Part shown: in pieces, positions 1 through 50,564 of the stretch
How positions within the stretch are numbered: position 1 is the stretch's first letter
Layout: the number at the start of each line of letters is the position of its first letter
Sequence record: MF093736
DNA from: Shigella phage vB_SsoS-ISF002
Length of the DNA: 50,564 nucleotides
Direction: 5' to 3' (one strand)
Notes under the pieces: generated by a model
What the model was told of the DNA's origin: nothing
The model's input: the letters and a program-made list of their open reading frames with translations, nothing else
Databases searched by the model: none
Program-made: the position numbers and the translations under genes

Positions 1-207
1 GATGTTATCACTGAGATCGCAAAGAAGAATAAAGGGCGCGCTCCTATTCATAGCATCGTTGCAAAGTGCCGTAACGTTACTCCGTTCAACGGTCAACAGA
101 AAGTATCTGAGCGAATCGATAGTCTTCTTATCACGCTCGAAGAGATGAACTACACTTGCCGGATTGATGATATTGTTTTCATTAATCCTCGACTGATGGG
201 TTAATAA
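1..207 (+). CDS. 3' end of a CDS that starts before position 1; frame 1 is open to a TAA at 205-207
   Basis: Open frame from base 1 (DVITEIAKKNKG...NPRLMG*). It is in-frame with the CDS that runs off the window end, if the sequence is circular. Confidence 0.4.
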
Positions 208-208
208 T

Positions 209-616
209 ATGCTTCTTCTTTTAGATCTGTTCAGGTTCTGCGAAGGTTACGACAAATACACTCGACAGCACATAGCGAAATTTATATACGCCCACAAGGA
301 AAGTGAGCGATTTGCTAAGGCCGCCGGAATGACTCGCCGTGAATTTACAAGCGCGCTATCTAAGGAGTTTTGCGCACGCTGCGTGACTGAGGGTTATCTT
401 GATTGCAAGGGTGGATTTTACTGGTGCAAGGGAAAGATCAAGCGCCCGGTAATGATGAAGCTGATGTGTATTGATGGCTACAACAATCGGTATACGTGGG
501 AAATGATGCACATTGGAGAGATGAGTGATGAAGATTTGTTTGGCGAACGTAGAAACATTGATAGATCGGAACGTCGAATTGTGCGCAAGGCTCCAGCTTA
601 CGAAAGAAGAATTTGA
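209..616 (+). CDS. hypothetical protein (135 aa)
   Basis: ATG-initiated ORF in the rightward arm; no recognisable motif. Confidence 0.4.
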   Translation: MLLLLDLFRFCEGYDKYTRQHIAKFIYAHKESERFAKAAGMTRREFTSALSKEFCARCVTEGYLDCKGGFYWCKGKIKRPVMMKLMCIDGYNNRYTWEMMHIGEMSDEDLFGERRNIDRSERRIVRKAPAYERRI

Positions 617-805
617 ACAAGGGTTGTTGAGTCTGTTACTCACTTCAATGAGGGCCAGTAACGAAAGCGAGCATAATCTTTGCGACAAGGAGGGGGAGTT
701 ACTCCTTCACGTAAAAAGGTACAAATAGCACTTTTTGTTAAAACACCCGATCTCGTATCGGGTATATTTGTTTCATCGAAACGAAGCGACCCGAAGGAAA
801 GCATT

Positions 806-1021
806 ATGTCTAACAAATTTTTAGTAGTTCGCGTTTACAACCACTCTAACGGTACTAGCAGTGAGATTCCTACTCTTTACAGTAAAGCTGATGGATGGAC
901 CGAAGAATCAGCGGTAGCTAATGAGAAGAAGATTGCTGAGATGTACGGTGACACTTGCGAGTTTGAAGTTCGAGAATATGCAAAACTCACTAACGAGAGT
1001 TACATGTGGGCAGATGCATAA
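806..1021 (+). CDS. hypothetical small protein (71 aa, start moved to internal ATG)
   Basis: ATG at 806 preceded by aaggaaag; followed immediately by the hairpin at 1025..1050. Overlaps the convergent spanin ORF. Confidence 0.35.
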   Translation: MSNKFLVVRVYNHSNGTSSEIPTLYSKADGWTEESAVANEKKIAEMYGDTCEFEVREYAKLTNESYMWADA

Positions 1022-1438
1022 AAGAAAAGGAGGCTTAGCCTCCTTTTTTTCGTCCTTACGAATTGAAAAATAAACCAGCAATAGGCCAATGAAAACGAGA
1101 GTCCATCCTGCAATTGCATCGTACCAGTTTTCTGGCTTTGTTACTGTGATGCTTTCAGCGTTAACCGTGTTAGCCTTAATGGTTGACACTTCAATTGACT
1201 TCTTCAAGGAAGAGTCAATCTTTCCTACATTGGACTTCTCAACTTTAACATCTCGCTTATCTTCGGATTTTGCGGTTACTCCTGCTAATTGCTTTGTGTT
1301 CTCCTCTCCGATTTGTGCTGTAACTTCCGGTTTAGATCCGATTAAACCGCTCAGGGCAGATGCCGTAGAGCAACCGGATAGAGAAATAACACCAACAGCC
1401 ACTGTAATCGCAATGCACGTTTTCTTCAGTTTCATCAT
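908..1438 (-). CDS. unimolecular spanin (N-terminal lipoprotein signal plus C-terminal transmembrane helix); true 3' end uncertain
   Basis: N-terminus [24 protein letters not shown] has a lipobox (LSGC); a hydrophobic helix [15 protein letters not shown] sits near residue 110-125. Position is downstream of the endolysin. The ORF continues through the 1025..1050 hairpin. Confidence 0.5.
1025..1050. terminator. bidirectional rho-independent terminator at the convergence of the two arms
   Basis: Perfect 10-bp stem aaaaggaggc / gcctcctttt with a 3-nt loop, flanked by an A-run and a T-run. Confidence 0.6.
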
Positions 1439-1923
1439 AATTCCTTAACGCAATACGCGTATTCTTCAGCGCGTCGGTTCTTGAGTCCTCTAGACACTTC
1501 TCGCTTTTTTGTTTTTGGGTTGTAGTAGTATACCCATCGCCATAACTGATTGCACGCTTCCTTGTGCTTACTCTGATTTATTAGCTTAAGCATTGTAGAA
1601 GATCCGAACGCGCCAGTTCCAACGTTGAAAGTGAAGCTGTACAGTGACGCGCGCATCGTTACCGGAATATCAACATTCACCTTTTTGTCAACGTATCGCT
1701 GAGCGACGCCGATATGTTTTATCAGCAATGCATCGCATTCTCGCTTAGTGTATTTCTTACCAGGTATGACGTCCGGCCCGGTTATTCCGCTGCATACGGT
1801 AGGGACTCCGGCTATATCGTAATACACCTCGTATTCTATACCTTCGATTCGTTCCAGTAGGGTAGGTGTCAACGTCAAAGCGGCCCCGATCGATGCGCCT
1901 ATAACGTTATTTTTTAAGCTCAT
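1435..1923 (-). CDS. endolysin, T4-lysozyme-like muramidase with a possible N-terminal signal-anchor (SAR) segment
   Basis: Catalytic triad spacing E-8aa-D-5aa-T in [19 protein letters not shown]; weakly hydrophobic Gly/Ala-rich N-terminus [17 protein letters not shown]; 162 aa. Confidence 0.8.
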
Positions 1924-2138
1924 TATCTCCCCCTGATCTTAAGCGCCTTATTTAGATCGCCATCGTTTAACGCTTCCTGAATTGCCTTACTATCACGATA
2001 CTTCCAGTATGCACCCCAGGCACCAAAAAGCAGAAAGCAAATGAATGTAGCGCCAGCAATATAAAGTTGCCCTGTCGCCGCCCCTACCAACGAAGCACCG
2101 CCCGTGCTTGACGTAGCTGCTGTTAAAAATTCTTTCAT
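1923..2138 (-). CDS. holin (71 aa from internal ATG; longer 92-aa form possible to 2201)
   Basis: Small protein with a hydrophobic core ([21 protein letters not shown]) and charged C-terminus, directly upstream of the endolysin. ATG at 2138 is preceded by ggtgag. Confidence 0.55.
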
Positions 2139-2256
2139 AATCTCACCATATATTTTTTGAACAAGTGAGTCGATTTTAACCTTCAAATTTACTTGATACA
2201 ACGCAAAAAGGCCAGCATGTAAATCATGCCAGCCTGTAAGGTGATGAATGATATTG

Positions 2257-2433
2257 TTAATCTAGCTCAATAAATTCCAGGTAATGACCGTTCAGAGGGG
2301 CTTGGATTGTTGAACCTCTACCATCGTAAATCTCAAACAATCCACCTCCGAAATCATAACCAACACTATAGATCTGATTTACGCGGAATGGAAGCGTTTT
2401 GGAATCATTTCGGATGCACTTAACTCGTTTCAT
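2257..2433 (-). CDS. hypothetical small protein (58 aa; not in the supplied ORF track)
   Basis: Hand translation MKRVKCIRNDSKTLPFRVNQIYSVGYDFGGGLFEIYDGRGSTIQAPLNGHYLEFIELD*; RBS agaggg before the ATG; a box-like element and inverted repeat lie upstream. Confidence 0.3.
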   Translation of the reverse strand: MKRVKCIRNDSKTLPFRVNQIYSVGYDFGGGLFEIYDGRGSTIQAPLNGHYLEFIELD

Positions 2434-2496
2434 GAAATACCCTCTTTGTTTTCTATGTGGTCAATATACCCGAATCCCTTCGGGCGTTTTTATCAA

Positions 2497-3648
2497 TTAG
2501 TGCGATCCTGTCATTTCTGGACGATAGATGAAGCGACCGATTTCCCCAAACTGCTTATCGTAAACAATTACAGCCGCCTGGCGATATGAGCGCCACCCTC
2601 CGCGTGCTGCGTATGCGTCTTTCGCGCCTAACTGACCGTGTACTTCATCAATACCAAGCGAGTGCTCAGTGATTGTCTGGTGATGCCAGTGACCACTATG
2701 AGTATACACATACTTGCTCTCACCGAAGTCTGATCGGAAATCTGCCGCCATTGCTGCAAGTCGCGTGTCTGCCTTTTTCATAGTGTGCCCGTGAGTGTAT
2801 CCCAACAAGGTATTTCCCCAACGAGTCTTATGCAGAATCATAGGACTAACGTCAACGAATACTCGCGGCTCGTCTTCATAATATGCCGACATTGCAGCTC
2901 GCAGCCAAATCATCCCAGACTGATCGTGGTTCCCTTCGATAACCTGGACCTCTACTTCTTTGTGTTTCATAAGCATTTTGTCGATGGCTCGGCGTACCGA
3001 ACGAATCGCAACATGCACTAATTTTGCGTATCGTGAATCCTGATCAAGAACGTGACCACTTGCCGGGGTAACTGCATCAAGGCCGTCAGAGTGAAGGAAG
3101 TCGCCGCCGATTAACAGAACGGCCTTCTCTGCGTTCGGTGCGATATCGATCGCGTAATTAAAGAAGTCGCTAAGCACTTTTTCCGCTACGTCGGTGGAAT
3201 AGTTCTCACCGCATTCATGCTTATGAGCAAGCGCGCCAATATGGAGATCGAATACCGGATAGAGTGCCAGCTTACCCATCGCTGTCGTAAGCCCTTGCGA
3301 GGTTAGTAGCTCGGTTGGCTTTGCTCGTGGCAGGTCTTCACAGAATGCAATACGCGCAGCTTCCATCATTGCCGCAATCTTCTCACGGTCCTGATCGGTC
3401 TTAACCCATCGCACTACCTCGGTACCATCGCCGCGAATCATCGTTGATGTGCCTTTTACCATGAATCCTTCCGGTACGTTCTTAGCAACATGCTCGTTAC
3501 CGTGGAAGTGACCTTCTTTTGCAAGTTTGGCGTGACGCGCTTCAACTGTGCGGATGTGCATACCGTACTTTTCCGCGATCTCGCGAAGTGTTAGGCCATT
3601 CATGCGCTCTTCGACAAGTTGTTCGGTAGTGATTTTAGCTTGTGACAT
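2497..3648 (-). CDS. calcineurin-like metallophosphoesterase with an N-terminal helix-turn-helix segment
   Basis: Phosphoesterase motifs GDFLHSD, EGNHD, GHTH and GHWHH; N-terminal LTLREIAEKYGMHIRTVEARHAKL resembles an HTH. Confidence 0.7.
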   Translation of the reverse strand: MSQAKITTEQLVEERMNGLTLREIAEKYGMHIRTVEARHAKLAKEGHFHGNEHVAKNVPEGFMVKGTSTMIRGDGTEVVRWVKTDQDREKIAAMMEAARIAFCEDLPRAKPTELLTSQGLTTAMGKLALYPVFDLHIGALAHKHECGENYSTDVAEKVLSDFFNYAIDIAPNAEKAVLLIGGDFLHSDGLDAVTPASGHVLDQDSRYAKLVHVAIRSVRRAIDKMLMKHKEVEVQVIEGNHDQSGMIWLRAAMSAYYEDEPRVFVDVSPMILHKTRWGNTLLGYTHGHTMKKADTRLAAMAADFRSDFGESKYVYTHSGHWHHQTITEHSLGIDEVHGQLGAKDAYAARGGWRSYRQAAVIVYDKQFGEIGRFIYRPEMTGSH

Positions 3649-3726
3649 ATTTTAATCCTTACATGATAATGAAATACATTACTAAAAATGAAATTAGCGG
3701 TGTCAATACTACAGCAAAATAAAGAT

Positions 3727-4128
3727 TCATGCCACAGCCTTTAACCAGAATCCTAGATCTGACGATTTAAACTCAACCAGCTTTCCGTCAACCTCAAGCA
3801 TCATACTGTTTCTACCAGGTGAGTAATAACCTATATGCAACTCCTGATCGATCCCTATGGTACACAGCACGTTTGCGAAGTCAGGAGGCAACCAATCAGA
3901 GAAAGGTATTTTCTTAACCTGCTTCTTTCCGATCCATATGGTCTGGTAATCGTCTTCGTTAATGTTTAAGCCTGGAAGGCTTGTTGTTCTTTGCTGCTTT
4001 TCGTTCTCTCTCAATTCTCTTTCCCTCTTCACGATAAAACTCAAGTGACGGAGTTGCTGGCACTCTATGCATTTTTCTCGGCATATCTTCCATAAATGAA
4101 ATCTTGCCGTTTGAAATAATGCTAACAT
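3727..4128 (-). CDS. hypothetical protein; 5' end uncertain
   Basis: ORF overlaps the 3' end of the 3959..4231 ORF in another frame; ATG at 4128 has a poor RBS; an internal TTG with an agggaaagaga RBS is an alternative start. Confidence 0.3.
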   Translation of the reverse strand: MLALFQTARFHLWKICREKCIECQQLRHLSFIVKRERELRENEKQQRTTSLPGLNINEDDYQTIWIGKKQVKKIPFSDWLPPDFANVLCTIGIDQELHIGYYSPGRNSMMLEVDGKLVEFKSSDLGFWLKAVA

Positions 4129-4231
4129 CCTTTATATCGAAGTATTTAGCAATTAATGCTATATCGCCTGAGATCCCGCATTCCTTTGCGTGCTCCCACA
4201 CTTCGCGCTTACCTTGCTTTTTTATCAGCAT
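3959..4231 (-). CDS. hypothetical protein (90 aa)
   Basis: ATG at 4231 preceded by ggagaaaa. Confidence 0.4.
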   Translation of the reverse strand: MLIKKQGKREVWEHAKECGISGDIALIAKYFDIKDVSIISNGKISFMEDMPRKMHRVPATPSLEFYREEGKRIERERKAAKNNKPSRLKH

Positions 4232-4433
4232 TAGTTATTTTCTCCACGTCAGAGATAAAGCCTTCGACTTCTTCAACCGAGCAACGGTAATAAGACATTT
4301 TAAGGAAGTTCATAGCAATATCCCAATCGAAGTTGCCGCCTTGCTTGTTCGTAATATGAACGGCCATTTTTGCAGACTGCTGGGCGATATTGAAAAAGTT
4401 TGCGTTAATGCGTGCCATCTTCTGATTCCTCAT
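4209..4433 (-). CDS. hypothetical protein (74 aa)
   Basis: ORF about 43 nt downstream of a box unit with a TATAGT -10-like hexamer. Confidence 0.4.
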   Translation of the reverse strand: MRNQKMARINANFFNIAQQSAKMAVHITNKQGGNFDWDIAMNFLKMSYYRCSVEEVEGFISDVEKITNADKKAR

Positions 4434-4475
4434 TTCGTTTCCATGAAATAACTATACCCGACTTTCGCCGGGTAG

Positions 4476-4494
4476 TTTTAGCAATTAGTGCTGT
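4476..4494 (-). promoter_or_regulatory. conserved intergenic box (variant)
   Basis: Plus strand reads ttttagcaattagtgctgt; it contains the stop codon of the gene above it. Confidence 0.45.
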
Positions 4495-4736
4495 GTGATT
4501 ATCTCAGAAGAAAGTTCTTCTACGTCTTTTTGGATGATTAATGGCCAATTCTCAATGTATTCATTCCTTATCTCTTCGAAAGACATATCAAGAGAACTAG
4601 TGAACTCCCACAGATCGCAACCAATAACATCCTTAGTCAATCCATTTCGCTCCATAATCTCGCAGCACGTAGCTCGATAAAGTAGCCATAAACCTTGCTC
4701 AGTTAATTTAACAGGAACCATTTTTTCGCTCATCAT
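4485..4736 (-). CDS. hypothetical protein (start at internal ATG overlapping the Dam stop, ATGA)
   Basis: RBS ggtgaggaaag before ATGATG; the start overlaps the upstream stop, suggesting translational coupling. Confidence 0.45.
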   Translation of the reverse strand: MMSEKMVPVKLTEQGLWLLYRATCCEIMERNGLTKDVIGCDLWEFTSSLDMSFEEIRNEYIENWPLIIQKDVEELSSEIITQH

Positions 4737-5446
4737 ACTTTCCTCACCTTTGCTCGTTTGTTTTTCACCGAAGGGCAAATGCTTGTGATTGGGATGTAGT
4801 GAGTCTGTTGCACCTCACCTTCTTTAAGTTCGCGCATAATAAAAATTACCGAACCTTTGTTATTACCGTCTACGGCCTTTCCAGTTTCACCGGATATGAA
4901 AGCCAGACGACCGGATCGTGCGTATTCATTGCCGTCAATATCCTCAGTCAAATCAGCTTCAATCCAGATGATTTCAGCCGCGTGCTGTCGAGCCTCAGTA
5001 AACCACGCAGTCGAGTTATCGGCAGGTAAAAGAATATCGATCTGGTTGTTGTGCTCCATTTGCTCAATCGCTTTCTTGACGAATATATCAGGTCGACTGT
5101 AAGGAGGGTTTAACCATACGTGCTTATTTTTACCCCACCAACGTTTTAAGCAGTTTGTTTCCTGGGAATAAAACTTCTCGCAAACTTTATTTTCTTCGCT
5201 TGCCGCAGCGTCGAGATCATATTTTCCGTAGCGACCCTCAAGGTATGCGATAACCTCGCGTGGGGTTGACCATAAATCACGAACTGCGTCAGGTGTATTG
5301 GTTCCCTTGTATCGACGTCCTGAAATCTCTTTGCAGGTTGGCGTTTTCAATGCTTGATAATAACCGCCTGATGCTATTGCTTCACGAGTGAATGAGCACC
5401 CAGTTTCTGCAAAGTCGATTGTTTCGATATCGTTAAAGTCTTTCAT
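4733..5446 (-). CDS. dam: DNA N6-adenine methyltransferase (phage Dam family)
   Basis: Motifs RDLWSTP and WLNPPYS. Confidence 0.8.
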   Translation of the reverse strand: MKDFNDIETIDFAETGCSFTREAIASGGYYQALKTPTCKEISGRRYKGTNTPDAVRDLWSTPREVIAYLEGRYGKYDLDAAASEENKVCEKFYSQETNCLKRWWGKNKHVWLNPPYSRPDIFVKKAIEQMEHNNQIDILLPADNSTAWFTEARQHAAEIIWIEADLTEDIDGNEYARSGRLAFISGETGKAVDGNNKGSVIFIMRELKEGEVQQTHYIPITSICPSVKNKRAKVRKV

Positions 5447-5498
5447 TTTTAATCCTCTCGTTTCGGTGAGATAATAATGCCAGATTCCATTCCGGCGG

Positions 5499-5517
5499 TT
5501 TTAACAAAAAGTGCTAT
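5499..5517 (-). promoter_or_regulatory. conserved intergenic box
   Basis: Plus strand ttttaacaaaaagtgctat; contains the VRR-NUC stop (TAG); about 55 nt upstream of the Dam start. Confidence 0.5.
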
Positions 5518-5930
5518 TTCGTTAAATCGTATATTGCCAGCTTGAATTGCTCAAATCCGTATGCAACGGCAGAGAATCCACCGCGATCCCGAACCTTTTT
5601 GAGAAACTCCCTTTGCTTATCGCTGACTGGTGACGCCTTTCCCTTGCCGGACTTATTAACCCGTTTGAGTTCGATAGCTGCGAACGGGTAACGTGAGTTT
5701 ACACCAATCAGGATAACGAAATCTGACACACCTTTAAGTAATCCAGCCTGCTCATCCCTGAGTGCTGAAGTGATTGTTTTTTCACCTTCATTTACAGTGT
5801 GCCAAAATAGAAGGTGTGGGAAGTTGTATTTCAGCCAGGAAACGCAATCTACCTGATGAGCGTCCTCCTTTCTCGTGTCGCTAGGATCTCTCTCGTAAAA
5901 TTCTAAATAATCACCTTTGTCTGTAATCAT
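5514..5930 (-). CDS. VRR-NUC domain nuclease
   Basis: PD-(D/E)XK-like arrangement (SDFVILIG ... AIELKR); directly downstream of and overlapping the helicase gene. Confidence 0.65.
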   Translation of the reverse strand: MITDKGDYLEFYERDPSDTRKEDAHQVDCVSWLKYNFPHLLFWHTVNEGEKTITSALRDEQAGLLKGVSDFVILIGVNSRYPFAAIELKRVNKSGKGKASPVSDKQREFLKKVRDRGGFSAVAYGFEQFKLAIYDLTK

Positions 5931-7945
5931 TCCGGGATATCCTCCATACCAAAGTCTTTTCGTGAGATAATATCTTCTTTCTTCTGGTTGCGACGATGAG
6001 TTACGCGCACCGGGTGAGCAATATGATGTGAGTATTGCAAAATCTTGATGGCGTTCTTCATTCCGATAAAGTATCGGCGCATTTTAGGATCCGATACGTG
6101 TGGCAATACACCTTTAGTTTTCCATAGCGTACCGCAAATCTTAGAGTCAGACTCGGGGAAGAATTTTTCATACGCCTTGAACTCATCACCATCATCGTTA
6201 ATAAGAGTGTATTTGTATATTATGCCTTTCTGGTTTTTGGTTAGCGTAACCTCAAAATTCTTTACTTCATACCAGTCATTCTTAGTGTACGCCTTACCGG
6301 ATAACTTCAGGTTAGGATCGACAAGCGAAACATCACAGCAACGACAGACTCGGGCCACAACGTCATTCTCTGCACCACATCCTTTAACAAGGATTTTTCC
6401 GGTGCGCTCGTCAACCTGGTCCTCACAAATCTGAGAAGTCCAGAAATGATCGCAGCGTTCACCATCAATGACATTAACGCATCGTCGAGCATAGAAGCTA
6501 TTTACGCAACCGCATTTCGGACATGTTTTCGGATCTTTGCCGTTTTCAAAACGCTTTTGGAATTGTGCCTGCTCAAGTATCGGATCGAAATAAAGCTGAC
6601 CCAATTCATCCATCGTACCTGCGAAATCCCATACCAGATGGTCCTGCTTAACCATTCCCTCAGCAACCTGCCAGGGTTTAAGCAGACGCATACCCCTACC
6701 CAAAAGTTGAATCAACAGTGTGAGCGACCCTATCTTGCGGAGTATGACACTGAAATCCCAATTTGGAACGTTAACGCCAGTAGTGAGTGCCATTACCTGA
6801 AAGGTGTATTTAATTTTCCCAGCCCTCACATCGTCCAAGATTTTCTTGCGCGTTTTGGTGTCTGTGTCGCCAGTAATGATTGCATAGGTGCTTCCTGGTG
6901 GAAGCGCTGCCGCCGCCTCCTTGCAGTGACGCACCCCGGCGCATGTAATCAGTACCGCGTTACGCTCTTCAGCCTTTTTGGCAACCATTTGCATGATTCG
7001 CTGCGTAAGAGATTTATCATGAAGGATCTCATCTTCCATTGCCTTCATATCTTTCTCTGTAAAGTCCTGCACTCCGTCCTCGCTCGACGCCTTGAACTTA
7101 TCCAGATCGTAGTGTACGCCGTCAGTTGAACCGAATATCGTCGGAACGACAGAGCCGAACTCAATCAGATAGTTTGTGTCGATATCAGTTACTCGCTCAC
7201 GCCAGAATCCCAATGCTTTCGGATTCTCTACCAGAATAGGAACTACGCCACGAAATTCAGATCCAGTCATACCAAATATTCTGAGATCGTGACCGTGAAC
7301 CTTTTTACAGCGCCGCATCATTTCCATGATTACGATCGTGTACTGACTGCGCTTAGTTCCAAGCAAAGGCTTTCCATCATTACCAATCAGGGGAATATCT
7401 CCATCCATGATGATTTTTCCCTTCTCGCCCCTCATTTGTTCCATTGTTTCCTTGCCCTCAATGGCTTGCGCAAGGTCTTCCCAATCCACCTGGTGACATT
7501 CGTCGATCCCAATTACATGCGGGACGAAATCAGCAAGCTCATTGTCGAGGCCATTTGCAACAGTACCCTCTGAGCCTACCACGATAGGAAAATAGCAGGA
7601 CTTAATACCTAATGAGGCTGAGAATATGGAGTTAGTTACCCCAAAGTTGTCAATCTCCTCGCTATCCTGATCGACAATCTCACCCTGGCGAGCCAGAACG
7701 AGCATTTTTAAGCCCATTTTCTGACACTGCTTTGCAACCATAGCAAAAATGATGGTCTTACCCGCAGATACTGACGCTTTAACAAAGAATGGATGCTCGT
7801 AATTTGATAGGCGTTTCGCGATCTCAGCATAAGCAACAACCTGATACGGATAAGGAACAACCTCACCGACAGTGAATCGCTCCTGAGTTCGCTTTATATA
7901 GTCCTCGCCAAGTAATGCAATCTGCTTTTTAATGTTCATTGTCAC
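5927..7945 (-). CDS. superfamily 2 DEAD/DEAH-box helicase with a C-terminal Cys-rich zinc-ribbon region
   Basis: Walker A-like SAGKT, DEAH-like GIDECHQ, and C-terminal CPKCGCVNSFYARRCVN...C cysteine cluster. Confidence 0.8.
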   Translation of the reverse strand: MTMNIKKQIALLGEDYIKRTQERFTVGEVVPYPYQVVAYAEIAKRLSNYEHPFFVKASVSAGKTIIFAMVAKQCQKMGLKMLVLARQGEIVDQDSEEIDNFGVTNSIFSASLGIKSCYFPIVVGSEGTVANGLDNELADFVPHVIGIDECHQVDWEDLAQAIEGKETMEQMRGEKGKIIMDGDIPLIGNDGKPLLGTKRSQYTIVIMEMMRRCKKVHGHDLRIFGMTGSEFRGVVPILVENPKALGFWRERVTDIDTNYLIEFGSVVPTIFGSTDGVHYDLDKFKASSEDGVQDFTEKDMKAMEDEILHDKSLTQRIMQMVAKKAEERNAVLITCAGVRHCKEAAAALPPGSTYAIITGDTDTKTRKKILDDVRAGKIKYTFQVMALTTGVNVPNWDFSVILRKIGSLTLLIQLLGRGMRLLKPWQVAEGMVKQDHLVWDFAGTMDELGQLYFDPILEQAQFQKRFENGKDPKTCPKCGCVNSFYARRCVNVIDGERCDHFWTSQICEDQVDERTGKILVKGCGAENDVVARVCRCCDVSLVDPNLKLSGKAYTKNDWYEVKNFEVTLTKNQKGIIYKYTLINDDGDEFKAYEKFFPESDSKICGTLWKTKGVLPHVSDPKMRRYFIGMKNAIKILQYSHHIAHPVRVTHRRNQKKEDIISRKDFGMEDIPE

Positions 7946-7958
7946 GTCTATTAATCCT

Positions 7959-7987
7959 TTGAATCGTTGTAACGTTTACGCTATAAT
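7959..7987 (+). promoter_or_regulatory. sigma70-like promoter for the plus-strand HTH and primase genes
   Basis: TTGAAT, 17-nt spacer, TATAAT. Confidence 0.5.
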
Positions 7988-8005
7988 ACACGGCATACAG
8001 TAAAC

Positions 8006-8026
8006 GTTTTTAGCAAAAAGTGCTAT
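8006..8026 (-). promoter_or_regulatory. conserved intergenic box upstream of the helicase
   Basis: Plus strand tttttagcaaaaagtgctat, about 60 nt upstream of the helicase ATG. Confidence 0.5.
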
Positions 8027-8038
8027 AGGAGAATTAAG

Positions 8039-8491
8039 ATGAGTATTCAACGTATCGCAGAGTCAACTGGTGAAATCGATAAACGTCACATCAATGGTAA
8101 CAACGGAACACGACGCGGTAAAGATAAAAAGCCTCGACAGCGCTGCGGCTTCTATATTCATAAAGAAGAAACACGCGCCGGATTGCGAGCGCGACTTGAT
8201 GCGCTTATCGAATATTATGGTGGCCCTGCGGCCTGCGCAAAAGCTCTAAAGGTTAGCAATCAGACGGTGCAAGGCTGGAAAGAACGCAACATGATTTCGT
8301 GGCAAGGTGCTGAAGCTGCGCATCGTGCTTACCGACGACAGGGGTGTAAAGGGTTTCGTGCCGCATGGTTGCGATTCGACCTGAAGTTTGACGGTAACGG
8401 CAAGTGCCTTGAGAAGCGATGCAAGAACAAGAAATTTATGCGCGTCGTGAAGAAGGAAGATATCGGGACGACCAATAGCATTTTTAGTTAA
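8039..8491 (+). CDS. helix-turn-helix DNA-binding protein (candidate transcription regulator)
   Basis: Cro/CI-type HTH-like segment AKALKVSNQTVQGWKE; basic N-terminus; RBS taggaga. Confidence 0.5.
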   Translation: MSIQRIAESTGEIDKRHINGNNGTRRGKDKKPRQRCGFYIHKEETRAGLRARLDALIEYYGGPAACAKALKVSNQTVQGWKERNMISWQGAEAAHRAYRRQGCKGFRAAWLRFDLKFDGNGKCLEKRCKNKKFMRVVKKEDIGTTNSIFS

Positions 8492-8494
8492 AAC
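8475..8494 (+). promoter_or_regulatory. conserved intergenic box overlapping the 3' end of the HTH gene
   Basis: atagcatttttagttaaaac; its TAA is the gene stop (...NSIFS*). Confidence 0.45.
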
Positions 8495-8499
8495 AAACG

Positions 8500-8537
8500 A
8501 CGCGTAGCGGGTTAACATCCTTCTACGCGTTTTTTAT
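8500..8537 (+). terminator. hairpin with T-run (candidate attenuator or terminator)
   Basis: 8-bp stem acgcgtag / ctacgcgt with a large loop, followed by ttttttatttt. Confidence 0.4.
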
Positions 8538-8552
8538 TTTGGAGATCTGGAA

Positions 8553-9488
8553 GTGAACGAAGAATTTATGATGTTTCAGAAAGAGGACGTTTTGCCGTAC
8601 ATGAAGGGGTTATGGCGCGAGGCTTTCCAGTCAGTCTGCGGGTTGCAGAATGAGGTGTTTAATAAGAAGCACCAACCTTGCCCCAACTGCGGCGGTAAAG
8701 ACCGCTTTCGATGGACCGATAACTTAAACACTCCGGGCGACGGCGGCGCGATCTGCAACTCATGCGGGAACGACTCCGGGATCGGGTGGCTAATGAAATT
8801 AACTGGTATGCCGTACAGTGAATGTATAAACATCCTGGGGAGATTTCTCGGAAAAGTTCCGCAGGAATATATCGTCAAGGCGAACAAGAAAGCGCGCCGG
8901 ACTCCGGTAGCTGGCGTCAATGTCATGATGGCAGATCATGAAGCGGTGATGAAAGTCATGGAGCGCACAGAGAAGCGCGTAAACACACCACTAAGCATGT
9001 TTGAGTCGCTACCTACTGAATCATTCGACGTTGGCGTAAAACGTCGCGATGATGGCGGGGAGAGCGTATTTCACACTATCCCGTGTCAACTTGTGCATGA
9101 GGACGGGCTTGATGACGAGTTTTGCAATATTTTGATTATTGACGAGGAAGGAAGGGAGTCATTTTACGCTAAGAAATACACAAGTTGCTCGGTTGCCGTG
9201 ACTGGTAAAACTGAGAAGGCGATCTACTTGTGTCTAAACTGGATTGACGCTCAGCACATAGCCTTTCACACAAAACAGGAAGTGTGGGCCTGCTTCACTC
9301 CTGAAAACCTAGAAATGGTTGCGTACAGATACAAGGGAGAGCGGGAGGTAAGGGTTGCGTGCGAACCATCTGATAAAGAAACTTTATACATGGCAGACGA
9401 CAGACAATTAAAAATAATCATCCCGAATCCTGGAGGATACCGCTCAGGAATGCAAGCCAAATTATTCTCAGCAAGTGACCTACTCTAA
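8553..9488 (+). CDS. DNA primase (N-terminal zinc-ribbon type)
   Basis: CPNCGGKDRFRWTD ... CNSCGNDSGIGW matches the primase zinc-binding ribbon pattern; GTG start with RBS ggag. Confidence 0.65.
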   Translation: MNEEFMMFQKEDVLPYMKGLWREAFQSVCGLQNEVFNKKHQPCPNCGGKDRFRWTDNLNTPGDGGAICNSCGNDSGIGWLMKLTGMPYSECINILGRFLGKVPQEYIVKANKKARRTPVAGVNVMMADHEAVMKVMERTEKRVNTPLSMFESLPTESFDVGVKRRDDGGESVFHTIPCQLVHEDGLDDEFCNILIIDEEGRESFYAKKYTSCSVAVTGKTEKAIYLCLNWIDAQHIAFHTKQEVWACFTPENLEMVAYRYKGEREVRVACEPSDKETLYMADDRQLKIIIPNPGGYRSGMQAKLFSASDLL

Positions 9489-9509
9489 CCGCCTTCGGGC
9501 GGTTTTTTA
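9487..9509 (+). terminator. rho-independent terminator after the primase gene
   Basis: Stem accgcc / ggcggt, loop ttcg, then tttttat. Confidence 0.6.
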
Positions 9510-9516
9510 TTGCCCA

Positions 9517-9545
9517 TTGCAAGGCAGGTGGCACAATGATAAAAT
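9517..9545 (+). promoter_or_regulatory. sigma70-like promoter for the tail fibre gene
   Basis: TTGCAA, 17-nt spacer, TAAAAT; followed by a box and the RBS aaggag. Confidence 0.5.
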
Positions 9546-9550
9546 CTGTG

Positions 9551-9568
9551 CTTAGCAATTCGTGCTAT
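9551..9568 (-). promoter_or_regulatory. conserved box inside the tail fibre 5' leader (orientation opposite to the gene)
   Basis: cttagcaattcgtgctat between the promoter -10 and the RBS. Confidence 0.4.
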
Positions 9569-9588
9569 TTACTTAAGGAGTTTATACT

Positions 9589-11382
9589 ATGGCTTTATAT
9601 AGACGCGGCACTGCATCAATGGATGCAGACGGCACGGTTCACGGAACCGATACAAAATGGAAAGATCAACTTGCTCTGATTCGAGTCGGTGCAACTATCG
9701 TATTCCTGGAGCAACCAATTAAGCTGGCGGTGATTAGCGATATCGTTAGCGACACAGAGTTAAAGGCTATCTCTACGGATGGTCAGACTGCCGCTGACGG
9801 TAAGTATGTGATCCTGCTTAACGATTCGTTGACTGTTAACGGATTAGCTCAAAACGTTGCTGAGACGCTTCGATACTATCAAAGCAAAGAGACTGAGATC
9901 GCGGCAGCTATAGATCTGATAAATCAGCTTGATATGAATAAACTTGAGCAAATAGTTGCTGATGTGAATCAGGCGAAATCTGATTCTCAAGCTGCGCAAA
10001 ATCAGGCTGAATTAGCGCGTGACGCAGCCAACGCTGCACGCGATGAAACTAACTCAATCAAGAATCAGACGCAACAGATTGTTGACGGTGCTGTCGGTAG
10101 CATCAATGCGGCTAAGGATCAGGCTATAACCGATGTGCAGCAAAAAGAAAATTCATCCATCACTCACATTGACTCAGAAGAAGCGGCGGCGATTCAGGCA
10201 ATTAATGACGCAAAAGGCGATCTGTCAGGTTACGTTAATGACGCTCAGACGGCAGCACAAACGGCGACCTCTGCAAAAAACGACGCTCAGGCAGCGCGTG
10301 ACGATGCGGTAAGCTCAAAAGATGCGGCTGCGGTAAGTGCTCAAGAAGCAAAAGACGCAGCTAACAGCATCAATGCTGAAAATCTTTTAACTAAGGATGG
10401 CAATCTAGCTGGTCTTGAGGATAAAAAAGAGTCAAGAAAAAATATTGGGTTAGGTGAAAATGATGCTGTTAACTTTCTTACTATTAACACCACTGGCGCT
10501 ATAGCTGCAGGAAGGAATTCATGGGACGGTTCTAGCTGGGGTAGTCAGTCCATATTGTCATCATTGATGATTATGTCACCTGATGGAATATCTACGCCAG
10601 GTATTTACGTCAGAAAAGAACGTAGCGATAATGGTTATGCTGGGACTTTATTATTTTATGAAGGGGCAAACTACTTCGAGACTAACAATAGATTTAGAGC
10701 CAATCAGTTTTTATGCCAGAAAACATCTATGGGTTACAACCAGATGTGGTCTGCTTCATGCTTCCAGGGTAATTCTTACACCGCCGATAGTGGCGCTGAA
10801 AACTATCAATCACTTGTTGCTGGATCGTGTGATACAAGGGGGCAAGGGTATGTTGGCGGCGTAGCATTTGGCATGATGACTACGGGTAATGCTGAATGGC
10901 CCAGAGCACAAATATCAGTAGGCACTCAAGATAGGGATGTAGCAGGCAATATTGGTCTGCAAATGCATTTCAGGTTTATGGCTTCAGGGCAAATATCTTA
11001 CGCTGGACCGCAAGGGGCTGGAAGTTTCCAACAGGTTCCGGCATCTGACAGAAATATAAAGCACAGCATAAAGGATGATGAATCAAGCATCGCATACAAC
11101 AACATAAAGTCAATGAGATTTAGGAACTTTATATTTAACGACGATGAGCAAGAAAGGGTAAGGCGAGGTGTTATAGCTCAGGAGATAGAAGAGATCGACA
11201 ATCTATATGTTAAGAGAAGGGTGTATGAGAGCCACGAGCTAAACGGGCCAAAAGTTGAAAGACTTGAGCTTGATACAACTCCTTTATTGCTTGACACTAT
11301 GAGAGCTTTACAGGATACAATAAAGAAAGTTGAAGAGTTACAAGAAAAGATAAAAATGTTGAAGAGTTACAAGAAGAGATAA
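9589..11382 (+). CDS. tail fibre protein with a C-terminal intramolecular chaperone domain
   Basis: Long Ala/Gln/Asp-rich coiled N-terminal half; C-terminal VPASDRNIKHSIKDDE...AQEIEEI resembles the autocleaving chaperone domain of phage fibres and endosialidases. Confidence 0.7.
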   Translation: MALYRRGTASMDADGTVHGTDTKWKDQLALIRVGATIVFLEQPIKLAVISDIVSDTELKAISTDGQTAADGKYVILLNDSLTVNGLAQNVAETLRYYQSKETEIAAAIDLINQLDMNKLEQIVADVNQAKSDSQAAQNQAELARDAANAARDETNSIKNQTQQIVDGAVGSINAAKDQAITDVQQKENSSITHIDSEEAAAIQAINDAKGDLSGYVNDAQTAAQTATSAKNDAQAARDDAVSSKDAAAVSAQEAKDAANSINAENLLTKDGNLAGLEDKKESRKNIGLGENDAVNFLTINTTGAIAAGRNSWDGSSWGSQSILSSLMIMSPDGISTPGIYVRKERSDNGYAGTLLFYEGANYFETNNRFRANQFLCQKTSMGYNQMWSASCFQGNSYTADSGAENYQSLVAGSCDTRGQGYVGGVAFGMMTTGNAEWPRAQISVGTQDRDVAGNIGLQMHFRFMASGQISYAGPQGAGSFQQVPASDRNIKHSIKDDESSIAYNNIKSMRFRNFIFNDDEQERVRRGVIAQEIEEIDNLYVKRRVYESHELNGPKVERLELDTTPLLLDTMRALQDTIKKVEELQEKIKMLKSYKKR

Positions 11383-11393
11383 AAATGTTGAAG
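11329..11393 (+). repeat. 29-bp tandem direct repeat (2.2 copies) spanning the tail fibre stop codon
   Basis: gttgaagagttacaagaaaagataaaaat followed by gttgaagagttacaagaagagataaaaat, then gttgaag. Confidence 0.9.
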
Positions 11394-11403
11394 TCCAAAT
11401 GAT

Positions 11404-11429
11404 AAAATCCCCGCATTGCGGGGATTTTT
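11404..11429. terminator. bidirectional rho-independent terminator between the tail fibre and ssb genes
   Basis: Perfect 11-bp stem aaaatccccgc / gcggggatttt with a 3-nt loop. Confidence 0.7.
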
Positions 11430-11430
11430 G

Positions 11431-11844
11431 TTAGAACGGGATATCATCATCGAAAGTTGATTGAGGATTTGGCTGTGGCTGTGATTGAGTTCGCTGTTGT
11501 TGCTGCGGTGCTCGTTGTTGATTGCTTTGTCCTCGTTGACTAAATACCAACTTCGGGAAGTCAGCGGCCTGCAATGAATTGTAAACCGTTCCATTGTGTT
11601 CACGGGATGAGATCTTCAATGTCTCGCATGATACTGATACGACGCGACCAACCTGGAACGCTTCACGATACCAATCAGCAAGGCCAGGCTTTCCACCATC
11701 GCTAAAAAAGAATGTGTAGTTTGTGTATTCTCGATCGCCATCACGAGGCTTATAGCTTTCTGCCAGTTCGATGATATAAGTATTGCCTCCGTTACGTTCA
11801 AGAATCTTAGGTTCTTTGCGGATCTCGCCAGTGATAATATGCAT
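11431..11844 (-). CDS. ssb: single-stranded DNA-binding protein
   Basis: OB-fold-like N-terminus, Gln/Pro-rich linker and acidic C-terminal tail DDDIPF. Confidence 0.85.
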   Translation of the reverse strand: MHIITGEIRKEPKILERNGGNTYIIELAESYKPRDGDREYTNYTFFFSDGGKPGLADWYREAFQVGRVVSVSCETLKISSREHNGTVYNSLQAADFPKLVFSQRGQSNQQRAPQQQQRTQSQPQPNPQSTFDDDIPF

Positions 11845-11889
11845 TATTTCTCTCCTAAAATTTATGGGCGACCGAAGCCGCCCTGATGA

Positions 11890-12537
11890 TTATTCGAAGT
11901 TGGTGATTGATTGAGATTGTACAGGCTTCGCGCTAGTTGCTTCAACCTGTTTTTTCTGTTCCGGTTGCGCCGGGCGAATACCGCGAGCCTTTCCGACCTC
12001 AAACTTCGCCTTAAGTGCGTTATAATGATCCTGAATGATTGATTTGCTCGCCGTGTCAGTCTGACGGTAGGCGCTGGCCCACACATCCTTCAGTGATTCT
12101 ATATCTTCGCACGCATCAAGTTCTTTTTTCCAGTCCTTGACAGATTTCACTGCAAGCTGAGCATCGTCATCACTCTGGCTAATCCCCAGCGCTGCGGCTA
12201 ATGAGTAACGTCGAGCATACGTCATTGCGGAACCTACGCCTTGCGGATCGCGCTTTGCAATCGGCATCATCATGAAGAATTTGGCCCACTGCCCGGATTT
12301 GTGAATCAGCATAGTTTCAAGGTGGAAGGTTGTTTCCGTGCTTGTATCCAGCATTGATTGCAGGATCATGATATCGTTGTCGGTCAACGCAGGACTAACT
12401 GCCGCCATCATTGCGTCAAGAGTTGCGTATGAGTTTTTCAGATGATTGTTTTTAGCGTCCTTCTTTGCTTTCGCGAATTTATTGCGAGCGTTAAACAGAG
12501 CCGGAAGGATTTCGTTGGTTTCTGGTGATAATTGCAT
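11890..12537 (-). CDS. Erf-family single-strand annealing protein (start moved to internal ATG with AGGAGA RBS)
   Basis: Erf-like segments NSYATLDAMM and MTYARRYSLAAALG; the RBS-supported ATG gives MQLSPETNE... Confidence 0.6.
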   Translation of the reverse strand: MQLSPETNEILPALFNARNKFAKAKKDAKNNHLKNSYATLDAMMAAVSPALTDNDIMILQSMLDTSTETTFHLETMLIHKSGQWAKFFMMMPIAKRDPQGVGSAMTYARRYSLAAALGISQSDDDAQLAVKSVKDWKKELDACEDIESLKDVWASAYRQTDTASKSIIQDHYNALKAKFEVGKARGIRPAQPEQKKQVEATSAKPVQSQSITNFE

Positions 12538-12611
12538 CTTAACTTCTCCTGATTGGTGTATGAGGTGCATTATAACACCTCATTAATTATTTGTTTAGCT
12601 ATTTGTGCCGT

Positions 12612-13676
12612 TTACTTGTTTTGATATCGTACCCATGACGGCGTTTCAAGTTCAATCTCGCTTGCATCGCCAGCGTATCCAGGCCAAACATCCATTTCAG
12701 AGCAAGCCTTGTAAGTGTGGACTACGCTAATGTACTGGTTACGACCGATCCTGATTTGCTCCATAGTCATACGGTAAGCTAGTGCGATATAAGGTTCTTT
12801 TTTCTCCTGCGCAAGCAATCTAACCACGATCGGGATATCTTCCGGGAAGTTTCCTTCAAAAGCGCCAGCCTGGATTGCGCGTCGTAGCAGGTCATGCTGT
12901 AAGGCCATTTTCAGATAATACCCGTGATTGTATGCCAGTCGCGGGAACTCTAACGGGTTGGCGCTCATCGTAGTTTTGAAGTCAGTAATAATCAGCGCTT
13001 CCGGGAAAATTACGTCTTCATACACCGGATCGCCATTCTCATCATAACCAGTCAGGACACGACCTGGAACATTCTCCTTGTAATCAAGGTGGTCAAGTCG
13101 AACCTTAACCTTGACGCCGGATATCTCACCGAAGATTGAAATCTCACGCTGCGCCGTTTCGCTGTTGATACACGCTTCATGATCCGGATTTTGCTCAAGT
13201 ATGGCTCTCATCTTCATGCAGGCGTCGTATTTATCAGCGTCAACGAGTTTCTTTCCTTCAGCGCGCGCCTCAGCTTCTGCGATCAGTTCAATCAGGTATT
13301 GAACGTTGAGTTCTTCACCGCAATCAACCATCATTTTGATGAGGTCAGGGTACTGCTTCCCGGATGTACCTTTCAGGCCAAATGATTTTAATTTTGCCGC
13401 TAGTGCAGCTTGCGAAGTAATGAGATCTTTAAACTCTGCCGGAGCCGGGCAACGGGCATACGATGCAGTAAACAGATCTCGGCTCTCAAAGTTGGTGTGC
13501 GACTGAGTACCAAACTCCAGCGCTTTAGTCGTCTCGTTCTTCTTGAATCGCCAGTTAGCCGGGCAAGTCTGATAAATTTCTGCAAGGCTCGAACCGCTTA
13601 CATACTCTGCCGCCCAACCTTCGTTACTATGATACTCGTCATTAGAAAGCTGACTTGATGTGAATACTTGGAACAT
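12612..13676 (-). CDS. PD-(D/E)XK-type recombination exonuclease (RecE/Cas4-like fold, tentative)
   Basis: Nuclease-like core (ITDFKT ... YxxxK); sits next to Erf and SSB as in phage recombination modules. Confidence 0.5.
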   Translation of the reverse strand: MFQVFTSSQLSNDEYHSNEGWAAEYVSGSSLAEIYQTCPANWRFKKNETTKALEFGTQSHTNFESRDLFTASYARCPAPAEFKDLITSQAALAAKLKSFGLKGTSGKQYPDLIKMMVDCGEELNVQYLIELIAEAEARAEGKKLVDADKYDACMKMRAILEQNPDHEACINSETAQREISIFGEISGVKVKVRLDHLDYKENVPGRVLTGYDENGDPVYEDVIFPEALIITDFKTTMSANPLEFPRLAYNHGYYLKMALQHDLLRRAIQAGAFEGNFPEDIPIVVRLLAQEKKEPYIALAYRMTMEQIRIGRNQYISVVHTYKACSEMDVWPGYAGDASEIELETPSWVRYQNK

Positions 13677-14203
13677 TGCGTTTATCTCCTTCGTTTACGA
13701 TGAATCCATTATAGCCATTAACGGCGTTTAGTCAATCGAATACATGTAATTGGTGTGTAATAGCGTGTCTATATCGCTCAAGTTACAACCAGCATTAACG
13801 GAATCAATTGCTTAAGTCTATTTTTATGTGATGTCTACTGTGTAATACTTGTAACCGCTTTTTCTTAGAAATACAGAGATAGCTACAAGTAGAATCCATA
13901 TTGATTAAATTTTGAACATATATGATAGAAATTTGACGAATCAATCAAATCACCAGTTACACGATAGACAACTGTTACACAACAATAATTATATATATAA
14001 AGCTAAAATTAAATATTATCTATCTATATATATTATATAGAGTTTTTATCATATCCCTCTGCTGTCGGGTGGGGTGGATTTTGTAACACCCGCTCCGGTT
14101 ACAAAAATAGACACCCGTTACACGAAAAAAACTGTAATCGTGCTATTGCAATAAAAGTAAATGCGACATACAATGCAATCACACTAACGACGAGGACATA
14201 CAA
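13677..14203. promoter_or_regulatory. AT-rich divergent intergenic control region
   Basis: 527 bp non-coding; atatata tracts; GTTACAC repeats; palindrome TTGTAAC-N10-GTTACAA at about 14080..14103; TAGACAACTGTTA element shared with the 44.9-kb region. Confidence 0.5.
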
Positions 14204-14434
14204 ATGAAAAAGTTAATCACCATTATTGCTGCGGCATTCATCCTGACTGGTTGTGCTCAGAATCTTAAAAATGGCGACTGCGTTACTTACGCGTACGGCT
14301 CTTGCATGATGCGATTCGTTGATGGTAAAAAGGTTCCGGCTGGCGAAATTGACATGCGATTCAAAGGTCTGTCATCCGACGACGATCAGGGCAACTTTAG
14401 CGGCAAGGTATCAATCAAAACTAAAGAGTGGTAA
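14204..14434 (+). CDS. small outer-membrane lipoprotein, candidate superinfection-exclusion protein (Cor/Llp-like)
   Basis: Signal peptide with lipobox MKKLITIIAAAFILTGC; 76 aa; immediately upstream of a candidate receptor-binding protein. Confidence 0.5.
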   Translation: MKKLITIIAAAFILTGCAQNLKNGDCVTYAYGSCMMRFVDGKKVPAGEIDMRFKGLSSDDDQGNFSGKVSIKTKEW

Positions 14435-14436
14435 TT

Positions 14437-15393
14437 ATGGGGCAAGGAATATACATAAATCTAAATGACGGTCGCCCGGCAATGGAGATAACTTCAGGGC
14501 TTCGCGCCCCGTCATGGTGCGGACCTATACAGGCTGACGGGGTTGATTCATCTGGATCGGTTTTTGATTTTGGTTTGCAAATGAGTCCAGGGTCTACTGC
14601 TTTTTGCCTTCCATCTCAGGCTATCTACATAGACGATATGGATTACATCCCGGAGGTGTATTATTTGACCAGTTTTCAGAAGGTCAATGATTCAACCGGA
14701 CGAATAACGGTAGGTAATTTTAACGGGCATGGTGGAAGGAGGATGAGATTTTATGGAAACTGCTACGAAATCCTCCCCGCTCAGGCTGGAAATCAGGGGA
14801 TACTTGTTAACGATTCAACGAACTTCGCAGCGATACCTAATAACGCAAGATTGATGAGCGCTGCATTTGTTGGCGGGATTCAGGTTAACGGTCAGGCTCA
14901 GTTGCCAGTACAGGGCGTTCCTTTCGGTATGTGGGATAATCCAAACGTAACACTTGAATCTGACGGCAATACAATATGGTGCAGGGATGCAAACTATAAC
15001 GGGATTGATGACGTTGGCGCTAGCGTATACGTGCAACTCGTAATATTTAATAACACTCCACCACCTCCTGGGCCAGGAATAACTATGAGTAACCCTGCTG
15101 GTCAGATCGTTTTCTCAAGCGTTAGACGCCCCTTCGTTCTTGGCGGGACTATGGCGATAAATGATGGTTGGCAGTGGTGCGGTGGATTTTTCCCAATACT
15201 GAGAACAGGTACGATATGCAGAGTTACAGGTGGATATAATAACATTCGATACAAGGGCGTTTGCATGAGCGGCGGTAACGTGAGAAGCGCACCCGGAACA
15301 AGGGTAGGTAACTATTCTACTCAGAGCGGCGCTCAATTTCCCTTCAATATAAACATTTCAATGCCAATTCCTTTCACTCCAAACATGTATTAA
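14437..15393 (+). CDS. candidate receptor-binding tail protein (function inferred from context only)
   Basis: 318-aa Gly/Asn-rich protein with a PPPPGPG linker; co-oriented with the lipoprotein and convergent on gene J across a shared terminator. Confidence 0.35.
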   Translation: MGQGIYINLNDGRPAMEITSGLRAPSWCGPIQADGVDSSGSVFDFGLQMSPGSTAFCLPSQAIYIDDMDYIPEVYYLTSFQKVNDSTGRITVGNFNGHGGRRMRFYGNCYEILPAQAGNQGILVNDSTNFAAIPNNARLMSAAFVGGIQVNGQAQLPVQGVPFGMWDNPNVTLESDGNTIWCRDANYNGIDDVGASVYVQLVIFNNTPPPPGPGITMSNPAGQIVFSSVRRPFVLGGTMAINDGWQWCGGFFPILRTGTICRVTGGYNNIRYKGVCMSGGNVRSAPGTRVGNYSTQSGAQFPFNINISMPIPFTPNMY

Positions 15394-15420
15394 AAAAAAG
15401 GGGCCAATCAGCCCCTTTCT
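15392..15420. terminator. bidirectional terminator between the receptor-binding candidate and J
   Basis: Stem aaaggggc / gccccttt, loop caatca, with flanking A and T runs. Confidence 0.6.
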
Positions 15421-15421
15421 G

Positions 15422-18400
15422 TTACCAGACACCAACAACCACTCGGCCCCCGTTAGGTAGGTTAACCGTGATCCCGTTATTGTTTATCTGAACCGTGTTA
15501 TTTGTTCCGTTAAATGCAAACGATCCGTTATCCGCATACAGAGCACCCCTTACGGTAGCATTCATGAAGTACGCAGCACCATTCTTGTTAATATGCCACC
15601 CTTGATTTCCATCCCAATTGTTAGACTGAATAGCGTTACCAATCATTGCGTTAGTAATAAATCCATCCTTGATGATCGCGCTACTTAGAATAACCTGACC
15701 ATTCTCAACAACGAATGGATACTGAGTCTGACCGTTCATGCCAGTCATGATTGCAAATCGAGATGCCTCAAAAAGAATCTGAGCCTTAACAGCCGCACCA
15801 GAACCAATCAGAGACATAGCCATACCTGCGCTGTATTCCTGACCATTATACTTAAGGCCCAGCTTGACGCCGTACATTGCACCAGTCGAATCGGCGTTAC
15901 TCCACGAGTCAAGTTTTTGAGAAAGTGCTGCCTCGTTATTCCCAAGTCGCGCGCTTAACGTTAAGTCAGCTTGCGTTCTCGCCTCAGTCTCGTTCGCGAT
16001 GGCTTCACGGATATCGGTCAAACTTGCCTGAATATCATCACCAATCTCTGCCTTGAGTTGGTCAATCTCACGAGATAGCGCCCCTGTCTCAGTTGCGATA
16101 ACTTCACGCAATTCACTATTGCTTGCGCTAATCTGATCGCCAAAACTTGCTTTCAATTGCTCGATCGCCGTCACTCGTGCCTGCGTCTCATCAGCAATAA
16201 GTTTCAGTGATTTCGTGTACTCAGCCTTTCGTTTTCCGTTCTCCTTCTTCATATAGATCGCGTCTTTGTCATTAGCTAACGCGTTCTCAATTGACGCTTC
16301 CGCGTTCGCTGCGTTCTGCGCCGCGTTGCCTGTTGCGTTATCAACAAGCCACTTGTAGCCAGGCGAGTTTTCTATATCGACAGAAATCTCTCCGATGATA
16401 TCGTCAACGTTTGTTGATGCCATACCTCTGACAAAATCAGTCCACTGAGACACATTACCGATCCTGTCAACCGTCCTTACCCGATACCACACAATATTCC
16501 CGCCCGGCATCGGTGAATGATAATACTCATGCTGCGGATACGGGATCAGAGAGAGTAAACTCGCATTGTCAACCGTTCCATCCGGTGACTGTTGCAACTC
16601 TGTATAGGCCGTATCTCCAGAACCATCAGAGAACCCCCATTTTGTACGGATACCAAAAACAACATCATCAGTAGCCGTAAGGTTAATCGGTCTGCCCGGC
16701 TCACCTTGTTTGCCAGTCAGCGTCGCAGCTACGATATTTGACCATCCTGAAGTCGTACCGGAACCAGCTACGGAGCGAACGCGAACCTGATAGTTGCCAG
16801 CGTAAATACCCTCAACGTAAACCTCTTTGTTTGCTGTCTGCGGAACGTTTTGCCAGTTGCCGTTATCCTTTCTCCACTGTACGTCATAGAAAACTGCGTA
16901 CGGCACTTTATCCCAGCTAACAATCATCGTTTCTACGCTCATCCCCTGGACGATTCTCGACTCTGAGGACACTTGCACGTTTTCCGGTCTAGGGATCTGA
17001 TCTGGTTCAACGATGCTCGTCGGTCGGTCGTCGATGTTAACTCCGTAATCAATCTCGTCGTACTTGTTAGGATCGTACTCCACCGCCGTGATTTTGTAGG
17101 TAAATTCCTCGTCATCATCGCCCTTATCGATTTTTGTCACGACGTACTGTTGTAGCGCAATGTCGGTGCGGTCGATAGCGAATACCGTGTTAGGCTTCAC
17201 AGGAAAGCCAAAGCCAATGTTAACCTCTATAGTCTTACCATCCGCACTAACACTTGAGATTGTGCGCTTCACGGGCTTGCCGTCGGGCTTATTTACGATA
17301 ATAAAGTCACCTGCGCGCGCATCCACACGGAACGGCAAGAAAATCTGGCTTCCAGACACTTCAAGCAAGCGCCCTGATAGGTTCATAGTCAAGTTGCTTG
17401 ACCAGAAGTTGTCGGCTATTGCCACAACATCACCTATTGTCGGGATCATACCTTCAAGCCCGGTAGCGAAGTTTACCGTAGTGCTGCGGAGGTTAGTTTT
17501 CAGAATCCATCTCCCGCGTCGGTTTGCCTCACTTCGACGTGTGCAGCCGATCGCTGTAATGCTCGTTACGTTGTTCCCGAACCGTAGAGTAGCCTCACGA
17601 TCGAATACTGGCTCAACGTCCTGCTGATACATGTTTTGCTCGTCATCAAACATCACATTACACGTCGTGTACATACTCTTTTCGCTTGCGAACGTGTAGG
17701 AGAAGTCACCATTAACAACGTTGTCGTTAGTGAAGATGTACGCAGGTTCACGCGGCCTGTCGATGATTACCGAAATGCTTTCGCCATTCCAAAAGCTCAT
17801 ACCTCGAAAGATTGAGCAAATATCTCGAATAACCTTGTAAGCGTCAGTCTGAGACTGGATTATCACGTCGCAAAGGTATCGAGGCTCCGTCCCTCCCTTC
17901 CCATCAGGAACCATCTGATCGCAATATTGCGCGGCCTCGTAGAGCGCCCATTTATCGACGGAGATCCCAAGCTCCTTCTGATCCAGTCCGTAGCGCTGAT
18001 TAATCATCAGGTCGTATAGAACCCATGCCGGGTTGTTAGTCCAAGCCTTCTTGAAAGTCCCATCCCAATTTCCGTTGTAGGTTCGAGACTCAGGGTCGTA
18101 ATTAGATGGAACGTTAATAATCTTCCAGCGCTTACGAATTGAGATCGTAGGCAGCTGGTTTGGGAACATTTTCGAATCAAACTCGACAAAAAGAAGACCA
18201 GTCAGAGGATAACGGAATTTGGCATCAATCACCTCGGCATAGCTTTTCACCTGAATTGCATCAACGACATTCGAGTCACTTGAGTCAGGAGTCTTTCGAA
18301 CAACTCTGAATATTACCTGGTTGTTGAAGTTCGGCAGGTTTACGCGACGGCTTCGATCATAACCCGACATTGTTTTGCCTTCGATTACATCAGTAAGAAC

Positions 18401-18871
18401 AGTCTCAAACGAACCGCCATCAACCGCTTGCTGCACCTCGTACTCAACGCGAACGCCGTTTTTATCGCCGTTACTTTCAATTCGTACGCCGCGAGGCATG
18501 AACATTTTGATACGGATTGCCGACAGCGTTTTGTTGGTTACTGAGATCGTGTATGGGTTATCGGTAGTAACCTCACGATTTACAGTTACCTCGCTGGAGC
18601 TATCTTCCATGCCCTTGATGTATTCCTGCGTCTGAGTTCCCGACCTGAACTCAGCCTTTACCCCTTCGAAGTTGAACGATCCATCCTCGTTTTGCACCGG
18701 AACTGAGTTAAACATCAACTGCTTTAGGCTGAATGTTTCGTCAATTTCACCATCAGATACAGCTAACAGGATTTTGATTTTGTTGATTGAGATTAGATTG
18801 TCTTCCATCTCAACTGGGTTATGAGGCTTCTGTGACCCACCCTTAGATCCACTTATCACTTTTTGAATCAT
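15422..18871 (-). CDS. tail tip / central fibre protein (lambda J-like host specificity protein)
   Basis: 1149-aa protein downstream of I, K, L, M homologues; C-terminal coiled segments. Confidence 0.8.
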   Translation of the reverse strand: MIQKVISGSKGGSQKPHNPVEMEDNLISINKIKILLAVSDGEIDETFSLKQLMFNSVPVQNEDGSFNFEGVKAEFRSGTQTQEYIKGMEDSSSEVTVNREVTTDNPYTISVTNKTLSAIRIKMFMPRGVRIESNGDKNGVRVEYEVQQAVDGGSFETVLTDVIEGKTMSGYDRSRRVNLPNFNNQVIFRVVRKTPDSSDSNVVDAIQVKSYAEVIDAKFRYPLTGLLFVEFDSKMFPNQLPTISIRKRWKIINVPSNYDPESRTYNGNWDGTFKKAWTNNPAWVLYDLMINQRYGLDQKELGISVDKWALYEAAQYCDQMVPDGKGGTEPRYLCDVIIQSQTDAYKVIRDICSIFRGMSFWNGESISVIIDRPREPAYIFTNDNVVNGDFSYTFASEKSMYTTCNVMFDDEQNMYQQDVEPVFDREATLRFGNNVTSITAIGCTRRSEANRRGRWILKTNLRSTTVNFATGLEGMIPTIGDVVAIADNFWSSNLTMNLSGRLLEVSGSQIFLPFRVDARAGDFIIVNKPDGKPVKRTISSVSADGKTIEVNIGFGFPVKPNTVFAIDRTDIALQQYVVTKIDKGDDDEEFTYKITAVEYDPNKYDEIDYGVNIDDRPTSIVEPDQIPRPENVQVSSESRIVQGMSVETMIVSWDKVPYAVFYDVQWRKDNGNWQNVPQTANKEVYVEGIYAGNYQVRVRSVAGSGTTSGWSNIVAATLTGKQGEPGRPINLTATDDVVFGIRTKWGFSDGSGDTAYTELQQSPDGTVDNASLLSLIPYPQHEYYHSPMPGGNIVWYRVRTVDRIGNVSQWTDFVRGMASTNVDDIIGEISVDIENSPGYKWLVDNATGNAAQNAANAEASIENALANDKDAIYMKKENGKRKAEYTKSLKLIADETQARVTAIEQLKASFGDQISASNSELREVIATETGALSREIDQLKAEIGDDIQASLTDIREAIANETEARTQADLTLSARLGNNEAALSQKLDSWSNADSTGAMYGVKLGLKYNGQEYSAGMAMSLIGSGAAVKAQILFEASRFAIMTGMNGQTQYPFVVENGQVILSSAIIKDGFITNAMIGNAIQSNNWDGNQGWHINKNGAAYFMNATVRGALYADNGSFAFNGTNNTVQINNNGITVNLPNGGRVVVGVW

Positions 18872-18918
18872 GATGTTTACCTTTTTGTGCTATTTATCGG
18901 TGGACTCATTATACAGGC

Positions 18919-18944
18919 GAAAAAAAACCCGCGCAAGGCGGGTT
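18919..18944 (-). terminator. terminator-like hairpin between I and J
   Basis: aaaaaaacccgcgcaaggcgggtt; 7-bp stem; U-run on the minus-sense transcript. Confidence 0.45.
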
Positions 18945-18948
18945 AATT

Positions 18949-19548
18949 TTAACTCATATCCTCGGCATAAGAACCTGCTGAGAAAGTTGCGCCACCTCCG
19001 GCGCGATATCCATACGGGACCGGGAGAGGGTATCCCGCCGCCGTCGTATTGACAGCACCGCCGAACGCGTACGAAGGTTTATTCTTGCTTGATTGAACTT
19101 CAAAGTTTGCGCCACCCGGCTGCGGTGAAATCATCTGCATCACGCCGCCCAGCACCATAGCGCCGCCCATCATAAACAGAGACGAGGACATTGTGCCCAT
19201 TAAAGCCAGAGACGCGCCGCCAGTATAGAATGCTGCAACCATTATTGCCGCGCCCAATACAACCTGGAATAGACCTCCTGTCTTAGAGCCAGTAGGGATC
19301 GGTACGATTCTTATCTCTTTCGCGCACTTGAATTTTTCCTCTTCATGGTGTCCAACGTTAACGCCATCCACAAATATTGCAAACTTGCTACGAGATCCTA
19401 TCTCGCTTTGCATGTATTCTTTGAATCCATCCACCTGACTGGATAGCGCCCGGATAGCTTCCGGGTAAGAGTCAACGGCGAATCTGTGAAAGACGCCGAA
19501 GCGCCTTCCAAGTGAACCTGATAATTTGATTACTTTTACATCATTCAT
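18949..19548 (-). CDS. tail assembly protein (lambda I-like)
   Basis: Position after K; Gly/Ala/Met-rich hydrophobic C-terminal half typical of I proteins. Confidence 0.65.
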   Translation of the reverse strand: MNDVKVIKLSGSLGRRFGVFHRFAVDSYPEAIRALSSQVDGFKEYMQSEIGSRSKFAIFVDGVNVGHHEEEKFKCAKEIRIVPIPTGSKTGGLFQVVLGAAIMVAAFYTGGASLALMGTMSSSLFMMGGAMVLGGVMQMISPQPGGANFEVQSSKNKPSYAFGGAVNTTAAGYPLPVPYGYRAGGGATFSAGSYAEDMS

Positions 19549-20279
19549 AATTTAAGATCCTTATGGCGAACAATTAAAACAGTATGATCCTGATACCAGC
19601 CGGAATAGATATCACGTCGCGAAAGTTTGCCAAAGGCGTGATGCAAGATCTGATTATCACCCAGGTAAATGCCTGCGTGGTTCCATACCGGAACATTTTG
19701 CCCTATCTGCATGATTACCATATCCCCGGATGATGGGTTATTCTGATCTGGAATCTCAACGAATCCATCTTGCTTGTAATAATCCTGATAGAGATTAATT
19801 CCGTACTCCGGTTTCCACCATTCAAAATTCAATCGGCGATCGCGTAACTCTACGCCGTGCTCTTTGTGCCACGCCATAACAAGACCGTAACAGTCGAATG
19901 ATCCTAATGACCACGGACGACCAATCAGAGGTAATTTCTCTGGCTTCACAAATCGCATATCCCCTTCAGGCACGCTAACAATGATCCAGGTAACTTCCAT
20001 CTCGTTGCACATGCACGTATCGTGAGCGCTTGGTAGAGTTGTAGCCCCGTCTCCTGTATGACTATGAACAATTGCGATCGTAGTTGATTCCGCATCGTCC
20101 TCAATGCAAGCGTATTGTACAGCATCCATCATGAAATGATTCTCGGGATCACGATGCACATTATCAATGCGATGGTATTTTTGCACTCGGCCCTTTTGGG
20201 TGACTACCCCGCAGCATTCGCGTGGGTATTCTTCTTGAGCGTGAGTCATAATTTCAAGTTTAATTTTTGCACTAATCAT
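19545..20279 (-). CDS. tail protein with MPN/JAMM and NlpC/P60-like domains (lambda K-like)
   Basis: JAMM-like HSHTGDGATTLPSAHD and a C-terminal Cys/His-containing domain; start at the internal ATG next to the L stop. Confidence 0.7.
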   Translation of the reverse strand: MISAKIKLEIMTHAQEEYPRECCGVVTQKGRVQKYHRIDNVHRDPENHFMMDAVQYACIEDDAESTTIAIVHSHTGDGATTLPSAHDTCMCNEMEVTWIIVSVPEGDMRFVKPEKLPLIGRPWSLGSFDCYGLVMAWHKEHGVELRDRRLNFEWWKPEYGINLYQDYYKQDGFVEIPDQNNPSSGDMVIMQIGQNVPVWNHAGIYLGDNQILHHAFGKLSRRDIYSGWYQDHTVLIVRHKDLKL

Positions 20280-21058
20280 TGATTTTTCCTCTGTAGTGAA
20301 GCGACAGCGCAACCACCAAAATCCAATTCATTGTTTGCACCGAATCTCAGGCGGCAGGCCGTTACCGTACCCGGGCAAAAGTCCAGTGAAGGATCATCTA
20401 CCGGATTATTGTCTTTATCAAAGTAACCGTTTTGCCCGTTATATCCGCAGCCCTTCCCGGTTTTATACCATCCACGCTGCGCCCAATAGCATACGCTTTG
20501 CGTGAGTCGAGACGGAATCATGATGCCGTCCATATCGTAAGGTGATGTGAGATCGAACCGCGCAACGCTTTTATCAACATAGTTCGGACGCTCGATATAG
20601 TATACCAGTTTGCGGTAAGCTCCATCAGCGATTGAGCCATCGGAGTTAATAAGCTCACGCTGAGTTATCCAGATAGTCACCTTAGCTTGCATTAGTCCGT
20701 TATATGCACGAATCATCGCAGATACGCGACTATCAATGTTTGCCACCGTTAATTGTGGTTTTGTTGCCTTGCCTGAACTGTCAAATGAGATCCCGGATAT
20801 ACCGAAAGGTCGCGCCCCGTATTTCTCGCCACGGAATGTAATTTCCTTCGGCGGTAGCGTTCCAGTTTGCTGGGCCTGCATGATTTCTTCTGGAGTGTAC
20901 TGGATATTCTCACCGTGGAATCGGTACACCTGAGCGCCGAACTTACTACCATCAACTTCGATGAGAGTGATTATCTCTCCCGGATATAGTGATTGTAGGC
21001 AGTTGTGAAACAGGCTTCTTCCGCTTTCTTCATCATAAAGTTTTTTGTTTTCGCTCAT
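20276..21058 (-). CDS. minor tail protein (lambda L-like)
   Basis: C-terminal cysteine cluster (CYWAQRGW ... CGYNGQNGY ... CPGTVTACR); start at ATG with RBS agaggaaaaa. Confidence 0.7.
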   Translation of the reverse strand: MSENKKLYDEESGRSLFHNCLQSLYPGEIITLIEVDGSKFGAQVYRFHGENIQYTPEEIMQAQQTGTLPPKEITFRGEKYGARPFGISGISFDSSGKATKPQLTVANIDSRVSAMIRAYNGLMQAKVTIWITQRELINSDGSIADGAYRKLVYYIERPNYVDKSVARFDLTSPYDMDGIMIPSRLTQSVCYWAQRGWYKTGKGCGYNGQNGYFDKDNNPVDDPSLDFCPGTVTACRLRFGANNELDFGGCAVASLQRKNQ

Positions 21059-21099
21059 TGATTTTTCCTCTTGTTTACCTGCAACCATTCTACAGCTAC

Positions 21100-21128
21100 A
21101 AAAAAACCCGCGCAAGGCGGGCTTTTGT
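21100..21128. terminator. hairpin between L and M, sharing a 22-nt core with the hairpin at 18919
   Basis: aaaaaaacccgcgcaaggcgggcttttgtt. Confidence 0.4.
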
Positions 21129-21137
21129 TATGTGGCG

Positions 21138-21491
21138 TTAATCCATAGATGTAAACTGCTCCATAAACGTGACGTTAATCTCCATCACGTCGCGTGATAC
21201 TGGCTTCGCGCCCAGGCTGTTAGGCTTAACAACCCATATCCCGATCTTTCCGTCCGGCGGCGTCCATGCGAACGGTTTAATGCGGTGAGAATCACAGAAG
21301 TCGTAAACAGCCATGAAATCTTCCCCGGCATAGATAACCGAATACTCGCGTCTCGTGGTGTTAAATCCAGATGATGCAAGCTGCATGTAGCCGTTTCCAA
21401 ACTGTATGGATCTGTCATTGTTGGTAGTGGTAAGGGAGCCGCCGCCCCCTTGAACCTGCGTGCACCAACTGAAAGTATCAAGTGCCGCCAT
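21138..21491 (-). CDS. minor tail protein (lambda M-like)
   Basis: 117 aa, directly downstream of the tape measure gene. Confidence 0.65.
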   Translation of the reverse strand: MAALDTFSWCTQVQGGGGSLTTTNNDRSIQFGNGYMQLASSGFNTTRREYSVIYAGEDFMAVYDFCDSHRIKPFAWTPPDGKIGIWVVKPNSLGAKPVSRDVMEINVTFMEQFTSMD

Positions 21492-21493
21492 TA

Positions 21494-24367
21494 TTAGCCT
21501 CCTGTTTTTTCCTGAATGTAATTGTAAACCTCACCGCCCTGCGAACAAGACTCTCGAATCATTTTTTTGAACATCATTTCTACGCCCTGAGAAATTCCTC
21601 TCGGATCTGAACCGTTGTCAACTTTAACCTCCATACCCCTAACATCAACGACCGTCCCGCCTGCTGATTGGTTTACTGCCTTCGGCGCTGATTTAGATGC
21701 GTTAAATCCAGAGGTTGCAACACTACCCGCAGCGGCGGCAAGCGAGGTAACAGCGACACCCGAAGATAAAGACCTAAAACCAGAGGCGGCAGGCGTAGGA
21801 GTTGCCTGTGATGCCGCAGAAGCACCAGGAGACACCCCTCCAGCAAAACTCCACGTCTTACCGCCCATCATGCCTGAGATCGTATTGAATATTACCATCT
21901 GAGCAATCATCTTGATAATCATGCTAATGATGTTTTTCGCAAAGTCCTCAAAGTTTGCCTTACCTGTAGTGAGGAATTGGGTCATCATATCACTCATTCC
22001 ATTAAGTGAACTTGACGCGATATCATATACGTTACCATACATATCCATTGCAGAATCGCCGTAATCTGCAAATGCGCTTTCAGCACCAGCTAACCAGTCA
22101 GCGCGTTTGGCATCTTCCGCAGCGTAGTAATCATTTTGCGCCTTAATCATGTTCTGGAGTTTTTCGTCTCCCTCACTACCTCCAGAGTTGATGTAATCAG
22201 TGGTTATTTTAGCCAGTTCCGCTTGTCGTTCCATCTCGCGCGTGCTAAGACCGCGTGACGCGTTAAGCTGTTCTGTCGCCGCCGTCATCTCATTGACAAA
22301 CTTCAGAGATTTATCGGTAAGATCATTCAACTGTTGTTGCTTAACAATCTGATCGCCAATCTCGGCCTTCTGTTTTGCAAGCTCAATAACTCTCTCCTGA
22401 CTTGCCAGCAACGCTTTCTCTTCCGCAGACAACTGACGCTTAGAACTGGCTTCACGAAGAACAGCAATCGTTGCCTCGGTCGTAAACAGCGCTTTTCTCT
22501 GTGCGGAAAGTTTTTGCCCGATCTCCTTGTGCTCCTGCAATACCTTAAGTTGAGCCTTGAGTGAAATTAACTCCTTGTCGAATTGCTCTGTCGGTGAGCG
22601 TACAATTTTCGACTGCTTATTTCGTTCTCGGTTTCGCTTCTCGATCTCTTCTGCTTCTTTCCTTATTGCTTCCTTAGTTTCCTCGCTGTACTGCTTTTCA
22701 AGAGTGCGACGCTGCCTCATTGCTTCAATGTATCCCATCTCGCCTTTTTCTACACGAGCGTTAATAGCGTCAAGCTCTGAAGCCAACTGGTCGTAGTTGT
22801 CGCGAGAACTTTTTACGATGTTCTCCTGCTCCTTCAGTACATCAGCGCCGAAATCACTCATTCCAGGCAGTGACTGAGTTGCCTTTATGGCTGAGGCGAT
22901 AAAGTTTGAGATGTACTCATCACCCTTCGCTAGAATCATTTTGACCTGAATCACTGTACCCTGAACAACGTCGATAATCAGGTTTAGCGCCCCGAGTGTA
23001 TGATCACCAACCCATCCCCACGCGTCCGAAGCCCATTGTTTAATATCGCTCCACATCTTTTCCAGAGGAGTAGCGTTATCCGCGATCGACTTCATTCGCT
23101 TTTCCATTACGTCTGCGAATAGTTTGGTAGCCTCTGATACAGCCTCAGTTTCTCCTTTCGTCCGGCTTAATGTATCGATATAGGTAAGCTGCCCTTTTTC
23201 AAGGAAATTATATTGCTCGTTTAACTTCTTCAGACCTTTTACCGGATCGCTTGCGATTTTGTCGAACTCAGAAATAATTTGACTTGCTGACTTTCCTGTT
23301 GACGCTGACCACTCTGCGGTAGCCTTAGTGATGTTCTGGATCTGCTCGCGGGTGTACTTACCAGAACTTGCCAACTCCGTTACAATCTCGCGAATACTCC
23401 CAATGGTTGAGTTGCTTGTCTGAGCCACCTTTTTAGCAACAGAATCAAGCTCTTCAGCCGTGACTCCTGCATAACCTCCAGTCTCAACAAGAGCCTTCTG
23501 CATATCAGTTATTGACTTGTAAGAGTCATAACCAGCTTTCGCAAGAAGACCTAAAGAGCCGACAAGAACACCAACACCAACTGTGACCGGATTAATATAG
23601 CTGAGCAATACCTTAAATGTATTCCCGATCCCGCCGAACGAGTCCTTGATTTGACCGCCTTGCTGGATGGCAACCATCCAAACTGGCATACCTGACGCAA
23701 GAGATGTAACGACGTCGGTAATCTGCGCGGGAAGCATTCGCATTGCCTGCCTATATTGCCCAGCGCTAATACCTGCGGCATTCATAGCTCGACCCTGCTC
23801 TTTCAGTTTTGCGATCAGTGGCGCTGCTTCATTTGATAGTCCAAGCTGAGCCGCTTTCAGTTCCATTAACTCTGCGTGAGTTTTGCCAATAGCGTTAACC
23901 TGACTGTTCAGGGAATCCATGAACGCTTTGTTTTTCGCTGCTGCCTGATCTTTTGCTTTCGCTTCCTGCAATGCTGCCTGACCCTCTTCAGTAAGCATGG
24001 CTCGGCTGCGAGCAAGTTTTGCATTTTGCATGTCCAGCATTTCACCCAAACGGAAAAATGTTTCATCTGGAACAACGCCCTTTTGCCAGAGTTTATCAAG
24101 CTGCTGAGATGCAATCTTCAGCCTTTCCATTTTTGATACTGTAGGATCGATTGCCTTTTCTACAGCCTCGTACTCTTTGCGCTGGCGCTTAAGTTGCTCA
24201 GCGTGTTCTTTAGCCTTCTGTTTTGCAACCTCGGCCTCATTGATTAAAGACCCCATAGAGTCAGCGGCTTGGTCGTTAGCTTTTGAAAACTCTTTCAATG
24301 ACTTGACGGCGCGCTGCACTGTCGACACATCAACGTCAAGCGATAGACCTGCTACCTTATCAACCAT
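21494..24367 (-). CDS. tail tape measure protein
   Basis: 957 aa, long coiled-coil regions, hydrophobic Gly-rich C-terminal segment ([23 protein letters not shown]). Confidence 0.85.
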
Positions 24368-24406
24368 ACAACCCCCTTATATACAAAAAAACCGCCAGAC
24401 GGCGGC

Positions 24407-24733
24407 TTAGTTATTCTGCTTAGCAATCATTTCAAGCGCTTTCGCTTCCATGATCCTAACGTCCTGCAATGCCAGTTCTTCATCTTCTATTTTATAGATT
24501 TTAAACAACATAGGCAAAACATTATAGTCAAGACCATAAGCGCCAGCGCCTGAACTTCTCCACTGAGTGAGCATTGATGTAAAAACATTCCAAGCCTTCA
24601 CCATTTCAGCGTCGCCAATTATCGTTTCAGGTTCCTCGTCTTCATAGTCTGAAAGACTTAAACCAACCGATCGCAATTGTTCCTCTGTTGGCGGCTTCTG
24701 ATATAACAGATAGACCGCCTTTTTTAGTTTTTT
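24407..24733 (-). CDS. T segment of the tail assembly chaperone, reached by -1 frameshift from G (fusion product 25041 down to 24407)
   Basis: Frame is open upstream of the annotated TTG start and overlaps the end of G in the -1 frame. Confidence 0.55.
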   Translation of the reverse strand, partial: KKLKKAVYLLYQKPPTEEQLRSVGLSLSDYEDEEPETIIGDAEMVKAWNVFTSMLTQWRSSGAGAYGLDYNVLPMLFKIYKIEDEELALQDVRIMEAKALEMIAKQNN

Positions 24734-25041
24734 GCGCGGTGTCCGGCAAGAGCCTTGATGTAAGTCGCTGTCAGGTTGTACGCTGCTGAAGGATAATACT
24801 GAACCAGTTTTCGCGCATTTTCTTCGTTAAATTCTTCTTCAAGGTTCCATCCTGACGCGATCTTGGTAATGAACTCGCTGTCGTTCATTTCTCCCTGGTT
24901 GGCATACATATCCTGAACTTCTTTACTGGAAAGGTGGCGTACAGTGAAAATGATCGTTGCATCTTCACCGTTAGGCATGGTGAAGGTAACTGGAAGTTTG
25001 AAGTCTGGAAGTTGACCAAGAATAAAATTAAATTTAGCCAT
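24724..25041 (-). CDS. tail assembly chaperone (lambda G-like)
   Basis: 105-aa acidic protein between the major tail protein and the tape measure gene. Confidence 0.7.
   Translation of the reverse strand: MAKFNFILGQLPDFKLPVTFTMPNGEDATIIFTVRHLSSKEVQDMYANQGEMNDSEFITKIASGWNLEEEFNEENARKLVQYYPSAAYNLTATYIKALAGHRAKN
24727..24733 (-). other. slippery heptamer A_AAA_AAC for programmed -1 ribosomal frameshifting
   Basis: Minus-strand reading gca aaa aac taa; the heptamer sits immediately before the G stop and the -1 frame continues open. Confidence 0.6.
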
Positions 25042-25062
25042 GATATTTCTCCTGATTGGTTA

Positions 25063-25082
25063 ATGGCACTTTTTGTTAAAAG
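25063..25082 (+). promoter_or_regulatory. conserved box in the tail-module leader (inverted relative to the gene)
   Basis: atggcactttttgttaaaag. Confidence 0.4.
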
Positions 25083-25124
25083 AGAATAGTGCAAACTTGA
25101 TACGATGATTTTACAGAAATGAAT

Positions 25125-25144
25125 AAGGGGGCGCAAGCCCCCTT
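25125..25144 (-). terminator. hairpin after the major tail protein gene
   Basis: 8-bp stem aagggggc / gccccctt with loop gcaa. Confidence 0.5.
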
Positions 25145-25155
25145 GTGGATATGAT

Positions 25156-25824
25156 TTAGGCACCAGGTGATGCCAGAGCGGATGAAACGAAAGTGAAATC
25201 ACCCTTCAGGGATACGGCGAGTTGTACCGTTTCCATTTCGTTTACTTGCGTAGATGGAATGTCGTTAAAAGACAAGATACCAGCCCACATGCGCATCTCG
25301 TTCGCTTTTGGAACATACATCCGAACCGCAGTTACCTGACCAGAAGAATCCAGCTTACGCAGAATAGGGTAGATCGGGTTATCAAATTCGTGCGCGAATG
25401 TGTAAGTTAGCGAGATCGCAGATTTAAACGTTGGGATCTGCTGTTCTTTATCGTCGGACAAGCACTGATAAGTATAATACTGCTGCTCGCCGCCGTCCTG
25501 ACCAATCTCCTGTACGCAAGGAATCTCAGTCCAGCCAGTAATCTTTGCAAAGCTCATCGTGCCGCCAGCCGGGAAAACAAGAGTATCAGAGGTGTCAATC
25601 CCAGCGAGAGTGATGCTTGTTTCCTGAGCGTCAGTAACAATCAGCACTCGACTGACCATCTTGGCCCAGGTTGACTGAGTTACAATAACGTAATCGCCTT
25701 TTACTAAGTCGCCCTTAGATGCAACTGTAGCAACAGGATTTTCTGCGTTAGTAATAGCGGTTGCCTCAATCTCTTCTCCGCGAGAGGTTTCCACGAAAAT
25801 TTGCGCGCCATTTGGTAAGTGCAT
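25156..25824 (-). CDS. major tail protein (start at internal ATG with aaggaga RBS)
   Basis: Position, size (223 aa) and a strong RBS; followed by a hairpin as is common for abundantly expressed structural genes. Confidence 0.65.
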   Translation of the reverse strand: MHLPNGAQIFVETSRGEEIEATAITNAENPVATVASKGDLVKGDYVIVTQSTWAKMVSRVLIVTDAQETSITLAGIDTSDTLVFPAGGTMSFAKITGWTEIPCVQEIGQDGGEQQYYTYQCLSDDKEQQIPTFKSAISLTYTFAHEFDNPIYPILRKLDSSGQVTAVRMYVPKANEMRMWAGILSFNDIPSTQVNEMETVQLAVSLKGDFTFVSSALASPGA

Positions 25825-25826
25825 AA

Positions 25827-26225
25827 TTAAGTCTCCTTTGTGTCTACTCGTACTGTAAAGCGAACCGGAATCATCCACCCGCTTTCATGTTTAACAATTT
25901 GATGCACGATTGCACCCTCGAAAATATAACCAACGTTAAGCATTTTACCATCTTTGAAAAAATCAGCAATCTCTTTTGCTTTCAATCTTGCTTCGTCAAC
26001 GCCGGATCCTGGAGGGAACACTACTCCGATCTGAACGATTGCGATGTAAGATTTACACTTTCTGTCAATGGATAGATAAAGCGTATCCCCTTCAATGTAG
26101 TTGAACCTCAGCCACATCCCGCCATCCTTCGGCGGTATGAAATTTCTGTTTTCCATGTAGTGAGGAAAGTCTCTGTACTTTGACAGAAAGGCGGATCGCG
26201 CCGCCGCTGATAACTCATAGTGCAT
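25827..26225 (-). CDS. tail terminator / tail completion protein (tentative)
   Basis: Position between head-tail joining genes and the major tail protein. Confidence 0.4.
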   Translation of the reverse strand: MHYELSAAARSAFLSKYRDFPHYMENRNFIPPKDGGMWLRFNYIEGDTLYLSIDRKCKSYIAIVQIGVVFPPGSGVDEARLKAKEIADFFKDGKMLNVGYIFEGAIVHQIVKHESGWMIPVRFTVRVDTKET

Positions 26226-26658
26226 TTTGTTGTCTCCTTGCTTGCTTTATTGCGTCTGCCATATACGATCGCAATCTCAATGCAACCAGCCCGACGACGC
26301 CGTTTGGTGCTTGTTGTGAATGACCGTACTCAAGAGAGTTTGCATAAATCAACATGTTTGAGAAGTGAACGGATGTTATCGCGCCCCCACGGCTGAACAT
26401 GCCATAAGTTTTGGCTTGCTCCTCACTACGGACAACGCCGCCAGTTTTATCGTATCGATTTAATGCGTAGTTAGGGATTTCGTTAAAAGTTATCTGCCAG
26501 TTACCCTTAAAGCGCCCCGTGTCGACGGGAGAACGGCTAACGAGCGCGTCGTGAACATCCCTTACAAATATCTCAATGGAATGTTCTAACGTGCTTTCAG
26601 CGGCCTTAATCCACGCATCAATCTCACCTTGAAATCTACGAATCTGATAATTAGCCAT
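26215..26658 (-). CDS. HK97 gp10-like tail component protein
   Basis: Segment SPVDTGRFKGNWQ typical of the HK97 gp10 family. Confidence 0.5.
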   Translation of the reverse strand: MANYQIRRFQGEIDAWIKAAESTLEHSIEIFVRDVHDALVSRSPVDTGRFKGNWQITFNEIPNYALNRYDKTGGVVRSEEQAKTYGMFSRGGAITSVHFSNMLIYANSLEYGHSQQAPNGVVGLVALRLRSYMADAIKQARRQQNAL

Positions 26659-27031
26659 CTACTGATACCCTCCGCAATACTGGGCGATAGGCGACTGGTT
26701 TCAGTGACGCCTGAACCGGGCGAGCATCAACGACAACATGACGAACGCCGTCAATCTCTATATAGTCACCTTCGTTTATTTCATGGTCGTTATTGAAGAT
26801 CCCCAAAAGGTCTGAGGCGCGGATAGTCTCCCCGTCAATCTCACGCGCGTTCGGTCTTCGCGTCGCGCCGGATATTGGAATAACCTGTTCCATCGGTGGG
26901 ATCTCGAATCCGTTTTCATCATATCCGTATTCACCTTGCTTTATCAGGTTCATAGGTCTTGATGCATCGGTGAAGAAAGCCACGCCTTTGCGAGCCATCC
27001 TTTCGATCTGTGAGTAGTTCATTGGTGGCAT
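26651..27031 (-). CDS. head-tail adaptor / head closure protein (tentative)
   Basis: Position and size. Confidence 0.4.
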   Translation of the reverse strand: MPPMNYSQIERMARKGVAFFTDASRPMNLIKQGEYGYDENGFEIPPMEQVIPISGATRRPNAREIDGETIRASDLLGIFNNDHEINEGDYIEIDGVRHVVVDARPVQASLKPVAYRPVLRRVSVDG

Positions 27032-27441
27032 CCTCCACGGAGTCCTGTCATTAATGCGAATCGACCACGGCGTCGCGCTTTAAGCTGTTCGAACATCTTA
27101 CCCCACGGCGTCGAAAGCATCATGTTCTCTGACTGGTTCTTCGTCACCTCTCCAAAAGTCTGGCTAAATTCACCGCTCAGGGAGAATGACGTAACGCGTC
27201 GTGAGTACGATTCAAGATCCTCATCTTCACCTTTTAGCGCCCCATCAAGGAAAGCAAGGTGCAATGCATAAAGAGCAAGCGCCTTGACGTATGCATCTTT
27301 AAAGGTCTTCTGGCATACAAATAGCTCAGCCATTTCTACCCATGCATAAAGCGTTTCGTCTGGAACCTTGCGAAGTGCCGGAACCAGCTTTCTCATTTGC
27401 TCGACCACTTTGTTTAATGTTTCTTGATCCATAATTTCCAC
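27019..27441 (-). CDS. head-tail connector protein (tentative)
   Basis: Position and size. Confidence 0.4.
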   Translation of the reverse strand: MEIMDQETLNKVVEQMRKLVPALRKVPDETLYAWVEMAELFVCQKTFKDAYVKALALYALHLAFLDGALKGEDEDLESYSRRVTSFSLSGEFSQTFGEVTKNQSENMMLSTPWGKMFEQLKARRRGRFALMTGLRGGCHQ

Positions 27442-27445
27442 CTAT

Positions 27446-27469
27446 AAAAAAAGGCGCATTAAGCGCCTT
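27446..27469 (-). terminator. terminator-like hairpin
   Basis: Stem aaggcgc / gcgcctt, loop attaa, preceded by an A-run. Confidence 0.45.
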
Positions 27470-27474
27470 GTTGA

Positions 27475-27765
27475 TTAATAGTATTCGCCGCCGTCTTCAA
27501 GCTCTTTTACGCTCATCTTATCCCACGGATCAGGTTTTTTAAGTTTAGCCATCTCTGCGCGGATTTCCCGGTTGGTGGCACTGTCGTCTTTTACTTCGAT
27601 TTCTTCGCGAGCAATCAAGCAACGCAGCCCGGGCAATTCAAGTGCGGATGCTGGGAGTGTCACCTCTTCATCCGGGAGAACCTTTGCGAATGAGCCATCT
27701 TCAAGACGGAACATCTGAAGCGCTACACCAACGTTTACGATAACAACAGTTTTTTCTTTAGCCAT
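27475..27765 (-). CDS. hypothetical structural protein (96 aa)
   Basis: ORF between the major capsid and connector genes. Confidence 0.45.
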   Translation of the reverse strand: MAKEKTVVIVNVGVALQMFRLEDGSFAKVLPDEEVTLPASALELPGLRCLIAREEIEVKDDSATNREIRAEMAKLKKPDPWDKMSVKELEDGGEYY

Positions 27766-27780
27766 TTTGATTTCTCCAAT

Positions 27781-27807
27781 AAAAAAGGGACCAACTAAGT
27801 TAGTCCC
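27781..27807 (-). terminator. hairpin after the major capsid gene
   Basis: aaaaaagggaccaactaagttagtccc. Confidence 0.45.
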
Positions 27808-27814
27808 TATAATA

Positions 27815-28774
27815 TTACACGCCAGTGATTAAGACAATAGTCATCGGACGATAAATTGTAAGGCCAGTACACTTGGAGGTGCAAGGCACTTTAAAGTGAA
27901 GGTCTTTCGGCTGCGCTGGCAGCATGTTAAATGCTTCCGGGATCTCGATGGACATATTCATCGGATTTTTTTCGTACACCAGTACGCCTTTAGTACCCGC
28001 ACCGTCGATATCTTCAAGCTCTGCGATAGAGTCGATTTCGATACCAGCATTCTGAGACTTGAAATAGTCCAGGTAAGACATGGTAGTTTCAGGCATACGG
28101 ATCGCCAGAACCTTACGCATGGACGGCGGGATCAGAATGTTGGTTGCACGATGCTGACCGCGAGTAATCGTCTCGATGGTTTCAATCGCCTGAGTCAATT
28201 CCGCTTCAGCCGTTTCCGGCTTCGGAGTTGAGACATTCATCCACTTACCGGAGGTAATTTTGGTGATGTTCGGATGGTTGAACACGGACACGATCTTGTG
28301 CGGCGCGGAACCTTTGAACACCAGACGGTTAACCAGTTGGTCATGCGCTAACTGACACGCGCTTGCCTTGCGGGTTGACAGCGGTCGACCAGTTGCCTGA
28401 CCTGCTTTGATTTCGTCGATTGAAATCAGGTACGCGTTACCCAAGCGGAACACCTTACCGAACTCAGAAGTACCAAGCGCATCAACCAGAGGCAGGTCAT
28501 CTGTATAGTCAGCGATAATCTGCGCAGTACCAACCTTATCAAAGGTCATATACTCAAACGTCTTGTCGGTCGGAGATAGATCGGTAGTAACCGGGAATAC
28601 TCGAAGTGCGGAGCCTACCGGGTAGTCTTCTTCATAGGACTGGCTTTTGATGCGGTGTAGTTCCTGAGCGGTCCAGATACCCATCGTTGCGGCTGCATCC
28701 TGTTTTACGCCAGCCTGGATCAGATACATTTCAACATTGCTCTTATCTGCTTCATCAAATTTTTTAGTAGTCAT
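27815..28774 (-). CDS. major capsid protein
   Basis: 319 aa, strong RBS aaggaga, flanked by hairpins, located after the scaffold and decoration-like genes. Confidence 0.7.
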   Translation of the reverse strand: MTTKKFDEADKSNVEMYLIQAGVKQDAAATMGIWTAQELHRIKSQSYEEDYPVGSALRVFPVTTDLSPTDKTFEYMTFDKVGTAQIIADYTDDLPLVDALGTSEFGKVFRLGNAYLISIDEIKAGQATGRPLSTRKASACQLAHDQLVNRLVFKGSAPHKIVSVFNHPNITKITSGKWMNVSTPKPETAEAELTQAIETIETITRGQHRATNILIPPSMRKVLAIRMPETTMSYLDYFKSQNAGIEIDSIAELEDIDGAGTKGVLVYEKNPMNMSIEIPEAFNMLPAQPKDLHFKVPCTSKCTGLTIYRPMTIVLITGV

Positions 28775-28829
28775 GATTACTTCTCCTTAGTTAATAAAAA
28801 AAGCCGTGATTATGTTCACGGCTTCAATA

Positions 28830-28848
28830 ATAGCACTTTTTGTTAAAG
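28830..28848 (+). promoter_or_regulatory. conserved box upstream of the major capsid gene (inverted relative to the gene)
   Basis: atagcactttttgttaaag. Confidence 0.4.
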
Positions 28849-28866
28849 CGTCAAAGTATTTTTGTG

Positions 28867-29634
28867 TTATGACTCTTCTTCTTCGGCTGGCGCAGCATCA
28901 AAAACATAAGTGATCGATTCTTTAGTTTTGCTGGCATCGTTAGCCGTCCAATTTACGATTACGCTACCTGCCGCATCTCCACCAATTGGAGTAAGAACGC
29001 CAGATTTTGGATCTATTGTCGCAATATTTTCAGCATCAACAGACCACACGCCAGTTTTATCGGTGGCATTGTCAGGTTTTACAGCAACGTTAAATTGCAC
29101 AGGTGCATTGTTTGGCTGAGGACTCTCCTTGTTAGTTGTAATCGTCGCAGACTCAACAAGAACCACGGGAGGGGGTGGAGGTGGAACAATAAAGGCATTT
29201 TGCTTAACCTGAACCTCAATAATGTACCCGTCCTCGTGCTTAACAAATCCACCAGCAAAAGTCCAACCTACGGAACCAGAGCTACCAGTAACAACACCAC
29301 CAGATCCAAATTGTAACTTTGAGAACAAGGCCGGAGCTTCATCAAGAGAAGTTAGCGTCCACACGCGACCATGAGAAACGACGTTGCAAACTTCACCGTC
29401 GAGGATTTTACCGCTCAGGTGTTCATATTGGGAACGGAAAGCGATTCCGTAAGGTGTTTCACCATCAGTAAGCGTGGAAACAACCTTAACGCCGTCAACA
29501 ATACCGATAACTTTAACAGCGGAGCCGAACTCAATATCGCCTTGAGCAACACAAGATCCATCAATATTGTAGGTTGAAGTATCCGAAAGATTACCAGGGC
29601 ACGCCGGGCGTAACATTAAATTTTCGTAAGGCAT
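28867..29634 (-). CDS. structural protein, paralogue of 29694..30170 with a Pro-linker and Ig-like C-terminal extension (possible capsid decoration)
   Basis: N-terminal 140 aa align with the upstream paralogue (NIDGSCVAQGD ... HGRVWTLTSLDEAPALF); then PPPPPP and a beta-rich domain. Confidence 0.5.
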   Translation of the reverse strand: MPYENLMLRPACPGNLSDTSTYNIDGSCVAQGDIEFGSAVKVIGIVDGVKVVSTLTDGETPYGIAFRSQYEHLSGKILDGEVCNVVSHGRVWTLTSLDEAPALFSKLQFGSGGVVTGSSGSVGWTFAGGFVKHEDGYIIEVQVKQNAFIVPPPPPPVVLVESATITTNKESPQPNNAPVQFNVAVKPDNATDKTGVWSVDAENIATIDPKSGVLTPIGGDAAGSVIVNWTANDASKTKESITYVFDAAPAEEEES

Positions 29635-29693
29635 AGTATTTTCTCCATAAAAAAAGGACTACCCAAAAGGATAGTCCCCATATTAAACACTAA

Positions 29694-30170
29694 TTACAGT
29701 TGATGCAACTGAACTTCAACAAGCTGAATGTCTTTATATTTGGTCCAGCCGCCAGCGTAGGTCCAAGTTGTTTCGATCGTACCATCAGATTTCTCTTGAC
29801 CGTCAACGTCAAGTTTTACAGCGGTCCCGAAGGTTGGTGCTTCTTCTGATTTGGAAAGCATCCAGACTCGCCCGGAGGTCATGACGTTGATAGCACCGCC
29901 ATCTTCGTAAATCATCTGATTATCTTTGTTCACAGTCTGCCAGTGAGATCGAATAGCTACGCCATACGGCACTTTAGACGATTCCATAGCCTTAACCAAT
30001 TTATGGCCGTCAACGGCTTGGGCTTGAACAACCTGTACGGCAGCGCCAACAAAAACATCACCTTCGTTAACGACGCAAGCGCCATCAATATTATACTTCG
30101 AAGTATCCGCAACCATACCCGGAAGCGCAATAGCCATGTCTCGCTGATAAGATGCATTAATCTGTGCCAT
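29694..30170 (-). CDS. structural protein, paralogue of 28867..29634 (possible capsid decoration or cement)
   Basis: NIDGACVVNEGD ... SGRVWMLSKSEEAPTFG parallels the downstream paralogue. Confidence 0.5.
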   Translation of the reverse strand: MAQINASYQRDMAIALPGMVADTSKYNIDGACVVNEGDVFVGAAVQVVQAQAVDGHKLVKAMESSKVPYGVAIRSHWQTVNKDNQMIYEDGGAINVMTSGRVWMLSKSEEAPTFGTAVKLDVDGQEKSDGTIETTWTYAGGWTKYKDIQLVEVQLHQL

Positions 30171-30181
30171 GATATTTCCCC

Positions 30182-31294
30182 TTACATTACTTTGCTTAAA
30201 CGTGAATTTGGCGTAACAGGTGCGGCGTCGTTTTTCTCTTCCGGCTTACCGCCTTCGATAGAATCGCCTTTTACCGCCTTACGCTGAATAGCCATAATAT
30301 CAGAATCCTTAGCAACATCAAACATAGCGTCGATATATGCGTCTGATTTTTCGCTAACATCTTTATCAAGCATAGCTTTGACAACAGCGACCTTAACGTC
30401 TTTGATATCAAGACCATCATGTTTAACGCCTGCGGTTTCCGCTACTGCGGTGACTTCAGCACGCGCTGCGGCGTCAGCTTTTTGCTTCTCTACTTCGGCC
30501 TTCACCAGTTCCGGCAGGGAGTCAACCTTAACCTTCAGCGCATCGCGCTCAGCTTCTAAGCCATCAGCTTTCCCCTGAATGGTGGCAATCTGCGCGGTTA
30601 ATTTTTCGATATGGTTCGCAACATCTTCGGTCACTTCCACATCAACTGAGTCGATCTTAATTTTTTTCATTTGCTTGTCCTCGTTAGTTAATTGAACGTT
30701 ATTATCATACGGGAACTCCTGCTCGGCATCAAGGTTTAATTTAGCAATTCCAGCGCGACCCTTGAAAACAAGTGCAATGTGGTTTACCTTGATGTTTGTT
30801 TGAACAGCATCGAATTTAACCCAACCTTCAGGCGGCGCTTCGTCCTGTTTCATATCCTCTTCGAAGATATATTCTCCAGTCTCATTTGAACCCCATCCCG
30901 GCTTATCAATATCTACTGACGTGTAGCCAACAGATAATTCACCAGCTTCTTTTGCTTTAGCCTTGCTGATCGCGTAGTCGCTGTAAATGCTCAAAGGGAC
31001 TTCAACTCCAACGCCTGAAGCAATACCAGCGCCAGCGCACGATCCTACAACAACGTCCTTAGCATTTTGCGGAGTCACCGTTACGTGACCTACTGTGATC
31101 GGCTTGCCTGCAAAACTTTGCAAGGAATCTTGCTTGAAAACTTCGGACGCCGGACGGAACTCAACGCGATCGCCGTGGGGAGTCTTGTAAACCTGAGCAC
31201 CGATTCGCGCCACGATGGGACGGTCAACCAAAAAACCATTATCATCAAAGTGCGCCTTGATTTTTACCGAGTCGAATCTTTGCTTTGCCTTCAT
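30182..31294 (-). CDS. capsid scaffolding protein, possibly with an N-terminal prohead protease-like domain
   Basis: C-terminal coiled coil rich in A/E/K; placed between the head morphogenesis and capsid genes; start at the internal ATG next to the upstream stop. Confidence 0.5.
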   Translation of the reverse strand: MKAKQRFDSVKIKAHFDDNGFLVDRPIVARIGAQVYKTPHGDRVEFRPASEVFKQDSLQSFAGKPITVGHVTVTPQNAKDVVVGSCAGAGIASGVGVEVPLSIYSDYAISKAKAKEAGELSVGYTSVDIDKPGWGSNETGEYIFEEDMKQDEAPPEGWVKFDAVQTNIKVNHIALVFKGRAGIAKLNLDAEQEFPYDNNVQLTNEDKQMKKIKIDSVDVEVTEDVANHIEKLTAQIATIQGKADGLEAERDALKVKVDSLPELVKAEVEKQKADAAARAEVTAVAETAGVKHDGLDIKDVKVAVVKAMLDKDVSEKSDAYIDAMFDVAKDSDIMAIQRKAVKGDSIEGGKPEEKNDAAPVTPNSRLSKVM

Positions 31295-31296
31295 TT

Positions 31297-32058
31297 TTAA
31301 TCTCCTGTAGAAAAGTCTGGAACAGCCCAACAGCGGCAATTGTATTCTTCACCAGGGAATACGTGATCGGAATCTACCGCTATCCGCTTACCTTCCCATC
31401 TTACATGTTTTTCACGTTCGCGTAAATCCATCACCCCGCGCCAGAAATAGTAATAGACTCCAGCGTCTTTTATGCGCTGCCGCATCAGTCTACTGTTCCA
31501 GGTTCCGACAATTCCCGACGCTCTATTTTTGGCCCAATTCCGGTAAATACCAAATCGCTCCTTAGCAAGATCAACAACAAAATCATTGCTTTTACCCTGA
31601 CCGGATGCCGCACGAAGTTTATCAGTGAAATCAGTAACCATGTTGGCGGCAAATTTCCTGATAGAAGTAGTCACCTGCGATCGCCACAGATTATATTGTC
31701 CTGAGTACCAGTTTTCGGCAGCGGTAGGACCAATCAGGGCAAGTAGCATTACGGCTTGATTCTTCTTACCTCCAGCATTTCGAGCTATTCGCAACCACTG
31801 CTTAGAGTTGAATTTATAGATAGTTAGCGCGACGGATGATAGAGATCCGATAATCGGCGCGATTAGAGATTCGACGTAATCAAGCAATGACCTTTCCGCT
31901 TTGTCTATCTCTTCGTCGGTAGCGTCAAATTTCATCGGCTTTAATTCGTCACGCATTTTTTCAGTTAGTTTGGCTGCAACATCCTGTAGGGAGCGCGACA
32001 TTGCGCGCTCGCTCATTTCAGGATAGCGCCACTGTGTTGCAACGCCATTAATCTTCAT
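31297..32058 (-). CDS. minor head / head morphogenesis protein (Mu F-like)
   Basis: C-terminal YNCRCWAVP motif; position after the portal. Confidence 0.65.
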   Translation of the reverse strand: MKINGVATQWRYPEMSERAMSRSLQDVAAKLTEKMRDELKPMKFDATDEEIDKAERSLLDYVESLIAPIIGSLSSVALTIYKFNSKQWLRIARNAGGKKNQAVMLLALIGPTAAENWYSGQYNLWRSQVTTSIRKFAANMVTDFTDKLRAASGQGKSNDFVVDLAKERFGIYRNWAKNRASGIVGTWNSRLMRQRIKDAGVYYYFWRGVMDLREREKHVRWEGKRIAVDSDHVFPGEEYNCRCWAVPDFSTGD

Positions 32059-33331
32059 CTTCTAACTTCTCCCCTAATCCCGGCTCCGGCTCTGTTGTTT
32101 CTTCCGGTTCGCGAATGTTGATGTTATTACCATCCTTGAGTTTGAACTCAGGCGCAATGGATCGCAACGTGTCGCGAGCTTCTTCCAGATCGATGATTTG
32201 CTCGGTGATGGCTTTCGTTACCGACTCAATGTTGTTCTTCGTGATCTCGGATTCTTCTTTCTTGCTCGGGACCGACAGCGGCTCAAACTCGATGGACCAC
32301 TCTTCTTCGTCAACAATGAATGGCAAAATAAACTCAAGAAGCGGCCTGTAATCCTCTTCTCGTTTACGATCGATTAACTTATAGAAAGTCTCAAGCGCTG
32401 TGTTCTGACTGGCTGATACGCCACCAACGTTCTTATTCTTGATGATAATCTCATGAATACCAGAAAGCGAGACAATGCGGTCCATCTTGCTTGATAGGAA
32501 CTCAGGAACTCCGCTGATATCAGAGTTTAGAACGTCGTATTCTTCCGTCTCGGCATCGATACCGATCGCACGGCCAACACCTGAATTATCGTCAACCTGA
32601 GCCAGTCTCAAGCGCGCTGCATACTGAGCATCATCATCATCACACATTTCAGCAAGACCTTTGACTTTCCATACCGCCTGCTGCTTACGCCTCAGGATCT
32701 GAGTCGCTAGAGATTCGCAGTAGTCGTAATCGCAGATCGCATCAATCAGTGACTTGTTCAAAACTGAAGCACCCCACCCTTGATTCTGCTTTCGAATCTG
32801 AGGTGTTACTCGCTCACCATCAGCAATAAAAATTCTTGTGTGGTGGATTAAGTAAGGTTGAAGATTATCACCAGGAGATACCTTGTATATCTCAGGCTCA
32901 CCATAGCGAGGCGATCGAGCATTGGTTACTCTTTTTTCGATTGTAATTGCGAATCTATCATAAACACGCACACCTTCAAGTTTAGCTCCAGGTTTAACAG
33001 GGCTGGTTAACATTCTGTTGTCATTAATGATCGCTACAATAGCCGCTCCACCGTATAGGCGCGCCCAGCAAAGAACATCAACCAAGCTAGGATCAATTTT
33101 GTAACTATCCCACAGAGATTTGAACTCCTTTTCATCCTTGACTCCTGATATTTTAAAACCAGCCGTAACCATCTCTTCAGGGATCACGTCGACAATTCTT
33201 TTCGCTGTCGCGTTATCGTTATAGAATGAGCCGACGTTATATGACGCATCAACCATAAAAAATGGTTTAGGTGAGCCGTCCGCGCCGCCGTTAAAGATAT
33301 CGTTATAACCATCATGCTTAACAATTTTCAT
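32048..33331 (-). CDS. portal protein
   Basis: 427 aa immediately downstream of the large terminase; acidic C-terminus. Confidence 0.75.
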   Translation of the reverse strand: MKIVKHDGYNDIFNGGADGSPKPFFMVDASYNVGSFYNDNATAKRIVDVIPEEMVTAGFKISGVKDEKEFKSLWDSYKIDPSLVDVLCWARLYGGAAIVAIINDNRMLTSPVKPGAKLEGVRVYDRFAITIEKRVTNARSPRYGEPEIYKVSPGDNLQPYLIHHTRIFIADGERVTPQIRKQNQGWGASVLNKSLIDAICDYDYCESLATQILRRKQQAVWKVKGLAEMCDDDDAQYAARLRLAQVDDNSGVGRAIGIDAETEEYDVLNSDISGVPEFLSSKMDRIVSLSGIHEIIIKNKNVGGVSASQNTALETFYKLIDRKREEDYRPLLEFILPFIVDEEEWSIEFEPLSVPSKKEESEITKNNIESVTKAITEQIIDLEEARDTLRSIAPEFKLKDGNNINIREPEETTEPEPGLGEKLEDED

Positions 33332-33387
33332 ACTTTCCCTCCAATAAAAAAGGCCGTCAATTGACAGCCTTGATTATATCTCATTTA

Positions 33388-34989
33388 TTACCGCTTAACC
33401 ATCCCAGCGAGTCGCTTCATTCTCTCGATAGGATCATCAATGGTCAGCAATTCGATGTTCGCCGCATCCATGAAGTTATCGACGATATCATCATGCGGAT
33501 GGGTGTCATCGTAAGTGAAGGAGCTATGTTCTGCGATGATTTCCGCAAGCATAGGGTGCTCTTCTGGAAGAACCACGCGCCCTGCCTTAATTACTGGCTG
33601 AGCATCCATAGCTCGGGTAACTTTATCTTTGTTACGCTGCAATGGTGTGATTGAGATCGGAGTCTTTTTCCTTAAGTTCTGAATCAAGCCCGTCCCGCTC
33701 GCCTTATCTTCCACGTAGATTTTGCGAAGCACGCCCATTGATTTATTGTGCCTCCATGCCTGATTCACAAAGGCGGTAAATTGTTTCTCCATATCAGGCG
33801 CTTCCCACTTGCCGCGAATGCCGTCGATAAAGTAAACCTTATCGTTTTTCTTACCCCATAAACAAAAGACTGTGTAGTCGTTTAGCTCACCTGTCTTCTG
33901 AGCGGTATCAGCGGTGATAAAACGGTAATCATATTTACCCGGATCTGGCTCGTCAGCGTCAAGGCTGCTTCCGTAATAAGTCCACCACTCCGAGTTAAAC
34001 ACGGAGCCACCAAGCGCTATCGGCTTCTGCTGATACTGAGAGTCAAAGGTATACTGGTCCGCTTCTCGAAGAGCTAACAGGTCGTGAACGCTTTCCTTGC
34101 TGGGCCAGAATGAGTAATGCTTAACTCCATCCAATTCTACATACTCAGACGACAAAACGTCGCGCTCGAAGTATGGTTGTAACCAGTCAGGAAGCGTCTT
34201 TCCGTATTCCTCAGTTACTAGTGCCGGAATCGAGATCTGATCAAACTCAATACCCATACCTCCATTCATCATAAACCAAGTTGAATCCTGCGCGTGCAGT
34301 CGCTGCTGGATTGCGATAATCGGCGTCTCGTTGTGCATACGACGGGATCGTATGGTGTTCTTTAATAGCATGTGAGTACGCTCACGCTTAACCTTTGAGA
34401 ACATATCGTCAGGCTTGTCTATATCGTCGAGCATTACCATCCCGGAGAATCCTGGCGTCATGTAGCCGCCACGCGAACCTGTAATTCGACCGCCAGCCGC
34501 TGCGGAGATTAGTTCGAACCAGACCTTACCGTCGCTGTTAAGGACTTGCATCTCTTCGTCTTTTGATGTGCCGAACTTACAGGGCCATAGCTCCTGGAAC
34601 TCGTTGCTGCTGATAATCTCACGCACTCGCTTACTGTTACGCTTAACCAGACTATCGGCAAACGACACGTTAAGGTTTCGCACCTTCTTACACTTGAGCA
34701 TCGCGTAAACCGGAAGGTGGATTGAGAACACCTCAGTCTTACCGGAACCGGGCGTGACGTTAAAGATAGTATTCCCGCGTCGGCCTGCAATAATTTCCTC
34801 CACTTCGTGGCATAGGTAAAGGTGATGCCAGTTAGGCTGGAACTGCTGCGCCTGCATAAGCTGGAACCAGATCCGAATCATTTTTTCGAAATTGGCCTCG
34901 CTCATTTTCTTGATCGCTAACTTCTGAGTTGCGTCGAGTTCTTCCCATTGAATCATATCAATTCTCCTGTATGGGCGCTTGCGCGCCAC
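33388..34989 (-). CDS. terminase large subunit
   Basis: Walker A TPGSGKT, ATPase then nuclease domain order, 533 aa. Confidence 0.85.
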   Translation of the reverse strand: MARKRPYRRIDMIQWEELDATQKLAIKKMSEANFEKMIRIWFQLMQAQQFQPNWHHLYLCHEVEEIIAGRRGNTIFNVTPGSGKTEVFSIHLPVYAMLKCKKVRNLNVSFADSLVKRNSKRVREIISSNEFQELWPCKFGTSKDEEMQVLNSDGKVWFELISAAAGGRITGSRGGYMTPGFSGMVMLDDIDKPDDMFSKVKRERTHMLLKNTIRSRRMHNETPIIAIQQRLHAQDSTWFMMNGGMGIEFDQISIPALVTEEYGKTLPDWLQPYFERDVLSSEYVELDGVKHYSFWPSKESVHDLLALREADQYTFDSQYQQKPIALGGSVFNSEWWTYYGSSLDADEPDPGKYDYRFITADTAQKTGELNDYTVFCLWGKKNDKVYFIDGIRGKWEAPDMEKQFTAFVNQAWRHNKSMGVLRKIYVEDKASGTGLIQNLRKKTPISITPLQRNKDKVTRAMDAQPVIKAGRVVLPEEHPMLAEIIAEHSSFTYDDTHPHDDIVDNFMDAANIELLTIDDPIERMKRLAGMVKR

Positions 34990-34994
34990 TAACG

Positions 34995-35519
34995 TTAAAG
35001 CATATCAAGAATGCTGTTTACTGCCTCTTTCATTGCATCCTCAGTAGTGGCGACTACTGTCGATGCGGAAGCTGACGAGTTTTCGATATTGATTGAGGCT
35101 GGCTTATCGATTCCCAAATCCTTACCGATAAAGGAGGCGTTAATCACACCGTTGGCAGCAAGCTGGAATTTTTGCTCGTTGATTACAGATTCCACGAACT
35201 CCATAACCTCACTGTACTCTTCCTCGCGTTTCCATTTAATGATTGCGGCCTCGCTTGCTCCTATGAATAGTCGGTATCCGGTCCAAGTGAAGACGCGCGG
35301 CTTATGAACAAGTGACTCGTAAACGCCACCCTGGAAGCTGGCTGATTCTGACGCCTTGATCGCATTATCTTCGGCCCATTCAAAATACTTAACTGACAGA
35401 TCGAATAATTGCTCAGGAGTCATTGCCCGATTCTTCGCAAGAACAGTGCCAAACTTTTTCTTGTATAGCTCTTTGAAATTACCTCCCTGAACTACAGGGG
35501 CGTTCTTAGGTTCACTCAT
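34995..35519 (-). CDS. terminase small subunit (tentative)
   Basis: 174 aa directly upstream of the large terminase; first gene after a box and hairpin. Confidence 0.5.
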   Translation of the reverse strand: MSEPKNAPVVQGGNFKELYKKKFGTVLAKNRAMTPEQLFDLSVKYFEWAEDNAIKASESASFQGGVYESLVHKPRVFTWTGYRLFIGASEAAIIKWKREEEYSEVMEFVESVINEQKFQLAANGVINASFIGKDLGIDKPASINIENSSASASTVVATTEDAMKEAVNSILDML

Positions 35520-35534
35520 AAATCAATCCTCTTC

Positions 35535-35553
35535 GTTTAACATTTAGTGCTAT
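35535..35553 (-). promoter_or_regulatory. conserved box (variant) at the start of the packaging/structural operon
   Basis: Plus strand ttaacatttagtgctat. Confidence 0.4.
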
Positions 35554-35577
35554 TTTACCATATTGCAGGCATAAAAA

Positions 35578-35595
35578 AACCCGCCGTAGCGGGTT
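35578..35595 (-). terminator. hairpin upstream of the terminase operon
   Basis: aaacccgccgtagcgggtt preceded by an A-run. Confidence 0.45.
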
Positions 35596-35603
35596 ATTGA
35601 TTA

Positions 35604-35831
35604 TCACGATAATCGTCGTTTAATGCCTTTATGGTGTAGCCGTGCTTTAGAATAGCAGTGAGCAAGATCACCAATCATTTCCCACTGGTCCTTCTTAGGT
35701 GAGTAGGTCAGCCATACGCCAGTTTTATCTTTTGCTTCCATAGCCATCATGAACGCTACAAGAACGAAGCCAGAAAATAAACCAGCACCAAAAATAACGA
35801 TACAAGCGATAATCCATAAAAAAATTTCCAT
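35604..35831 (-). CDS. small membrane protein
   Basis: Hydrophobic N-terminal segment IIACIVIFGAGLFSGFVLVAFMMAM. Confidence 0.45.
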   Translation of the reverse strand: MEIFLWIIACIVIFGAGLFSGFVLVAFMMAMEAKDKTGVWLTYSPKKDQWEMIGDLAHCYSKARLHHKGIKRRLS

Positions 35832-35832
35832 G

Positions 35833-36018
35833 TTAAATCTCCTTAATTAATTCAATGTTTATTTTGTGAGTGTCAAGGTTAGCGCCGGAAAGTTTTTTTG
35901 CTTTCGTGATGGCTTCATCCTGACTGGTTGCTGATAATTCAGTCTCGAAAGATTGTTTGCATGATTGGCAAAACATCCCCATCTTTCGAATGATTAATTT
36001 AACTTTGAATCGCTTCAT
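35833..36018 (-). CDS. hypothetical protein (61 aa)
   Basis: ORF with ATG start. Confidence 0.4.
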   Translation of the reverse strand: MKRFKVKLIIRKMGMFCQSCKQSFETELSATSQDEAITKAKKLSGANLDTHKINIELIKEI

Positions 36019-36160
36019 CTTCTTGCGCCTTAATCATAACGCCATCGATGCGACCAATAACGGCCTCTCCAGGATTTAACCGCTTTTTATAACGAGTCGT
36101 TTTGCCGTTGCGAGTTACTTTAATTTCGATTTTGACTGATTCGTCTTTGATATTTTGCAT
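35999..36160 (-). CDS. hypothetical small protein (53 aa; not in the supplied ORF track)
   Basis: Hand translation MQNIKDESVKIEIKVTRNGKTTRYKKRLNPGEAVIGRIDGVMIKAQEDEAIQS*; RBS agagga. Confidence 0.3.
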   Translation of the reverse strand: MQNIKDESVKIEIKVTRNGKTTRYKKRLNPGEAVIGRIDGVMIKAQEDEAIQS

Positions 36161-36324
36161 TATGCAATCCTCTGGAATTGTTGCCGCTTACGGGTCTGCG
36201 GCGTTGCTTAACCACTATGCAACCGAGCTTGTTAGCTGGAAGTGTGAGAATCGTCTCACGCGTTGCGCTTCTTTGCGCCTCGTCTGTCTACGGGATTAAT
36301 ACTATCACCGCTCAGCGATTCAGG

Positions 36325-36528
36325 TCAATCATTAATTTCGAATTGTCCCTTAGTCATATCCTGCGGGTAATCAATCTCATGCAAGTTTCCATCGTCGCCG
36401 TACACATATACGAGTCTCTTTGCTTTACTAACCTTTTCCACATCGTAAGAGCATCCCGCTGAGAAAGCATCACTATTGCGTGATGTAATGCATCGAACCT
36501 GATCGCCTTTCTTCGGTAAGTTAGCCAT
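36325..36528 (-). CDS. hypothetical protein (67 aa)
   Basis: ORF in the early leftward arm. Confidence 0.4.
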   Translation of the reverse strand: MANLPKKGDQVRCITSRNSDAFSAGCSYDVEKVSKAKRLVYVYGDDGNLHEIDYPQDMTKGQFEIND

Positions 36529-36758
36529 TATTCGTAATCCCCCTCTTTGTTACCTACACGCCCTGCGATATACCCGGCAGTCCAGACAAACTTGTATCGG
36601 TCAATGAGTAGCTCAACCTTTTTGTGATGAGTTGAGATCACATCAATCATAATCTTTTCGTTTTTGCGATCTTCTTTCTTCATTCCGCTAACGAATTTAT
36701 TCAATTCCTTCGCTGCGCGCTTTACTACGTTCCATTCCGCTTCACTTAAACCGAACAT
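36528..36758 (-). CDS. hypothetical protein (76 aa)
   Basis: ORF whose start overlaps the upstream stop. Confidence 0.4.
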   Translation of the reverse strand: MFGLSEAEWNVVKRAAKELNKFVSGMKKEDRKNEKIMIDVISTHHKKVELLIDRYKFVWTAGYIAGRVGNKEGDYE

Positions 36759-37102
36759 TATTTACCTCTCCCAAATGAAAAATTAACACCTAAAACCTGA
36801 TTGCAAACTGATTCCATGTATCGCAACTGATATTGAGCAACCTTTGAAGGGCTTAATTCATCAGTAAATAAGTCATCAACATTGATTTCTTTTTTATGCT
36901 TGCGCTTCCATGCCTTGATGATATTTGGCAGGATTCGCTCGCTTTTCCAGGCTGCAAACTCAGCTTGATTCGTTGACACAGGAGTAAGTTGTTTTTCGAT
37001 CTGGTTTAGCAACTCGGCGGCTGCTCCTTTTATATGCAACTGGTCGCCGATCGCATCAAGGATTTCACGAGCTTGCTTCTCTGACAGGTTAATCGTAATC
37101 AT
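36758..37102 (-). CDS. hypothetical protein (114 aa)
   Basis: ORF whose start overlaps the upstream stop. Confidence 0.4.
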   Translation of the reverse strand: MITINLSEKQAREILDAIGDQLHIKGAAAELLNQIEKQLTPVSTNQAEFAAWKSERILPNIIKAWKRKHKKEINVDDLFTDELSPSKVAQYQLRYMESVCNQVLGVNFSFGRGK

Positions 37103-37308
37103 GCCTCTTCCCCCTCATCTTCGATCGGTGTAAAAAACTGAGTGTTCACTGCCGGGTTGTAATAAACCCCGTCATCATAGTCGCTTTCTTTCACTTCAAT
37201 GAAAACGTCGCAACCGTCATGCATGAAATCACCGTTATCAGTATGAACGAGTTCGAATACTTCAGAAGTTTTATTGCAAGTGAAAAACTTATCAGTTGAC
37301 ACCATCAT
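37099..37308 (-). CDS. hypothetical acidic protein (69 aa)
   Basis: ORF preceded by a box unit and the leader catcgacaacgaa. Confidence 0.45.
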   Translation of the reverse strand: MMVSTDKFFTCNKTSEVFELVHTDNGDFMHDGCDVFIEVKESDYDDGVYYNPAVNTQFFTPIEDEGEEA

Positions 37309-37364
37309 TTCGATTTTCTCTCTTCGTTGTCGATGAGGTGACTATATCAAATCACCCCACCGAC

Positions 37365-37384
37365 GTTTTAGCAATTAGTGCTAT
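37365..37384 (-). promoter_or_regulatory. conserved intergenic box
   Basis: Plus strand gttttagcaattagtgctat. Confidence 0.5.
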
Positions 37385-37953
37385 TTGTTGATGAACGTAG
37401 CGGCTATGTGCTGAGCGGTAATTTCAGGATGACCCTCAACAGAGAAGAAATCACATTCCTGATAACCGTTAACCCCGATCATATCGTCCAGGTAGATATA
37501 ATCGCGACTGTCGTTATCGAAGTTGCAACCGTTGCGATGTATGCGGCATAGCTTGACCTGGATATCGCCTTCAATCATTTGCAAGATCTCGTCTTTGAAT
37601 CCCCCGTCAGTAAATACCGAAAGTGAGTGCGACTCTTTAACCTTACTTTCCGCTCGCATACCGAAGAATCGATTTCCGAACTGCGGCTTGATGACTTCCT
37701 CGCTAATCCAGATCATAAACTGGCGCGGGCTTTTACCGTTCAGGATTGACGCTGGCTCTTCTTTGTAACGACGGTCCTCATACAAGAACATGAAATACTC
37801 GTAGTTAGTTTCACCCAAGATTGCCCGAGCAATCTCAAACATTGGTGCTTTGAAGCTGCGGAGCGCTACGTGATCGTAAGTGTCAGCCAGGATGCATCCG
37901 ATAGTGTCTTTTCCCGCTCCAGGTGCGCCGTTTAAAATGATAGCTGTTTTCAT
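37381..37953 (-). CDS. P-loop kinase, candidate polynucleotide 5'-kinase
   Basis: Walker A GAPGAGKDT at the N-terminus; paired with a HAD phosphatase gene. Confidence 0.55.
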   Translation of the reverse strand: MKTAIILNGAPGAGKDTIGCILADTYDHVALRSFKAPMFEIARAILGETNYEYFMFLYEDRRYKEEPASILNGKSPRQFMIWISEEVIKPQFGNRFFGMRAESKVKESHSLSVFTDGGFKDEILQMIEGDIQVKLCRIHRNGCNFDNDSRDYIYLDDMIGVNGYQECDFFSVEGHPEITAQHIAATFINK

Positions 37954-37954
37954 G

Positions 37955-38065
37955 TTAGTATCTCCCTAAAAATAACTTTGCCACATTGATGATAGTGTGA
38001 TTGATGATTAACAGGATGATAACCGTCAATACCGGATGTGCTGCAATAAATTCGTATAGGTTCAT
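37955..38065 (-). CDS. small hydrophobic peptide (36 aa; not in the supplied ORF track)
   Basis: MNLYEFIAAHPVLTVIILLIINHTIINVAKLFLGRY*; its ATG overlaps the phosphatase stop (ATGA). Confidence 0.3.
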   Translation of the reverse strand: MNLYEFIAAHPVLTVIILLIINHTIINVAKLFLGRY

Positions 38066-38595
38066 TCATCCACCCCGTGAGATTTTAAATGATCGTGAAC
38101 GTTATCGCCATAGTCAACTACAGCGTAAGTGGTTATTCCAAGCGAGCGGAATAATGGAATAATTTGCGGTGAGTCATCCCAGGCCGCCAGAATGTTATCA
38201 ATGCCGATCGCGCGCACCGCCTCTTCTTTCATTACTGTGTCTTTCCGGTTATCGGTGTGTGGTCGCATAATCAGGTAATCATATCGAGCGCCGTGATGCT
38301 TAAGCCACAACTCAGATGCGTAACGCACCTCATCACTTCGCCCGGTTAAAATGATCACATGATAACCAGCGGAAAACATAGAGTTCATCACATCGATCGT
38401 GCTTTGGATAGGGTTGTCAAATATTGCCGCGCGGTTAAACTCGGACCAGCTTTCAGTCAAGTGCAAATCTTTTGTCGGCAGCAAATGAAGTCTACCGGAT
38501 CCGTCACTAAGTGTCCCGTCAAAGTCAAAGATTGCGACGCGGCGCGGACCGAGAAACAGGTTGATTGTCTGGCCCCAAATGGTGATTTTATCCAT
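38062..38595 (-). CDS. HAD-family phosphatase, candidate polynucleotide 3'-phosphatase
   Basis: HAD motif I FDFDGTLSD near the N-terminus; downstream motif ILTGRSD. Confidence 0.6.
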   Translation of the reverse strand: MDKITIWGQTINLFLGPRRVAIFDFDGTLSDGSGRLHLLPTKDLHLTESWSEFNRAAIFDNPIQSTIDVMNSMFSAGYHVIILTGRSDEVRYASELWLKHHGARYDYLIMRPHTDNRKDTVMKEEAVRAIGIDNILAAWDDSPQIIPLFRSLGITTYAVVDYGDNVHDHLKSHGVDE

Positions 38596-38660
38596 GATTT
38601 ATTCCTCTGATTGGTTGCTTAACTCAACGAAGGGCATTCTAACAAATGCCCTTGAGCAAG

Positions 38661-38679
38661 TTTTAGCAATTCGTGCTAT
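38661..38679 (-). promoter_or_regulatory. conserved intergenic box
   Basis: Plus strand ttttagcaattcgtgctat. Confidence 0.5.
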
Positions 38680-39125
38680 TACCAGCATCTGATCTCGTAT
38701 TCAGCCCAATCGTCAAAATCACTTTGGCAGAATGTGCCACTATAATTTTCCATCATTTTATCGATCAGGAAGTAGCGCGACTCACCGTTACGATAGAAGT
38801 ATGAATCAGCAACGTTACGCGCCCAGCGCCCAGCCTCCTTCTTGCTCATCTTCCAGTGCTTCATTGCAATCTTCTTGAATGCACGCACGACGCGCTTGCG
38901 GATCTTAATGTGCTTGTACACCGCGTTGCATCCGTAGGCCATATATTCGTTATCGCCAAGATTCTGCATAATGTACGGATTTACTTCTTTTGACGTAATC
39001 ATCAGATCGCCATCGCCGCGACGAGCATCATAAATACCTGCTGTCATGTAGTGACCTTTGAACATACCAATGCCGTGCAGAGTGTACTCATCGTTAGGCG
39101 TTTCAATGCAAATTAAGTGTTTCAT
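38679..39125 (-). CDS. hypothetical protein (148 aa from RBS-supported ATG)
   Basis: RBS gaggaag before ATG; MKHLICIETPNDEY... Confidence 0.45.
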   Translation of the reverse strand: MKHLICIETPNDEYTLHGIGMFKGHYMTAGIYDARRGDGDLMITSKEVNPYIMQNLGDNEYMAYGCNAVYKHIKIRKRVVRAFKKIAMKHWKMSKKEAGRWARNVADSYFYRNGESRYFLIDKMMENYSGTFCQSDFDDWAEYEIRCW

Positions 39126-39180
39126 GAGTGCTTCCTCGTTTGTTGGTGTAGGGGAATCATAGCGCATTCCCCTTGATAGG

Positions 39181-39199
39181 TTTTAGCAATTCGTGCTAT
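39181..39199 (-). promoter_or_regulatory. conserved intergenic box
   Basis: Plus strand ttttagcaattcgtgctat; contains the upstream gene's TAA. Confidence 0.5.
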
Positions 39200-39401
39200 T
39201 CGTTTTAATAGTGATGCAAAAATAATTTTTTAAGCACGTCACCACTCGCGCTGAATCGACTTGTGGGAGCCTTAAAATTTCGTGGGCCAATTGCACTGCC
39301 GACACCTCAGATTTGTAGTAGTGTGCGATTCTGGAGGTATTTGGGCGCATTCCTTCCACTGCGTCACGCGCTGCATCTTCTGCTGTCATGATAGTAGCCA
39401 T
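39183..39401 (-). CDS. hypothetical protein (72 aa)
   Basis: ORF with ATG start. Confidence 0.4.
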   Translation of the reverse strand: MATIMTAEDAARDAVEGMRPNTSRIAHYYKSEVSAVQLAHEILRLPQVDSARVVTCLKNYFCITIKTNSTNC

Positions 39402-39549
39402 AAAACCCCCTTAAGAGATAATGTCAGGACCAGGAGGCAGAATAGCAACTCCTGAAATGATGGCGGCTCGTTATTCCAGTTAGAAAAGTCTGGCATAGTG
39501 TTTTCTCCAAAAGAAAGGGGAACCGCTCAGAGTCGATTCCCCGTTAAAA

Positions 39550-40188
39550 TTACATGATGAACATCAGCGAAATCGAAGCGACCAGGAGAACAAGAGCGAT
39601 AGCTAGGCCAGACAAGTCTGCTTTCTCTTCAAACTTCATTGCTGGCTTGCGGTCAACATTAATAGGCTTGACGTTGCTAATCTTGCTGGTGTTGATCTTG
39701 CCATTGACGCGGGAGGTGCGCTTGCGCTTCTTGCCGAACGTTGCGAACTTAGTGCCTCCACTGTTCCAACGAAGACCTTCGCCATTATGCGTTACGGTAG
39801 CGATGCGGTGACGGCCCGTGTCGTCAGTAAGCGCTACAGTGTGCTTTGCGTGCTCAGTAGGAACGTCGTAGATTTTTCCAACAGTAAATTTTTTGGTGTT
39901 ATCGCTGATACATTCAAATTTCATAAATTTTACCTCTTTATTATGCAGTTGATTGATTGCTTCGATTACGTCTCTAAATTTAACACCATCCACGATTCGA
40001 TGGAAGATATATTTTGAACTACCGCAATACGGCAGGAAAATTTCCTGGTACTCGTGACGACGGATGATGTTAACGTTGCTACCGTGCTCATCCACGACAA
40101 CGAAGCTGTCGTCATTGACGTGAGCGCCTTCGTAGATTTTTCCCCACTTAAAGCCCGATCCGTTACTTGATACGCATTCAAATTTCAT
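39550..40188 (-). CDS. membrane-anchored protein with an internally duplicated N-terminal domain
   Basis: Two repeats beginning MKFECVSSNGSGFKWGKIYEG and MKFECISDNTKKFTVGKIYDV; basic linker; C-terminal helix LSGLAIALVLLVASISLMFIM. Confidence 0.5.
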   Translation of the reverse strand: MKFECVSSNGSGFKWGKIYEGAHVNDDSFVVVDEHGSNVNIIRRHEYQEIFLPYCGSSKYIFHRIVDGVKFRDVIEAINQLHNKEVKFMKFECISDNTKKFTVGKIYDVPTEHAKHTVALTDDTGRHRIATVTHNGEGLRWNSGGTKFATFGKKRKRTSRVNGKINTSKISNVKPINVDRKPAMKFEEKADLSGLAIALVLLVASISLMFIM

Positions 40189-40472
40189 GGTCTAACCTTC
40201 CTATAAGGCTTGATTGATAACATCACGTATTGCGTGAAGTCGCATTCCTGATCGTCATACCCGCGATTGATGTATGGAGTCACGTCTGTAACATCGGATA
40301 CCCTGGCGTGAACTTCCCACCCGGTAAACTCACCGCGATCGAACTCTCGTAGCTCCAAGATATCGCCAATCTGGAAGTTGCGGTCATTGATGCGGAACTC
40401 TGCCGTTTTGGTTCCGTTCATTACTCCAATGAAATGTACCGGGTTAATTTTTAACTTATGACTCTTGCTCAT
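40185..40472 (-). CDS. hypothetical protein (95 aa), possible PUA/ASCH-like fold
   Basis: Weak resemblance only; start overlaps the downstream gene. Confidence 0.35.
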   Translation of the reverse strand: MSKSHKLKINPVHFIGVMNGTKTAEFRINDRNFQIGDILELREFDRGEFTGWEVHARVSDVTDVTPYINRGYDDQECDFTQYVMLSIKPYRKVRP

Positions 40473-40535
40473 GATGCCTCACTGATTGGTTGCCATTCTT
40501 CAATAAGGCCACTATATCAAATGGCCTTGCGGAAG

Positions 40536-40554
40536 GTTTAGCAATTCGTGCTAT
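40536..40554 (-). promoter_or_regulatory. conserved intergenic box
   Basis: Plus strand gtttagcaattcgtgctat; contains the TAG stop of a small ORF. Confidence 0.5.
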
Positions 40555-40700
40555 CGTTTAACGCACATAGTTTTTACTTCATATCCGAACGGCTTGTTTT
40601 CTGCAATCACCTCCCGAGCTTTTTCGCATGATTGCTGACTTTCCATGTATACGTGATCCGGCCCGGTGCTCATCAAGATAATCAAGACCCATGCAGCCAT
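40551..40700 (-). CDS. hypothetical small protein (49 aa; not in the supplied ORF track)
   Basis: MAAWVLIILMSTGPDHVYMESQQSCEKAREVIAENKPFGYEVKTMCVKR*; ATG overlaps the upstream stop; its stop lies inside a box like other genes. Confidence 0.35.
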   Translation of the reverse strand: MAAWVLIILMSTGPDHVYMESQQSCEKAREVIAENKPFGYEVKTMCVKR

Positions 40701-41206
40701 TATTTCACCTCATAGCGGACGAGCGTTCCGCGCCTAATGCTGATTTCACCTGATACCGTCTTGTTCTTGAAGCCGCCGTGATGCAATAGAATCGTGATGA
40801 TATCGTCGTGCACCTCAATAGTTTTTGGTGTCGCGGTAATCTCAATCCAAGAATCGCTGCTAATCTGGACACCTTTTAGCGTTGCGCTAAGTGGCACATT
40901 CTCGATCTGAGTGCACTGTAGCGATGGCTTGATTTCTGGCTTTGCAGCTTTGAATATTGAGCCTTCAATCTTCCAGCTATCATACAAGCTGTAAGTATTC
41001 TGATTGTCGCTCATAATGTAGTAGTAGTCCTTATCTGGTGAATTTTCTTTATTCACTCCGTTATGTCTGGCAATAAACCACTCCAGCTTAAGCTGCGATA
41101 CCTCATCAGTGGCCCACGTTCCCTTATCTTCACTGGTGAACGTAATTTCACCACATCCCATGCTGATAAATTTGATCGGGAATTTGACATCTTCTAATTT
41201 CAACAT
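40700..41206 (-). CDS. hypothetical protein (168 aa)
   Basis: ORF preceded by a box unit. Confidence 0.45.
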   Translation of the reverse strand: MLKLEDVKFPIKFISMGCGEITFTSEDKGTWATDEVSQLKLEWFIARHNGVNKENSPDKDYYYIMSDNQNTYSLYDSWKIEGSIFKAAKPEIKPSLQCTQIENVPLSATLKGVQISSDSWIEITATPKTIEVHDDIITILLHHGGFKNKTVSGEISIRRGTLVRYEVK

Positions 41207-41262
41207 AATGATTTCCTCTTAGTGGTTGATATGGGGATTGTACCAGTCAGGCCAAATCCCCT

Positions 41263-41281
41263 TTTAACAATTCGTGCTTAG
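41263..41281 (-). promoter_or_regulatory. conserved intergenic box (variant)
   Basis: Plus strand ttttaacaattcgtgctta. Confidence 0.45.
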
Positions 41282-41766
41282 TAAACCAACTCGCACTCAA
41301 TATCGAACGGCTCGGCGTTGCAGTGGAAGAAGCAAAGTGCCTCTTTATTCATCCCGCCGATAAATCCAACGGCTCGCAACTGCTCATCGTTAACGTATGC
41401 CAGGTTGCTAGTAATTCTTTCAAAGTCAACGATAACCGGGAACGTGCGATTCTCATACCCCGAGCGCATCGGGTAGCCGCCATTACTGAGAAGTCGAACC
41501 TTGCGCGGCTTAGGATTTGCTTGGACTTCCCATTCGAAGAAGAACATCGTTCCGTCATTCTCGTTAAAGTCAGCCGGACCAAATACATGGCTAACCGAAA
41601 GTCCATAGTCCAGATCGTACACGCCAGCTTTAACCAGATCGTCAACCTTAACGCGGTAGCCTCTAGTGCTGGAATCACACTTCACCGCATCAACCACGAT
41701 AGGGTCAGCTTCCAGGTCGCGAGTAAAGCCTTTGTAACCGCCAGTGCACAGTAATTTAATTTTCAT
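41278..41766 (-). CDS. hypothetical protein (162 aa)
   Basis: ORF preceded by a box unit and the leader catcgacaacgaa. Confidence 0.45.
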   Translation of the reverse strand: MKIKLLCTGGYKGFTRDLEADPIVVDAVKCDSSTRGYRVKVDDLVKAGVYDLDYGLSVSHVFGPADFNENDGTMFFFEWEVQANPKPRKVRLLSNGGYPMRSGYENRTFPVIVDFERITSNLAYVNDEQLRAVGFIGGMNKEALCFFHCNAEPFDIECELVY

Positions 41767-41821
41767 GTTATCGTCCTCGTTCGTTGTCGATGTGGTTACT
41801 ATATCGCAACCACATGATCGC

Positions 41822-41841
41822 GTTTTAACAAAAAGTGCTAT
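41822..41841 (-). promoter_or_regulatory. conserved intergenic box
   Basis: Plus strand gttttaacaaaaagtgctat. Confidence 0.5.
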
Positions 41842-42029
41842 TCTTTAATTTCGAAGCAATCCGTATCTTCATCGAATACCCAGGGATCGCCATTATCATC
41901 AAGCAATGAGATGTTACCGAAGCTGGTTAGCGAAGCGTTATAAGGCTTGTCGACAGTAAAGCACTCCTTTACTTCCTCATCTTCGCTACCTTTGAATACT
42001 GCAATCATTTGGTGCATAAAATCAGCCAT
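41838..42029 (-). CDS. hypothetical protein (63 aa)
   Basis: ORF with ATG start. Confidence 0.4.
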   Translation of the reverse strand: MADFMHQMIAVFKGSEDEEVKECFTVDKPYNASLTSFGNISLLDDNGDPWVFDEDTDCFEIKE

Positions 42030-42038
42030 TTTTAAATC

Positions 42039-42212
42039 CTATTCGCAAGTGATCTCATTTGATGTGATTGGTAGCAAAACATTGCCAACCATCACAAACG
42101 TAGTAACCTGGCTCCCGGTCTTGTGACAGCTATCTCTGACCTCTCCGCAGCCTGAAACTATCAGGATAGCCAGAGCGACCGACACCATCATGCAAATCAA
42201 TATTCGCATCAT
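42039..42212 (-). CDS. small lipoprotein (57 aa from the ATG overlapping the upstream stop)
   Basis: MMRILICMMVSVALAILIVSGCGEV has a signal peptide and lipobox (VSGC). Confidence 0.4.
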   Translation of the reverse strand: MMRILICMMVSVALAILIVSGCGEVRDSCHKTGSQVTTFVMVGNVLLPITSNEITCE

Positions 42213-42319
42213 TCGAACGCCCCAGCACACAAGAGCAACATTACCACGATGCCAACCATGACGTGACCCATGCAGAAGAACCAGACGGCAGACCATAAAG
42301 CAATTGTATTGAAGTTCAT
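42209..42319 (-). CDS. small transmembrane peptide (36 aa from RBS-supported ATG)
   Basis: MNFNTIALWSAVWFFCMGHVMVGIVVMLLLCAGAFE; RBS gaggtg. Confidence 0.4.
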   Translation of the reverse strand: MNFNTIALWSAVWFFCMGHVMVGIVVMLLLCAGAFE

Positions 42320-42543
42320 TTTAGCACCTCGATCTTGTTGTTGCCGATTGAGTTCTCTACGATCGCTTGCGAGTTTTCTCCCGTGATTCGTATGTAGAAG
42401 TTGCCAATCGCCGCGAAGTTCCACTGACCGCGCCATTTGAAATAAATTCCGTGCTTTGCACCCATAGCGTAGTGAGTGGATTTTGCCGGAATCATGTACC
42501 CGTTTACGTGGGTGAGTTTAGTCTGTTTATTGTAACGTGGCAT
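42316..42543 (-). CDS. hypothetical protein (75 aa)
   Basis: ORF whose stop overlaps the next start. Confidence 0.4.
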   Translation of the reverse strand: MPRYNKQTKLTHVNGYMIPAKSTHYAMGAKHGIYFKWRGQWNFAAIGNFYIRITGENSQAIVENSIGNNKIEVLK

Positions 42544-42549
42544 AATTAT

Positions 42550-42780
42550 TTATTCCTCAATTAAGGTGCTGATATCATCAAAGCCCTGGAGGTCTGCATT
42601 CCAGACTAGGAAGTTTGCAAGGTTTTCGCACCACACCCACTTTCCGTTATCTTCCATGTAGGTTTTGTATCCACCCGGCACGGCTTTGACTGCAAAGCGG
42701 CGACCTATCGATGTGATGAAAATAGCAAAGCGGTTGTTATTGGTTGAATCGATGGCTTGCTGGTTCTTGACGATTGACAT
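42550..42780 (-). CDS. hypothetical protein (76 aa)
   Basis: ORF preceded by a box unit. Confidence 0.45.
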   Translation of the reverse strand: MSIVKNQQAIDSTNNNRFAIFITSIGRRFAVKAVPGGYKTYMEDNGKWVWCENLANFLVWNADLQGFDDISTLIEE

Positions 42781-42843
42781 GGTTAATCCTCTGATTGGTA
42801 TCTCGTTTCGATGGGGTAACTATAGCAAGATGCCCCGATCCGG

Positions 42844-42862
42844 TTTTAACAATTCGTGCTAT
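42844..42862 (-). promoter_or_regulatory. conserved intergenic box
   Basis: Plus strand ttttaacaattcgtgctat. Confidence 0.5.
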
Positions 42863-43329
42863 TTAGTGAGATACTTTACGCCACTTCCGGCAACCTCATT
42901 CCAGCCATCCTCAAAGTGTACGCTATAGCAAGTTGCAGAACGCTGGCGAACCTTCGACACAGTGCGCCACACCTTACGGCCCGAGTAACCAGTCAGTACA
43001 CGCATCCCTGGCAACAACTCACCCGACTTTCTCACCTTAATGGCAACATCTGAACCAAGCTCGAACGACTCAAGGAAAACTGGGTCAATCATATCGCACA
43101 TGCGGCGAACTTCGTTCTCGTCTGCCCATTCACAGCCATCTCTTGACTTGATAACTTCAATAAAACAAACCAATTTCTCAGTTAGTGAGTTTGAAGCATA
43201 TGTGTCTATATCAATAACCGTGCAGTGACTGTACATATGCCAATGCGATCCGGTTTTATGCTCAAACGCGAAGAATGACATTTCATCATCAAGCTCATCT
43301 TTAGCCAGAAATACGGTAATGGTTGTCAT
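42859..43329 (-). CDS. hypothetical protein (156 aa)
   Basis: ORF with ATG start. Confidence 0.45.
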   Translation of the reverse strand: MTTITVFLAKDELDDEMSFFAFEHKTGSHWHMYSHCTVIDIDTYASNSLTEKLVCFIEVIKSRDGCEWADENEVRRMCDMIDPVFLESFELGSDVAIKVRKSGELLPGMRVLTGYSGRKVWRTVSKVRQRSATCYSVHFEDGWNEVAGSGVKYLTK

Positions 43330-43331
43330 GA

Positions 43332-43526
43332 TTAAGCCTCTGCAAAGTAAGTGTTAAAGCCTTTGAGTTTGTAGTCGCTACCAACTCGCACCACGTTCCA
43401 TGTCAGACCCGAGTGATACGCAACCATATCCTCAAGGTCGATCGTGATTTCGGTTCCTTTCTTGAACAGACCCTTCTCGTGAGTTGAGTCGCGCTGAACA
43501 ACCACTACGTCAATTTGCGTTTCCAT
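43332..43526 (-). CDS. hypothetical protein (64 aa)
   Basis: ORF preceded by a box unit, a TGGTATAGT extended -10 and the leader catcgacaacgaa. Confidence 0.45.
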   Translation of the reverse strand: METQIDVVVVQRDSTHEKGLFKKGTEITIDLEDMVAYHSGLTWNVVRVGSDYKLKGFNTYFAEA

Positions 43527-43582
43527 CTTTGTTTCCTCATTCGTTGTCGATGGGATAACTATACCAGGTTATCCCGATCCGG

Positions 43583-43602
43583 TTTTAACAAAAAGTGCTA
43601 TT
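43583..43602 (-). promoter_or_regulatory. conserved intergenic box
   Basis: Plus strand ttttaacaaaaagtgctat; contains the TAG stop of the upstream gene. Confidence 0.5.
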
Positions 43603-43933
43603 CTACAATGAACTCGACGTCGGTGATTTCCCACCCTTCCGGCTGCGTAATGTTCATAAGCTCACAGTGCGGAACCTCAAGGCTTTTCATCTTGAGGGTT
43701 ATCTTGTACTGATTCTTGATTTCGTGAATAAGTCTAAGAACCTTCACTGACGCCTCTTTCTTGCTAAGACCCCTTACGTCGTACGTTGGGCCAATAGTAT
43801 TAAGGTTTACTTTGATTAATTTTTTACCAGTCACGGCATCAGCTATCTTCTTGATGTTCTCTTCCTGCTTCTCGCTTTCCAGCTTTCGTCTTTCCATCAC
43901 CTTCGTATCAAACATGTTAGTAAACATAATCAC
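43598..43933 (-). CDS. hypothetical protein (111 aa)
   Basis: ORF with ATG start. Confidence 0.45.
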   Translation of the reverse strand: MIMFTNMFDTKVMERRKLESEKQEENIKKIADAVTGKKLIKVNLNTIGPTYDVRGLSKKEASVKVLRLIHEIKNQYKITLKMKSLEVPHCELMNITQPEGWEITDVEFIVE

Positions 43934-43939
43934 TCCCCC

Positions 43940-44515
43940 TTACAGTCCGCACTTTTCAATATGCGCTTTCATCTGGCGAACCAGGTCGCGCACGGCACTT
44001 ACAGTTATGTCGCCTTTCTCAATGTCATCAATATCAGGAACAAACGAGTCAAGGCAGTCAGCCAGGCTAACTTTTTTCCGGCTGCGGCGCTTCTTCACCG
44101 GAACCTCTTCGTCACTCACGGAAATAGTAACGACTCGCAACTTCTCATCGTTCATGGTCACGCTCACCTTGACCGACTTGCCGATTTTGGAGAAGTGTCG
44201 CGATACGATCGGGGTGATGAATGAGGATTTAAACTTCTCGTTAATCTCTTCGGTCTTCCCAAGCAACCAGGACCCGGCGCACTCGACAACATCATAATCG
44301 TCGGCGTCTGGCATTGACTTCCTCACAGCGGCCTCAGCCATCTGAGTAGCGTCGAATGTGAACTCAGTATTCTCGCCATCACCATAAAGCTGATCGCAAG
44401 CGGCCCGGATAACATCAGTCACCTTAGCCTCCTGGCGCTGCTCAACCGTTACCCCTGCCTTCTCGTAAGCTGCCTGTATTGCTGCCTGAACCGCATCTGA
44501 TTGGTAAGAACTCAT
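43940..44515 (-). CDS. hypothetical protein, first gene of the leftward arm (191 aa from RBS-supported ATG)
   Basis: Strong RBS aaggagaaacct before ATG (MSSYQSDAV...). Confidence 0.45.
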   Translation of the reverse strand: MSSYQSDAVQAAIQAAYEKAGVTVEQRQEAKVTDVIRAACDQLYGDGENTEFTFDATQMAEAAVRKSMPDADDYDVVECAGSWLLGKTEEINEKFKSSFITPIVSRHFSKIGKSVKVSVTMNDEKLRVVTISVSDEEVPVKKRRSRKKVSLADCLDSFVPDIDDIEKGDITVSAVRDLVRQMKAHIEKCGL

Positions 44516-44605
44516 AGGTTTCTCCTTAGTTTCAATATACACAATGATTAACGCGTAACAGCGCGTCTCTAATTGCAGTGTTACACGACGACCCGCCTGC
44601 GTCAA

Positions 44606-45217
44606 GGCTTGCAGGTCGATTTTAAGTGTGGTTAATCGTGTTAATCGTGTTAATCGCTTTCCCCATATAAATATGAGCCGATAAAACTACTGTATATATA
44701 AACATGAATACAATAATCAGAGCATCCAACGATTAACATAGTAGACACGCTATACAACCATATTACAGATAATAGTATCTATATATATAAATAAAAAAAA
44801 TACTTATATATTATATATATACATATAGATATATGTATATTATAAGGCGTAATTTGGTGTAATTTTGTCTACTATTGAGATTCAGGCAAATTGTAGACAA
44901 CTGTTAACACACGGTCAAGTGTAACCGTAATCGATAGCACGTTTTGCTAAAAATGGAGATAACCACCAGGCGAACCGGGTAACACCAGATCCTCCCTCTC
45001 ACAATCATTGCATTCTAAGCAACAAATAAACCAACTGTTGCACACCGTGCAATAATCACGTTTCATCATTCGTAATCAATAACAATCAAGGTTATTACAC
45101 CTATTCCAGTATTGATGGAATAATGAGCAATTATTGGAATAGCATTTTTTGCTAACGACTCGGTCGGGTAGGTCGGGTATAGTCCGGCCCATAAACCAAT
45201 CAGAAGAGGAAGCAACA
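44606..45217. promoter_or_regulatory. AT-rich divergent control region between the two arms (candidate origin, packaging or early-promoter hub)
   Basis: 612 bp non-coding; tatatata tracts; 3 tandem GTTAATCGT 9-mers at 44631..44657; boxes at 44934 and 45138; CAACTGTT elements at 44897 and 45034. Confidence 0.5.
44631..44657. repeat. three tandem 9-bp repeats (gttaatcgt, gttaatcgt, gttaatcgc)
   Basis: Direct reading. Confidence 0.9.
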
Positions 45218-45922
45218 ATGAAATTAATCTGGTCACTATTCGACGGTTCAGGTCTTGCAGGTCATGAGCTAGCAAAGCAAGGCCATAAGGTGATGTGCTT
45301 CAACTTTGACGGAGCCGATCACGGAGATTACGCAAAGTACAACGCCAGGGTTGAGCATCATAACATTGAGTATGTGAACGTCTTTATTAATGAGAAGTTC
45401 GAACGTGATGCTATCGCGGGTGTGTATGGCAAGCCTGATTTCATCATGGCATTTCCTCCATGCACTGACCTGGCTGTTAGTGGCGCTGCTCACTTCGCAA
45501 GAAAGCGTGAGCGAGATCCGTTATTCCAGGAGAAGGCTGTTGCTACCGCCCGGATTGCTGCGAATATTGGCGACTCTCTTGGCGTGACTTACATAATTGA
45601 GAATCCGGTGAGTGTCCTGTCATCTGCCTGGAGAAAACCAAATCACTCCTTCAACCCCTGGGAGTATGGCGGCTATCTTCCTGAGAATGACGCACACCCC
45701 TGGTTCCCTATGTATATTGCGCCGCGCGATGCTTATCCGAAGAAAACTTGTCTTTGGACCTCGGACGATTTTGTCATGCCGGAGAAAAAACCTGTAAGCC
45801 TGCCTGACGGGTACTCTACGCAACACAGCAAGCTGGGCGGCAAGTCGGCAAAGACGAAGCTGATACGATCCCTGTCGCCTCGTGGATTTTTCAAAGCGAT
45901 CGCAAATAGCACTTTTTGTTAA
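45218..45922 (+). CDS. compact DNA (cytosine-5)-methyltransferase-like protein
   Basis: Motif I-like LFDGSG, catalytic PC-like FPPCTDLAVSG, ENV-like IIENPVS; start at ATG with RBS gaggaagcaaca. Confidence 0.5.
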   Translation: MKLIWSLFDGSGLAGHELAKQGHKVMCFNFDGADHGDYAKYNARVEHHNIEYVNVFINEKFERDAIAGVYGKPDFIMAFPPCTDLAVSGAAHFARKRERDPLFQEKAVATARIAANIGDSLGVTYIIENPVSVLSSAWRKPNHSFNPWEYGGYLPENDAHPWFPMYIAPRDAYPKKTCLWTSDDFVMPEKKPVSLPDGYSTQHSKLGGKSAKTKLIRSLSPRGFFKAIANSTFC

Positions 45923-45925
45923 AAC
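45906..45925 (+). promoter_or_regulatory. conserved intergenic box overlapping the 3' end of the methyltransferase gene
   Basis: atagcactttttgttaaaac; its TAA is the gene stop. Confidence 0.5.
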
Positions 45926-45982
45926 TCGATCGGTGCGATTTGGCATAATTACCTCATCGAAACGAGATTGAGGAAAAACAAA

Positions 45983-46168
45983 ATGGCACGTCGCATCACT
46001 AAAGACCTTAAAGTTCTGAACAAAGAAAACGTAGTTAAAATCCTGGTTATTTGGGGATACAACGAAGAGTCAGCAAAGCAGAAGGTAGAGGCTGGTTATG
46101 ACTTGGCTGTCAAGGCAATGCCTAACGACGATGCCAAAGGCATTGCAAACTATGTAGCATTCTTCTAA
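45983..46168 (+). CDS. hypothetical protein (61 aa)
   Basis: ATG with RBS gagga. Confidence 0.45.
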   Translation: MARRITKDLKVLNKENVVKILVIWGYNEESAKQKVEAGYDLAVKAMPNDDAKGIANYVAFF

Positions 46169-46183
46169 TTAACGGGCTAACAA

Positions 46184-46369
46184 ATGAAAACGAAATTAGT
46201 GCATAAATCAGAAATCAAGATCGGCGATACTGTGATTCACAACGGAGAGTTAAGGACGGTTGATAAGCAGTCAATAAGCAGAGATGAATTTATGGGTCTG
46301 TTGTTGTTCGGCGACTCATATCGCCTAGGATACAAATTTGTCGAGCTTGTTGAGGATGTAAAATTCTAA
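46184..46369 (+). CDS. hypothetical protein (61 aa)
   Basis: ORF followed by a box. Confidence 0.45.
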   Translation: MKTKLVHKSEIKIGDTVIHNGELRTVDKQSISRDEFMGLLLFGDSYRLGYKFVELVEDVKF

Positions 46370-46378
46370 ATAGCACTT

Positions 46379-46398
46379 TTTGTTAAAACACGCCCGGT
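46379..46398 (+). promoter_or_regulatory. conserved intergenic box
   Basis: atagcactttttgttaaaac. Confidence 0.5.
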
Positions 46399-46444
46399 TA
46401 ATCAGGGTATAACTCCAACATAAACCAATCAGGAGAATGACTAG

Positions 46445-46825
46445 ATGACAGATTCAAAACTTCGGGCAGCAATTGACCGCGCAAATGAGAAGGGATTCAC
46501 AGTTGAGATTTGCAATCGCCTGGTGGGCGGGATAATCCACCCCAGCAACCGGGTTGTTATCACGCAACGCGATACCGGGATCAGTATCACGGATATCTTT
46601 ACCATTGAAGAGCATAAAAGCATGATTTCTTATATCAATCGTTACGTAGGATCGGTTGAGTTCGGAAAGCTGGACGGTGACGAGAAGGAGGCTATCATTG
46701 ACAACCTTCTCGAAGAGGTGAGTCTCGCGTTCGAAGAGCGACCGGATAACGGAACGACTCGTTGGGATTGCGACAAGATGGACGCAATCAACCGTATCCG
46801 TGAAATCCTGGAGGAAAGATTATGA
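46445..46825 (+). CDS. hypothetical protein (126 aa)
   Basis: RBS caggaga within the recurring accaatcaggag leader. Confidence 0.45.
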   Translation: MTDSKLRAAIDRANEKGFTVEICNRLVGGIIHPSNRVVITQRDTGISITDIFTIEEHKSMISYINRYVGSVEFGKLDGDEKEAIIDNLLEEVSLAFEERPDNGTTRWDCDKMDAINRIREILEERL

Positions 46826-46995
46826 TCGTATATATCGTTATGGGCGGCGTTACATATGAGGGTGAATATGTAGAGACTGTTCACCTTGATGAGAAGAAGG
46901 CGAAGCAGTACGAAAACAGAATGAAGGAACAGATTCGCGCCGGAAAAAGCATGTACGACTACACGACGATTGTTGAGAAGGAAATTACCGAATAG
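46822..46995 (+). CDS. hypothetical small protein (57 aa; not in the supplied ORF track)
   Basis: MIVYIVMGGVTYEGEYVETVHLDEKKAKQYENRMKEQIRAGKSMYDYTTIVEKEITE*; RBS ggagga; its stop TAG is inside a box. Confidence 0.4.
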   Translation: MIVYIVMGGVTYEGEYVETVHLDEKKAKQYENRMKEQIRAGKSMYDYTTIVEKEITE

Positions 46996-47010
46996 CACTT
47001 TTTGCTAAAC
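46992..47010 (+). promoter_or_regulatory. conserved intergenic box
   Basis: atagcactttttgctaaac, followed by the inverted repeat gggatgac / gtcatccc around tggtatagt. Confidence 0.5.
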
Positions 47011-47066
47011 GCTCATCCGGGATGACTGGTATAGTCATCCCATCAACAGCAAGCGAGGAAAGAGTT

Positions 47067-47438
47067 ATGTTTAAGCATTTCACAGATCTGGACTTCTCAG
47101 CCAGCACAGCAATCCAGACTGACGAGAAAGAAAGCGTAGCGATCGAGAACATCGAGCGCAAGATTTACAACAAGCAAGAGAAGGCCGTGAGAGCAGCTCT
47201 AACCGCCTATTATGGTGTAAGTGATGCAATGGAGTGCGTTAACCGCGTAACGCGCGTGGTGGACCGTTTGGGTGTGTCTAGTTTCGTCGATAAAGACACT
47301 GGAGAGGTAATCATCCAGCTAAACAACCCATCTATGCGTACTGAGTTAGGCAATATTGCACTGTGGGGAGTTGCTAACTATTCAATCACCGTCAACTCAT
47401 GTGTAGCGGATCGTGTTAAGGAGGCATTGTATGAATGA
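47067..47438 (+). CDS. hypothetical protein (123 aa)
   Basis: ATG with RBS gaggaaagag. Confidence 0.45.
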   Translation: MFKHFTDLDFSASTAIQTDEKESVAIENIERKIYNKQEKAVRAALTAYYGVSDAMECVNRVTRVVDRLGVSSFVDKDTGEVIIQLNNPSMRTELGNIALWGVANYSITVNSCVADRVKEALYE

Positions 47439-47631
47439 TAATATTTACCGCGTAGTTGCGATCTCACGCAAAACGCAAAAGAGTGTGATCGCTTACATGG
47501 GTAGTAGCGCCATTGAAGCTACGGATGCCTTCGAATTATTGAAGAACAACGAGGGATTTATGAACACGTTCCGCGTTCGACTTGAGCGCCTCGAGCCTGT
47601 TATCATTGATGAAGCGCGAAAGCTATCCTGA
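47431..47631 (+). CDS. hypothetical protein (66 aa)
   Basis: ATG with RBS aaggagg. Confidence 0.45.
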   Translation: MNDNIYRVVAISRKTQKSVIAYMGSSAIEATDAFELLKNNEGFMNTFRVRLERLEPVIIDEARKLS

Positions 47632-47648
47632 CTGGTTAAGGGGGAGCA

Positions 47649-47969
47649 ATGAAACACACTTACAAAATCACAACGAAGTCACCGAAGATTAACGGAAGCA
47701 CGGTTGCGGCACTGAATAACGCGGCGGCAATTCACGAAAAAAATATCATGGAGCGCGTGAAGGCGGCGGTAGGTAGATTCTACGGGATCAATGCCGACAT
47801 TGCCGACAGCAAGCGACTGTTCAAATACGTTCCAGGTCATCCATATGGCAGGATGATTGATATCAAGCATGAAAAAGAATTGGTTCGAATCGGATCGCTA
47901 AGCATTGATGAGTTCGATCATAGCATCAACCTGGTGACGGCGTATCAAACTTGGGACGGTAAAAAATGA
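47649..47969 (+). CDS. hypothetical protein (106 aa)
   Basis: ATG with RBS aagggggag. Confidence 0.45.
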   Translation: MKHTYKITTKSPKINGSTVAALNNAAAIHEKNIMERVKAAVGRFYGINADIADSKRLFKYVPGHPYGRMIDIKHEKELVRIGSLSIDEFDHSINLVTAYQTWDGKK

Positions 47970-48109
47970 TTTATATTCACACTTTCTATACTGGCAAATT
48001 TAACAGCGTAAAAAATGTTCGCGTTTACGATAGCCACCAAACAGCAATGATGCAGAGAGTAGTTCTAGGCGGCACAATCAAAGAGTGCAAAGTAATTTCT
48101 GAGTACTGA
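47966..48109 (+). CDS. hypothetical small protein (47 aa; not in the supplied ORF track)
   Basis: ATG overlaps the upstream TGA (ATGA); stop just before a box variant. Confidence 0.3.
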   Translation: MIYIHTFYTGKFNSVKNVRVYDSHQTAMMQRVVLGGTIKECKVISEY

Positions 48110-48185
48110 TAGCACGAATAGCTAAAGACAATCAGCAGGGAGTAAGGTATATTACTCCCACACCAAACAAACAAAGGAATTAAAA

Positions 48186-48410
48186 ATGAGCATTAAAGTT
48201 GAGAATATCATCAAGCACCTGAACGCGAAAGGCCGTGTAGTTATCAAAATGGATAAGTCTTCCGGTTTTATTTCAATGACGGTAACTAAGACTCGTAACG
48301 GTAATAACGTTATCGGCAGCACGCCAGGCTCGCGCTTAGTAAATGCAACAGATGCTGATGTGCGCGCTACGCTTGAGGCTAACTCAATTTACATTAATTC
48401 ATGGAGTTAA
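48186..48410 (+). CDS. hypothetical protein (74 aa)
   Basis: ATG with RBS aaaggaa. Confidence 0.45.
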   Translation: MSIKVENIIKHLNAKGRVVIKMDKSSGFISMTVTKTRNGNNVIGSTPGSRLVNATDADVRATLEANSIYINSWS

Positions 48411-48413
48411 TTG

Positions 48414-48626
48414 ATGGAACGGGATAATTTCTGGACTCGTTATTTTGCCGCTCTTGATGCCGGGCTTAGTGCGGAATGGTGTATCAAGGTTGCATATAAA
48501 GAAATTACGCTTGACGAAGCGCTAGGGAATATGGATATGGACGCAGAAAGTGAATATAATCCCGACTTCGAGATGCCAGACGATGATATTGGTGATAATG
48601 ACGACGACGATTATATTCCCTGGTAA
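48414..48626 (+). CDS. hypothetical protein with a strongly acidic C-terminus (70 aa)
   Basis: C-terminal DDDIGDNDDDDYIPW. Confidence 0.45.
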   Translation: MERDNFWTRYFAALDAGLSAEWCIKVAYKEITLDEALGNMDMDAESEYNPDFEMPDDDIGDNDDDDYIPW

Positions 48627-48645
48627 ATAGCACGATTTGTTAATA
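48627..48645 (+). promoter_or_regulatory. conserved intergenic box (variant)
   Basis: atagcacgatttgttaata. Confidence 0.45.
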
Positions 48646-48706
48646 TTGCCGTAAGGTCATTTGATAAAGTGACCTTATTCAAGATAACCAATCAGGAGTT
48701 AACGAA

Positions 48707-49123
48707 ATGAAATCCATCAAACTGAAATGCACTTACGCAGATAAAATCACAGGATTTGAAGTAAACAACCTATACAAGGGTCGTGAGCGCTATGATGGCA
48801 CTCGCGAAGTAAAATTAAAATGCGGCAAGTATTTAAAACTTGAAAAGCATGATGAATTACAGATTCACGGATCTGATGAAATCTTCTTCGCGAAGTTCAC
48901 TGAGTTGAAAACAAAGACGCTCAAGTGTACCGGGCTTGACCATCGCAACCCAATGAAAAAATCATTCAAAGTTGGCAAGCGTTACCAGGTTGAAAGCGGT
49001 CGCGCTCTCGGTGGCGTAGCTGGTTACATCTTTGATGAAGATGGTTGTCGCTGGACCTTATTTCGCGAAGAGGTTGGTTTTAGTATCGCAGACGGCACAA
49101 CCTTTGAGGCCAAATACTTATAA
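48707..49123 (+). CDS. hypothetical protein (138 aa)
   Basis: RBS within the accaatcaggag leader. Confidence 0.45.
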   Translation: MKSIKLKCTYADKITGFEVNNLYKGRERYDGTREVKLKCGKYLKLEKHDELQIHGSDEIFFAKFTELKTKTLKCTGLDHRNPMKKSFKVGKRYQVESGRALGGVAGYIFDEDGCRWTLFREEVGFSIADGTTFEAKYL

Positions 49124-49126
49124 CCA

Positions 49127-49145
49127 ATAGCACTTTTTGCAAAAC
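49127..49145 (+). promoter_or_regulatory. conserved intergenic box
   Basis: atagcactttttgcaaaac, followed by the inverted repeat ggtgta / tacacc around tatcat. Confidence 0.5.
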
Positions 49146-49199
49146 GCGTGTACCATTGGCGGTGTATCATTTACACCGTCAACTAAGGAGTTTATTGTG

Positions 49200-50564
49200 A
49201 TGTTTAATATTAAGCCAAAACTGAATTACCAACAGATTATTGAGATCGCCAATAGCACTGGAGTTAATCCGGTGGCGATCGCAATTCGTGAAAACAGCTA
49301 TGGTGACTCAGTTTCATTTTGGCAAGATCCGATCGATATCAATAGCGGCAACGATAAGTTCCCTCTGATTTCGTTAGGTGGCGATAACCTGGTATTCGAA
49401 TATGCAAAAGCAAAGGCCGAGTCTGTACAGTTCCCTGTTTCGTCTGCGTACGCTCATTTCATTGGGTGCATCTCAGCCGCGATGCTCGGGAAGTTTTGGG
49501 TGCAATATCACGGAGAAGAGCAACCTACCGCTCTTTACATGGTAATCAGCCAGCCACCTTCAACAGGTAAATCTGCGATTAACTCCGCAGCGATTACGCC
49601 TATGCGCGCAGAGATTCAGCGACTGAATGAAGAGCGAAAAAAGGAACGTATCCGTTTAACCAGTCAGCTACGTCAGGTCGAGAAGGAAATTAAAAACGAC
49701 CCGAAGGGTAACACGACGGCGGCGCTGTACGAGGACAAAGAAAAACTGGAAGAAAAGATCAAGAAGATGGCTGATATTGTTTTCGCGGTATCAGATCCTA
49801 CACCTGAAGGTCTTGCGAAGGTGGCGGCTGTTCAAGGTCACTTCTCAGTAATCTCTGATGAGGCGACAGCAATCAATACATTGCTCGGACTGACTTATGG
49901 CGGTTCTGATAAGAAATCAAACAGCGAACTTATCCTTAAGGCGTGGGATAAAAACCATATGGAGGTCGCGCGTTCAAACCAAGACAACAACTTATCTCTT
50001 TGCCCGGTCGGTTCGATCTGCGTCATTGCGCAGGATGAAACAATCAAGGGTATCATGGACGCAGGCCAGAGAGGCATCGGCGTATCTGAGCGTTTCCTTT
50101 TAGTTCGTGAGGAACCGCTTTTAGGTACTCGTATTCTTTGTGATGAAAATGGTGATGCGCTGTATAAGGAAGTCGATCGAGGATTGGTGAGTAAATATTA
50201 TCGACTCGTACACAACATCATGAAAGAGGATAACGTTGTTTTATCTGTAAGCCGTAATGCTATGCGTGAATTAAACCTTGCGCGTCAGGCGATGGAACCG
50301 GATTTCGCCGCAGGTGGGAAATACTCTCACTCAATGCTACGCGGTCATCTCGGCAAGTTCGATAAGCACGCCTTGCGTATTGCTTCAGTTCTCCACACGA
50401 TAAAGAATTGGGAGGGTGAATCACCGAACCGTTCCAACCGTGAGATTGACCTTGAAACAATGCAGGAAGCAATCATGATCTTTAATGAGCTTTCCAGGAC
50501 TTATCTGTCGTCTGCCAGCGCTGCCGGGTATGCTGGTGATGATGCTGAATCTCGTAAGCTGATT
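49200..50564 (+). CDS. 5' part of a large P-loop-containing protein; the ORF runs off the window end in-frame
   Basis: ATG at 49200 with RBS aaggag; Walker A-like VISQPPSTGKSAI; no stop before base 50564; the last full codon ends exactly at the window end. Confidence 0.5.
   Translation, partial: MFNIKPKLNYQQIIEIANSTGVNPVAIAIRENSYGDSVSFWQDPIDINSGNDKFPLISLGGDNLVFEYAKAKAESVQFPVSSAYAHFIGCISAAMLGKFWVQYHGEEQPTALYMVISQPPSTGKSAINSAAITPMRAEIQRLNEERKKERIRLTSQLRQVEKEIKNDPKGNTTAALYEDKEKLEEKIKKMADIVFAVSDPTPEGLAKVAAVQGHFSVISDEATAINTLLGLTYGGSDKKSNSELILKAWDKNHMEVARSNQDNNLSLCPVGSICVIAQDETIKGIMDAGQRGIGVSERFLLVREEPLLGTRILCDENGDALYKEVDRGLVSKYYRLVHNIMKEDNVVLSVSRNAMRELNLARQAMEPDFAAGGKYSHSMLRGHLGKFDKHALRIASVLHTIKNWEGESPNRSNREIDLETMQEAIMIFNELSRTYLSSASAAGYAGDDAESRKLI

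Follow-up and report, generated by a model that had tools for sequence, protein, structure and literature searches.

A duplicated 29-nt unit at the 3′ end of the lateral tail-fibre gene of Shigella phage vB_SsoS-ISF002, probably a one-off slippage event

Introduction

At the 3′ end of its lateral tail-fibre gene, the deposited sequence of Shigella phage vB_SsoS-ISF002 (MF093736) carries a 29-nt unit twice, head-to-tail and with no spacer, followed by the first 7 nt of a further unit, and this array spans the stop codon of the gene. Such an arrangement raises the question of whether the number of units governs how the fibre protein ends, as would be expected if the site varied through slippage, or whether the second unit is an isolated accident, either of the replication of the phage or of the assembly of its sequence. 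An initial annotation, made from the letters of the sequence without database searches, had described two near-identical units and a partial third over the stop codon, and had suggested either a hotspot of slipped-strand variation or an assembly artefact. All positions given here are those of the window, that is, the whole stretch of 50,564 nt that was analysed, and those of the main features are collected in Table 1.

Table 1. Main features at the 3′ end of the fibre gene and around it
Feature	Positions	Strand	Details
Lateral tail-fibre gene	9589-11382	+	597 aa; ORF list and exact-sequence look-up
Peptidase_S74 intramolecular chaperone domain	11044-11379	+	Residues 486-597, C-terminal
Repeat copy 1	11329-11357	+	29 nt, GTTGAAGAGTTACAAGAAAAGATAAAAAT; in frame 0 reads V E E L Q E K I K (M)
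Repeat copy 2	11358-11386	+	29 nt, GTTGAAGAGTTACAAGAAGAGATAAAAAT; one frame over, reads (M) L K S Y K K R stop
Partial third copy	11387-11393	+	7 nt, GTTGAAG; alignments to relatives
Ancestral stop codons, TGA TAA	11400-11405	+	Used by all one-unit relatives; untranslated in ISF002
Hairpin, AAAATCCCCGC-ATT-GCGGGGATTTT, and T run	11404-11429		In the interval that separates the fibre gene from the convergent SSB gene
SSB gene	11431-11844	-	Convergent with the fibre gene; ORF list and annotated ISF001 homologue; unaffected by the duplication

The fibre gene and its chaperone domain

The 597-aa product of the gene has exactly the sequence of ASD50898.1 / YP_009609263.1, recorded as a tail fiber protein from vB_SsoS-ISF002. 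This phage is a Tunavirus of the Drexlerviridae, and its genome is about 97% identical to that of vB_SflS-ISF001 (Tunavirus, Tunavirinae, Drexlerviridae) and collinear with it. Where the lateral tail-fibre locus lies in Drexlerviridae has been described for the BASEL collection, where conservation of the gene was found to be limited to its far 5′ end (PMC8594841). The ISF002 gene occupies that same position between primase and recombination genes, as the primase gene lies upstream (8553-9488) and the genes for SSB, a recombinase and an exonuclease follow on the minus strand. Residues 1-163 (9589-10077) align to the N-termini of the solved ‘Depolymerase’ chains 7vyv, 7vz3 and 7lzj (E ~1e-42), a match consistent with the remark on the conserved 5′ end; the segment, which other phage fibres and depolymerases share, looks like a virion-attachment module combined with quite different distal domains.

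At the opposite end of the protein, Pfam family PF13884 is matched at residues 486-536 (33.8 bits; gathering threshold 22), and S486 (codon 11044-11046) and K491, within the motif SDRNIK, show the spacing of a Ser-Lys dyad. In pb1 of phage T5, the catalytic dyad is S1264/K1269 and cleavage takes place at S1264, this autoproteolysis freeing the chaperone domain after folding; the domain ends as a trimeric coiled coil of its C-terminal helix (1371-1394 of 1396), and this distal coiled coil has been proposed as the starting point of folding (PMC4690869). With HMMER, residues 16-124 of the ISF002 domain fragment matched positions 958-1074 (of 1076) of 8hqz_d, ‘L-shaped tail fiber assembly’ (E 3.3e-10), and S486-D-R-N-I-K491 was aligned to S-G-I-E-Y-K. 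A single-sequence AlphaFold monomer model of residues 468-597 was poor overall (pLDDT 61.6), but a terminal helix, the one part of the model that is used here, was confidently predicted at residues 564-596, with block pLDDT values of 91, 97 and 87. By analogy with the homologues, the S74 domain is expected to be released by autoproteolysis after the fibre has folded, and so to lie outside the mature virion, and the terminal helix would form a coiled coil. The placement of the repeat inside a C-terminal chaperone domain, already made in the initial annotation, is borne out by the Pfam match and by the spacing of S486 and K491. The duplication thus hits the tip of the predicted C-terminal helix of this domain.

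A repeat that changes the last codons

The 29-nt tandem repeat is present far above chance expectation, and the units and coordinates described initially agree with the sequence and with Tandem Repeats Finder. The latter program reports an array at 11320-11393 (period 29, 2.5 copies, 93% matches, score 125), which is the top-scoring one of the whole window. A pattern search for the 29-mer, with up to 3 mismatches, found the two copies and no others in the window, 0 being expected from 100 shuffles. Likewise, the longest self-match for periods of 10-100, if one mismatch is tolerated, extends over 36 nt, has a period of 29 and starts at 11329, while the maximum obtained with the same criterion over 100 dinucleotide-preserving shuffles was 16 nt. 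The only mismatch between the copies is A11347 (copy 1) against G11376 (copy 2), and the partial copy is followed by TCCAAATGATAA.

Copy 1 opens on a first codon position (11329), and copy 2 on a third. As deposited, the fibre ends in ...KIKMLKSYKKR, with its stop codon, TAA, at 11380-11382, within copy 2; when either copy is deleted in silico, the end becomes ...IKMLKSK and the stop codon is TGA, at 11400-11402. The duplication thus brings the stop forward by 20 nt, so that it lies upstream at 11380 instead of at 11400. Adding a third copy in silico leaves the protein unaltered and, because the stop codon falls in copy 2, all alleles with at least two units encode a single product. Both C-termini had been correctly predicted beforehand (...KIKMLKSYKKR with two copies and ...KIKMLKSK with one). 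The accompanying idea, that copy number sets the frame of the last codons, needs to be narrowed: one and two units do differ, but there is no free setting, only two outcomes being available. Moreover, although the two ends were rightly given, comparing them in that way conceals that one of the differences is a point difference.

In net terms, K594 is replaced by Y594-K595-K596-R597, and E587K is added, the latter arising from A11347 and not from the change of frame. The peptide IKMLKS is regenerated because, in the one-unit allele, the partial repeat downstream is already read in the shifted register, as (M) L K S K stop. The helix keeps its hydrophobic core residues (M, L, I, V, L, I, L), and about +4 of charge is added per chain at its tip. 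The fibre of ISF002 shares with T5 pb1, DT57C LtfA (8hqz) and the K1F endosialidase the S74 Pfam match and the Ser...Lys(+5) dyad and, in its one-unit allele, it is predicted to have, like T5 pb1 and 8hqz, an amphipathic terminal helix that stops within 1-2 residues of the C-terminus. What sets the two-unit allele apart from these three proteins is that three basic or aromatic residues follow the customary end, and that a surface residue of the helix has changed from E to K.

A programmed ribosomal frameshift, or a hidden ORF of greater length, was also considered and rejected. There is no slippery heptamer of the form X XXY YYZ, as the run ATAAAAATG holds five A only, and the alternative frames close after a few codons.

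Copy number among relatives

The DNA of 21 distinct relatives was retrieved and the site inspected directly. Exactly one unit was found in all of them (21/21), two units being restricted to the vB_SsoS-ISF002 record. The unit is identical to copy 2 in 19 of the 21, while UP30 (ATAAAAACATTGAAG) and the divergent vB_SsoS_008 carry about 1-2 substitutions. GAAGAG is found in 20/21 (the divergent vB_SsoS_008 being the one without it) and the A variant in none (0/21). The heptamer GTTGAAG stands at both ends of the unit, 29 bp apart, in 20/21 relatives, the downstream site of UP30 being ATTGAAG.

Similar results were obtained with broader searches. Megablast of positions 11000-11460 against 50,697 phage records matched 30 of them, and in the full-length matches the 461-nt query corresponded to 432 nt, that is, 29 fewer, except in pSf-2 (-27) and in the divergent vB_SsoS_008; with the more sensitive blastn, the 311 nt of positions 11150-11460 likewise corresponded to 282 nt. 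At the protein level, the cluster at 90% identity has 20 members, 15 of which are listed, and among those listed only the protein of the window has 597 aa. Of the other 14 listed members, 13 are full-length, with 594 aa and the ending ...QEEIKMLKSK (VEELQEEIKMLKSK), and several of these listed 594-aa proteins were encoded by Logan and ENA assemblies, each built from an independent sequencing run. With the final 125 aa as query, a word-indexed search of proteins gave 3 hits, which are informative for their C-termini only.

Metagenomic and bacterial sequences were searched as well. The duplication junction, AAAAATGTTGAAGAGTTACAAG, was absent from IMG/VR, and a pattern fitting both alleles found 5 loci there, each with one unit. 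A pattern fitting the one- and two-unit alleles had zero matches in metagenome and GTDB genome scans, as did the region in complete E. coli genomes, and a contig look-up for the exact 597-aa protein returned no independent contig on record. With one unit in the relatives and neither the junction nor the protein found elsewhere, the two-unit state is unique to the ISF002 record.

Among the relatives, the C-terminus takes several forms, for instance ...EIAALKK in the metagenomic P0003, ...RLISEGC in vB_SsoS_008 and IKTLKSK in UP30. The extreme C-terminus is thus under no strong constraint in this fibre family.

Is copy number a switch?

Phase-variable contingency loci are built on simple-sequence repeats, for example the tetranucleotide repeats of surface genes in Haemophilus and Neisseria. 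The ISF002 array resembles them in having a repeat unit that is not a multiple of three within a gene for a surface structure. It departs from them in consisting of two long 29-nt units, in showing neither copy-number polymorphism among relatives nor on/off products, and in affecting a peptide that would be discarded.

If the array were nonetheless a slipped-strand contingency locus, its copy number would toggle within populations and yield two C-termini of the fibre precursor. The length of the unit, together with the fact that the repeat crosses the stop codon, would suit such a role, and diversifying pressure generally acts on loci for tail fibres (PMC8594841). By contrast, copy-number polymorphism is absent among the 21 relatives and the listed cluster members, all the full-length ones of which end in ...EEIKMLKSK, so that the suggestion of a hotspot finds no support, there being one event in about 20 genomes and no recurrent variation. 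Furthermore, with 2.2 units only, and an ancestral allele that offers a 7-nt repeat, slippage rates are expected to be ordinary. The two outcomes possible differ in the last 1-4 residues, at least two copies all giving one protein with no on/off products, and the residues affected close a domain that would be shed after folding. Consequently, we consider a contingency locus very improbable.

Replication slippage or assembly artefact

According to the slipped-strand model of Streisinger and of Levinson and Gutman, short direct repeats give rise to duplications and deletions, cases of which are known from lacI, T4 (rII) and T7. The one-unit allele of the fibre gene has the sequence ...AAA GTTGAAG AGTTACAAGAAGAGATAAAAAT GTTGAAG TCC..., and the unit that is duplicated in ISF002 runs from heptamer to heptamer, just as slipped-strand mispairing yields, which makes slippage the mechanism that we infer. 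An endpoint ambiguity of 7 nt has a probability of about 4^-7 by chance.

We therefore favour, with a probability of about 0.6, a real duplication by slippage that occurred once, is specific to this lineage and is neutral or nearly so. In this event, misalignment of the template during replication, between the two pre-existing GTTGAAG heptamers located 29 bp apart, would have produced the tandem duplication. The additional 29 nt would have shifted the frame of the last codons and, as ...IKMLKS would have been regenerated, only the residues downstream of it would have changed. A G-to-A substitution in copy 1, after the duplication, would then have led to E587K. Finally, the altered tip of the S74 helix would be discarded together with the domain once the fibre had folded, and thus would be absent from the mature virion.

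With respect to the single difference between the copies, A11347 is most simply explained as a substitution later than the duplication, because G is present in every single-unit relative that has the allele (vB_SsoS_008 differs); with a local divergence of about 2%, one substitution per 29 nt would arise by chance about 40% of the time. Like classic slipped-strand duplications, this one is head-to-tail and spacerless, has GTTGAAG at the unit ends in the unduplicated allele and occurs in a single lineage. Its mechanism would be ordinary in comparison with those cases, and what distinguishes it is that the partial repeat downstream was already in the shifted frame, so that most of the peptide was regained.

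There are, however, observations that fit this reading less well. The allele is known from one deposited assembly, and the single base by which its copies differ could, instead of a later mutation, mark two read variants of one segment that an assembler joined end to end. The alternative to be considered here is that the true genome has one unit and that a spurious second one entered the deposited sequence through assembly or consensus calling; a possible route is that G/A read variants (11347/11376) of one segment were serialised while a de Bruijn graph was resolved or a gap closed. Copies differing by exactly one base are what serialised bubble arms would look like, and the allele is found in a single record, the 14 other listed cluster members having one unit, Logan and ENA assemblies included. 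The genome of ISF001, a phage sequenced by the same group, is a SOAPdenovo 2.04 assembly of Illumina reads at very high depth (PMC6667099), and ISF002 presumably went through that pipeline too. The fibre record of ISF001 is itself locally scrambled, paired compensating 1-nt indels breaking SDRNIK, which hints at consensus problems.

On the other hand, an artefact would hardly be expected to have endpoints that match a pre-existing 7-nt direct repeat, a match that is the signature of biological slippage: assemblers rarely join on overlaps of 7 nt, and the boundaries of k-mer artefacts follow k rather than microhomology. The remainder of the genome is collinear with ISF001 and free of other duplications. 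Indels between the two genomes amount to a handful, of 1-8 nt, and this clean collinearity indicates that the assembly is not broadly ridden with duplications. Additionally, the ORF remains open up to a clean stop and the helix core is kept. We regard an artefact as the main rival reading, less likely than slippage.

Could the new C-terminus matter?

Returning to a real duplication by slippage, its neutrality, or near-neutrality, is most likely in view of the unaltered helix core and of the expected release of the domain. This last part of the reading must be set against the charge of about +4 added at the helix tip, which could affect the nucleation of the trimer. In an adaptive version, YKKR and E587K would have been selected through coiled-coil nucleation, through the efficiency of autocleavage or through coupling to translation termination. 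Both changes unique to ISF002 add positive charge and lie less than 30 nt apart, and the folding of T5 pb1 has been proposed to begin at the corresponding coiled coil (PMC4690869). With regard to termination, the ancestral stop abuts the hairpin of Table 1, while the stop of ISF002 now lies 21 nt upstream of it. Selection is nevertheless hard to reconcile with an allele that recurs in no relative, with a single substitution in 29 nt that is unremarkable (~40%, as calculated above) and with core positions that have been kept, and we give an adaptive variant little credence.

A bolder proposal would combine the above, the two-unit allele being both real and functional: YKKR and E587K would alter the nucleation of trimerisation or the cleavage, and the unit bounded by GTTGAAG would expand and contract in populations. 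If this were true, T1-like phages would gain a simple switch that acts on fibre assembly rather than on receptor contact, but we consider it most unlikely.

We take the duplication for an ordinary mutation, or possibly an error, of a type that is well known, as is the domain in which it lies. Its biological weight is slight, as it concerns a textbook product of slippage, the disposable end of a fibre precursor and a single deposited genome. In practice, it serves as a curation flag on RefSeq YP_009609263.1, whose 597 aa set it apart from its relatives solely through a 29-nt insertion. It also illustrates how a frameshifting duplication can be nearly silent in the protein when a flanking partial repeat is already in the shifted frame.

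Terminator hairpin and other observations

The hairpin between the fibre and SSB genes has a folding energy, as RNA, of -19.6 kcal/mol (z -4.3), remains intact despite the duplication and is probably a bidirectional intrinsic terminator. A consensus terminator scan missed it because its stem, extended by A/T pairs, absorbs the T run, but the hairpin is revealed by direct folding. Together with the 3′ end of the SSB gene, it is kept in many Drexlerviridae that do not have the fibre allele of ISF002 (blastn, query 255-311). The loop is ATT or AAT across relatives, and the stem change of pSf-2 is compensatory (AAAGCCCCGC...GCGGGGCTTT).

Other arrays reported by Tandem Repeats Finder in the window are found at 13897-13936 (21 nt x 2), 30246-30293 (25 nt x 1.9), 43862-43896 (15 nt x 2.3) and 44776-44844 (a degenerate TA tract of ~70 nt). 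None of these four arrays contains an indel relative to ISF001, so that both genomes share them without any difference in copy number. At 4733 and 40187, the same comparison revealed two 8-nt indels (TAAATTTT and ATTTTTCT, both missing from the window). Neither of them is a tandem repeat and, thus, small duplications are no general feature of this pair of phages.

In the fibre gene of ISF001 (MG049919.1), the closest relative, a dense cluster of substitutions was observed at ~11058-11108, which corresponds to 11050-11100 of the window. A G is missing at ~11051 and an extra C is present at ~11061 (window positions), so that SDRNIKHS becomes SDKIKTLS and the catalytic Lys is displaced; in this patch, the window agrees with all other relatives. 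The patch could be a local consensus error or a genuinely divergent stretch.

In vB_SsoS_008 (MK335533.1), the annotation splits the fibre gene into two CDSs (643-1461 and 1544-2401, in coordinates of the fetched segment). Its 3′ end differs, as the conserved TGTTGAAGTCC is read as TGT TGA, in another frame, giving ...RLISEGC. In this phage, the last codons of the fibre and the flank of the terminator behave like a recombination boundary.

Finally, FCWL1 (PP558327.1; fetched segment 600-965) diverges from the other relatives right after the fibre stop codon. In its sequence, a DNA primase gene on the same strand replaces the terminator and the convergent SSB gene, an arrangement that reflects either a rearrangement or a mis-join.

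Follow-up and report, generated by a model that had tools for sequence, protein, structure and literature searches.

Short-word arrays around AT-rich palindromes at two intergenic loci of a Shigella Tunavirus: candidate replication origins and early-gene switches

What is the role of the two largest non-coding gaps of a T1-like phage genome, and of the short words that recur in both of them? T1 belongs to the seven classical T phages and, to our knowledge, its replication origin has never been mapped. No origin or iterons have been found in T1-like phages (PMC11447400, PMC7718038).

The two gaps and the sites that they share

The window, i.e. the whole stretch of 50,564 nucleotides from Shigella phage vB_SsoS-ISF002 (sequence record MF093736) that was analysed, is a complete, circularly permuted Tunavirus genome with 99% identity to Shigella phage ISF001. 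Its two largest gaps are region 1 (13677-14203), between the exonuclease VIII gene (- strand) and a lipoprotein gene (+ strand), and region 2 (44606-45217), between a DUF7174 gene (- strand) and a methylase gene (+ strand); each separates divergent genes and both contain alternating-AT tracts, just as the initial annotation had described. The length of 612 bp that it had given for region 2, however, is probably too short: the ATG at 44515 is annotated as the start codon in relatives and has a ribosome-binding site, with the TTG at 44605 being an alternative start, so that this gap more likely spans 44516-45217 (702 bp) rather than beginning at 44606.

The element that had been singled out as common to the two gaps is a 13-mer, TAGACAACTGTTA, located at 13965-13977 and 44894-44906, with the extended forms TAGACAACTGTTACAC at 13965-13980 and TAGACAACTGTTAACAC at 44894-44910. 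Both copies are found at these positions, and there are no others in the window, but the 13-mer alone is not significant, since the gaps come to share an exact word of 13 nt or more in 36 of 500 composition-preserving shuffles. In the alignment, the TAGACA word reads TATACA in T1; on the grounds of the block shuffles and of this substitution, we have rejected the exact 13-mer as a functional unit. The same shuffles, together with the inflation of word sharing by AT-rich tracts, would favour the view that the gaps have no specific function, i.e. that their likeness is due to chance or is a relic duplication in AT-rich, low-complexity spacer.

The meaningful unit is a family of bipartite sites, along with the module of ~85 bp (a site array followed by an AT-rich palindrome) in which they are embedded. 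The composite site, TA[G/T]AC[A/G]-N2-4-[G/A]TTA(A)CAC, most commonly joins its two words as TAGACA-N3-GTTACAC; it has five copies, all in the two gaps (13755-, 13965+, 14108+, 44857- and 44894+), where 0.23 are expected from shuffles, and it is likewise confined to the gaps in T1, Sfin-1, EF3-1 and LeonhardEuler, a restriction in five genomes that speaks against the absence of function. The gaps, which make up 2.4% of the genome, also hold 9 of the 20 copies of TTACAC, 9/28 of GTTACA and 7/16 of TAGACA, as well as all five of the genome's GTTACAC words, including the GTTACAC repeats that had been reported in region 1 (13956, 13974 and 14117). The sites are bipartite and non-palindromic, and their words form direct arrays in a phase of ~9 bp, with inverted pairs occurring only at long range; such arrays are iteron-like more than operator-like. 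The elements of region 1 are the following:

13708..13735, - strand: sigma70-like promoter TTGACT-16-TATAAT of the exonuclease VIII/Erf/SSB operon, the genome's best consensus match (11/12); annotated as a promoter in phage SA32RD and kept in all relatives
13755..13771, - strand: composite site TAGACACGCTATTACAC, the left-hand inverted copy, conserved in T1, Sfin-1, EF3-1 and LeonhardEuler
13802..13814, + strand: IHF-consensus match AATCAATTGCTTA, with invariant consensus positions and an N4 spacer that varies among relatives
13832..13846, - strand: word pair ATTACAC-AG-TAGACA, from the word scan
13956..13980, + strand: three 9-bp-phased words, GTTACAC-GA-TAGACA-ACT-GTTACAC, which include the 13-mer at 13965-13977; nucleotide diversity (π) 0.03
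13985..14050, no strand: AT-rich core 1 (90% AT), with arms at 13990-14010 and 14012-14032; almost invariant
14081..14104, no strand: palindrome TTGTAAC-N10-GTTACAA, i.e. two inverted GTTACA words, with invariant arms and a spacer that varies among relatives
14108..14123, + strand: composite site TAGACACCCGTTACAC, from the motif scan
14146..14174, + strand: sigma70-like promoter TTGCAA-17-TACAAT of the Cor-like lipoprotein gene, invariant in 6 phages

The palindrome had been noted before, at 14080-14103 instead of 14081-14104. Region 2 has these elements:

44580..44586, + strand: isolated GTTACAC word upstream of the first leftward gene, from the word scan
44631..44657, + strand: tandem 9-mers GTTAATCGT, GTTAATCGT and GTTAATCGC, specific to type I phages; type II phages have two TGTCTAG words instead
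44729..44737, - strand: inverted copy of GTTAATCGT, exchanged in concert for CTAGACA in type II phages
44742..44768, + strand: word array TAGACA-CGC-TATACA-ACC-ATATTACAG, the paralogue of 13956-13980
44770..44850, no strand: AT-rich core 2 (up to 93% AT), with arms at 44776-44802 and 44805-44831; conserved in both phage types
44857..44871, - strand: composite site TAGACAAAATTACAC, forming a divergent pair with 44894-44910 (spacer 22 bp)
44890..44918, - strand: leftward sigma70-like promoter TTGACC-17-TACAAT, whose spacer and -10 overlap the composite site at 44894-44910
44894..44910, + strand: composite site TAGACAACTGTTAACAC, the shared element of the initial annotation, from the motif scan
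44934..44952, + strand: 'orphan' 21-nt box ATAGCACGTTTTGCTAAAA, with neither a -10 nor a hairpin downstream
45037..45053, no strand: palindrome GTTGCA-N5-TGCAAT, overlapping 45032-45045
45072..45155, + strand: block with three TGGAATA words (45102-, 45116+ and 45135+), conserved at the DNA level in ~180 Klebsiella Webervirus genomes
45139..45183, + strand: 21-nt box ATAGCATTTTTTGCTAACG and -10-like hexamer TATAGT (45178-45183), a motif match and likely the promoter of the rightward methylase operon

Several of these elements are distinct from the composite site. The GTTAATCG 9-mers are a separate, type-specific element that is swapped along with the neighbouring gene allele; they had been described as three tandem copies, and three units do occupy 44631-44657, but these are two copies of GTTAATCGT and one of GTTAATCGC, and the inverted copy at 44729-44737 had been overlooked. 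The supposed third copy of the shared element, placed earlier at 45034-45047, is CAACTGTTGCACAC at 45032-45045; it lacks both the TAGACA and the GTTACAC word, has the sequence CAACAGTT in both T1 and type II phages, and is a different element that lies at the T1 terminus palindrome. In type II phages, the spacer of the 44857/44894 pair is ~10 bp shorter and its left arm is degenerate.

The 21-nt boxes belong to the intergenic repeat of TLS-type phages, aaATAGCACnnnTTGnTAAAA (PMC11447400), which has ~28 copies in the window, two of them in region 2 (44934 and 45139); the orphan box at 44934 is kept in all 6 phages, with one substitution each in LeonhardEuler and T1. A comparison of the 13-mer and the composite site with this repeat, taken as ATAGCACnnnTTGnTAAAA, has given no match, and the possibility that the shared element is a copy of it was rejected, as both the consensus and the genomic distribution differ: unlike the 13-mer, the repeat is universal across clades, precedes genes and is followed by the -10-like TATAGT. 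The phage's own putative promoter family, the 21-nt box with TATAGT, is an element distinct from the modules. Reading TAGACA as the -35 hexamer of rightward promoters is also inconsistent with the data, as the spacer between the site at 14108 and TGTAAT ranges from 16 to 19 bp among relatives, a variation in the length of an A-run, and region 2 has no -10 at a fitting distance from TAGACA.

The paralogous module and its AT-rich palindromic core

Each gap holds one copy of the ~85-bp module, in which the site array is followed by the AT-rich core. The local alignment of 13959-14041 with 44745-44829 scores 65, compared to 30.7±4.5 in shuffles, none of 300 shuffles reaching this score. The two cores are the least stable duplex segments of the genome (z 6.1 for core 2 and 5.5 for core 1, the next segment having z 3.3), and both are imperfect palindromes with inverted words on their flanks.

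The conserved blocks of the gap are set apart by variable islands. Nucleotide diversity amounts to 0.002 for the core and to 0.02-0.03 for the array, compared to 0.203 at recE third codon positions; values of 0.002-0.03 beside 0.20 at this neutral proxy are difficult to reconcile with spacer that has no function, and purifying selection on the modules, as judged from these alignments, is strong. With regard to promoters within the cores, scans for sigma70 elements have returned a single match, TATACA-18-TATAAT (44839->44810), and no strong promoter; relaxed combinations of -10 and -35 hexamers were also inspected by eye, and none was acceptable.

Three more general analyses were also run. Cumulative GC skew, which had been proposed as a check, tracks the gene strand along the genome; it has no discriminating power for an origin, since it follows gene orientation, and was dropped as evidence. 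DnaA boxes (TTWTNCACA), which would mark an origin of the oriC/DnaA type, have a single match in the window, which lies outside both gaps, and a search of the window with Rfam covariance models at the gathering score has returned zero matches.

The two-locus design in the Drexlerviridae

The design is also seen in phages whose words differ. TLS has its own bipartite word, TGTTC[C/A]-N-TGTTC[A/C] (TGTTCC/TGTTCAC), with 4 copies per genome, all in the two equivalent gaps, while the word of Webervirus mtp29, GGTAAGAT, has 8 of 8 copies in its two gaps, which share near-identical AT cores of 50 bp. In Webervirus, ~10 word copies per locus are spread across 400 bp around the AT core, half of them directly past the primase stop codon; the module is located between the co-directional primase and recE genes, inside the replication/recombination block, and so is not a divergent-promoter region there. 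In the T1 group, the module adjoins recE/erf/ssb and lies ~5 kb from primase. Of 45 loci, 43 have an AT core that precedes the recE-like gene by 260-310 bp.

The likeness between the two loci was compared across clades by an alignment scan, in place of exact 7-mer words, which are too strict outside Webervirus; the scan fails where record ends cut the loci (TLS and the 80% group). In 11 of 17 contigs from diverse clades, the gap upstream of recE is matched best by the region-2 position (z 8-53); off-position matches occur in Rtp-like phages. On the basis of these comparisons, a two-locus design with clade-specific words is kept across the Drexlerviridae. The restriction of the words to two loci, their conservation and their exchange for clade-specific words in other genera support the reading of the gap arrays as functional protein-binding arrays, with the binding itself being predicted. 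The two-locus paralogy, which is retained with other words in TLS, Webervirus and the 11/17 contigs, further weakens the view that the gaps have no specific function; conservation and the cross-clade data already contradict it, and we give it next to no credence.

Possible roles: replication origin, operator or packaging site

Because the module design is kept across the phage family, the modules are most likely replication origins and early-gene switches. Our main reading, to which we assign a probability of roughly 0.45, is that they form a pair of origin-like modules to which a clade-specific phage protein binds, probably the Cro-like helix-turn-helix (HTH) protein encoded next to primase, and that they also touch early promoters. 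The genes that are relevant to this reading are listed below:

8039..8491, + strand: 150-aa Cro-like HTH protein (T1 gp23 family), beside the primase gene; candidate trans-acting binder
209..616, + strand: 135-aa protein (T1 gp10 family), whose gene directly follows that of the DUF3987 helicase; alternative candidate binder
49200-50564, continuing at 1-204: DUF3987 helicase gene, by family match

In this mechanism, the clade-specific, phage-encoded binder would coat the arrays that flank the AT palindrome on either side and favour its opening; the replisome, i.e. the DUF3987 helicase, the Zn-ribbon primase that the phage also encodes and the host Pol III, which reportedly takes part in T1 replication, would then load. 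The two modules would be the phage's two replication origins, or an origin and a cis enhancer. Since some sites overlap the few outward sigma70-type promoters, or stand 55-75 bp upstream of them, the same binding would also modulate early divergent transcription.

The most likely binder would be the protein encoded at 8039-8491, the alternatives being the protein encoded at 209-616 and the C-terminal domain of the DUF3987 helicase. The HTH of the former resembles P22 Cro, and its recognition helix differs by clade at the base-contact positions, each variant pairing with a different word type, a correspondence that is confounded by phylogeny, as every protein differs from clade to clade; where T1 has TATACA in place of TAGACA, the candidate proteins have no matching change. 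For one member of the DUF3987 family, 5'-3' helicase activity has been demonstrated (PMC11724360). A PDB sequence search with the gp10-like and DUF3987 proteins has given no informative matches.

The identity of the binder and the initiation of replication at the modules are what we infer; two hallmarks of an iteron-type origin are observed directly, namely clustered, replicon-specific short sites (five sites, in the gaps only, with clade-specific words) and a neighbouring AT-rich DNA-unwinding element (the two least stable duplex windows). Three known systems have a comparable layout. In the Bacillus phage SPP1, oriL and oriR are bound by the replisome organiser G38P, with oriL being located inside gene 38; as in our window, a pac-type siphovirus genome of ~44-50 kb has two distant loci with the same repeated boxes next to AT-rich DNA. 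Unlike SPP1, to which there is no sequence or protein homology, the modules described here are intergenic and palindromic, one of them lies in the gap that holds pac and early promoters, and binding and initiation are predicted. The HSV origins oriS and oriL share the AT-rich palindromic core, the inverted binding sites, the divergent genes and the presence of more than one paralogous copy; this likeness is architectural only, as HSV is a eukaryotic virus whose binder, UL9, is an SF2 helicase.

The third system is the satellite phage P4, where ori and crr, two cis regions with common short iterons (TGTTCACC), are bound by the alpha primase-helicase. The word TGTTCAC of the TLS clade resembles this iteron, whereas the words of the T1 group do not, and the T1 record annotates the T1 primase as similar to P4-type alpha primases; in P4, however, one polypeptide combines primase, helicase and origin binding, while here the primase, the DUF3987 helicase and the HTH proteins are separate.

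Two further features of the T1 group weigh against an origin: region 1 is ~5 kb from the primase and helicase genes, and the foremost binder candidate, a Cro-type HTH protein, is annotated as a transcriptional regulator. The latter is equally a point in favour of a purely transcriptional alternative, where the words would be operators of the Cro-like HTH protein, forming operator sets for an early-transcription switch similar to lambda OL/OR; binding would repress or activate the outward sigma70-type early promoters, and the AT cores, instead of being origins, would serve as UP-elements, as promoter DNA or as regions of bending. Lambda OL and OR are two loci with common, specificity-linked sites for a Cro-type HTH protein, and these sites overlap early divergent promoters; two loci with specificity-linked sites in common are also found here, and the gaps of the T1 group are divergent promoter regions with the genome's few consensus sigma70 promoters. 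The positions of the sites fit as well, at the expense of the origin: 13755(-) and 14108(+) precede the two outward promoters of region 1 by a similar distance (about -55 to -75), with orientations that match, and 44894-44910 overlaps the -10 and the spacer of the predicted leftward promoter (44918->44890), whose equivalent, as read from the alignment, is also promoter-like in T1 (TTGATT-17-TATGAT) and in type II phages (TTGTCA-17-TAGAAT).

The geometry of the sites, on the other hand, is unlike that of operators. Lambda has 17-bp dyads, three per locus, all on promoters, whereas the sites here lack the dyad symmetry of 14-17-bp operators and form 9-bp-phased direct arrays that surround an AT palindrome, a Webervirus locus having up to ~10 of them. 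Most copies are clear of the core promoter elements, with one composite site in five overlapping a predicted -10 and spacer and the other four being either upstream of promoters or distant from any; the ~10 Webervirus copies lie between co-directional genes, half of them after the primase stop, where no promoter is expected; the invariant AT cores have no good sigma70 promoter; and the main promoter family uses a different, universal box. An operator function alone is, in our estimation, a possible but rather unlikely explanation.

The modules could also be sites of terminase recognition, in which case the arrays would be bound by the small terminase and flank an AT-rich cleavage zone, with region 2 being the functional pac and region 1 a second or cryptic copy. 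The start of the T1 record, and with it that of its annotated 2800-bp terminal repeat, falls within region 2, at the base equivalent to 45053. Published placements agree with this location, as pac has been assigned to this untranslated region in T1-like phages (PMC7718038) and restriction analysis has placed the TLS pac in the equivalent gap (PMC11447400). The record of Webervirus mtp29 opens within the region-2 AT core, although a literature search for the basis of this start has found nothing. Moreover, arrays of short words on either side of a central zone resemble the pac sites of P1 and SPP1.

Several observations oppose this. A pac is unique per genome, and classical T1 work reportedly points to a single one, while the module occurs twice; the T1 terminus is located outside the module, the shared sites being 140-200 bp to its left, and falls in another conserved block, which Webervirus also retains; and region 1, which has nothing like the T1 terminus, is linked to recE and primase instead of packaging genes. 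The small terminase is a member of the GP3_package family (P22-gp3-type), and such proteins usually recognise a pac inside their own gene. The start of the Roth61 record was set manually by analogy to T1 (PMC12629751), and the Sweeny record was opened arbitrarily; we have dropped the idea that record starts mark physical ends in the AT core. Overall, we regard terminase recognition as improbable, and the earlier proposal of operator, origin or packaging-initiation sites is narrowed accordingly: an origin- or operator-like role is plausible, while the evidence for pac concerns region 2 only. As the pac and left-terminus region of T1 coincides with region 2, packaging proteins could be ligands there.

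Under the origin-like reading, the analysis yields two precise candidate loci of ~150 bp each, together with target words for mutation and a few candidate binders; it has a bearing on minimal replicons, on phage engineering, on the reading of genome ends and pac, and on the co-evolution of a binding protein with its sites at two loci, and the design extends to the Klebsiella weberviruses that are used in phage therapy. A broader version, to which we would give little chance, is that the AT palindromes, far from being passive unwinding elements, are read sequence-specifically, maybe as extruded cruciforms, and that the module is a hub that would join replication initiation, the early-promoter switch and terminase entry, with region 2 being origin and pac, region 1 a second origin or a cryptic pac, and the two evolving in concert across the Drexlerviridae. 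The near-perfect invariance of the cores (π 0.002) counts against the origin-like reading, as it is not explained by a DNA-unwinding role, for which AT-richness alone would be enough.

Repeated words and a shared module in the two gaps

Both gaps, region 1 and region 2, match T1-like phages (genus Tunavirus, Drexlerviridae), with 99% identity to Shigella phage vB_SflS-ISF001. The window is the entire genome, circularly permuted, because the DUF3987 helicase gene exits its right end and resumes at its left; the window opens within this gene, which is therefore missing from the ORF lists. The initial annotation placed region 2 at 44606-45217; since the DUF7174 start codon annotated in relatives is the ATG at position 44515, the longer extent listed here is more likely.

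49200-50564 and 1-204: DUF3987 helicase gene, split by linearisation, as in the ISF001 record
13677-14203: region 1, between the exonuclease VIII gene (recE-like, minus strand) and a Cor-like lipoprotein gene (plus strand)
44516-45217: region 2 (702 bp), between the DUF7174 gene (minus strand) and the methylase gene (plus strand)

An unbiased k-mer scan has identified (TA)n, TTACAC, GTTACA, TAGACA and TAATCG as enriched in the gaps, which make up 2.4% of the genome and hold 9 of 20 copies of TTACAC, 9 of 28 of GTTACA and 7 of 16 of TAGACA. These words join as a bipartite site, TA[G/T]AC[A/G]-N2-4-[G/A]TTA(A)CA[C/G], and are frequently phased at 9 bp; the motif scan has located five copies of the site, listed here with the two phased arrays.

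13755, minus strand: bipartite site
13965, plus strand: bipartite site
14108, plus strand: bipartite site
44857, minus strand: bipartite site
44894, plus strand: bipartite site
13956-13980: phased array of region 1, GTTACAC-GA-TAGACA-ACT-GTTACAC
44742-44768: phased array of region 2, TAGACA-CGC-TATACA-ACC-ATATTACAG

No copy of the bipartite site was found outside the two gaps in the window, T1, Sfin-1, EF3-1 or LeonhardEuler, and shuffled genomes contain 0.23 copies (maximum 3, 300 shuffles). The divergent pair at 44857(-)/44894(+) has a 22-bp spacer in the window; in the second phage type, the spacer is shorter by ~10 bp (about one helical turn) and the left arm is degenerate.

The strings that had been singled out initially are all present in the window. 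The 13-mer proposed as a shared element, TAGACAACTGTTA, occurs at 13965-13977 and 44894-44906 and at no other site, but by itself it is weak evidence, since the TA tracts cause the gaps to share an exact word of 13 nt or more in 36 of 500 block shuffles. The GTTACAC repeats of region 1 lie at 13956, 13974 and 14117, and all five genome copies of this 7-mer fall within the two gaps; the palindrome TTGTAAC-N10-GTTACAA is located at 14081-14104. The tandem 9-mers at 44631-44657 are present, although the third unit is imperfect, and an inverted copy at 44729-44737 had been missed. The supposed third copy of the shared element, CAACTGTTGCACAC, lies at 45032-45045, i.e. 2 nt away from its first placement, but lacks the family words; it reads CAACAGTT in T1 and the type II phages (the second version of the left part of region 2), and overlaps the palindrome GTTGCA-N5-TGCAAC at the T1 record start position.

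The best local alignment between the gaps joins 13959-14041 with 44745-44829, a co-linear module of ~85 bp in which a word array is followed by an AT-rich core; its score of 65, compared with 30.7±4.5 in shuffles, was reached by none of 300. Each core is an imperfect palindrome, with inverted words on either side; in region 2, ATAGTAGACA and TGTCTACTAT are symmetric about the palindrome centre. The two cores are the segments of lowest duplex stability in the genome (z 6.1 and 5.5; next segment 3.3).

13990-14010/14012-14032: palindrome arms of the AT core, region 1
44776-44802/44805-44831: palindrome arms of the AT core, region 2

Conservation within the T1 group and across the family

Nucleotide diversity (π) has been computed on 14 distinct T1-group sequences.

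Nucleotide diversity in and near region 1
recE third codon positions (neutral proxy): 0.203
Whole gap, region 1: 0.061
Variable island, 13791-13840: 0.14
Word array region, 13901-13984: 0.02-0.03
AT core, 13985-14050: 0.002
Variable island, 14051-14078: 0.17

In the palindrome at 14081-14104, the arms are invariant and the spacer varies among relatives. These conservation data rule out a chance origin of the shared sites. The exact-sequence invariance of the AT cores goes beyond a simple unwinding role, and is the main unexplained point.

Two further elements are located in region 1. A terminator-like GC-rich hairpin followed by TTTTGT (14057-14084), between the AT core and the GTTACA palindrome, ranks with the gap's most variable segments (π 0.17), and could be the end of a short transcript across the core. 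The sole IHF-consensus match of the two gaps, AATCAA-TTGC-TTA at 13802-13814, has invariant consensus positions and a variable 4-nt spacer in six phages, the pattern that would be expected of a real IHF site.

We surveyed the surroundings of recE homologues at 45 loci on viral contigs, with protein identities as low as 42%; all 45 have an AT-rich core, located ~260-310 bp upstream of recE in 43. TTACAC and TAGACA are found mainly in the T1 group, while other clades have the same architecture with different words. In TLS (Tempevirinae), the word is TGTTC[C/A]-N-TGTTC[A/C], with four copies per genome, two flanking the recE-upstream AT core in inverted orientation and two in the genome-end gap; in the Webervirus mtp29, it is GGTAAGAT, whose eight copies all lie within the two equivalent gaps, and its two AT cores, each of 50 bp, are paralogues with almost the same sequence. 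We also ran an alignment scan on 17 contig pairs drawn from diverse clades. In 11 of them, the single best match of the recE-upstream gap fell at the region-2 position, 4.8-6.6 kb upstream of the homologue of T1 gp10 (z 8-53); some of the pairs that failed involve loci truncated at record ends. The modules at the two loci are therefore paralogues, which change together inside a clade and differ from one clade to the next; this favours a phage-encoded, sequence-specific ligand over a host factor.

The candidate ligands are the following.

8039-8491: 150-aa Cro-like HTH protein, encoded beside the primase gene
209-616: alternative, the protein encoded next to the DUF3987 helicase
DUF3987 helicase, C-terminal domain: alternative
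TerS (GP3_package family): further candidate

The product of 8039-8491 has a sub-threshold Pfam match to P22_Cro and a PDB match to 1rzs (E 0.005). The protein is conserved family-wide with a clade-dependent recognition helix (SNQTVQGWK in T1, NLKTVWGWK in TLS, SIQVVQQWR in Webervirus, T[P/R]QAVEEWF in Rtp-like phages, among others), and each variant pairs with a different word type; this pairing is suggestive, though confounded by phylogeny. For one member of the DUF3987 family, 5'-3' helicase activity has been demonstrated (PMC11724360).

Replication, regulation and packaging

We give a probability of roughly 45% to an origin-type role of the modules, as two origins or as an origin plus enhancer. 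This reading is favoured because the word arrays are iteron-like, because the duplex-instability minima coincide with the AT cores, and because no DnaA boxes were found in the two gaps. In Webervirus, the region-1 module is located inside the replication/recombination block, between the co-directional primase and recE genes, and therefore half of the module's sites have no divergent promoter to control, which also favours an origin. Binding at the modules would probably modulate the neighbouring early promoters as well. The architecture is of a known kind, resembling that of SPP1 oriL/oriR, HSV oriS/oriL and P4 ori/crr. GATC abounds in the genome as a whole (251 sites) but is nearly absent from the gaps (1 site, ~6 expected), and thus the origin-like modules are not Dam-site clusters of the oriC kind. 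That no replication origin has been described for T1-like phages (PMC11447400, PMC7718038) adds to the case; the TLS paper explicitly found no iterons (PMC11447400), and we found no description of the sites in the literature searched. The practical value is that, in a classical phage, both the origin and pac can now be put to direct test.

An operator role of the OL/OR kind is the less likely reading. Consensus sigma70 promoters are scarce genome-wide, and the gaps contain the following sigma70-like ones.

13735->13708, leftward: TTGACT-16-TATAAT, the best of the genome
14146-14174, rightward: TTGCAA-17-TACAAT, conserved
44918->44890, leftward: TTGACC-17-TACAAT, region 2

The spacer and -10 of the third overlap the shared site, and the alignment reads as promoter-like at this position in T1 and type II; no acceptable sigma70 promoter was found within the invariant AT cores.

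Terminase recognition by the modules is improbable. The pac of T1-like phages has been placed in the untranslated stretch of region 2 (PMC7718038), and restriction analysis places that of TLS in the equivalent gap (PMC11447400). Aligned to the window, position 1 of the T1 record falls at 45053; it is here, on the edge of the palindrome GTTGCA-N5-TGCAAC (45037-45053), that the 2800-bp terminal repeat annotated in T1 begins. Just past it lies a non-coding block (45072-45155) with three TGGAATA (one inverted), conserved as DNA in ~180 Klebsiella Webervirus genomes; this block may belong to the sequence actually recognised as pac. Region 2 is thus a composite, in which the pac evidence points to the right part and not to the shared module.

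Two Webervirus records (mtp29, L055 49078-49114 and 1-14; Roth61, L056/L057) open within the same AT core, 33 bp apart. We have rejected these starts as independent evidence, because the Roth opening was set manually by analogy to T1; that of mtp29 might mark either a physical end of the DNA or a point where the assembly broke at the duplicated 50-mer.

The left part of region 2 (44516-44760; Sfin-1 locus L006, 15704-15960) occurs in two types: type I has three GTTAATCG and an inverted copy 80 bp away, while type II has two TGTCTAG and, aligned with that inverted copy, an inverted CTAGACA. The swap accompanies the allele of the adjacent DUF7174 gene (53% identical between types), and the repeats may be operators for its product or reflect linkage within a mosaic segment. 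At a position analogous to the T1-group, type-specific 9-mers, the genome-end gap of TLS (L054, 49789-49822) contains two tandem palindromes, TAGACC-GATT-GGTCTA, next to the first leftward gene.

The 21-nt box

The main promoter-like family of the phage is the TLS-type 21-nt box ATAGCACnnnTTGnTAAAA, distinct from the shared element; the function of this repeat is listed as an open question in the TLS paper (PMC11447400). The window contains 28 copies (up to 3 mismatches allowed), including the following.

Plus strand: 725, 45139, 45906, 46992
Minus strand: 5499, 37366, 38661, 40536, 41823, 43583

A -10-like hexamer, typically TATAGT, follows 22 of the 28 boxes (13% at random positions), exactly 22 nt after TTGnTA in 19 and with a TGn extension in 11; in 11 copies, a perfect inverted repeat (at least 5 bp, its sequence particular to the copy) flanks the hexamer (1.8% at random positions). 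The intergenic unit spans ~75 nt: box, 22 nt, hexamer, conserved CATCGA(A/C)AACGA, ribosome-binding site and ATG. The hexamer is located in the inverted-repeat loop, and the stem sequence is unique to each copy, yet always pairs. The units resemble a family of ~25 phage promoters in which a hairpin loop presents the -10. In region 2, the box at 45139(+), with TATAGT at 45178-45183, probably drives the methylase operon, and 44934 holds an orphan copy. The box is shared by all clades, whereas the words are clade-specific.

Follow-up and report, generated by a model that had tools for sequence, protein, structure and literature searches.

The closest described relatives of the locus analyzed here are the LptD modules of phages Oekolampad (bas18_0025/bas18_0026), Rtp (Rtp44/Rtp45) and OzMSK (OzMSK_038/OzMSK_039), in each of which a receptor-binding protein (RBP) of the Pfam family DUF6453 is encoded together with a superinfection exclusion (SE) lipoprotein of the family PF24052. 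The dependence of Oekolampad on LptD, like that of phage FritzHoffmann, is known from host genetics (Maffei et al., 2021, PMC8594841), and two lptD loop mutants resist infection by OzMSK (Black et al., 2025, PMC13035648). The cryo-EM structures 9RPT, 9RPW, and 9RQI contain S. flexneri LptDE with the Oekolampad RBP bound at the extracellular face, and this RBP is described as going deep into the extracellular lumen of the LPS translocon in its open state (PMC12685063).

The lipoprotein component is represented by structure 9RPS, in which Rtp45, the lipoprotein of phage Rtp, was visualized by cryo-EM in a complex with LptDE-LptM (Dunbar, 2025, PMC12685063). In this complex, Rtp45 is located at the rim of the LptD barrel on the periplasmic side, flanked by LptE and LptM, and sends a hairpin up the lumen that raises extracellular loop 4 (EL4) by as much as 20 Å, an arrangement incompatible with RBP binding. 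The exclusion role assigned to Rtp45 in the paper appears to rest on the structure of the complex, no plating assay with Rtp45-expressing cells having been noticed in it; the authors also report that the SE lipoprotein of the Oekolampad type could not be expressed and that AF3 mispredicts Rtp45.

A like logic is known from phage T5, in which the monomeric tail-tip RBP pb5 (oad) is encoded beside Llp, a small periplasm-facing lipoprotein (PMC9586334). In both the T5 and the Rtp45-type systems the lipoprotein alters the extracellular loops of the receptor so that the RBP cannot bind. However, the T5 receptor is not LptD but the TonB-dependent transporter FhuA, and the two lipoproteins work differently: the effect of Llp is a long-range allosteric one, that of Rtp45 a physical displacement of loop EL4 (PMC12685063). 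In phage lambda, by contrast, the receptor is bound by the C-terminus of the tail-tip protein J itself; for Drexlerviridae this role was proposed to belong to a separate protein (PMC8594841).

Genomic Context and Organization of the Locus

The window, i.e., the whole stretch of 50,564 nucleotides from Shigella phage vB_SsoS-ISF002 (MF093736), is a Tunavirus genome with about 97% DNA identity to Shigella phages ISF001 and pSf-2, and about 87% of it can be aligned to phage T1. Two adjacent genes on its plus strand form the subject of this analysis. The first (14204–14434, from ATG 14204 to TAA 14434) is preceded by a GAGGA Shine-Dalgarno sequence and codes for a 76-residue lipoprotein of the Rtp45 family, with the signal peptide and lipobox encoded at 14204–14254 and the mature domain at 14255–14431. 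The second, coding for an LptD-type RBP of the DUF6453 family (14437–15393; 957 bp, 318 aa), starts with an ATG located 2 nt past the stop codon of the lipoprotein gene, to which it is probably translationally coupled. A mechanically produced ORF list gives a longer version of the second frame, of 321 residues from GTG 14428; the start at 14437 was preferred because the homologues begin with MGQGIY, MAQGIY or MGAGIL (M-G/A-x-G-I).

Both ORFs are real genes rather than chance frames, since they match Pfam families with E-values of 7e-25 and 1e-126, respectively, and conservation of the locus extends to 68 phage records. Its DNA is 92–97% identical to that of 25 phage records covering it in full, all of them T1-like Tunaviruses of Shigella or E. 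coli, among them ISF001, pSf-2, DELF2, Sfin-1, SH6, and Shfl1. Proteins with 98.7–100% identity occur in public phage genomes.

Upstream of the pair, an AT-rich divergent control region of 527 bp (13677–14203) separates the lipoprotein and RBP genes from the exonuclease VIII gene, which lies on the minus strand. Its G+C content is 33%, falling to 26% at 13800–14060, against 45.5% for the whole window, and it is about 92% identical to the DNA upstream of the T1 cor gene. A promoter scan pointed to a plus-strand site at 14146–14174 and a strong minus-strand site at 13735–13708; both are to be regarded as candidates only, because the number of matches in the scan did not exceed that in shuffled sequences. 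A promoter is annotated upstream of the lipoprotein gene in a related record. The control region also contains the palindrome TGTAAC-N10-GTTACA (14082–14103). It was considered as a genome-wide operator and rejected, with a single exact copy and only two sites when two mismatches were allowed, numbers not above chance; no enrichment of GTTACAC was found in the window either (five sites versus 3.6 expected).

Downstream, the stop codons of the RBP gene (15393) and of the tail-tip gene J (15422), which runs on the minus strand from the opposite side, are separated by only 28 nt. This space is occupied by a G+C-rich hairpin (15397–15418) with folding energies of −13.0 and −16.5 kcal/mol on the two strands (z-scores −2.9 and −3.4). 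Since it folds on both strands and lies between an A run and a T-rich run, the hairpin represents a bidirectional intrinsic terminator. A simple consensus terminator scanner gave a null result at this place, which was set aside in view of the folding of both strands. The SA32RD record carries terminator annotations for both strands at the corresponding position. The lipoprotein and RBP genes form one operon, convergent with J, which ends at the terminator common to both transcription units.

This organization agrees with an earlier note made from the DNA sequence, which had described a 76-residue lipoprotein with an LTGC lipobox and a 318-residue protein, encoded on the strand opposite to the tail module and bounded by an AT-rich control region and a bidirectional terminator shared with J. 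The second protein had also been called Gly/Asn-rich. This is correct for Gly, which accounts for 13.2% of its residues versus 7.8% in J, while the Asn content is only moderate (8.8% versus 7.7%).

The DUF6453 Protein, a Probable Receptor-Binding Protein

The earlier note could name no motif in the 318-residue protein and proposed it as a candidate RBP from its context. In fact the protein is a full-length member of the Pfam family DUF6453 (PF20051; 422.4 bits against a gathering cut-off of 25, E 1e-126), with residues 4–295 aligned to positions 1–291 of the profile. A sequence search of the PDB returned one strong match, chain C of 9RPT, 9RPW, and 9RQI (E 9.5e-67), residues 1–318 being aligned to residues 1–321 of this chain. 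Structure prediction and comparison with known RBPs, suggested in the same note, led to the same chain. The AF2 model, obtained with a family alignment of 39 DUF6453 members (pLDDT 86, pTM 0.85), consists entirely of beta structure with no helices, and its sole significant Foldseek match in the PDB was 9rpt_C (E 6e-20, probability 1.00, rmsd 2.8 Å), with a TM-score of 0.90 normalized to the 254 resolved residues of the target; besides it, this search yielded nothing with an E-value below 0.5. The 318-residue protein is a DUF6453 RBP of the LptD type by its family membership and its fold identity with 9RPT chain C. The candidacy proposed in the note thus receives support at the family level, from a full-length homologue of the RBP seen on LptDE.

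Among the characterized members of the family, the RBPs of Oekolampad, FritzHoffmann, Rtp (Rtp44), and OzMSK share 41, 40, 40, and 68% identity with this protein, respectively, in all four cases with 100% coverage. In a screen of 255 phages the LptD RBP family was defined by more than 30% identity with more than 99% coverage, and the 318-residue protein lies within these bounds. It is 98.7% identical to the product of the SH6 ORF that was named and modelled as a predicted LptD RBP, and its ORF length of 957 bp falls into the constant range of 930–960 bp described for LptD RBPs (Black et al., 2025, PMC13035648). No paper testing the LptD dependence of ISF001, pSf-2, Sfin-1, SH6, or Shfl1 was found in the literature. 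We infer that the RBP allele of the window binds LptD and that this protein is part of the virion.

Quite another function is suggested by the databases, since PHROG 1265 and several RefSeq records label the protein as a “membrane protein,” and the KanT1 paper assumed a membrane or exclusion role for the analogous T1 genes located upstream of cor. Accordingly, it could be a non-virion membrane protein of the host envelope that aids the lipoprotein in exclusion. However, a signal peptide and a hydrophobic segment were both sought in its sequence and neither was present (the maximum Kyte-Doolittle mean over 19 residues is 0.99), so that the label is wrong, and the all-beta model without helices resembles a soluble protein. 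A homologue was purified in soluble form and binds LptDE from the outside (PMC12685063), and another is labelled “virion structural protein” in the mEp021 record. The gene, moreover, always adjoins a tail-tip gene, even where the lipoprotein is missing, and the tip of J varies together with it. Such a membrane-bound helper is therefore very improbable.

The Rtp45-Family Lipoprotein

The product of the first gene begins with the signal peptide MKKLITIIAAAFILTGC; residues 14–17 form the lipobox LTGC, and Ala follows the Cys. By the +2 rule, a residue other than Asp after the lipid-modified Cys directs a lipoprotein to the outer membrane; Lol-dependent sorting to the inner leaflet of this membrane is thus expected from the presence of Ala. 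The function of Rtp45 itself was reportedly first proposed by Wietzorrek and colleagues in their 2006 paper on the Rtp genome.

The relationship to Rtp45 is evident at several levels. The lipoprotein matches Pfam family PF24052, “Phage lipoprotein family” (87.3 bits against a gathering cut-off of 27, E 7e-25), as do Rtp45, OzMSK_039, and bas18_0026, and a phmmer comparison with chain D of 9RPS, which is Rtp45, gave an E-value of 1e-9. Without their signal peptides, the two proteins still align over 34 residues with 44% identity (E 5e-11). The disulfide-forming pair Cys30-Cys38 of Rtp45 is matched in the alignment by Cys26 and Cys34, and the lipoprotein retains both the motif VPAGE(I/V)D(M/V)R(F/Y) and the C-terminal KEW. 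The closest characterized relative is the SE lipoprotein bas18_0026 of Oekolampad, with 68.5% identity, compared with 35.5% for the lipoprotein of OzMSK. The AF2 model of the mature domain, predicted from the single sequence (pLDDT 53, pTM 0.26), was too poor for a fold search. Judged by these sequence features, the lipoprotein is a member of the Rtp45 family (PF24052), and by homology it would be expected to provide superinfection exclusion. The idea of a receptor-blocking lipoprotein, put forward in the earlier note, is in this way backed at the family level by a homologue seen on the periplasmic side of LptDE.

The same gene position is occupied in T1 by cor. The T1 FhuA cassette fills the same slot, with J on one side and the exonuclease VIII gene on the other, behind the same control region, and its lipoprotein has the same signal peptide, but the mature proteins are unrelated to those described here and the receptor differs. 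The arrangement differs as well: in T1, ST32 and ST31 are co-directional with J and cor is convergent, whereas here a single DUF6453 gene is co-directional with the lipoprotein gene. A match of the lipoprotein to PHROG 1119, “Cor superinfection exclusion protein” (E 6e-6), together with the position and orientation of the gene and the upstream region common with T1 cor, could be taken to mean that it is a Cor-type FhuA blocker as in T1, phi80, and N15. The similarity is, however, limited to residues 1–33. The signal peptide is identical to that of T1 Cor in 17 of 17 residues, while the mature domains are unrelated, the best BLASTP match between them comprising eight residues with an E-value of 0.04. 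The weak PHROG match is thus an artefact of the common first 17 residues. ST31 and ST32 of the T1 FhuA cassette are also absent here. Identity with Cor is refuted at the sequence level by the lack of significant similarity between the mature domains, and a FhuA-blocking function is extremely improbable.

Neither protein is detectably related to the T5 system. In the PDB, sequence searches with E-values up to 1 for the RBP and up to 10 for the lipoprotein found neither pb5 nor Llp, so the likeness to pb5/Llp is one of analogy only.

A further possibility is that the architecture is the same, while the diverged RBP allele and its lipoprotein are directed at some other outer-membrane protein, for example a porin specific to Shigella or E. 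coli. The RBPs backed by structural or genetic proof are only 40–41% identical to the one described here, and conservation in the family is lowest in the loops that touch the receptor, the conserved residues being located at the tail-proximal base and not at the receptor-binding tip (PMC13035648). Receptor switches within an RBP family are also known, as between T5 pb5 and its BtuB-binding homologues. This possibility is nevertheless improbable: the LptD-dependent OzMSK has an RBP with 68% identity, DUF6453 tracked LptD without exception in two systematic collections (one of them PMC8594841), and the lipoprotein is a clear homologue of Rtp45, with the disulfide and the core motif intact, whose binding site is on LptD itself. 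Recognition of LptD by both proteins remains the preferred reading.

Block Exchange Relative to Phage T1

The tail-tip gene J (15422–18871, minus strand) codes for a protein with the Pfam domains Phage_Tail_Tip, FNIII-A_GpJ, and Phage-tail_3, assigned to PHROG 31, “central tail fiber J,” and has the Phage_Tail_Tip domain in common with J of lambda; unlike lambda J, however, it would leave receptor binding to a separate protein. Its body (15618–18871) is of the T1 type, with about 93% DNA identity, and the whole protein is 95.5% identical to J of T1. Over the last approximately 50 residues, however, identity to T1 drops to 22%, while J of the LptD-dependent OzMSK is matched at 87%, and the ending GITVNLPNGGRVVVG(V/T)(W/F) is common to the window, Rtp, and OzMSK.

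On the other side of the locus, DNA identity to T1 of about 92% covers the recombination genes, the entire control region, and the first 50 nt of the lipoprotein gene. This similarity ends at 14253, inside the lipobox Cys codon, and returns at 15618 within J. The block exchanged relative to T1 is 1364 bp long and comprises the mature lipoprotein, the RBP, the terminator, and the C-terminal tip of J (15422–15617, minus strand), which corresponds to about 55 last residues by protein comparison and to about 65 codons by DNA. The J tip, the RBP, and the mature lipoprotein have thus been exchanged as one block. The modularity of the window can be described as a precise FhuA-to-LptD swap of 1.36 kb with one junction placed exactly at the lipobox cysteine codon.

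The locus has in common with the modules of Oekolampad, Rtp, and OzMSK not only the two Pfam families but also the gene order, the orientation convergent with J, the LptD-type J tip, the predicted RBP fold, and the disulfide cysteines and core motif of the lipoprotein. Rtp, Oekolampad, OzMSK, and SH6 likewise have the J, RBP, and lipoprotein genes in this order, with the latter two convergent with J. The differences from the three modules lie in the Tunavirus backbone with its T1-like J and in the signal peptide of T1 Cor borne by the lipoprotein.

The gene for DUF6453 always adjoins a Phage_Tail_Tip gene, prophages included, whereas the lipoprotein is optional and is absent beside it in FritzHoffmann and in Citrobacter or metagenomic prophages. 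The tip of J co-varies with the RBP allele, and the C-terminal tip of J is likely the docking site of the RBP. The RBP may dock there through its N-terminus, which is the most conserved part of the family (M1, G4, I7, D11, I18, G21, and R23 are invariant in the 39-member alignment); the tail-proximal part of the RBP is also disordered in the cryo-EM maps (PMC12685063), and the co-variation with the J tip is the evidence that bears on this contact itself. A 2026 preprint independently marks the C-terminal tip of GpJ as associated with specificity and likewise infers docking of the RBP there. The functional module extends beyond the two operon genes, as it includes the C-terminal tip of J.

The cassette is itself mosaic, because its RBP is nearest to the OzMSK type (68%) and its lipoprotein to the Oekolampad type (68.5%). 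Such a combination is plausible, as the RBP and the lipoprotein bind opposite faces of LptD.

Homologues in Podoviruses

A tblastn search with the lipoprotein also matched podoviruses of the Gordonclarkvirinae (Kuravirus) with genomes of 75–79 kb. In phage Paul, the small ORFs toward the far end of the genome include CPT_Paul_110, a PF24052 lipoprotein (E 5.5e-36) that has both cysteines and an LTGC lipobox. The gene located directly after the tail-needle gene, CPT_Paul_019, encodes a DUF6453 protein (90.5 bits against a cut-off of 25; hhalign probability of 98.4% against the DUF6453 family alignment), and the tail-needle protein has a Phage_Tail_Tip domain (E 1e-24) and a J-like ending, RIRIGTW. 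The DUF6453 homologue is present at an identity of at least 60% in about 90 podovirus records, and all three components would be found in roughly this number of Kuravirus/Gordonclarkvirinae genomes.

The paper on the virion structure of SU10 nowhere mentions gp19, the Kuravirus DUF6453 protein, and the BASEL paper assumes the LPS core to be the terminal receptor of the Kuravirus/Gordonclarkvirinae group; no paper linking Kuravirus to LptD was found in the literature. The similarities listed above suggest that the Kuravirus podoviruses may also use LptD. That a C-terminal Phage_Tail_Tip domain, a DUF6453 RBP, and a PF24052 lipoprotein constitute a portable LptD kit extending beyond small siphoviruses is a real possibility, to which we would give slightly less than even chances.

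Discussion

Family memberships of both proteins, the fold of the RBP, the synteny, and the block exchange relative to T1 are shown by this analysis. Very probably, the locus is an LptD-specific terminal-receptor module of a T1-like phage, comprising a tail-tip RBP and an exclusion lipoprotein of the Rtp45 type; one point that weighs against this reading is the identity of only 41% to the structurally characterized RBP.

The proposed operation of the module is as follows. The RBP would be made late in infection and, having neither a signal peptide nor a hydrophobic segment, would stay unexported. Its conserved N-terminus would dock onto the matching C-terminal tip of J, and its distal loops would enter the extracellular mouth of the LPS translocon LptDE, leading to irreversible adsorption. 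The 76-residue protein would be processed by the Sec and Lsp machinery as a lipoprotein. By homology with Rtp45, it is predicted to bind the periplasmic rim of LptD, to insert a beta-hairpin up the lumen and to displace extracellular loop 4, and with this loop displaced, binding of the RBP would be blocked. The infected cell would thereby be safe from superinfection, and progeny phages would not be wasted on cell debris. LptD need not be the sole requirement for infection, because Bas01, a phage with a member of this RBP family, needs NupG in addition to LptD via a separate domain of J, as found in the 255-phage screen.

The pairing of an LptD RBP with an exclusion lipoprotein has been published (PMC8594841, PMC13035648, PMC12685063), and its recognition here is therefore correct but not new: the gene pair is an already described host-recognition system, the family mechanism of which was solved by cryo-EM in 2025. 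The analysis does correct misleading database labels attached to the two genes, namely “membrane protein,” “Cor,” and “u-spanin.” The boundaries of the swap, the lipobox Cys codon and the last approximately 65 codons of J, delimit the minimal block for retargeting a T1-like phage and may be of practical use in engineering.

For this Shigella/E. coli Tunavirus, the finding means that the terminal receptor can be predicted from sequence as LptD. Such a prediction is useful for the design of phage cocktails and for foreseeing resistance, given the essential nature of LptD and the mapping of resistance to deletions in its loops. Only the observation on Kuravirus podoviruses holds real promise of discovery: if the kit works alike in these phages, LptD would be the terminal receptor of a further large group of phages.

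Chimeric structure of the lipoprotein gene

The lipoprotein gene has a front end of the T1 cor type, comprising the promoter region, the 5' leader and a signal peptide of 17 residues (14204-14254 for the part within the gene): the control region and leader are ~92% identical to those of T1 cor at the DNA level, and all 17 signal peptide residues are the same. Similarity to T1 ends within the codon of the lipobox Cys, and an LptD-type mature domain follows. Judged by these alignments, the lipoprotein is a chimera of a T1 cor front and an LptD-type mature domain, with the junction of the FhuA-to-LptD swap placed at the boundary between signal peptide and mature protein.

Three copies of GTTACAC (at 13956, 13974, and 14117) occur within 170 bp upstream of the operon (13951-14125), and the candidate operon promoter is directly preceded by a perfect palindrome, TGTAAC-N10-GTTACA (14082-14103). 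The motif copies and the palindrome are all kept in T1 and SH6; genome-wide enrichment of GTTACAC was not found across the window. These sites may represent an operator for the HTH regulator of the phage, a Cro-like ORF of 150 aa (8039-8491).

Mosaicism of the cassette and differences from T1

The nearest type of the receptor-binding protein is OzMSK/Rogue1 (68%, versus 41% for Oekolampad), whereas the lipoprotein is nearest to that of Oekolampad (68.5%, versus 35.5% for OzMSK and 39% for Rtp45). The cassette (14204-15393) is internally mosaic, and this difference in nearest type implies that its two genes have been separated by recombination. The labels of matching public records are inconsistent and often misleading: the receptor-binding protein appears as "membrane protein" or "hypothetical protein," while for the lipoprotein the vB_Ec-G8 record uses "Cor superinfection exclusion protein" and that of vB_EcoS_Chapo "u-spanin."

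DNA similarity to T1 is also absent in the distal part, especially 10444-11403, of the plus-strand lateral tail-fibre gene (9589-11382; 597 aa), the product of which carries a C-terminal Peptidase_S74 chaperone domain. Both host-recognition modules, for the primary and the terminal receptor, thus differ from those of T1. Three more segments of >300 bp without DNA similarity to T1 (39937-40485, 42864-43540, and 45161-46989) lie within a small-ORF region.

Distribution of the proposed LptD kit

Kuravirus/Gordonclarkvirinae podoviruses also possess each of the three LptD-kit components. In Escherichia phage Paul (MN045231; Kuravirus), where these components occupy two loci (L013:21157-23206 and L012:2941-3222), the C-terminus of the tail-needle protein is formed by a Phage_Tail_Tip domain that ends in RIRIGTW, the product of the next gene belongs to DUF6453 (90.5 bits; hhalign 98.4%), and a lipoprotein of the Rtp45 family (PF24052, E 5.5e-36) is encoded among small ORFs towards the far genome end. 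About 90 Kuravirus/Gordonclarkvirinae genomes carry the DUF6453 gene. No link between Kuravirus and LptD was found in the published literature, and gp19 is not mentioned in the SU10 structure paper.

The DUF6453 genes of FritzHoffmann (Nonagvirus) and of prophages from Citrobacter and metagenomes (loci L005:5001-5966, L008/L009:4001-4945, and L010:4001-4969) adjoin, in either orientation, a shorter J-like gene (906-925 aa), and no PF24052 lipoprotein is encoded beside them. The occurrence of this pair without such a neighbour makes the exclusion gene an optional addition to a core comprising J and the receptor-binding protein.

Follow-up and report, generated by a model that had tools for sequence, protein, structure and literature searches.

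Predicted intrinsic terminators at conserved gene boundaries in the late region of a T1-like Shigella phage, three of them overlapped by predicted promoters

Hairpin elements between the late genes

The window analyzed here is the complete 50,564-nt genome of Shigella phage vB_SsoS-ISF002 (sequence record MF093736), a Tunavirus that, across the 22 kb of late region used for comparison, is 97.6% identical to Shigella phage ISF001. Early genes occupy a block from 44.6 to 36 kb and late genes one from 36 to 15.4 kb, both read in the same direction; intergenic DNA, taken as the sum of the gaps, accounts for only ∼4% of the late region. Over the whole window, a strict stem scan detected 31 elements consisting of a hairpin and a T-run, compared with 7.3 ± 2.6 (maximum 15) in 60 dinucleotide shuffles, and a looser terminator scan of the interval from 17 to 36.5 kb returned 33 elements versus 17.3 ± 4.4. 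The looser scanner failed to report the minus-strand element at 21100, having extended its stem into the A/T runs and lost the tail, whereas the strict scan recovers it. A permissive RNAfold-based terminator scan yielded 169 candidates and was too noisy; the strict stem scan with shuffle controls was used instead. Rfam 15 gave no match at the gathering score in the whole window, nor did a tRNA scan give a match. The two decoration proteins (gp37 and gp36) cross-hit each other in tblastn.

Eleven elements were located in the late region, all of them intergenic and oriented with the genes, on the minus strand. They are single hairpins with stems of 7–11 bp that include at least five G-C pairs and with loops of 3–6 nt. 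In ten of the eleven, U6–U8 follows directly after the stem; the element between the major tail gene and G has a weak U-tract, UUAUUCAUUU, in this phage and its clade, and U6–7 in other clades. Free-energy calculation for each hairpin, a check proposed in the initial annotation, gave values between −11.5 and −16.6 kcal/mol; relative to shuffles, the z-scores ranged from −2.6 to −6.5. Besides a core repeated at two tail-gene boundaries, that annotation had listed eight further elements, all of which are present, each reading on the minus strand as a hairpin and then a U-run (weak at major tail–G). The eleventh, at the end of J (15395–15420; T1 annotation 28568–28594), is bidirectional and lies between convergent genes, and another terminator is found ahead of the small terminase gene (35578–35595; T1 annotation 8322–8344). 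The GC stem-loop, the U-tract and the sense-strand intergenic site downstream of a gene that define intrinsic terminators are thus found together and, judged by their full anatomy, the elements are predicted sense-strand Rho-independent terminators.

Most of these sites can be recognized in the record of the type phage T1 (AY216660.1), which belongs to the same genus and has the same gene boundaries and sequences. Nine of the eleven are annotated there as 'terminator, rho-independent', as predictions like those presented here, and the capsid promoter is annotated as well; the TerL–portal and major tail–G elements and the −10 hexamers described below for M–L, I–J and major tail–G carry no annotation. 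A total of 18–21 terminators has been predicted in T1-like phages (PMC4070988), and TLS and other Drexlerviridae, whose genomes are mostly unidirectional, likewise have numerous predicted intrinsic terminators, every one of them intergenic (PMC11447400, PMC4070988). Since predicted terminators are already annotated in T1, their rediscovery contributes little. The comparison makes a modest addition: apparent selection at fixed boundaries, three terminators that seem to be fused to a conserved promoter, and a predicted need for read-through at the rest. The coordinates provide a ready list of sites for mapping T1-like late transcription, for which the searchable literature on Drexlerviridae and Tunavirus yielded no transcript ends, termination efficiencies, promoter activities or protein ratios, and the elements are also on offer as compact natural parts for E. 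coli, either terminators or terminator-promoters.

Conservation at fixed gene boundaries

The same gene boundaries were compared in 80 + 27 related loci (∼100), in which minor tail protein L is as low as 63% identical. A hairpin plus T-run was present at M–L in 79/80 loci, at I–J in 77/78 and at T–TMP in 73/74, and the major tail–G element was in the same position in 75/75. Elements also occurred between the decoration and Ig-decoration genes (35/35), at TerL–portal (20/24) and at orf–TerS (15/16). Control gaps were nearly empty (TerS–TerL, 2/24; protease–decoration, 1/60), although they can be as long as 40–90 nt. The TerS–TerL gap carries a hairpin that lacks a U-run.

Stem sequences turn over between clades with compensatory pair changes, as seen for example after the major capsid gene. 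The hairpins used for covariation and strand asymmetry were chosen for sense-strand folding, so that the following counts are biased toward structure: at capsid–orf46, 90.8% of cells were paired compared with 79% in shuffles (slid controls were lower), the covariation score was 0.45 versus 0.26, with 0/500 shuffles as high, T–TMP behaved similarly, and, out of 128 distinct hairpins, the sense RNA was the more stable strand in 79 and the antisense RNA in 33. For the I–J hairpins, MAFFT/RNAalifold returned no consensus structure because hairpin lengths differ between clades; positional presence and the better-aligned capsid–orf46 and T–TMP sets took its place. We conclude from the sequence comparison that selection keeps the putative terminators at fixed gene boundaries throughout the family.

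Conservation of the T-run also bears on what kind of element is selected. The hairpins might be non-terminating RNA elements, serving as 3′-exonuclease barriers once the RNA is processed, RNase III-type sites, or translational insulators or enhancers ahead of the ribosome-binding site; the U-run adjoins the Shine-Dalgarno sequence (UUUUUAUUGGAG), where it might also act as an enhancer bound by S1, and a T-run is dispensed with both in the TerS–TerL hairpin and, in some clades, behind the capsid promoter. However, at least six T residues directly 3′ of the stem are kept at the conserved sites across clades, and a stabilizer or insulator needs none. This makes a purely non-terminating role extremely improbable, and the suggestion in the initial annotation that the hairpins are RNA stabilizers, taken alone, leaves the conserved T-runs unexplained. 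RNase III substrates are double-stranded stems of ∼20 bp or longer, often with an internal loop. The stems found here, at 7–11 bp, are far shorter, and a processing site of the T7 type was rejected on this basis.

Predicted terminators overlapped by promoter motifs

At three boundaries the predicted terminator is combined with a −10 hexamer; we refer to these elements as class A. On the minus strand, they comprise the I–J hairpin AACCCGCCUUGCGCGGGUU with U8 (18926–18944, ΔG = −11.5 kcal/mol; T1 annotation 24972–24994), the M–L hairpin AAAAGCCCGCCUUGCGCGGGUUUUU with its U-run (21102–21126, −14.2 kcal/mol; T1 annotation 22793–22816) and the major tail–G hairpin AAGGGGGCUUGCGCCCCCUU (25125–25144, −15.7 kcal/mol; not annotated in T1). 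In each case TTGCGC is located in the loop and 3′ arm (positions 18931–18936, 21110–21115 and 25131–25136, respectively), and a hexamer follows after a 17-nt spacer: TATAAT at I–J (18908–18913), TAGAAT at M–L (21087–21092) and TAAAAT at major tail–G (25108–25113). The combined motif TTGCGC-N14-CTG-TAnAAT occurs three times, each time at a terminator, compared with 0.01 expected occurrences. The −35-like TTGCGC matches TTGACA at only 3/6 positions (the TTG), and class A falls below the promoter-scan threshold and goes uncalled, but the 17-nt spacing fits.

The hexamers are conserved in relatives. At I–J, TATAAT or TACAAT was found in 42 of 43 distinct sequences, with 16–18 nt from loop to hexamer in all that could be measured, and in an unbiased MAFFT alignment of the gaps of 11 divergent relatives TA.AAT is invariant while its flanks vary. 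With the spacer counted from the loop TT[G/T] to a hexamer matching TATAAT at 5/6 or more positions, M–L has such a hexamer in 36/39 distinct sequences; among the 38 with a hexamer, 34 show a spacer of 16–18 nt. At major tail–G, the corresponding match of at least 5/6 was seen in 33 of 42 distinct sequences, TAATAT in seven more, and the spacer is 16–17 nt in 40 of the 41 having a hexamer. Just scattered weak hexamers were detected at the other four boundaries. Based on this pattern, class A is a predicted terminator overlapped by a conserved predicted sigma-70-type promoter, in which the hairpin, through its loop and 3′ arm, would supply the −35-like TTGCGC and the T-run most of the 17-nt spacer. 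Transcripts arriving from upstream would stop, and a new transcript would begin ∼30–70 nt ahead of the next gene.

The 22-mer AAAAAAACCCGCGCAAGGCGGG, which the initial annotation had described as an identical core at two tail-gene boundaries, belongs to this class. It is present on the plus strand exactly twice (18921–18942 and 21100–21121, a few bases from where it was first placed), compared with 0.00 expected in 100 dinucleotide shuffles, once in the 77-nt I–J gap between tail genes and once in the 79-nt M–L gap. Identity between the copies ends with the hairpin and T-run, the flanks are not shared, and in the strict scan the remaining nine late-region hairpins are unrelated in sequence. 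Both copies are among the sites annotated in T1, where the 22-mer is unchanged at M–L and I–J; in TLS the two hairpins are alike but not identical, GCCGCC(A)TTGTGCGGC compared with CCCGCCGTTGCGCGGG. The same 22-mer was also found in unrelated viral contigs, each time as a hairpin plus T-run with different flanks. A mobile REP- or MITE-like palindrome was discarded, there being only two identical genome copies with identity limited to the hairpin and T-run. Being a self-complementary stem with a T-run, the 22-mer has low effective complexity, and the copies are separated by only 1–3 substitutions in sister genera; two similarly constrained elements account for the match better than chance identity does. 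The 22-nt identity is thus explained as the overlap of two class A elements held to a GC stem, a TTG loop and a T-run spacer, the copies being alike because the terminator-promoter constraint is common to both. Within the Tunavirus clade, these two elements would then have become identical.

The major capsid gene shows a mirror layout. Its promoter (TTGACG, 16 nt, TG-c-TATTAT; 28827–28854, minus strand; T1 promoter annotation 15062–15089) has 10/12 matches and an extended −10, and it is conserved in all clades. A hairpin with U7, located in the gap that separates the capsid gene from the Ig-like decoration gene (28800–28825; T1 annotation 15095–15121), begins 2 nt past the −10, and in some clades this hairpin lacks a T-run. 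The predicted start falls within the 5′ arm of this putative terminator. With this addition, conserved predicted sigma-70-type promoters immediately follow the terminators at major tail–G, M–L and I–J, and a further one immediately precedes the terminator ahead of the capsid gene. The initial annotation had placed the elements within one operon, a premise that the predicted promoters at four of the terminators do not support.

It is conceivable, if rather doubtful, that class A elements are termination-reinitiation modules and that the capsid hairpin stops only transcripts initiated upstream, letting those started at the capsid promoter pass. At class A, RNA polymerase would free its RNA within the T-run. 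This stretch doubles as the spacer of the following promoter, to which the enzyme would be passed directly; such recycling on DNA after termination would generate discrete mRNAs with 3′ hairpins while transcriptional flux is kept. Both layouts are conserved across Drexlerviridae, and the module CCCGCCTTGCGCGGG-T8-N6-TAyAAT is also found in unrelated viral contigs.

Class B gaps and transcription of the late block

A second set of terminators, class B, follows five genes on the minus strand: the large terminase gene TerL (33350–33371; the sequence is present in T1 but unannotated there), the capsid decoration gene (29654–29679; T1 annotation 14237–14269), the major capsid gene (27786–27808; T1 annotation 16107–16137), the orf46 homologue (27451–27469; T1 annotation 16445–16470) and the tape-measure chaperone gene G/GT (24389–24408, ΔG = −12.6 kcal/mol; T1 annotation 19508–19527). 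The gaps measure 56 nt from TerL to the portal gene, 59 nt after the decoration gene, 49 nt after the capsid gene, 42 nt from orf46 to the head-tail connector gene and 39 nt from G/GT to the tape measure gene, and they are filled by the hairpin, the U-run and then at once the Shine-Dalgarno sequence. No conserved −10 was found at any fixed position in these 39–59-nt gaps, and no promoter was detectable ahead of the tape measure gene. Class B gaps therefore offer neither room for a promoter nor a conserved sign of one, and the downstream genes appear to be expressed only via read-through. As a matter of logic, the essential genes behind class B (tape measure, portal, connectors and major tail) would require it.

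T1-like phages encode no RNA polymerase and use that of the host (PMC11447400). Taking the two classes together, the late-region elements are probably intrinsic terminators for host RNA polymerase that cut the 21-kb block into nested units; termination itself, how efficient it is, the activity of the promoters and any influence on protein ratios are inferred from the sequence. Class B would let part of the polymerases pass, stepping down the mRNA of the downstream genes, and would leave a protective 3′ hairpin on the upstream mRNA. The graded attenuation suggested in the initial annotation is therefore plausible for class B, with its short gaps and no promoter sign, but not for class A, which has predicted promoters of its own. 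A set of nested units matches the T1 picture given in PMC11447400, which cites Roberts et al. 2004 for a late region made of 'transcriptons', modules flanked by terminators and having their own RpoD promoters. The TLS authors, using a stricter promoter search, did not confirm transcriptons (PMC11447400).

If the terminators were full stops, each unit would have its own promoter, read-through would not be meaningful, and protein ratios would be set by promoter strength and translation. The conserved promoters at four terminators, the strong appearance of the hairpins and U-tracts, and the T1 model of modules with their own RpoD promoters (PMC11447400) are consistent with such an arrangement. 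It is nevertheless unlikely, as the class B gaps of 39–59 nt have no conserved −10, which would leave the tape measure, portal and connector-to-major-tail blocks promoterless unless a promoter lies inside an upstream coding region. The probable reading, nested units with partial read-through at class B, has a difficulty of its own in the major tail gene, whose product is needed in high copy and which has two class B terminators upstream and no promoter detected. To supply the major tail protein, either the class B terminators are quite leaky, or a promoter went undetected, or antitermination operates.

Antitermination is employed by several phages, for example through lambda Q, the HK022 put RNA, Xp10 p7 and P23-45 gp39. 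Here, real terminators might be overridden late by an unrecognized phage mechanism, with early silencing of the late genes as their main role. The early and late blocks are co-directional, time-dependent read-through is known in other phages, and eleven efficient terminators in an essential 21-kb block would reduce its output to near zero. However, among 10 early proteins no PHROGs antiterminator family was represented, the only candidates being a C2-like regulator and an 'RNA-binding protein', and a terminator or two where the early and late blocks meet would suffice for silencing. The sites right behind the genes for the most abundant proteins (decoration, capsid and major tail) suggest instead a function in late transcription, and we regard an override of this kind as very unlikely. 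The comparison with lambda is instructive, as its late operon, a single co-directional block, has the same tail order (V, G/T, H, M, L, K, I, J). Lambda transcribes it from a single late promoter with the processive antiterminator Q and has no series of internal terminator-promoter modules, whereas no Q-like protein was found here in the PHROGs search of the 10 early proteins.

Nested units with partial read-through have counterparts elsewhere. In T7, the T-phi terminator is located after capsid gene 10. T7 and, in part, LUZ7 rely on phage RNA polymerases and their read-through has been measured, whereas in the present phage we infer read-through by the host enzyme. Measurements in LUZ7 showed partial read-through at one terminator after another, and in T7 expression is balanced by inefficient terminators (PMC9163698). 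The features that the late region would share with these phages are a terminator directly behind the major capsid gene and serial partial terminators among the structural genes, giving rise to nested, 3′ co-terminal transcripts.

Hairpins and U-runs of the late region

The 50,564-bp window is a complete Tunavirus genome (Drexlerviridae), with numbering about 20 nt ahead of that of Shigella phage vB_SflS-ISF001. In megablast searches, ISF001 covered 100% of positions 15400-37400 with 97.6% identity, and about 50 further T1-like phages covered at least 80%. The minus strand carries all the structural genes, from TerS, the small terminase (35519), to the J-like tail tip protein (15422), and the tail genes follow a lambda-like order (major tail, G/T, tape measure, M, L, K, I, J).

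The 22-mer AAAAAAACCCGCGCAAGGCGGG occurs exactly twice (0.00 expected), at 18921-18942 in the 77-nt I-to-J gap and at 21100-21121 in the 79-nt M-to-L gap. Each copy reads CCCGCCUUGCGCGGG on the minus strand, followed by U7-8. The initial annotation had reported this repeat together with eight other elements, and all were found as minus-strand hairpins followed by a U-run. An eleventh element is located 3' of J. Each of the eleven contains one hairpin, and the free-energy calculation that had been proposed as a check gave -11.5 to -16.6 kcal/mol, with z-scores of -2.6 to -6.5 relative to dinucleotide shuffles. All eleven are intergenic and oriented with the genes, in a late region whose intergenic share is ∼4% (sum of listed gaps). 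A strict scan of the whole window returned 31 hairpin plus U-run elements, compared with 7.3 ± 2.6 (maximum 15) in 60 shuffles. We conclude that the original observation holds, well beyond what chance would give. Two further late-region hairpins have no U-run: one after the G stop codon and one between TerS and the large terminase TerL, whose folding is not significant (z = -1.7). Separately, three hairpins, each bordered by an A-run and a T-run, separate convergent genes (1022-1050, 11404-11428 and 15395-15420) and look like bidirectional terminators.

The terminators themselves are already known for T1, as predictions. The current GenBank record (AY216660.1) lists a 'terminator, rho-independent' at nine orthologous sites. 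Two of them precede a gene (TerS and capsid), and seven follow one (decoration, capsid, orf46, tape-measure chaperone, M at 22793-22816, I at 24972-24994, and J). T1 carries the same 22-mer at both equivalent sites. Likewise, 21 putative intergenic terminators were described for TLS (PMC11447400) and 18–21 for four T1-like phages (PMC4070988). The terminators in the record and in these papers are in silico calls, and our literature search found no transcript-end mapping for the T1-like phage family.

Conservation at orthologous gene boundaries

Two sets of loci, 80 containing a relative of minor tail protein L (identity 63–100%) and 27 centred on TerL, were searched with tblastn to place the orthologous boundaries. 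A compact hairpin followed by a T-run was present at M–L in 79/80 loci, at I–J in 77/78, between the chaperone and tape measure genes in 73/74, and at major tail–G in 75/75 (58 detected automatically, the remaining 17 having the same hairpin clipped by the extraction window). The same was true of decoration–Ig-decoration (35/35), TerL–portal (20/24), the orf–TerS boundary (15/16), and both capsid–orf46 and orf46–connector in nearly all loci bearing orf46. Among the loci compared, boundaries with overlapping genes had no such element, and two control gaps of comparable length almost always lacked it (TerS–TerL, 2/24; protease–decoration, 1/60). In the most distant clade (L055-L080), an extra gap of ∼110 nt, not present in the clade of the window, separates the tail terminator and major tail genes and holds a hairpin and T-run (-8.8 to -11.9 kcal/mol) just 5' of the latter.

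Stem sequences vary by clade with pairing retained, as illustrated by the arms after the capsid gene (AGGGGCTAAC/GTTAGTCCCT, GGGAGCCTC/GAGGTTCCC, GGGGAATCC/GGGTTCCCC and AAGCCTCTC/GAGAGGCTT). In a MAFFT alignment of this set, 90.8% of cells pair compared with 79.0% in shuffles, and the covariation score is 0.45 versus 0.26, with 0/500 shuffles equalling it and every slid register scoring lower; the chaperone–tape measure set behaves similarly. For 128 distinct hairpins, the sense RNA is more stable than the antisense in 79 and less stable in 33. Since hairpins were chosen for sense-strand folding, these three measures are biased, and the presence/absence counts with control gaps are the cleaner evidence. 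The initial annotation had also considered that the elements might be RNA stabilisers. The T-run is, however, invariant at every conserved hairpin, which argues for termination over a purely stabilising hairpin.

Predicted terminator–promoter composites and proposed read-through

The pattern TTGCGC-N14-CTG-TAnAAT occurs three times in the window (0.01 expected), always at a terminator, with -10 hexamers TATAAT at I–J (18908-18913), TAGAAT at M–L (21087-21092) and TAAAAT at major tail–G (25108-25113). Because the pattern was drawn from these three sites, conservation provides the independent test. At all three boundaries, most distinct sequences in all clades have a hexamer matching TATAAT in at least five of six positions (TATAAT, TACAAT, TAAAAT, TAGAAT, TATGAT or CATAAT), 16–18 nt, mostly 17, from the loop TT(G/T). 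The same procedure gave scattered weak hexamers without fixed spacing at chaperone–tape measure, capsid–orf46, orf46–connector and Ig-decoration–capsid. An unbiased alignment of the I–J gap in 11 divergent relatives has three invariant blocks, namely the loop TT, four T-run Ts and T-A-x-A-A-T, flanked by variable columns. Given the conserved hexamer and spacing, we consider the three elements to be predicted terminator–promoter composites, in which the loop and 3' arm would supply a -35-like hexamer and the T-run would lie within the spacer. A loop of TTGCG or TTGTG is kept in all clades at these three hairpins only, as expected if it doubles as the -35-like hexamer.

The M–L and I–J hairpins are alike throughout the family, except in the most distant clade, where their sequences are unrelated. 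In one genus, they differ by a single flipped base pair (GCCGCCTTGCGCGGC versus CCCGCCTTGCGCGGG); the TLS clade has GCCGCC(A)TTGTGCGGC at M–L and CCCGCCGTTGCGCGGG at I–J, and a third 22-mer site is present in its genomes. In Tunavirus, identity spans the hairpin and T-run and goes no further. The terminator and promoter constraints common to both elements would account for their likeness. The 22-mer has low effective complexity and was found exactly in 69 stretches of IMG/VR contigs (L110-L177), always as a hairpin plus T-run; judged by their flanks and 18–98-kb contigs, an appreciable minority of the stretches seem not to be related to T1-like phages. In a few of the latter (L145, L171 and L163), TACAAT or TATAA follows the 22-mer with the spacing seen in T1. 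Insertions of 0.5–0.7 kb were seen in L048 at M–L, with a cysteine-rich open reading frame, and in L038 and L040 at I–J and L–K; terminator–promoter gaps seem to be preferred places for extra genes. A repeat-like motif, A(A/C)AGCACAAAAGGTTAAAA, overlaps the ribosome-binding site of J in the window (18876-18893, minus strand) and in the I–J gaps of L017-L044; it is kept in most clades, with invariant A-C-A and G..AAA columns in the I–J alignment.

Every clade has a strong predicted promoter 5' of the capsid gene (TTGACG/TTGCAC, 16–17 nt, TG-c-TATCAT/TATTAT), and the T1 record lists a promoter there (15062-15089). In the T1 clade, a hairpin (28800-28825) begins 2 nt past the -10, so the predicted start falls within its 5' arm. 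RNA from this promoter would form only a truncated 5-bp hairpin, and RNA from upstream the full 10-bp terminator. In several other clades this hairpin has no T-run, and in the most distant clade the order is reversed, terminator then promoter.

We propose that late transcripts would stop at these terminators and that transcription would resume at the three composites and the capsid promoter. The 39–59-nt gaps after TerL, the decoration gene, the capsid gene, orf46 and G/GT are occupied by hairpin, U-run and ribosome-binding site (e.g. UUUUUAUUGGAG-N8-AUG), so the genes downstream should be expressible solely via read-through; the blocks concerned would be portal to decoration, connectors to major tail, and tape measure to M. 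These terminators must therefore be partial. The genes for decoration, capsid and major tail, the three most abundant proteins of the virion, are each followed by a terminator, as is the chaperone gene; this placement would fit a step-down of mRNA such as that measured in LUZ7 and T7 (PMC9163698). A scan of 10 early proteins recognised no antiterminator family; most early genes have no assigned function. Thus, the interpretation in the initial annotation was right in part: graded attenuation may reasonably be inferred for roughly half of the elements, those in the short gaps, but not for the rest, which include the composites with their predicted promoters. Nor is the late region the single operon supposed, given the predicted promoters at the composites and the capsid gene.

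Repeats near predicted promoters and a probable G/GT frameshift site

The sequence ATAGCAC-N3-TTGnTAAAA, reported as a 'direct repeat' in TLS (PMC11447400), has ∼30 copies in the window (4.5 expected). Nearly all lie in early intergenic regions and are oriented with local transcription, for example at 725-742, 2489-2506, 4477-4494, 5500-5517, 8009-8026, 37367-37384, 38662-38679, 39182-39199, 40537-40554, 41824-41841, 42845-42862 and 43584-43601 (minus strand), and at 44934, 45906, 46370, 46992, 48109, 48627 and 49127 (plus strand). The repeat TTG is separated by a fixed distance of ∼22 nt from a downstream TATAGT-like extended -10, after which come conserved CATCGAnAACGA, a Shine-Dalgarno sequence and ATG. 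Between repeat and start, directly upstream of the -10 or flanking it, is a 6–8-bp inverted repeat not mentioned in the TLS paper (PMC11447400), with arms that vary per copy (e.g. GGGATAAC/GTTATCCC, ATGTGGTT/AACCACAT and AAGGGCAT/ATGCCCTT). In reverse complement, the ATAGCAC repeat reads TTTAACAAAAAGTGCTAT and makes up both the spacer and the extended -10 of the conserved capsid promoter (minus strand, 28827-28854), and a second copy of this type lies in the major tail-to-G gap (25059-25081, minus strand). The 18-mer of the ATAGCAC repeat is thus present in both orientations relative to transcription, which would fit a candidate protein-binding site common to early and late promoters.

Finally, the tail assembly chaperone G/GT seems to contain a -1 frameshift site at 24690-24735 (minus strand). 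There, the G stop codon (24726-24724) directly follows a canonical slippery heptamer, A_AAA_AAC (24733-24727), and the -1 frame is open into the T part. The hairpin at 24719-24690, which a 7-nt spacer separates from the heptamer, has no U-run (-15.5 kcal/mol, z = -4.3) and is likely a frameshift stimulator; the T1 record annotates a joined G/GT frameshift product.

Follow-up and report, generated by a model that had tools for sequence, protein, structure and literature searches.

We identified a very probable programmed -1 frameshift site in the tail assembly chaperone gene of Shigella phage vB_SsoS-ISF002 (MF093736; the entire stretch of 50,564 nucleotides analysed is called the window below), at which slippage on an A_AAA_AAC heptamer would make both a short chaperone, G, and a long one, GT. 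The window is a T1-like phage genome (Drexlerviridae, Tunavirus); it shares 99% identity with Tunavirus DELF2 in the region of the site and 100% across the 635 nt that hold the chaperone genes. The junction, read on the minus strand, is ...gcc gga cac cgc gca aaa aac TAA aaa agg cgg, and the features to which we refer are the following, listed in the order of transcription.

25156..25878, minus strand: tail tube (major tail) protein gene, 5' of G, a synteny anchor (PF08813 Phage_tail_3, 3e-70)
24724..25041, minus strand: G ORF, tail assembly (tape measure) chaperone, 105 aa (PF08748, phrog_569)
24727..24733, minus strand: putative slippery heptamer A_AAA_AAC, in the X_XXY_YYZ phase of G and adjoining the G stop
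24407..24727, minus strand: T segment in the -1 frame, DUF1799, 106 codons, stop at 24409..24407
24690..24719, minus strand: candidate stimulatory hairpin, beginning 7 nt past the heptamer
24674..24685, minus strand: possible internal T start, GAGGA-N4-TTG, for an 89-aa T-only protein
21494..24367, minus strand: tape measure gene, 3' of T, a synteny anchor (PF06791 TMP_2, 7e-75; PF09718 Tape_meas_lam_C, 7e-25)

The G ORF (25041..24724) is preceded by a ribosome-binding site, AGGAG at 25053..25049, lying 7 nt 5' of the ATG at 25041, and it ends in a TAA at 24726..24724. A preliminary description of this DNA had placed A_AAA_AAC directly ahead of that stop (...gca aaa aac TAA), with the -1 frame open from there into a listed ORF at 24407..24676. 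Both observations were confirmed on reading the minus strand: the -1 frame has no stop from 24826 onward, passes through the heptamer and closes at 24409..24407; the listed ORF is the part of this frame 3' of its first TTG. The T segment begins with the re-read C at 24727 (CTA, Leu), and G and T joined through a -1 shift form a 211-aa GT fusion. Two A6 runs are found at the junction (24733..24728 and 24725..24720, minus strand), as well as a second heptamer, CT A_AAA_AAG (24719..24725, minus strand), in T phase and two codons past the shift, which is created by the K-K start of T in this phage. It is of the dnaX type, the most slippery heptamer in E. coli, and a -1 slip there would lead to a TGA after ~25 codons; it is limited to this phage and its closest relatives (TAAaaaaggcgg), others, T1 included, having aaaggg or aacggg. 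On either side of the G-T pair there is a terminator-like GC hairpin with a T tail, the first 3' of the tail tube gene (25125..25144, minus strand) and the second between T and the tape measure gene (24389..24408, minus strand). The records of T1, Sazh and Solomon mark rho-independent terminators at the same two places, and the hairpins may lower expression stepwise, from the tube protein through the chaperones to the tape measure protein.

We consider it very probable that most ribosomes translating G terminate at the TAA and release the 105-aa chaperone and that a small fraction slip by -1 on A_AAA_AAC, with tRNA-Lys re-pairing from AAA to AAA and tRNA-Asn from AAC to AAA. The slipped ribosomes would go on to read CTA AAA AAG GCG... 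in the -1 frame as far as the stop at 24409..24407, yielding a 211-aa GT protein (...AGHRAKN-LKKAVYLLYQKPP..., the junction also being written ...AGHRAKN-LKKAVYL...) with a C-terminal DUF1799. As A_AAA_AAC is one of the weak heptamers in E. coli, the shift is probably inefficient. By analogy with lambda, the part common to G and GT would coat the tape measure protein and the rare T extension would bring in the tail tube protein, the rate of frameshifting setting the G:GT ratio; these roles are transferred to the present pair on the strength of its position and chaperone domain, not of homology.

The identities of the two reading frames and of their neighbours are clear from profile searches. 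G matches Pfam PF08748 (Phage_TAC_4) over its full length (E = 1.8e-36, 125.6 bits, gathering cutoff 21.1) and phrog_569 (E = 1.1e-43), and the T segment matches PF08809 (DUF1799; E = 2.7e-12, 47.2 bits, gathering cutoff 26). The conceptual 211-aa fusion aligns by its residues 1-210 to positions 1-212 of the 213 in phrog_17368 (E = 4.7e-86); since the fusion covers this profile end to end, such fused proteins are already present in phage protein collections. A homologous-protein search with the same 211-aa query gave one partial match, a PDB sequence search gave spurious proteasome matches only (E ~0.09), and a search of NCBIfam gave no match. Along the genome the genes run in the order tail terminator (PF13554), tube (PF08813), G, T, tape measure (PF06791 and PF09718) and M-like minor tail protein (PF05939), which is the lambda order U-V-G-T-H-M. 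Those marks of a G/GT pair (Xu, Hendrix and Duda 2004) that can be read from sequence are all found here, namely two ORFs placed after the major tail (tube) gene and before the tape measure gene, an overlapping and conserved -1 frame, a conserved slippery site in phase, and no conserved start for T, whose coding conservation begins at the shift site. Position, domain, conserved heptamer and frame switch thus support what the preliminary description had proposed, a G/GT-type chaperone frameshift 5' of the tape measure gene.

Taken as a bare 7-mer, AAAAAAC occurs in the window at about its chance frequency (19 observed, 15 expected), which is what could be said for a coincidental heptamer followed by a decaying or non-functional remnant of an ORF. 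In phase, canonical X_XXY_YYZ heptamers occupy 42 of the 14,858 codon positions in ORFs of at least 100 aa, so that 0.09 would be expected in the 33-codon overlap of the two frames, and G is the only one among the 66 ORFs of at least 100 aa in the window with an in-phase heptamer abutting its stop. Such rarity within a single genome is suggestive; the case rests on conservation across relatives. T is a conserved Pfam domain that over 1000 phage records retain intact in the -1 frame, and the heptamer is kept across deep divergence; by these comparisons of sequence, coincidence is effectively refuted.

In 1144 phage records, a tblastn search with the fusion recovered G and T as two adjoining pieces. 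Relative to G, T lies in the -1 frame in 41 of 43 Drexlerviridae loci, in six of six distant phages, and in all 80 of a set of IMG/VR loci that were retrieved with a T-domain alignment and extend down to 36% identity in T. The two exceptions among the 43 (IMG/VR contigs L034 and L036) are indel-damaged, with a truncated T, a frame relation of +1 and inserted residues; misassembly or degradation of the copies is the probable cause, and the two were left out of the statistics. Among the 43 loci the AAAAAAC-TAA junction persists at G identities of only 51-63% and between differing flanking codons, and AAAAAAC followed by a stop (TAA or TGA) is kept down to ~38% identity in G and ~36% in T. All 38 distinct junction contexts of the Tunavirus-like relatives analysed contain the heptamer, as do Dhillonvirus bob, Vilniusvirus NBD2 and Tlsvirus phSE-5 (A_AAA_AAC-TAA in each). 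The IMG/VR loci divide into 69 with AAAAAAC and then TAA or TGA, ten with A_AAA_GTY-TAA and one with A_AAG_GTC-TAA. At the equivalent place a Ralstonia phage has G_GGA_AAC-TGA and KW1E_UTAR has A_AAG_GGT-TAA; Mingus has an A_AAG tetramer one codon ahead of the stop.

The canonical heptamer has been lost in a group of Webervirus-like Klebsiella phages (L039, L040, L043 and L069-L078), which read gca aaa gtt/gtc TAA. An A_AAA tetramer is left in these loci, on which a single tRNA could slip, and the -1 frame of T is kept, together with the residues K-S-L-R-R-A-V-Y-L; Solomon, of the same genus, retains A_AAA_AAC. T1-like G-T pairs, 59-61% identical to that of the window, were also found in records labelled 'Campylobacter phage A143' (and ~20 others) and 'Streptococcus phage MBBL140'. 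Such hosts are unexpected for Drexlerviridae-like genomes of ~49 kb, and the labels may stem from contamination or mislabelling.

An extra A added by RNA polymerase slippage on an A6 run would likewise bring ribosomes into the T frame, and with two such runs at the junction it might be asked whether normal translation of slipped transcripts, giving a fusion that reads ...AKKLKK..., could account for T. The two routes differ in the junction that they predict, AKKL for transcriptional and AKNL for ribosomal slippage. We consider the transcriptional route extremely unlikely. For RNA polymerase to slip efficiently in bacteria, a run of about 8-9 or more is required, longer than the A6 found here; moreover, the relatives with G_GGA_AAC, A_AAG_GGT or A_AAA_GTY have no long homopolymer at all and yet retain motifs on which tRNAs can re-pair. 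The conserved C after the A run and the conserved phase also fit slippage by the ribosome, and we infer that the shift is ribosomal.

The position of the shift is narrowed further by the relatives in which the two frames barely overlap. In bob and three other loci (L079, L099 and L116) the -1 frame is closed by a stop directly 5' of the heptamer, leaving a frame overlap of 7 nt, so that a shift is possible there solely on the heptamer. Other slip points within the 100-nt overlap of the window (for example cgA_AAA_C near 24815) were considered and set aside, as relatives keep the -1 frame closed until the heptamer. Constraint at synonymous sites is centred on the same codons: across 37 conserved degenerate codon columns of G in 41 distinct sequences, every column varies synonymously except the final Asn, and variation is lowest at the two codons of the heptamer (Asn AAC in 37 of 37, Lys AAA in 39 of 40).

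The coding signal changes frame at this point. In the 38 distinct junction contexts, the zero frame is conserved 5' of the heptamer, where the -1 frame shows poor conservation and is interrupted by stops. Starting at the heptamer, the -1 frame reads K-K-L-K-R-A-V-Y-L-x-Y-Q-K-P-P-T, most columns having an identity of 0.9-1.0, and 3' of the heptamer the zero frame decays and gains stops. Two residues of the T segment, Leu1 and Ala4, do not vary even among relatives of 31-40% identity, and no stretch of the -1 frame is better conserved than the 16 codons that separate the zero-frame stop from the TTG at 24676.

That TTG bears on a simpler scheme, in which there is no frameshift and T is made alone as an 89-aa protein, possibly coupled to termination of G 48 nt upstream. 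The preliminary description had held that the downstream ORF lacks a proper start and ribosome-binding site, which is not so in this genome: a GAGGA at 24685..24681 is followed, after a gap of 4 nt, by the TTG at 24676..24674, an acceptable spacing, though the arrangement is not conserved. The listing of open reading frames also gives a T ORF from this TTG, and GenBank records of close relatives annotate T as a separate ORF, an annotation that reflects automatic procedures and not evidence. The TTG is the codon of a conserved Leu, codon 19 past the shift, and is TTG in 19 of 40 distinct contexts; in the others, about half of the distinct relatives, it is mostly TTA or CTT. The Shine-Dalgarno-like GAGGA is confined to the closest relatives. 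In T1 the equivalent codon is TTA (caa TTA aga) and no start codon occurs for 43 codons, and in 16 of the 40 distinct contexts the first possible start of T is codon 43. GAGGA-N4-TTG arises by synonymous choice, the codons being GAG GAA CAA TTG here and GAA GAG CAA TTA in T1. It is a plausible internal start, from which some T-only translation may take place in this lineage, and is a lineage-specific feature outside the conserved mechanism. Independent initiation would leave both the invariant heptamer and its synonymous-site conservation unexplained, as well as the strong conservation of the 16 codons 5' of the TTG, which begins exactly at the heptamer. Because the TTG start is not conserved and coding begins at the heptamer, independent initiation is not the conserved mode of T expression, and as a replacement for the frameshift we regard it as very unlikely.

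The preliminary description had suggested looking for a downstream stimulatory structure. A candidate is present in this genome: a hairpin at 24719..24690, with GGCGGU/GCCGCC enclosing UCUG/CAGA (dG -15.5 kcal/mol, z = -4.1 against shuffles), beginning 7 nt past the heptamer, inside the spacer range of 5-9 nt looked for in a stimulated -1 signal. Equivalent hairpins occur in T1, L016, L019, L030, phSE-5 and bob (relatives of the T1, Tlsvirus and Dhillonvirus kinds), but the structure is absent in the L026 group and in NBD2, and its covariation is weak, RNAalifold and pair counting on 18 sequences giving a 4-bp consensus helix with a double change at one pair only. Synonymous sites in the arms show little variation (GCG 33/38, CCG 36/36, CTG 36/37, CAG 31/34), a count confounded by the fact that the region codes conserved residues; neighbouring Pro and Ala columns outside the arms use three or four codons. 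We infer from this a plausible role for the hairpin as a lineage-dependent stimulator. An upstream Shine-Dalgarno stimulator of the dnaX type was sought and none was found conserved; the sole candidate overlaps a Gly codon, four codons 5', that varies among GGA, GGC, GGG and GGT, and it was rejected.

The relation of the slippery site to the G stop codon is more constant. A heptamer of whatever type abuts the stop, while in the tetramer variants (A_AAA_GTY, A_AAG_GTC and A_AAG CAC) the stop is one codon further on, and the stop itself alternates between TAA and TGA among relatives. The first T-frame codon, which lies across the stop, is always Leu and is written only as CTA, CTG or TTA, never as CTT or CTC; these are the Leu codons that create an overlapping zero-frame stop, whereas codon choice is free in other Leu columns. 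The codon after this Leu, the second of T, begins with A in all cases and encodes K, I, R or T. It is possible, though on balance we would lean against it, that the G stop codon itself belongs functionally to the frameshift signal: if the stop is decoded slowly in the A site, the tRNAs on the weak heptamer would have time to slip. If so, release-factor activity would tune the G:GT ratio. A weak heptamer abutting the stop throughout the family is a modest lead on how low frameshift ratios are set.

It is fair to say that the feature is already known, since a joined CDS named 'tape measure chaperone frameshift product', with its shift at this heptamer, is present in the records of Sazh and Solomon. 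T1, DELF2, LHE71 and many other records give G and T as two separate proteins, with the fusion not annotated. G and T are often misnamed 'tail length tape measure protein' (in RefSeq T1 among others), and the T ORF is often truncated. In T1 (NC_005833, our locus L131) the 149 nt after ST40 (891..1039) are unannotated and only the 55-aa ST39 is annotated; this apparent gap encodes the conserved KRAVYLLYQKPPTEEQL... in the -1 frame. Our literature search found no protein-level evidence for GT in this or any T1-like phage; searches on bacteriophage T1 tape measure frameshifting returned nothing, and those on Drexlerviridae and DUF1799 returned nothing specific. The scientific addition is small, a conserved Drexlerviridae tail assembly chaperone frameshift that is already annotated in relatives, and the practical value is one of annotation: T1, DELF2, LHE71 and similar records should carry a joined GT product.

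Among the known systems with which the site can be compared, lambda gpG/gpGT is the functional model. In lambda G and GT are made at ~30:1, a ratio critical for tail assembly, with G binding the tape measure protein and the T domain binding the tube protein (Atkins et al. 2016, PMC5009743, and, as cited there, Levin, Hendrix and Casjens 1993 and Xu, Hendrix and Duda 2004, 2013, 2014). Both systems have a pair of overlapping ORFs flanked by the major tail gene and the tape measure gene, and a minor G-T fusion arising by a -1 shift near the end of G, and the tape measure protein encoded here carries lambda-type TMP domains. The description of this locus as lambda-like holds for function and gene order but not for sequence: lambda gpG and gpT belong to PF06894 and PF06223, the window G and T to PF08748 and PF08809; a Pfam search of the window proteins gave no match to either lambda family, and hhalign against the lambda proteins found no homology (probability 0.1% for G and 0.9% for T). 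The slippery sites differ also, G_GGA_AAG lying five codons before the stop in lambda while the weaker heptamer here abuts it.

The nearest parallels to the heptamer itself come from E. coli. A_AAA_AAG of dnaX is likewise a -1 heptamer of lysine codons with a downstream hairpin at a short spacer, but it has a highly efficient AAG codon in the A site and an upstream Shine-Dalgarno stimulator, for which there is no conserved counterpart here, and the dnaX frameshift product is the shorter one whereas here it is the longer. IS1 insA-insB' uses the identical A_AAA_AAC and makes a low level of fusion protein in E. coli; it differs in encoding a transposase and not a phage chaperone, in having no established stimulator and in the unrelatedness of its proteins. 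Although A_AAA_AAC works with low efficiency in E. coli, its natural use as a -1 site is proven in IS1, and a weak motif is suitable where little fusion protein is wanted (Sharma et al. 2014, PMC4066793).

The closest comparison is with other phages of the T1 kind, such as Citrobacter phage Stevie, a T1-like phage whose tape measure chaperones are stated to have a conserved translational frameshift (PMC4319613). Sazh (MH729819; a Citrobacter phage, Tlsvirus) and Solomon (MT701592; a Klebsiella phage, Webervirus) have homologous G (PF08748) and T (PF08809) in the same order and the same -1 relation, joined at A_AAA_AAC-TAA, with the junctions cgc gta aaa aac taa in Sazh and gca aaa aac taa in Solomon. 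Their fusions are of ~210 aa (a joined CDS of 632 nt), against 211 aa here. Nothing material separates the three, the present lineage being set apart by a T segment that starts K-K and not K-R, and by its GAGGA-TTG.

Follow-up and report, generated by a model that had tools for sequence, protein, structure and literature searches.

The cement pair of T1-like siphophages is already known from two cryo-EM studies of 2025 and from the current Pfam. The capsid structure of phage T1 was deposited as PDB 9KZJ (Viruses 2025, PMC11945409). The T1 head is T=7 and contains 415 copies of the capsid protein, and its threefold and quasi-threefold axes are occupied by cement trimers, i.e., 80 homotrimers of gp49 and 60 heterotrimers in which gp48 and gp49 are combined 1:2 (PMC11945409). 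Both proteins have a beta-tulip fold; gp48 is confined to the outer surface, and the N-terminus of gp49 is embedded in the shell, unlike that of decoration proteins that stay on the surface (PMC11945409). The gp48 model covers residues 2-153. Residues 154-255 gave weak, flexible protruding density, for which an AlphaFold3 model was used, and the authors suggested, as a suggestion only, that this Ig part may aid adsorption (PMC11945409). PDB entries 9KMG and 9KMH fit Escherichia phage FCWL1, the structure paper of which is given as Cai et al. 2025, Structure 33:663, in the citation of PMC13033339. In the FCWL1 record, gp28 is called 'decoration protein' and gp29 'IgG-domain-containing decoration protein'. 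The KanT1 paper does not mention these two proteins.

More distant systems share the fold or the mode of display. Pseudomonas myophage E217 gp24 and cyanophage Pam3 gp6 have the family PF22758 in common with the pair described here and form beta-tulip trimers on threefold and quasi-threefold axes, in which an N-terminal arm touches the capsid protein. The Pam3 head is T=7 with 140 trimers, as in T1, and the E217 head is T=9. However, the cement of E217 and of Pam3 is a single protein that lacks a Big_2 domain and forms only homotrimers, whereas our locus has a duplicated pair and, by orthology, would form mixed trimers. Lambda gpD, TW1 gp56, and P74-26 gp87 share a principle with these proteins, namely trimeric beta-tulip clamps that reinforce an expanded HK97-fold shell at threefold sites; the likeness to decoration proteins of the lambda gpD type has been drawn by both the T1 authors (PMC11945409) and the E217 authors. 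Ig-like domains on capsids are represented by T5 pb10 and the auxiliary capsid protein of phiCrAss001, in which the domain stands on a linker off the capsid, is dispensable for assembly, and has been proposed to provide weak adherence. T4 Hoc is a comparable capsid-displayed Ig-like protein. Proteins of the Hoc/pb10 type are monomers at hexamer centres, whereas the anchor in our case is predicted to be a cement-trimer subunit at a quasi-threefold site, and its Ig-like domain is of the Big_2 type. Capsid-displayed Ig domains are usually interpreted as weak adhesins. For the idea of Ig adherence, the T1 authors refer to T5 and phiCrAss001 (PMC11945409).

We analyzed the whole 50,564-nucleotide stretch of sequence record MF093736 (Shigella phage vB_SsoS-ISF002), hereafter the window. 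In a DNA search, the 4-kb stretch around the pair shared 99.6% identity with Escherichia phage vB_EcoS_SA12KD and 97.6% with Shigella phage ISF001, and this query matched 71 phage records, several of which are classed as Tunavirus, Drexlerviridae. The coordinates of the window are nearly base-for-base collinear with the 50.5-kb ISF001 genome. Judged from this collinearity and the DNA matches, the window is essentially the complete genome of a T1-like phage (Tunavirus, Drexlerviridae). Neither tRNA genes nor Rfam families at the gathering score were found anywhere in it. The 1.4-kb region of the pair is 82% identical to T1 at the DNA level, with an identical gene order. On the minus strand, the genes for terminase, portal, head morphogenesis protein, and protease/scaffold are followed by the short and then the long paralogue, and downstream of these lie the genes for the major capsid protein (PF09950), a DUF7444 protein, and the neck and tail proteins. 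The genes and protein domains at the locus are listed below in the order of transcription.

30182..31294, minus strand: prohead protease (DUF2213) fused to a coiled-coil scaffold-like region (PF09979, E 9e-26; phrog_530, E 3.5e-110)
29694..30170, minus strand: predicted short cement gene, 158 aa, orthologue of T1 gp49 and FCWL1 gp28 (ORF, PF22758, PDB match)
29706..30161, minus strand: Phage_cement domain of the short protein, residues 4-155 (PF22758)
28867..29634, minus strand: predicted long cement gene, 255 aa, orthologue of T1 gp48 and FCWL1 gp29 (ORF, PF22758 plus Big_2, PDB match)
29206..29613, minus strand: Phage_cement domain of the long protein, residues 8-143 (PF22758)
29167..29184, minus strand: six-proline linker, residues 151-156, encoded by six CCN codons (read from the sequence)
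28921..29148, minus strand: Big_2 Ig-like domain, residues 163-238; a short acidic tail comes after it (PF02368)
27815..28774, minus strand: major capsid protein gene (PF09950, E 2.1e-62; phrog_264, E 5.5e-104; 98.4% identity to T1 gp47)

The original prediction, made from the letters of the window, had placed two paralogous structural genes between the scaffold and major capsid genes. The capsid gene does lie downstream (PF09950, E 2e-62), whereas the word scaffold was only partly accurate; the upstream gene encodes a DUF2213 prohead protease fused to a coiled-coil region, and PHROG labels its family 'head maturation protease' (E 3.5e-110). Its ATG start at 31294 was taken from orthologous annotations. 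The major capsid protein is the binding partner of the cement trimers. Good Shine-Dalgarno sequences precede all three genes, i.e., those of the short cement, long cement, and capsid proteins.

Both open reading frames were recovered on the minus strand at exactly the coordinates first called, 29694..30170 (158 aa) and 28867..29634 (255 aa). The N-terminal domain of about 140 aa that they had been said to share is real and far above chance, as BLASTP aligned 144 aa (residues 15-157 of the short and 11-145 of the long protein), of which 39% were identical and 63% positive (E = 1e-30). The motifs given for this domain were approximately right: the long protein carries NIDGSCVAQGD and HGRVWTLTSLDEAPALF, the short protein carries NIDGACVVNEGD and SGRVWMLSKSEEAPTF, and the deviations amount to a one-residue indel and the replacement of H by S. 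In a Pfam scan, PF22758 (Phage_cement; 'Structural cement protein (E217 gp24/Pam3 gp6)') matched residues 4-155 of the short protein at 105.2 bits (E 4.4e-30) and residues 8-143 of the long protein at 59.8 bits (E 4.1e-16), both above the gathering score of 27 bits. Both paralogues also matched the related family PF23982. The N-terminal domain matched only these two families, and no lambda gpD-like family was found in the scan at E values up to 0.1; the resemblance to lambda gpD is thus at the level of fold and mechanism, with no sequence relation found.

Searches of structure chains with phmmer linked the pair to solved capsids. The short protein matched, over its full length, a 158-aa chain of PDB 9KMG, 9KMH, and 9KZJ named 'Decoration protein | cement protein II' (E 4e-96), and it also matched the Pam3 cement chain 8hdt_G (E 1.7e-4). 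Similarly, the long protein matched two 255-aa chains over its full length, 9KZJ_H ('BIG2 domain-containing protein', E 4e-135) and a chain of 9KMH ('Decoration protein gp29', E 3e-134). A single-sequence AlphaFold2 model of the long protein had a mean pLDDT of 33.5 and a pTM of 0.20; we inferred the beta-tulip fold of both proteins from the solved orthologues, which are 90-93% identical. In the alignment, the short protein has about four extra N-terminal residues relative to the long protein, which matches the difference in T1, where the gp49 arm lies in the shell and gp48 lies outside only. That the proteins would be capsid decoration or cement proteins had been proposed from gene position and the hairpins, and the PF22758 matches together with the full-length matches to the T1 and FCWL1 capsid chains support this proposal. 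The absence of both proteins from purified virions had been named as the outcome that would speak against it; in relatives, the opposite was found, as both are modelled in the T1 virion density and, for mass spectrometry (MS), the mar001J1 record annotates the two orthologues as 'confirmed structural protein by MS'. We found nothing against a cement role. The two genes very probably encode the pair of cement (decoration) proteins that form the trimers on the capsid of a T1-like siphophage.

The pairs of T1 (gp49/gp48) and FCWL1 (gp28/gp29) are the closest described counterparts. They share with the window the order of protease, short cement gene, terminator, long cement gene, and capsid gene, the lengths of 158 and 255 aa, and the PPPPPP linker; identity is 93% for the short protein and about 90% for the N-terminal domain of the long protein. 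As in T1, the paralogues are adjacent between the protease and capsid genes, the short one comes first, and the long one has a C-terminal extension. They differ in the Ig domain, which in the window is another allele (59-60% identity to T1 and FCWL1, dS ~2), near the Shfl1/ISF001 type.

By homology to T1 and FCWL1, the 158-aa protein (gp49 type) would form beta-tulip homotrimers with an N-terminal arm inserted into the shell. In 60 of the 140 trimers, one subunit would be the 255-aa paralogue (gp48 type), and each of these 60 would then contain one long and two short subunits. The long protein would remain on the outer surface and project its Big_2 domain on the rigid six-proline linker. With 60 such heterotrimers among the 140 trimers, a head would contain about 360 short and 60 long copies, by orthology with T1.

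We then compared the pair across phages. A tblastn search with the long protein matched 981 places in 815 phage records, nearly all from T1-like phages of enterobacteria, and 178 of the records cover at least 80% of the protein. The excess of places over records suggests that roughly one record in five holds both genes. Representative phages are as follows.

T1, FCWL1, and CLB_P3 (Tunavirus): short protein 158-159 aa, long protein 255 aa; layout as in the window
Shfl1 (Tunavirus): short 158 aa, long 266 aa; 11-aa tandem duplication within the Ig domain
SRT8 and IME-JL8 (Sertoctavirus): short 158 aa, long 260 aa; without the proline linker
K50 (Klebsiella phage, unclassified in its record): short 158 aa, long 268 aa; no Big_2 match at E <=0.01
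tiwna (Warwickvirus): short 169 aa, long 260 aa
mar001J1 (Warwickvirus): short 159 aa, long 337 aa; two Big_2 domains
IME347 (Badaguanvirus): short 158 aa, long 164 aa; without the Ig domain, with an acidic Pro/Glu tail
KP36 (Webervirus): single cement gene of 173 aa, no long protein

In a neighbour-joining tree of 13 phages rooted on KP36, the short and long clades were reciprocally monophyletic across the two-gene phages, and the long clade evolved faster than the short clade. The separation of the two clades indicates that a single old duplication, missing in Webervirus, probably gave rise to the pair.

The extension of the long protein had been described as a run of six prolines followed by a beta-rich, Ig-like domain, and both parts were borne out: the prolines are encoded by six CCN codons, and PF02368 (Big_2) matched residues 163-238 in the Pfam scan (27.7 bits, E 2.6e-6), above its gathering score of 22.8 bits. 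Big_2 was also matched by the long orthologues of T1, SRT8, tiwna, and mar001J1. The PPPPPP linker is kept in T1, FCWL1, Shfl1, CLB_P3, and mar001J1 and is absent from SRT8, K50, and tiwna. Most lineages with a long paralogue have kept the Ig domain. IME347 is an exception, as its long paralogue has no Ig domain, and for this reason the domain is dispensable for the cement role. In phmmer, the C-terminal part of the long protein matched the C-terminal portion of phage tail tube protein chains (8hqz_p, E 1.3e-5), and in tblastn the Ig domain was about 40% identical to the Ig module of the tail tube proteins of T5-like phages. When the Ig domain alone was used for tblastn, 20 records had at least 80% identity and 52 had 60-80%. 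We also considered whether the domain had been copied from the tail tube protein of the phage itself; this was rejected, as the best local match covered 9/27 residues (E 0.007).

The Ig region does not follow the rest of the capsid proteins in its divergence. The major capsid protein of the window is 98.4% identical to that of T1, 99.1% to that of Shfl1, and 76% to that of mar001J1; the corresponding values are 93.0%, 93.0%, and 77% for the short cement protein, 90.5%, 91.8%, and 84% for the N-terminal domain of the long protein, and 58.6%, 90.8%, and 68% for the Ig region. That is, the Ig domain of the window is closer to that of Warwickvirus mar001J1 than to that of T1, although the capsid protein of mar001J1 is far more distant. 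Using the Nei-Gojobori method, the linker plus Ig part of the window compared with T1 had a dS of 2.27, at which synonymous sites are saturated, and a dN/dS of 0.12, whereas the N-terminal domain of the long protein had a dS of 0.53 and a dN/dS of 0.09. Compared with Shfl1, the dS of the Ig part was only 0.125. The dN/dS of the Ig domain ranged from 0.12 to 0.34, i.e., purifying selection. Rapid positive selection as the cause of the Ig divergence was therefore rejected (saturated dS of ~2.3 against 0.5 in the N-terminal domain, dN/dS 0.12). The saturated dS combined with the low dN/dS points to the Ig domain being an exchangeable cassette, in which old alleles have probably been swapped under purifying selection.

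Three elements that may act in transcription lie between the genes.

29654..29679, minus strand: hairpin 1, after the short gene; 11-bp stem and 4-nt loop, followed by seven T (-16.6 kcal/mol, z -4.1)
28827..28854, minus strand: candidate sigma-70-like promoter; TTGACG, 16 nt, TATTAT, with an extended -10 TG (assigned by motif score)
28800..28825, minus strand: hairpin 2, ahead of the ribosome-binding site of the capsid gene; 10-bp stem, followed by seven T (-15.0 kcal/mol, z -5.6)

The original prediction of a hairpin after each gene was confirmed, and each hairpin has a T-run (29654..29679, z -4.1; 28800..28825, z -5.6). When the window and 11 two-gene relatives were folded, each of the 12 sequences had a hairpin with a T-run after the short gene, and the hairpin 1 stems of tiwna and K50 have a wholly different sequence. 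RNAalifold on 11 two-gene sequences found three compensatory pairs, changed on both sides, in each hairpin. The SA12KD and T1 records list hairpin 1 as a terminator. Additional terminator-like hairpins occur after the genes for the capsid protein and the DUF7444 protein.

The stop codon of the long gene precedes the promoter-like site, and hairpin 2 follows directly after the -10 element of this site. The promoter-like site is the only one that scored 10/12 in 20 kb and is nearly invariant across 11 phages of several genera. A promoter is annotated at the equivalent of 28827..28854 in the SA12KD record and at the corresponding position in that of KP36. The order in KP36 is cement gene, terminator-like hairpin, annotated promoter, and capsid gene; thus, the long gene of two-gene phages sits between a terminator and a promoter. 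With a terminator after the short gene and a promoter at the capsid gene, the long gene would occupy a slot of low transcription, which may help to set a ratio of about 6:1. The long gene would be transcribed mainly by read-through, in keeping with a head that needs about 60 copies of the long protein but about 360 copies of the short one and 415 capsid protein copies. We infer from this arrangement that the terminator-promoter layout could set the 6:1 ratio of short to long protein. As it lies past the -10 element, hairpin 2 could also act as a terminator for transcripts that begin at the promoter. A start about 7 nt past the -10 would fall within the 5' arm of hairpin 2, so that transcripts initiated there might lack the full terminator or might carry a 5' stem-loop. 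The broader proposal, in which this layout sets the copy ratio by read-through (~1:6) and the Ig domain is a swappable cassette, with deeply diverged alleles moving among Drexlerviridae lineages, that possibly tunes the stickiness of the capsid to surfaces, is tentative, and we lean against it as a whole.

Two other roles for the proteins were weighed against that of capsid cement. The proteins might act in assembly only, as a scaffold or chaperone that is missing from mature virions; the genes directly follow the protease/scaffold gene, and several records name homologues 'putative scaffolding protein'. However, near-identical chains have been modelled in the maps of mature T1 and FCWL1 virions, and both mar001J1 orthologues are recorded as MS-confirmed structural proteins, so that this role is already refuted for the orthologues and is extremely improbable here. 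The long protein might instead be a tail component, given the likeness of its Ig domain to major tail and tail tube proteins: residues 157-242 match PHROG 'major tail protein' families, and both the PDB and tblastn searches reached tail tube proteins of T5-like phages. These tail matches are limited to the Ig module, whereas the N-terminal 147 residues are a cement domain, and the tail tube protein of the phage itself has no significant similarity. In 9KZJ and 9KMH, the orthologue is part of the capsid; with the solved structures refuting it, a tail role has next to no likelihood.

For capsid cement proteins, the role of the Ig domain is a separate matter. An exposed Ig domain may provide weak, reversible binding to carbohydrate of the host or the environment and would not be needed for building the capsid. 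Surface adhesion had been raised in the original prediction, as it was by the T1 authors. By analogy with other capsid-displayed Ig domains, weak adhesion to host or environmental glycans is close to an even call, perhaps falling slightly short of one. The pair may also be cement proteins in which the Ig domain is no adhesin and is either a dispensable passenger or has a role in assembly, such as marking the heterotrimer sites or shielding the capsid. The long paralogue of IME347 lacks the domain, its copy number varies (two domains in mar001J1), whole domains have been swapped between lineages, and the same Big_2 module occurs on the tail tube proteins of T5-like phages, all of which would suit such a reading. 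Meanwhile, the low dN/dS (0.12-0.2) over very old alleles reflects sustained purifying selection, so the domain has some role, and it is retained in most lineages with the long paralogue; in addition, the T1 domain protrudes and is flexible, which is not a buttressing position (PMC11945409). We consider a non-adhesive Ig domain less likely than not.

Both genes can now be named with confidence, as a capsid cement protein and an Ig-domain cement protein. Most database records call them 'hypothetical protein', and some carry the wrong names 'putative scaffolding protein', 'HtjA', or 'zonula occludens toxin'. Beyond correct annotation, the importance of the finding is small, and our additions to the known pair are modest, i.e., the Ig allele cassettes, the lineage map of the duplication, and the conserved terminator-promoter layout. 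This layout offers a simple, testable example of how the subunit ratio of a mixed trimer may be set. The exposed Ig domain on its proline linker, at about 60 per head, would be a natural display site for phage engineering. Finally, the diversity of Ig alleles could bear on the environmental persistence or adsorption of T1-like phages.

The cement gene pair follows a prohead-protease gene on the minus strand, and the gene that comes after the capsid gene lies between two hairpins. We recorded these neighbouring features in the window as follows.

30182..31339, minus strand: prohead-protease gene, upstream of the cement pair; DUF2213 domain with a fused long coiled-coil, scaffold-like region
27786..27808 and 27451..27469: terminator-like hairpins, one on each side of the DUF7444 gene
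27475..27765, minus strand: DUF7444 gene, just 3' of the capsid gene; 96 aa, Pfam DUF7444, phrog_2716, T1 gp46 type

The start of the DUF2213 gene was placed at a TTG (31339) in the mechanical open reading frame, and the annotations of orthologues imply an ATG at 31294. Older records name this gene 'major head subunit precursor' or 'capsid and scaffold protein'. Because the DUF7444 gene is enclosed by two terminator-like hairpins, it forms a small transcription unit of its own; the proteins built in the T1 virion model do not include its product. Neither tRNA genes nor Rfam families at gathering score were detected across the whole window (1..50564).

The capsid gene is preceded by a terminator-like hairpin that directly adjoins a sigma-70-like promoter (28800..28854 for the two together, minus strand); the promoter is nearly invariant, and its -10 element is of the extended type. 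A transcription start approximately 7 nt past the -10 element would lie within the 5' arm of the hairpin; therefore, transcripts could meet different fates depending on their origin. Those arriving from upstream could be terminated before the capsid gene, and those initiated at the promoter could escape termination or acquire a 5' stem-loop.

Next to the DNA identity of 97.6% between the relative Shigella phage ISF001 and the window (4 kb searched), the ISF001 short cement protein (locus positions 4468..5771 for the pair) was only 89% identical. Many of its changes were non-conservative and fell at positions that are invariant elsewhere. This divergence looks like sequencing error in the record rather than biology.

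The long cement gene varied among three further relatives, each with its own locus coordinates.

Shigella phage Shfl1, 2587..3387, minus strand: long cement gene, 266 aa
Escherichia phage mar001J1, 2568..3581, minus strand: long paralogue, 337 aa, two tandem Big_2 domains
Escherichia phage IME347, 2482..3126, minus strand: long paralogue without an Ig domain, ending in an acidic Pro/Glu tail

In the Shfl1 protein the 11 residues KPDNATNKTGV occur twice in tandem, without mismatch, within the Ig-like domain, which accounts for its length. According to the record annotation, both the long and the short paralogue of mar001J1 are structural proteins confirmed by mass spectrometry. Immediately beyond the stop codon of the IME347 gene, 20 further in-frame codons, likewise acidic, precede a second stop. 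This arrangement suggests that the extension is degenerating and either gained a nonsense change recently or is subject to read-through.

Finally, we compared the window Ig-like domain (28870..29166, minus strand) with tail tube proteins. It showed no significant similarity to the phage's own tail tube protein and shared ~40% identity over ~78 residues with the C-terminal Ig module of the tail tube proteins of T5-like phages. These sequence matches suggest that the Ig module moves between structural genes across different coliphage groups.
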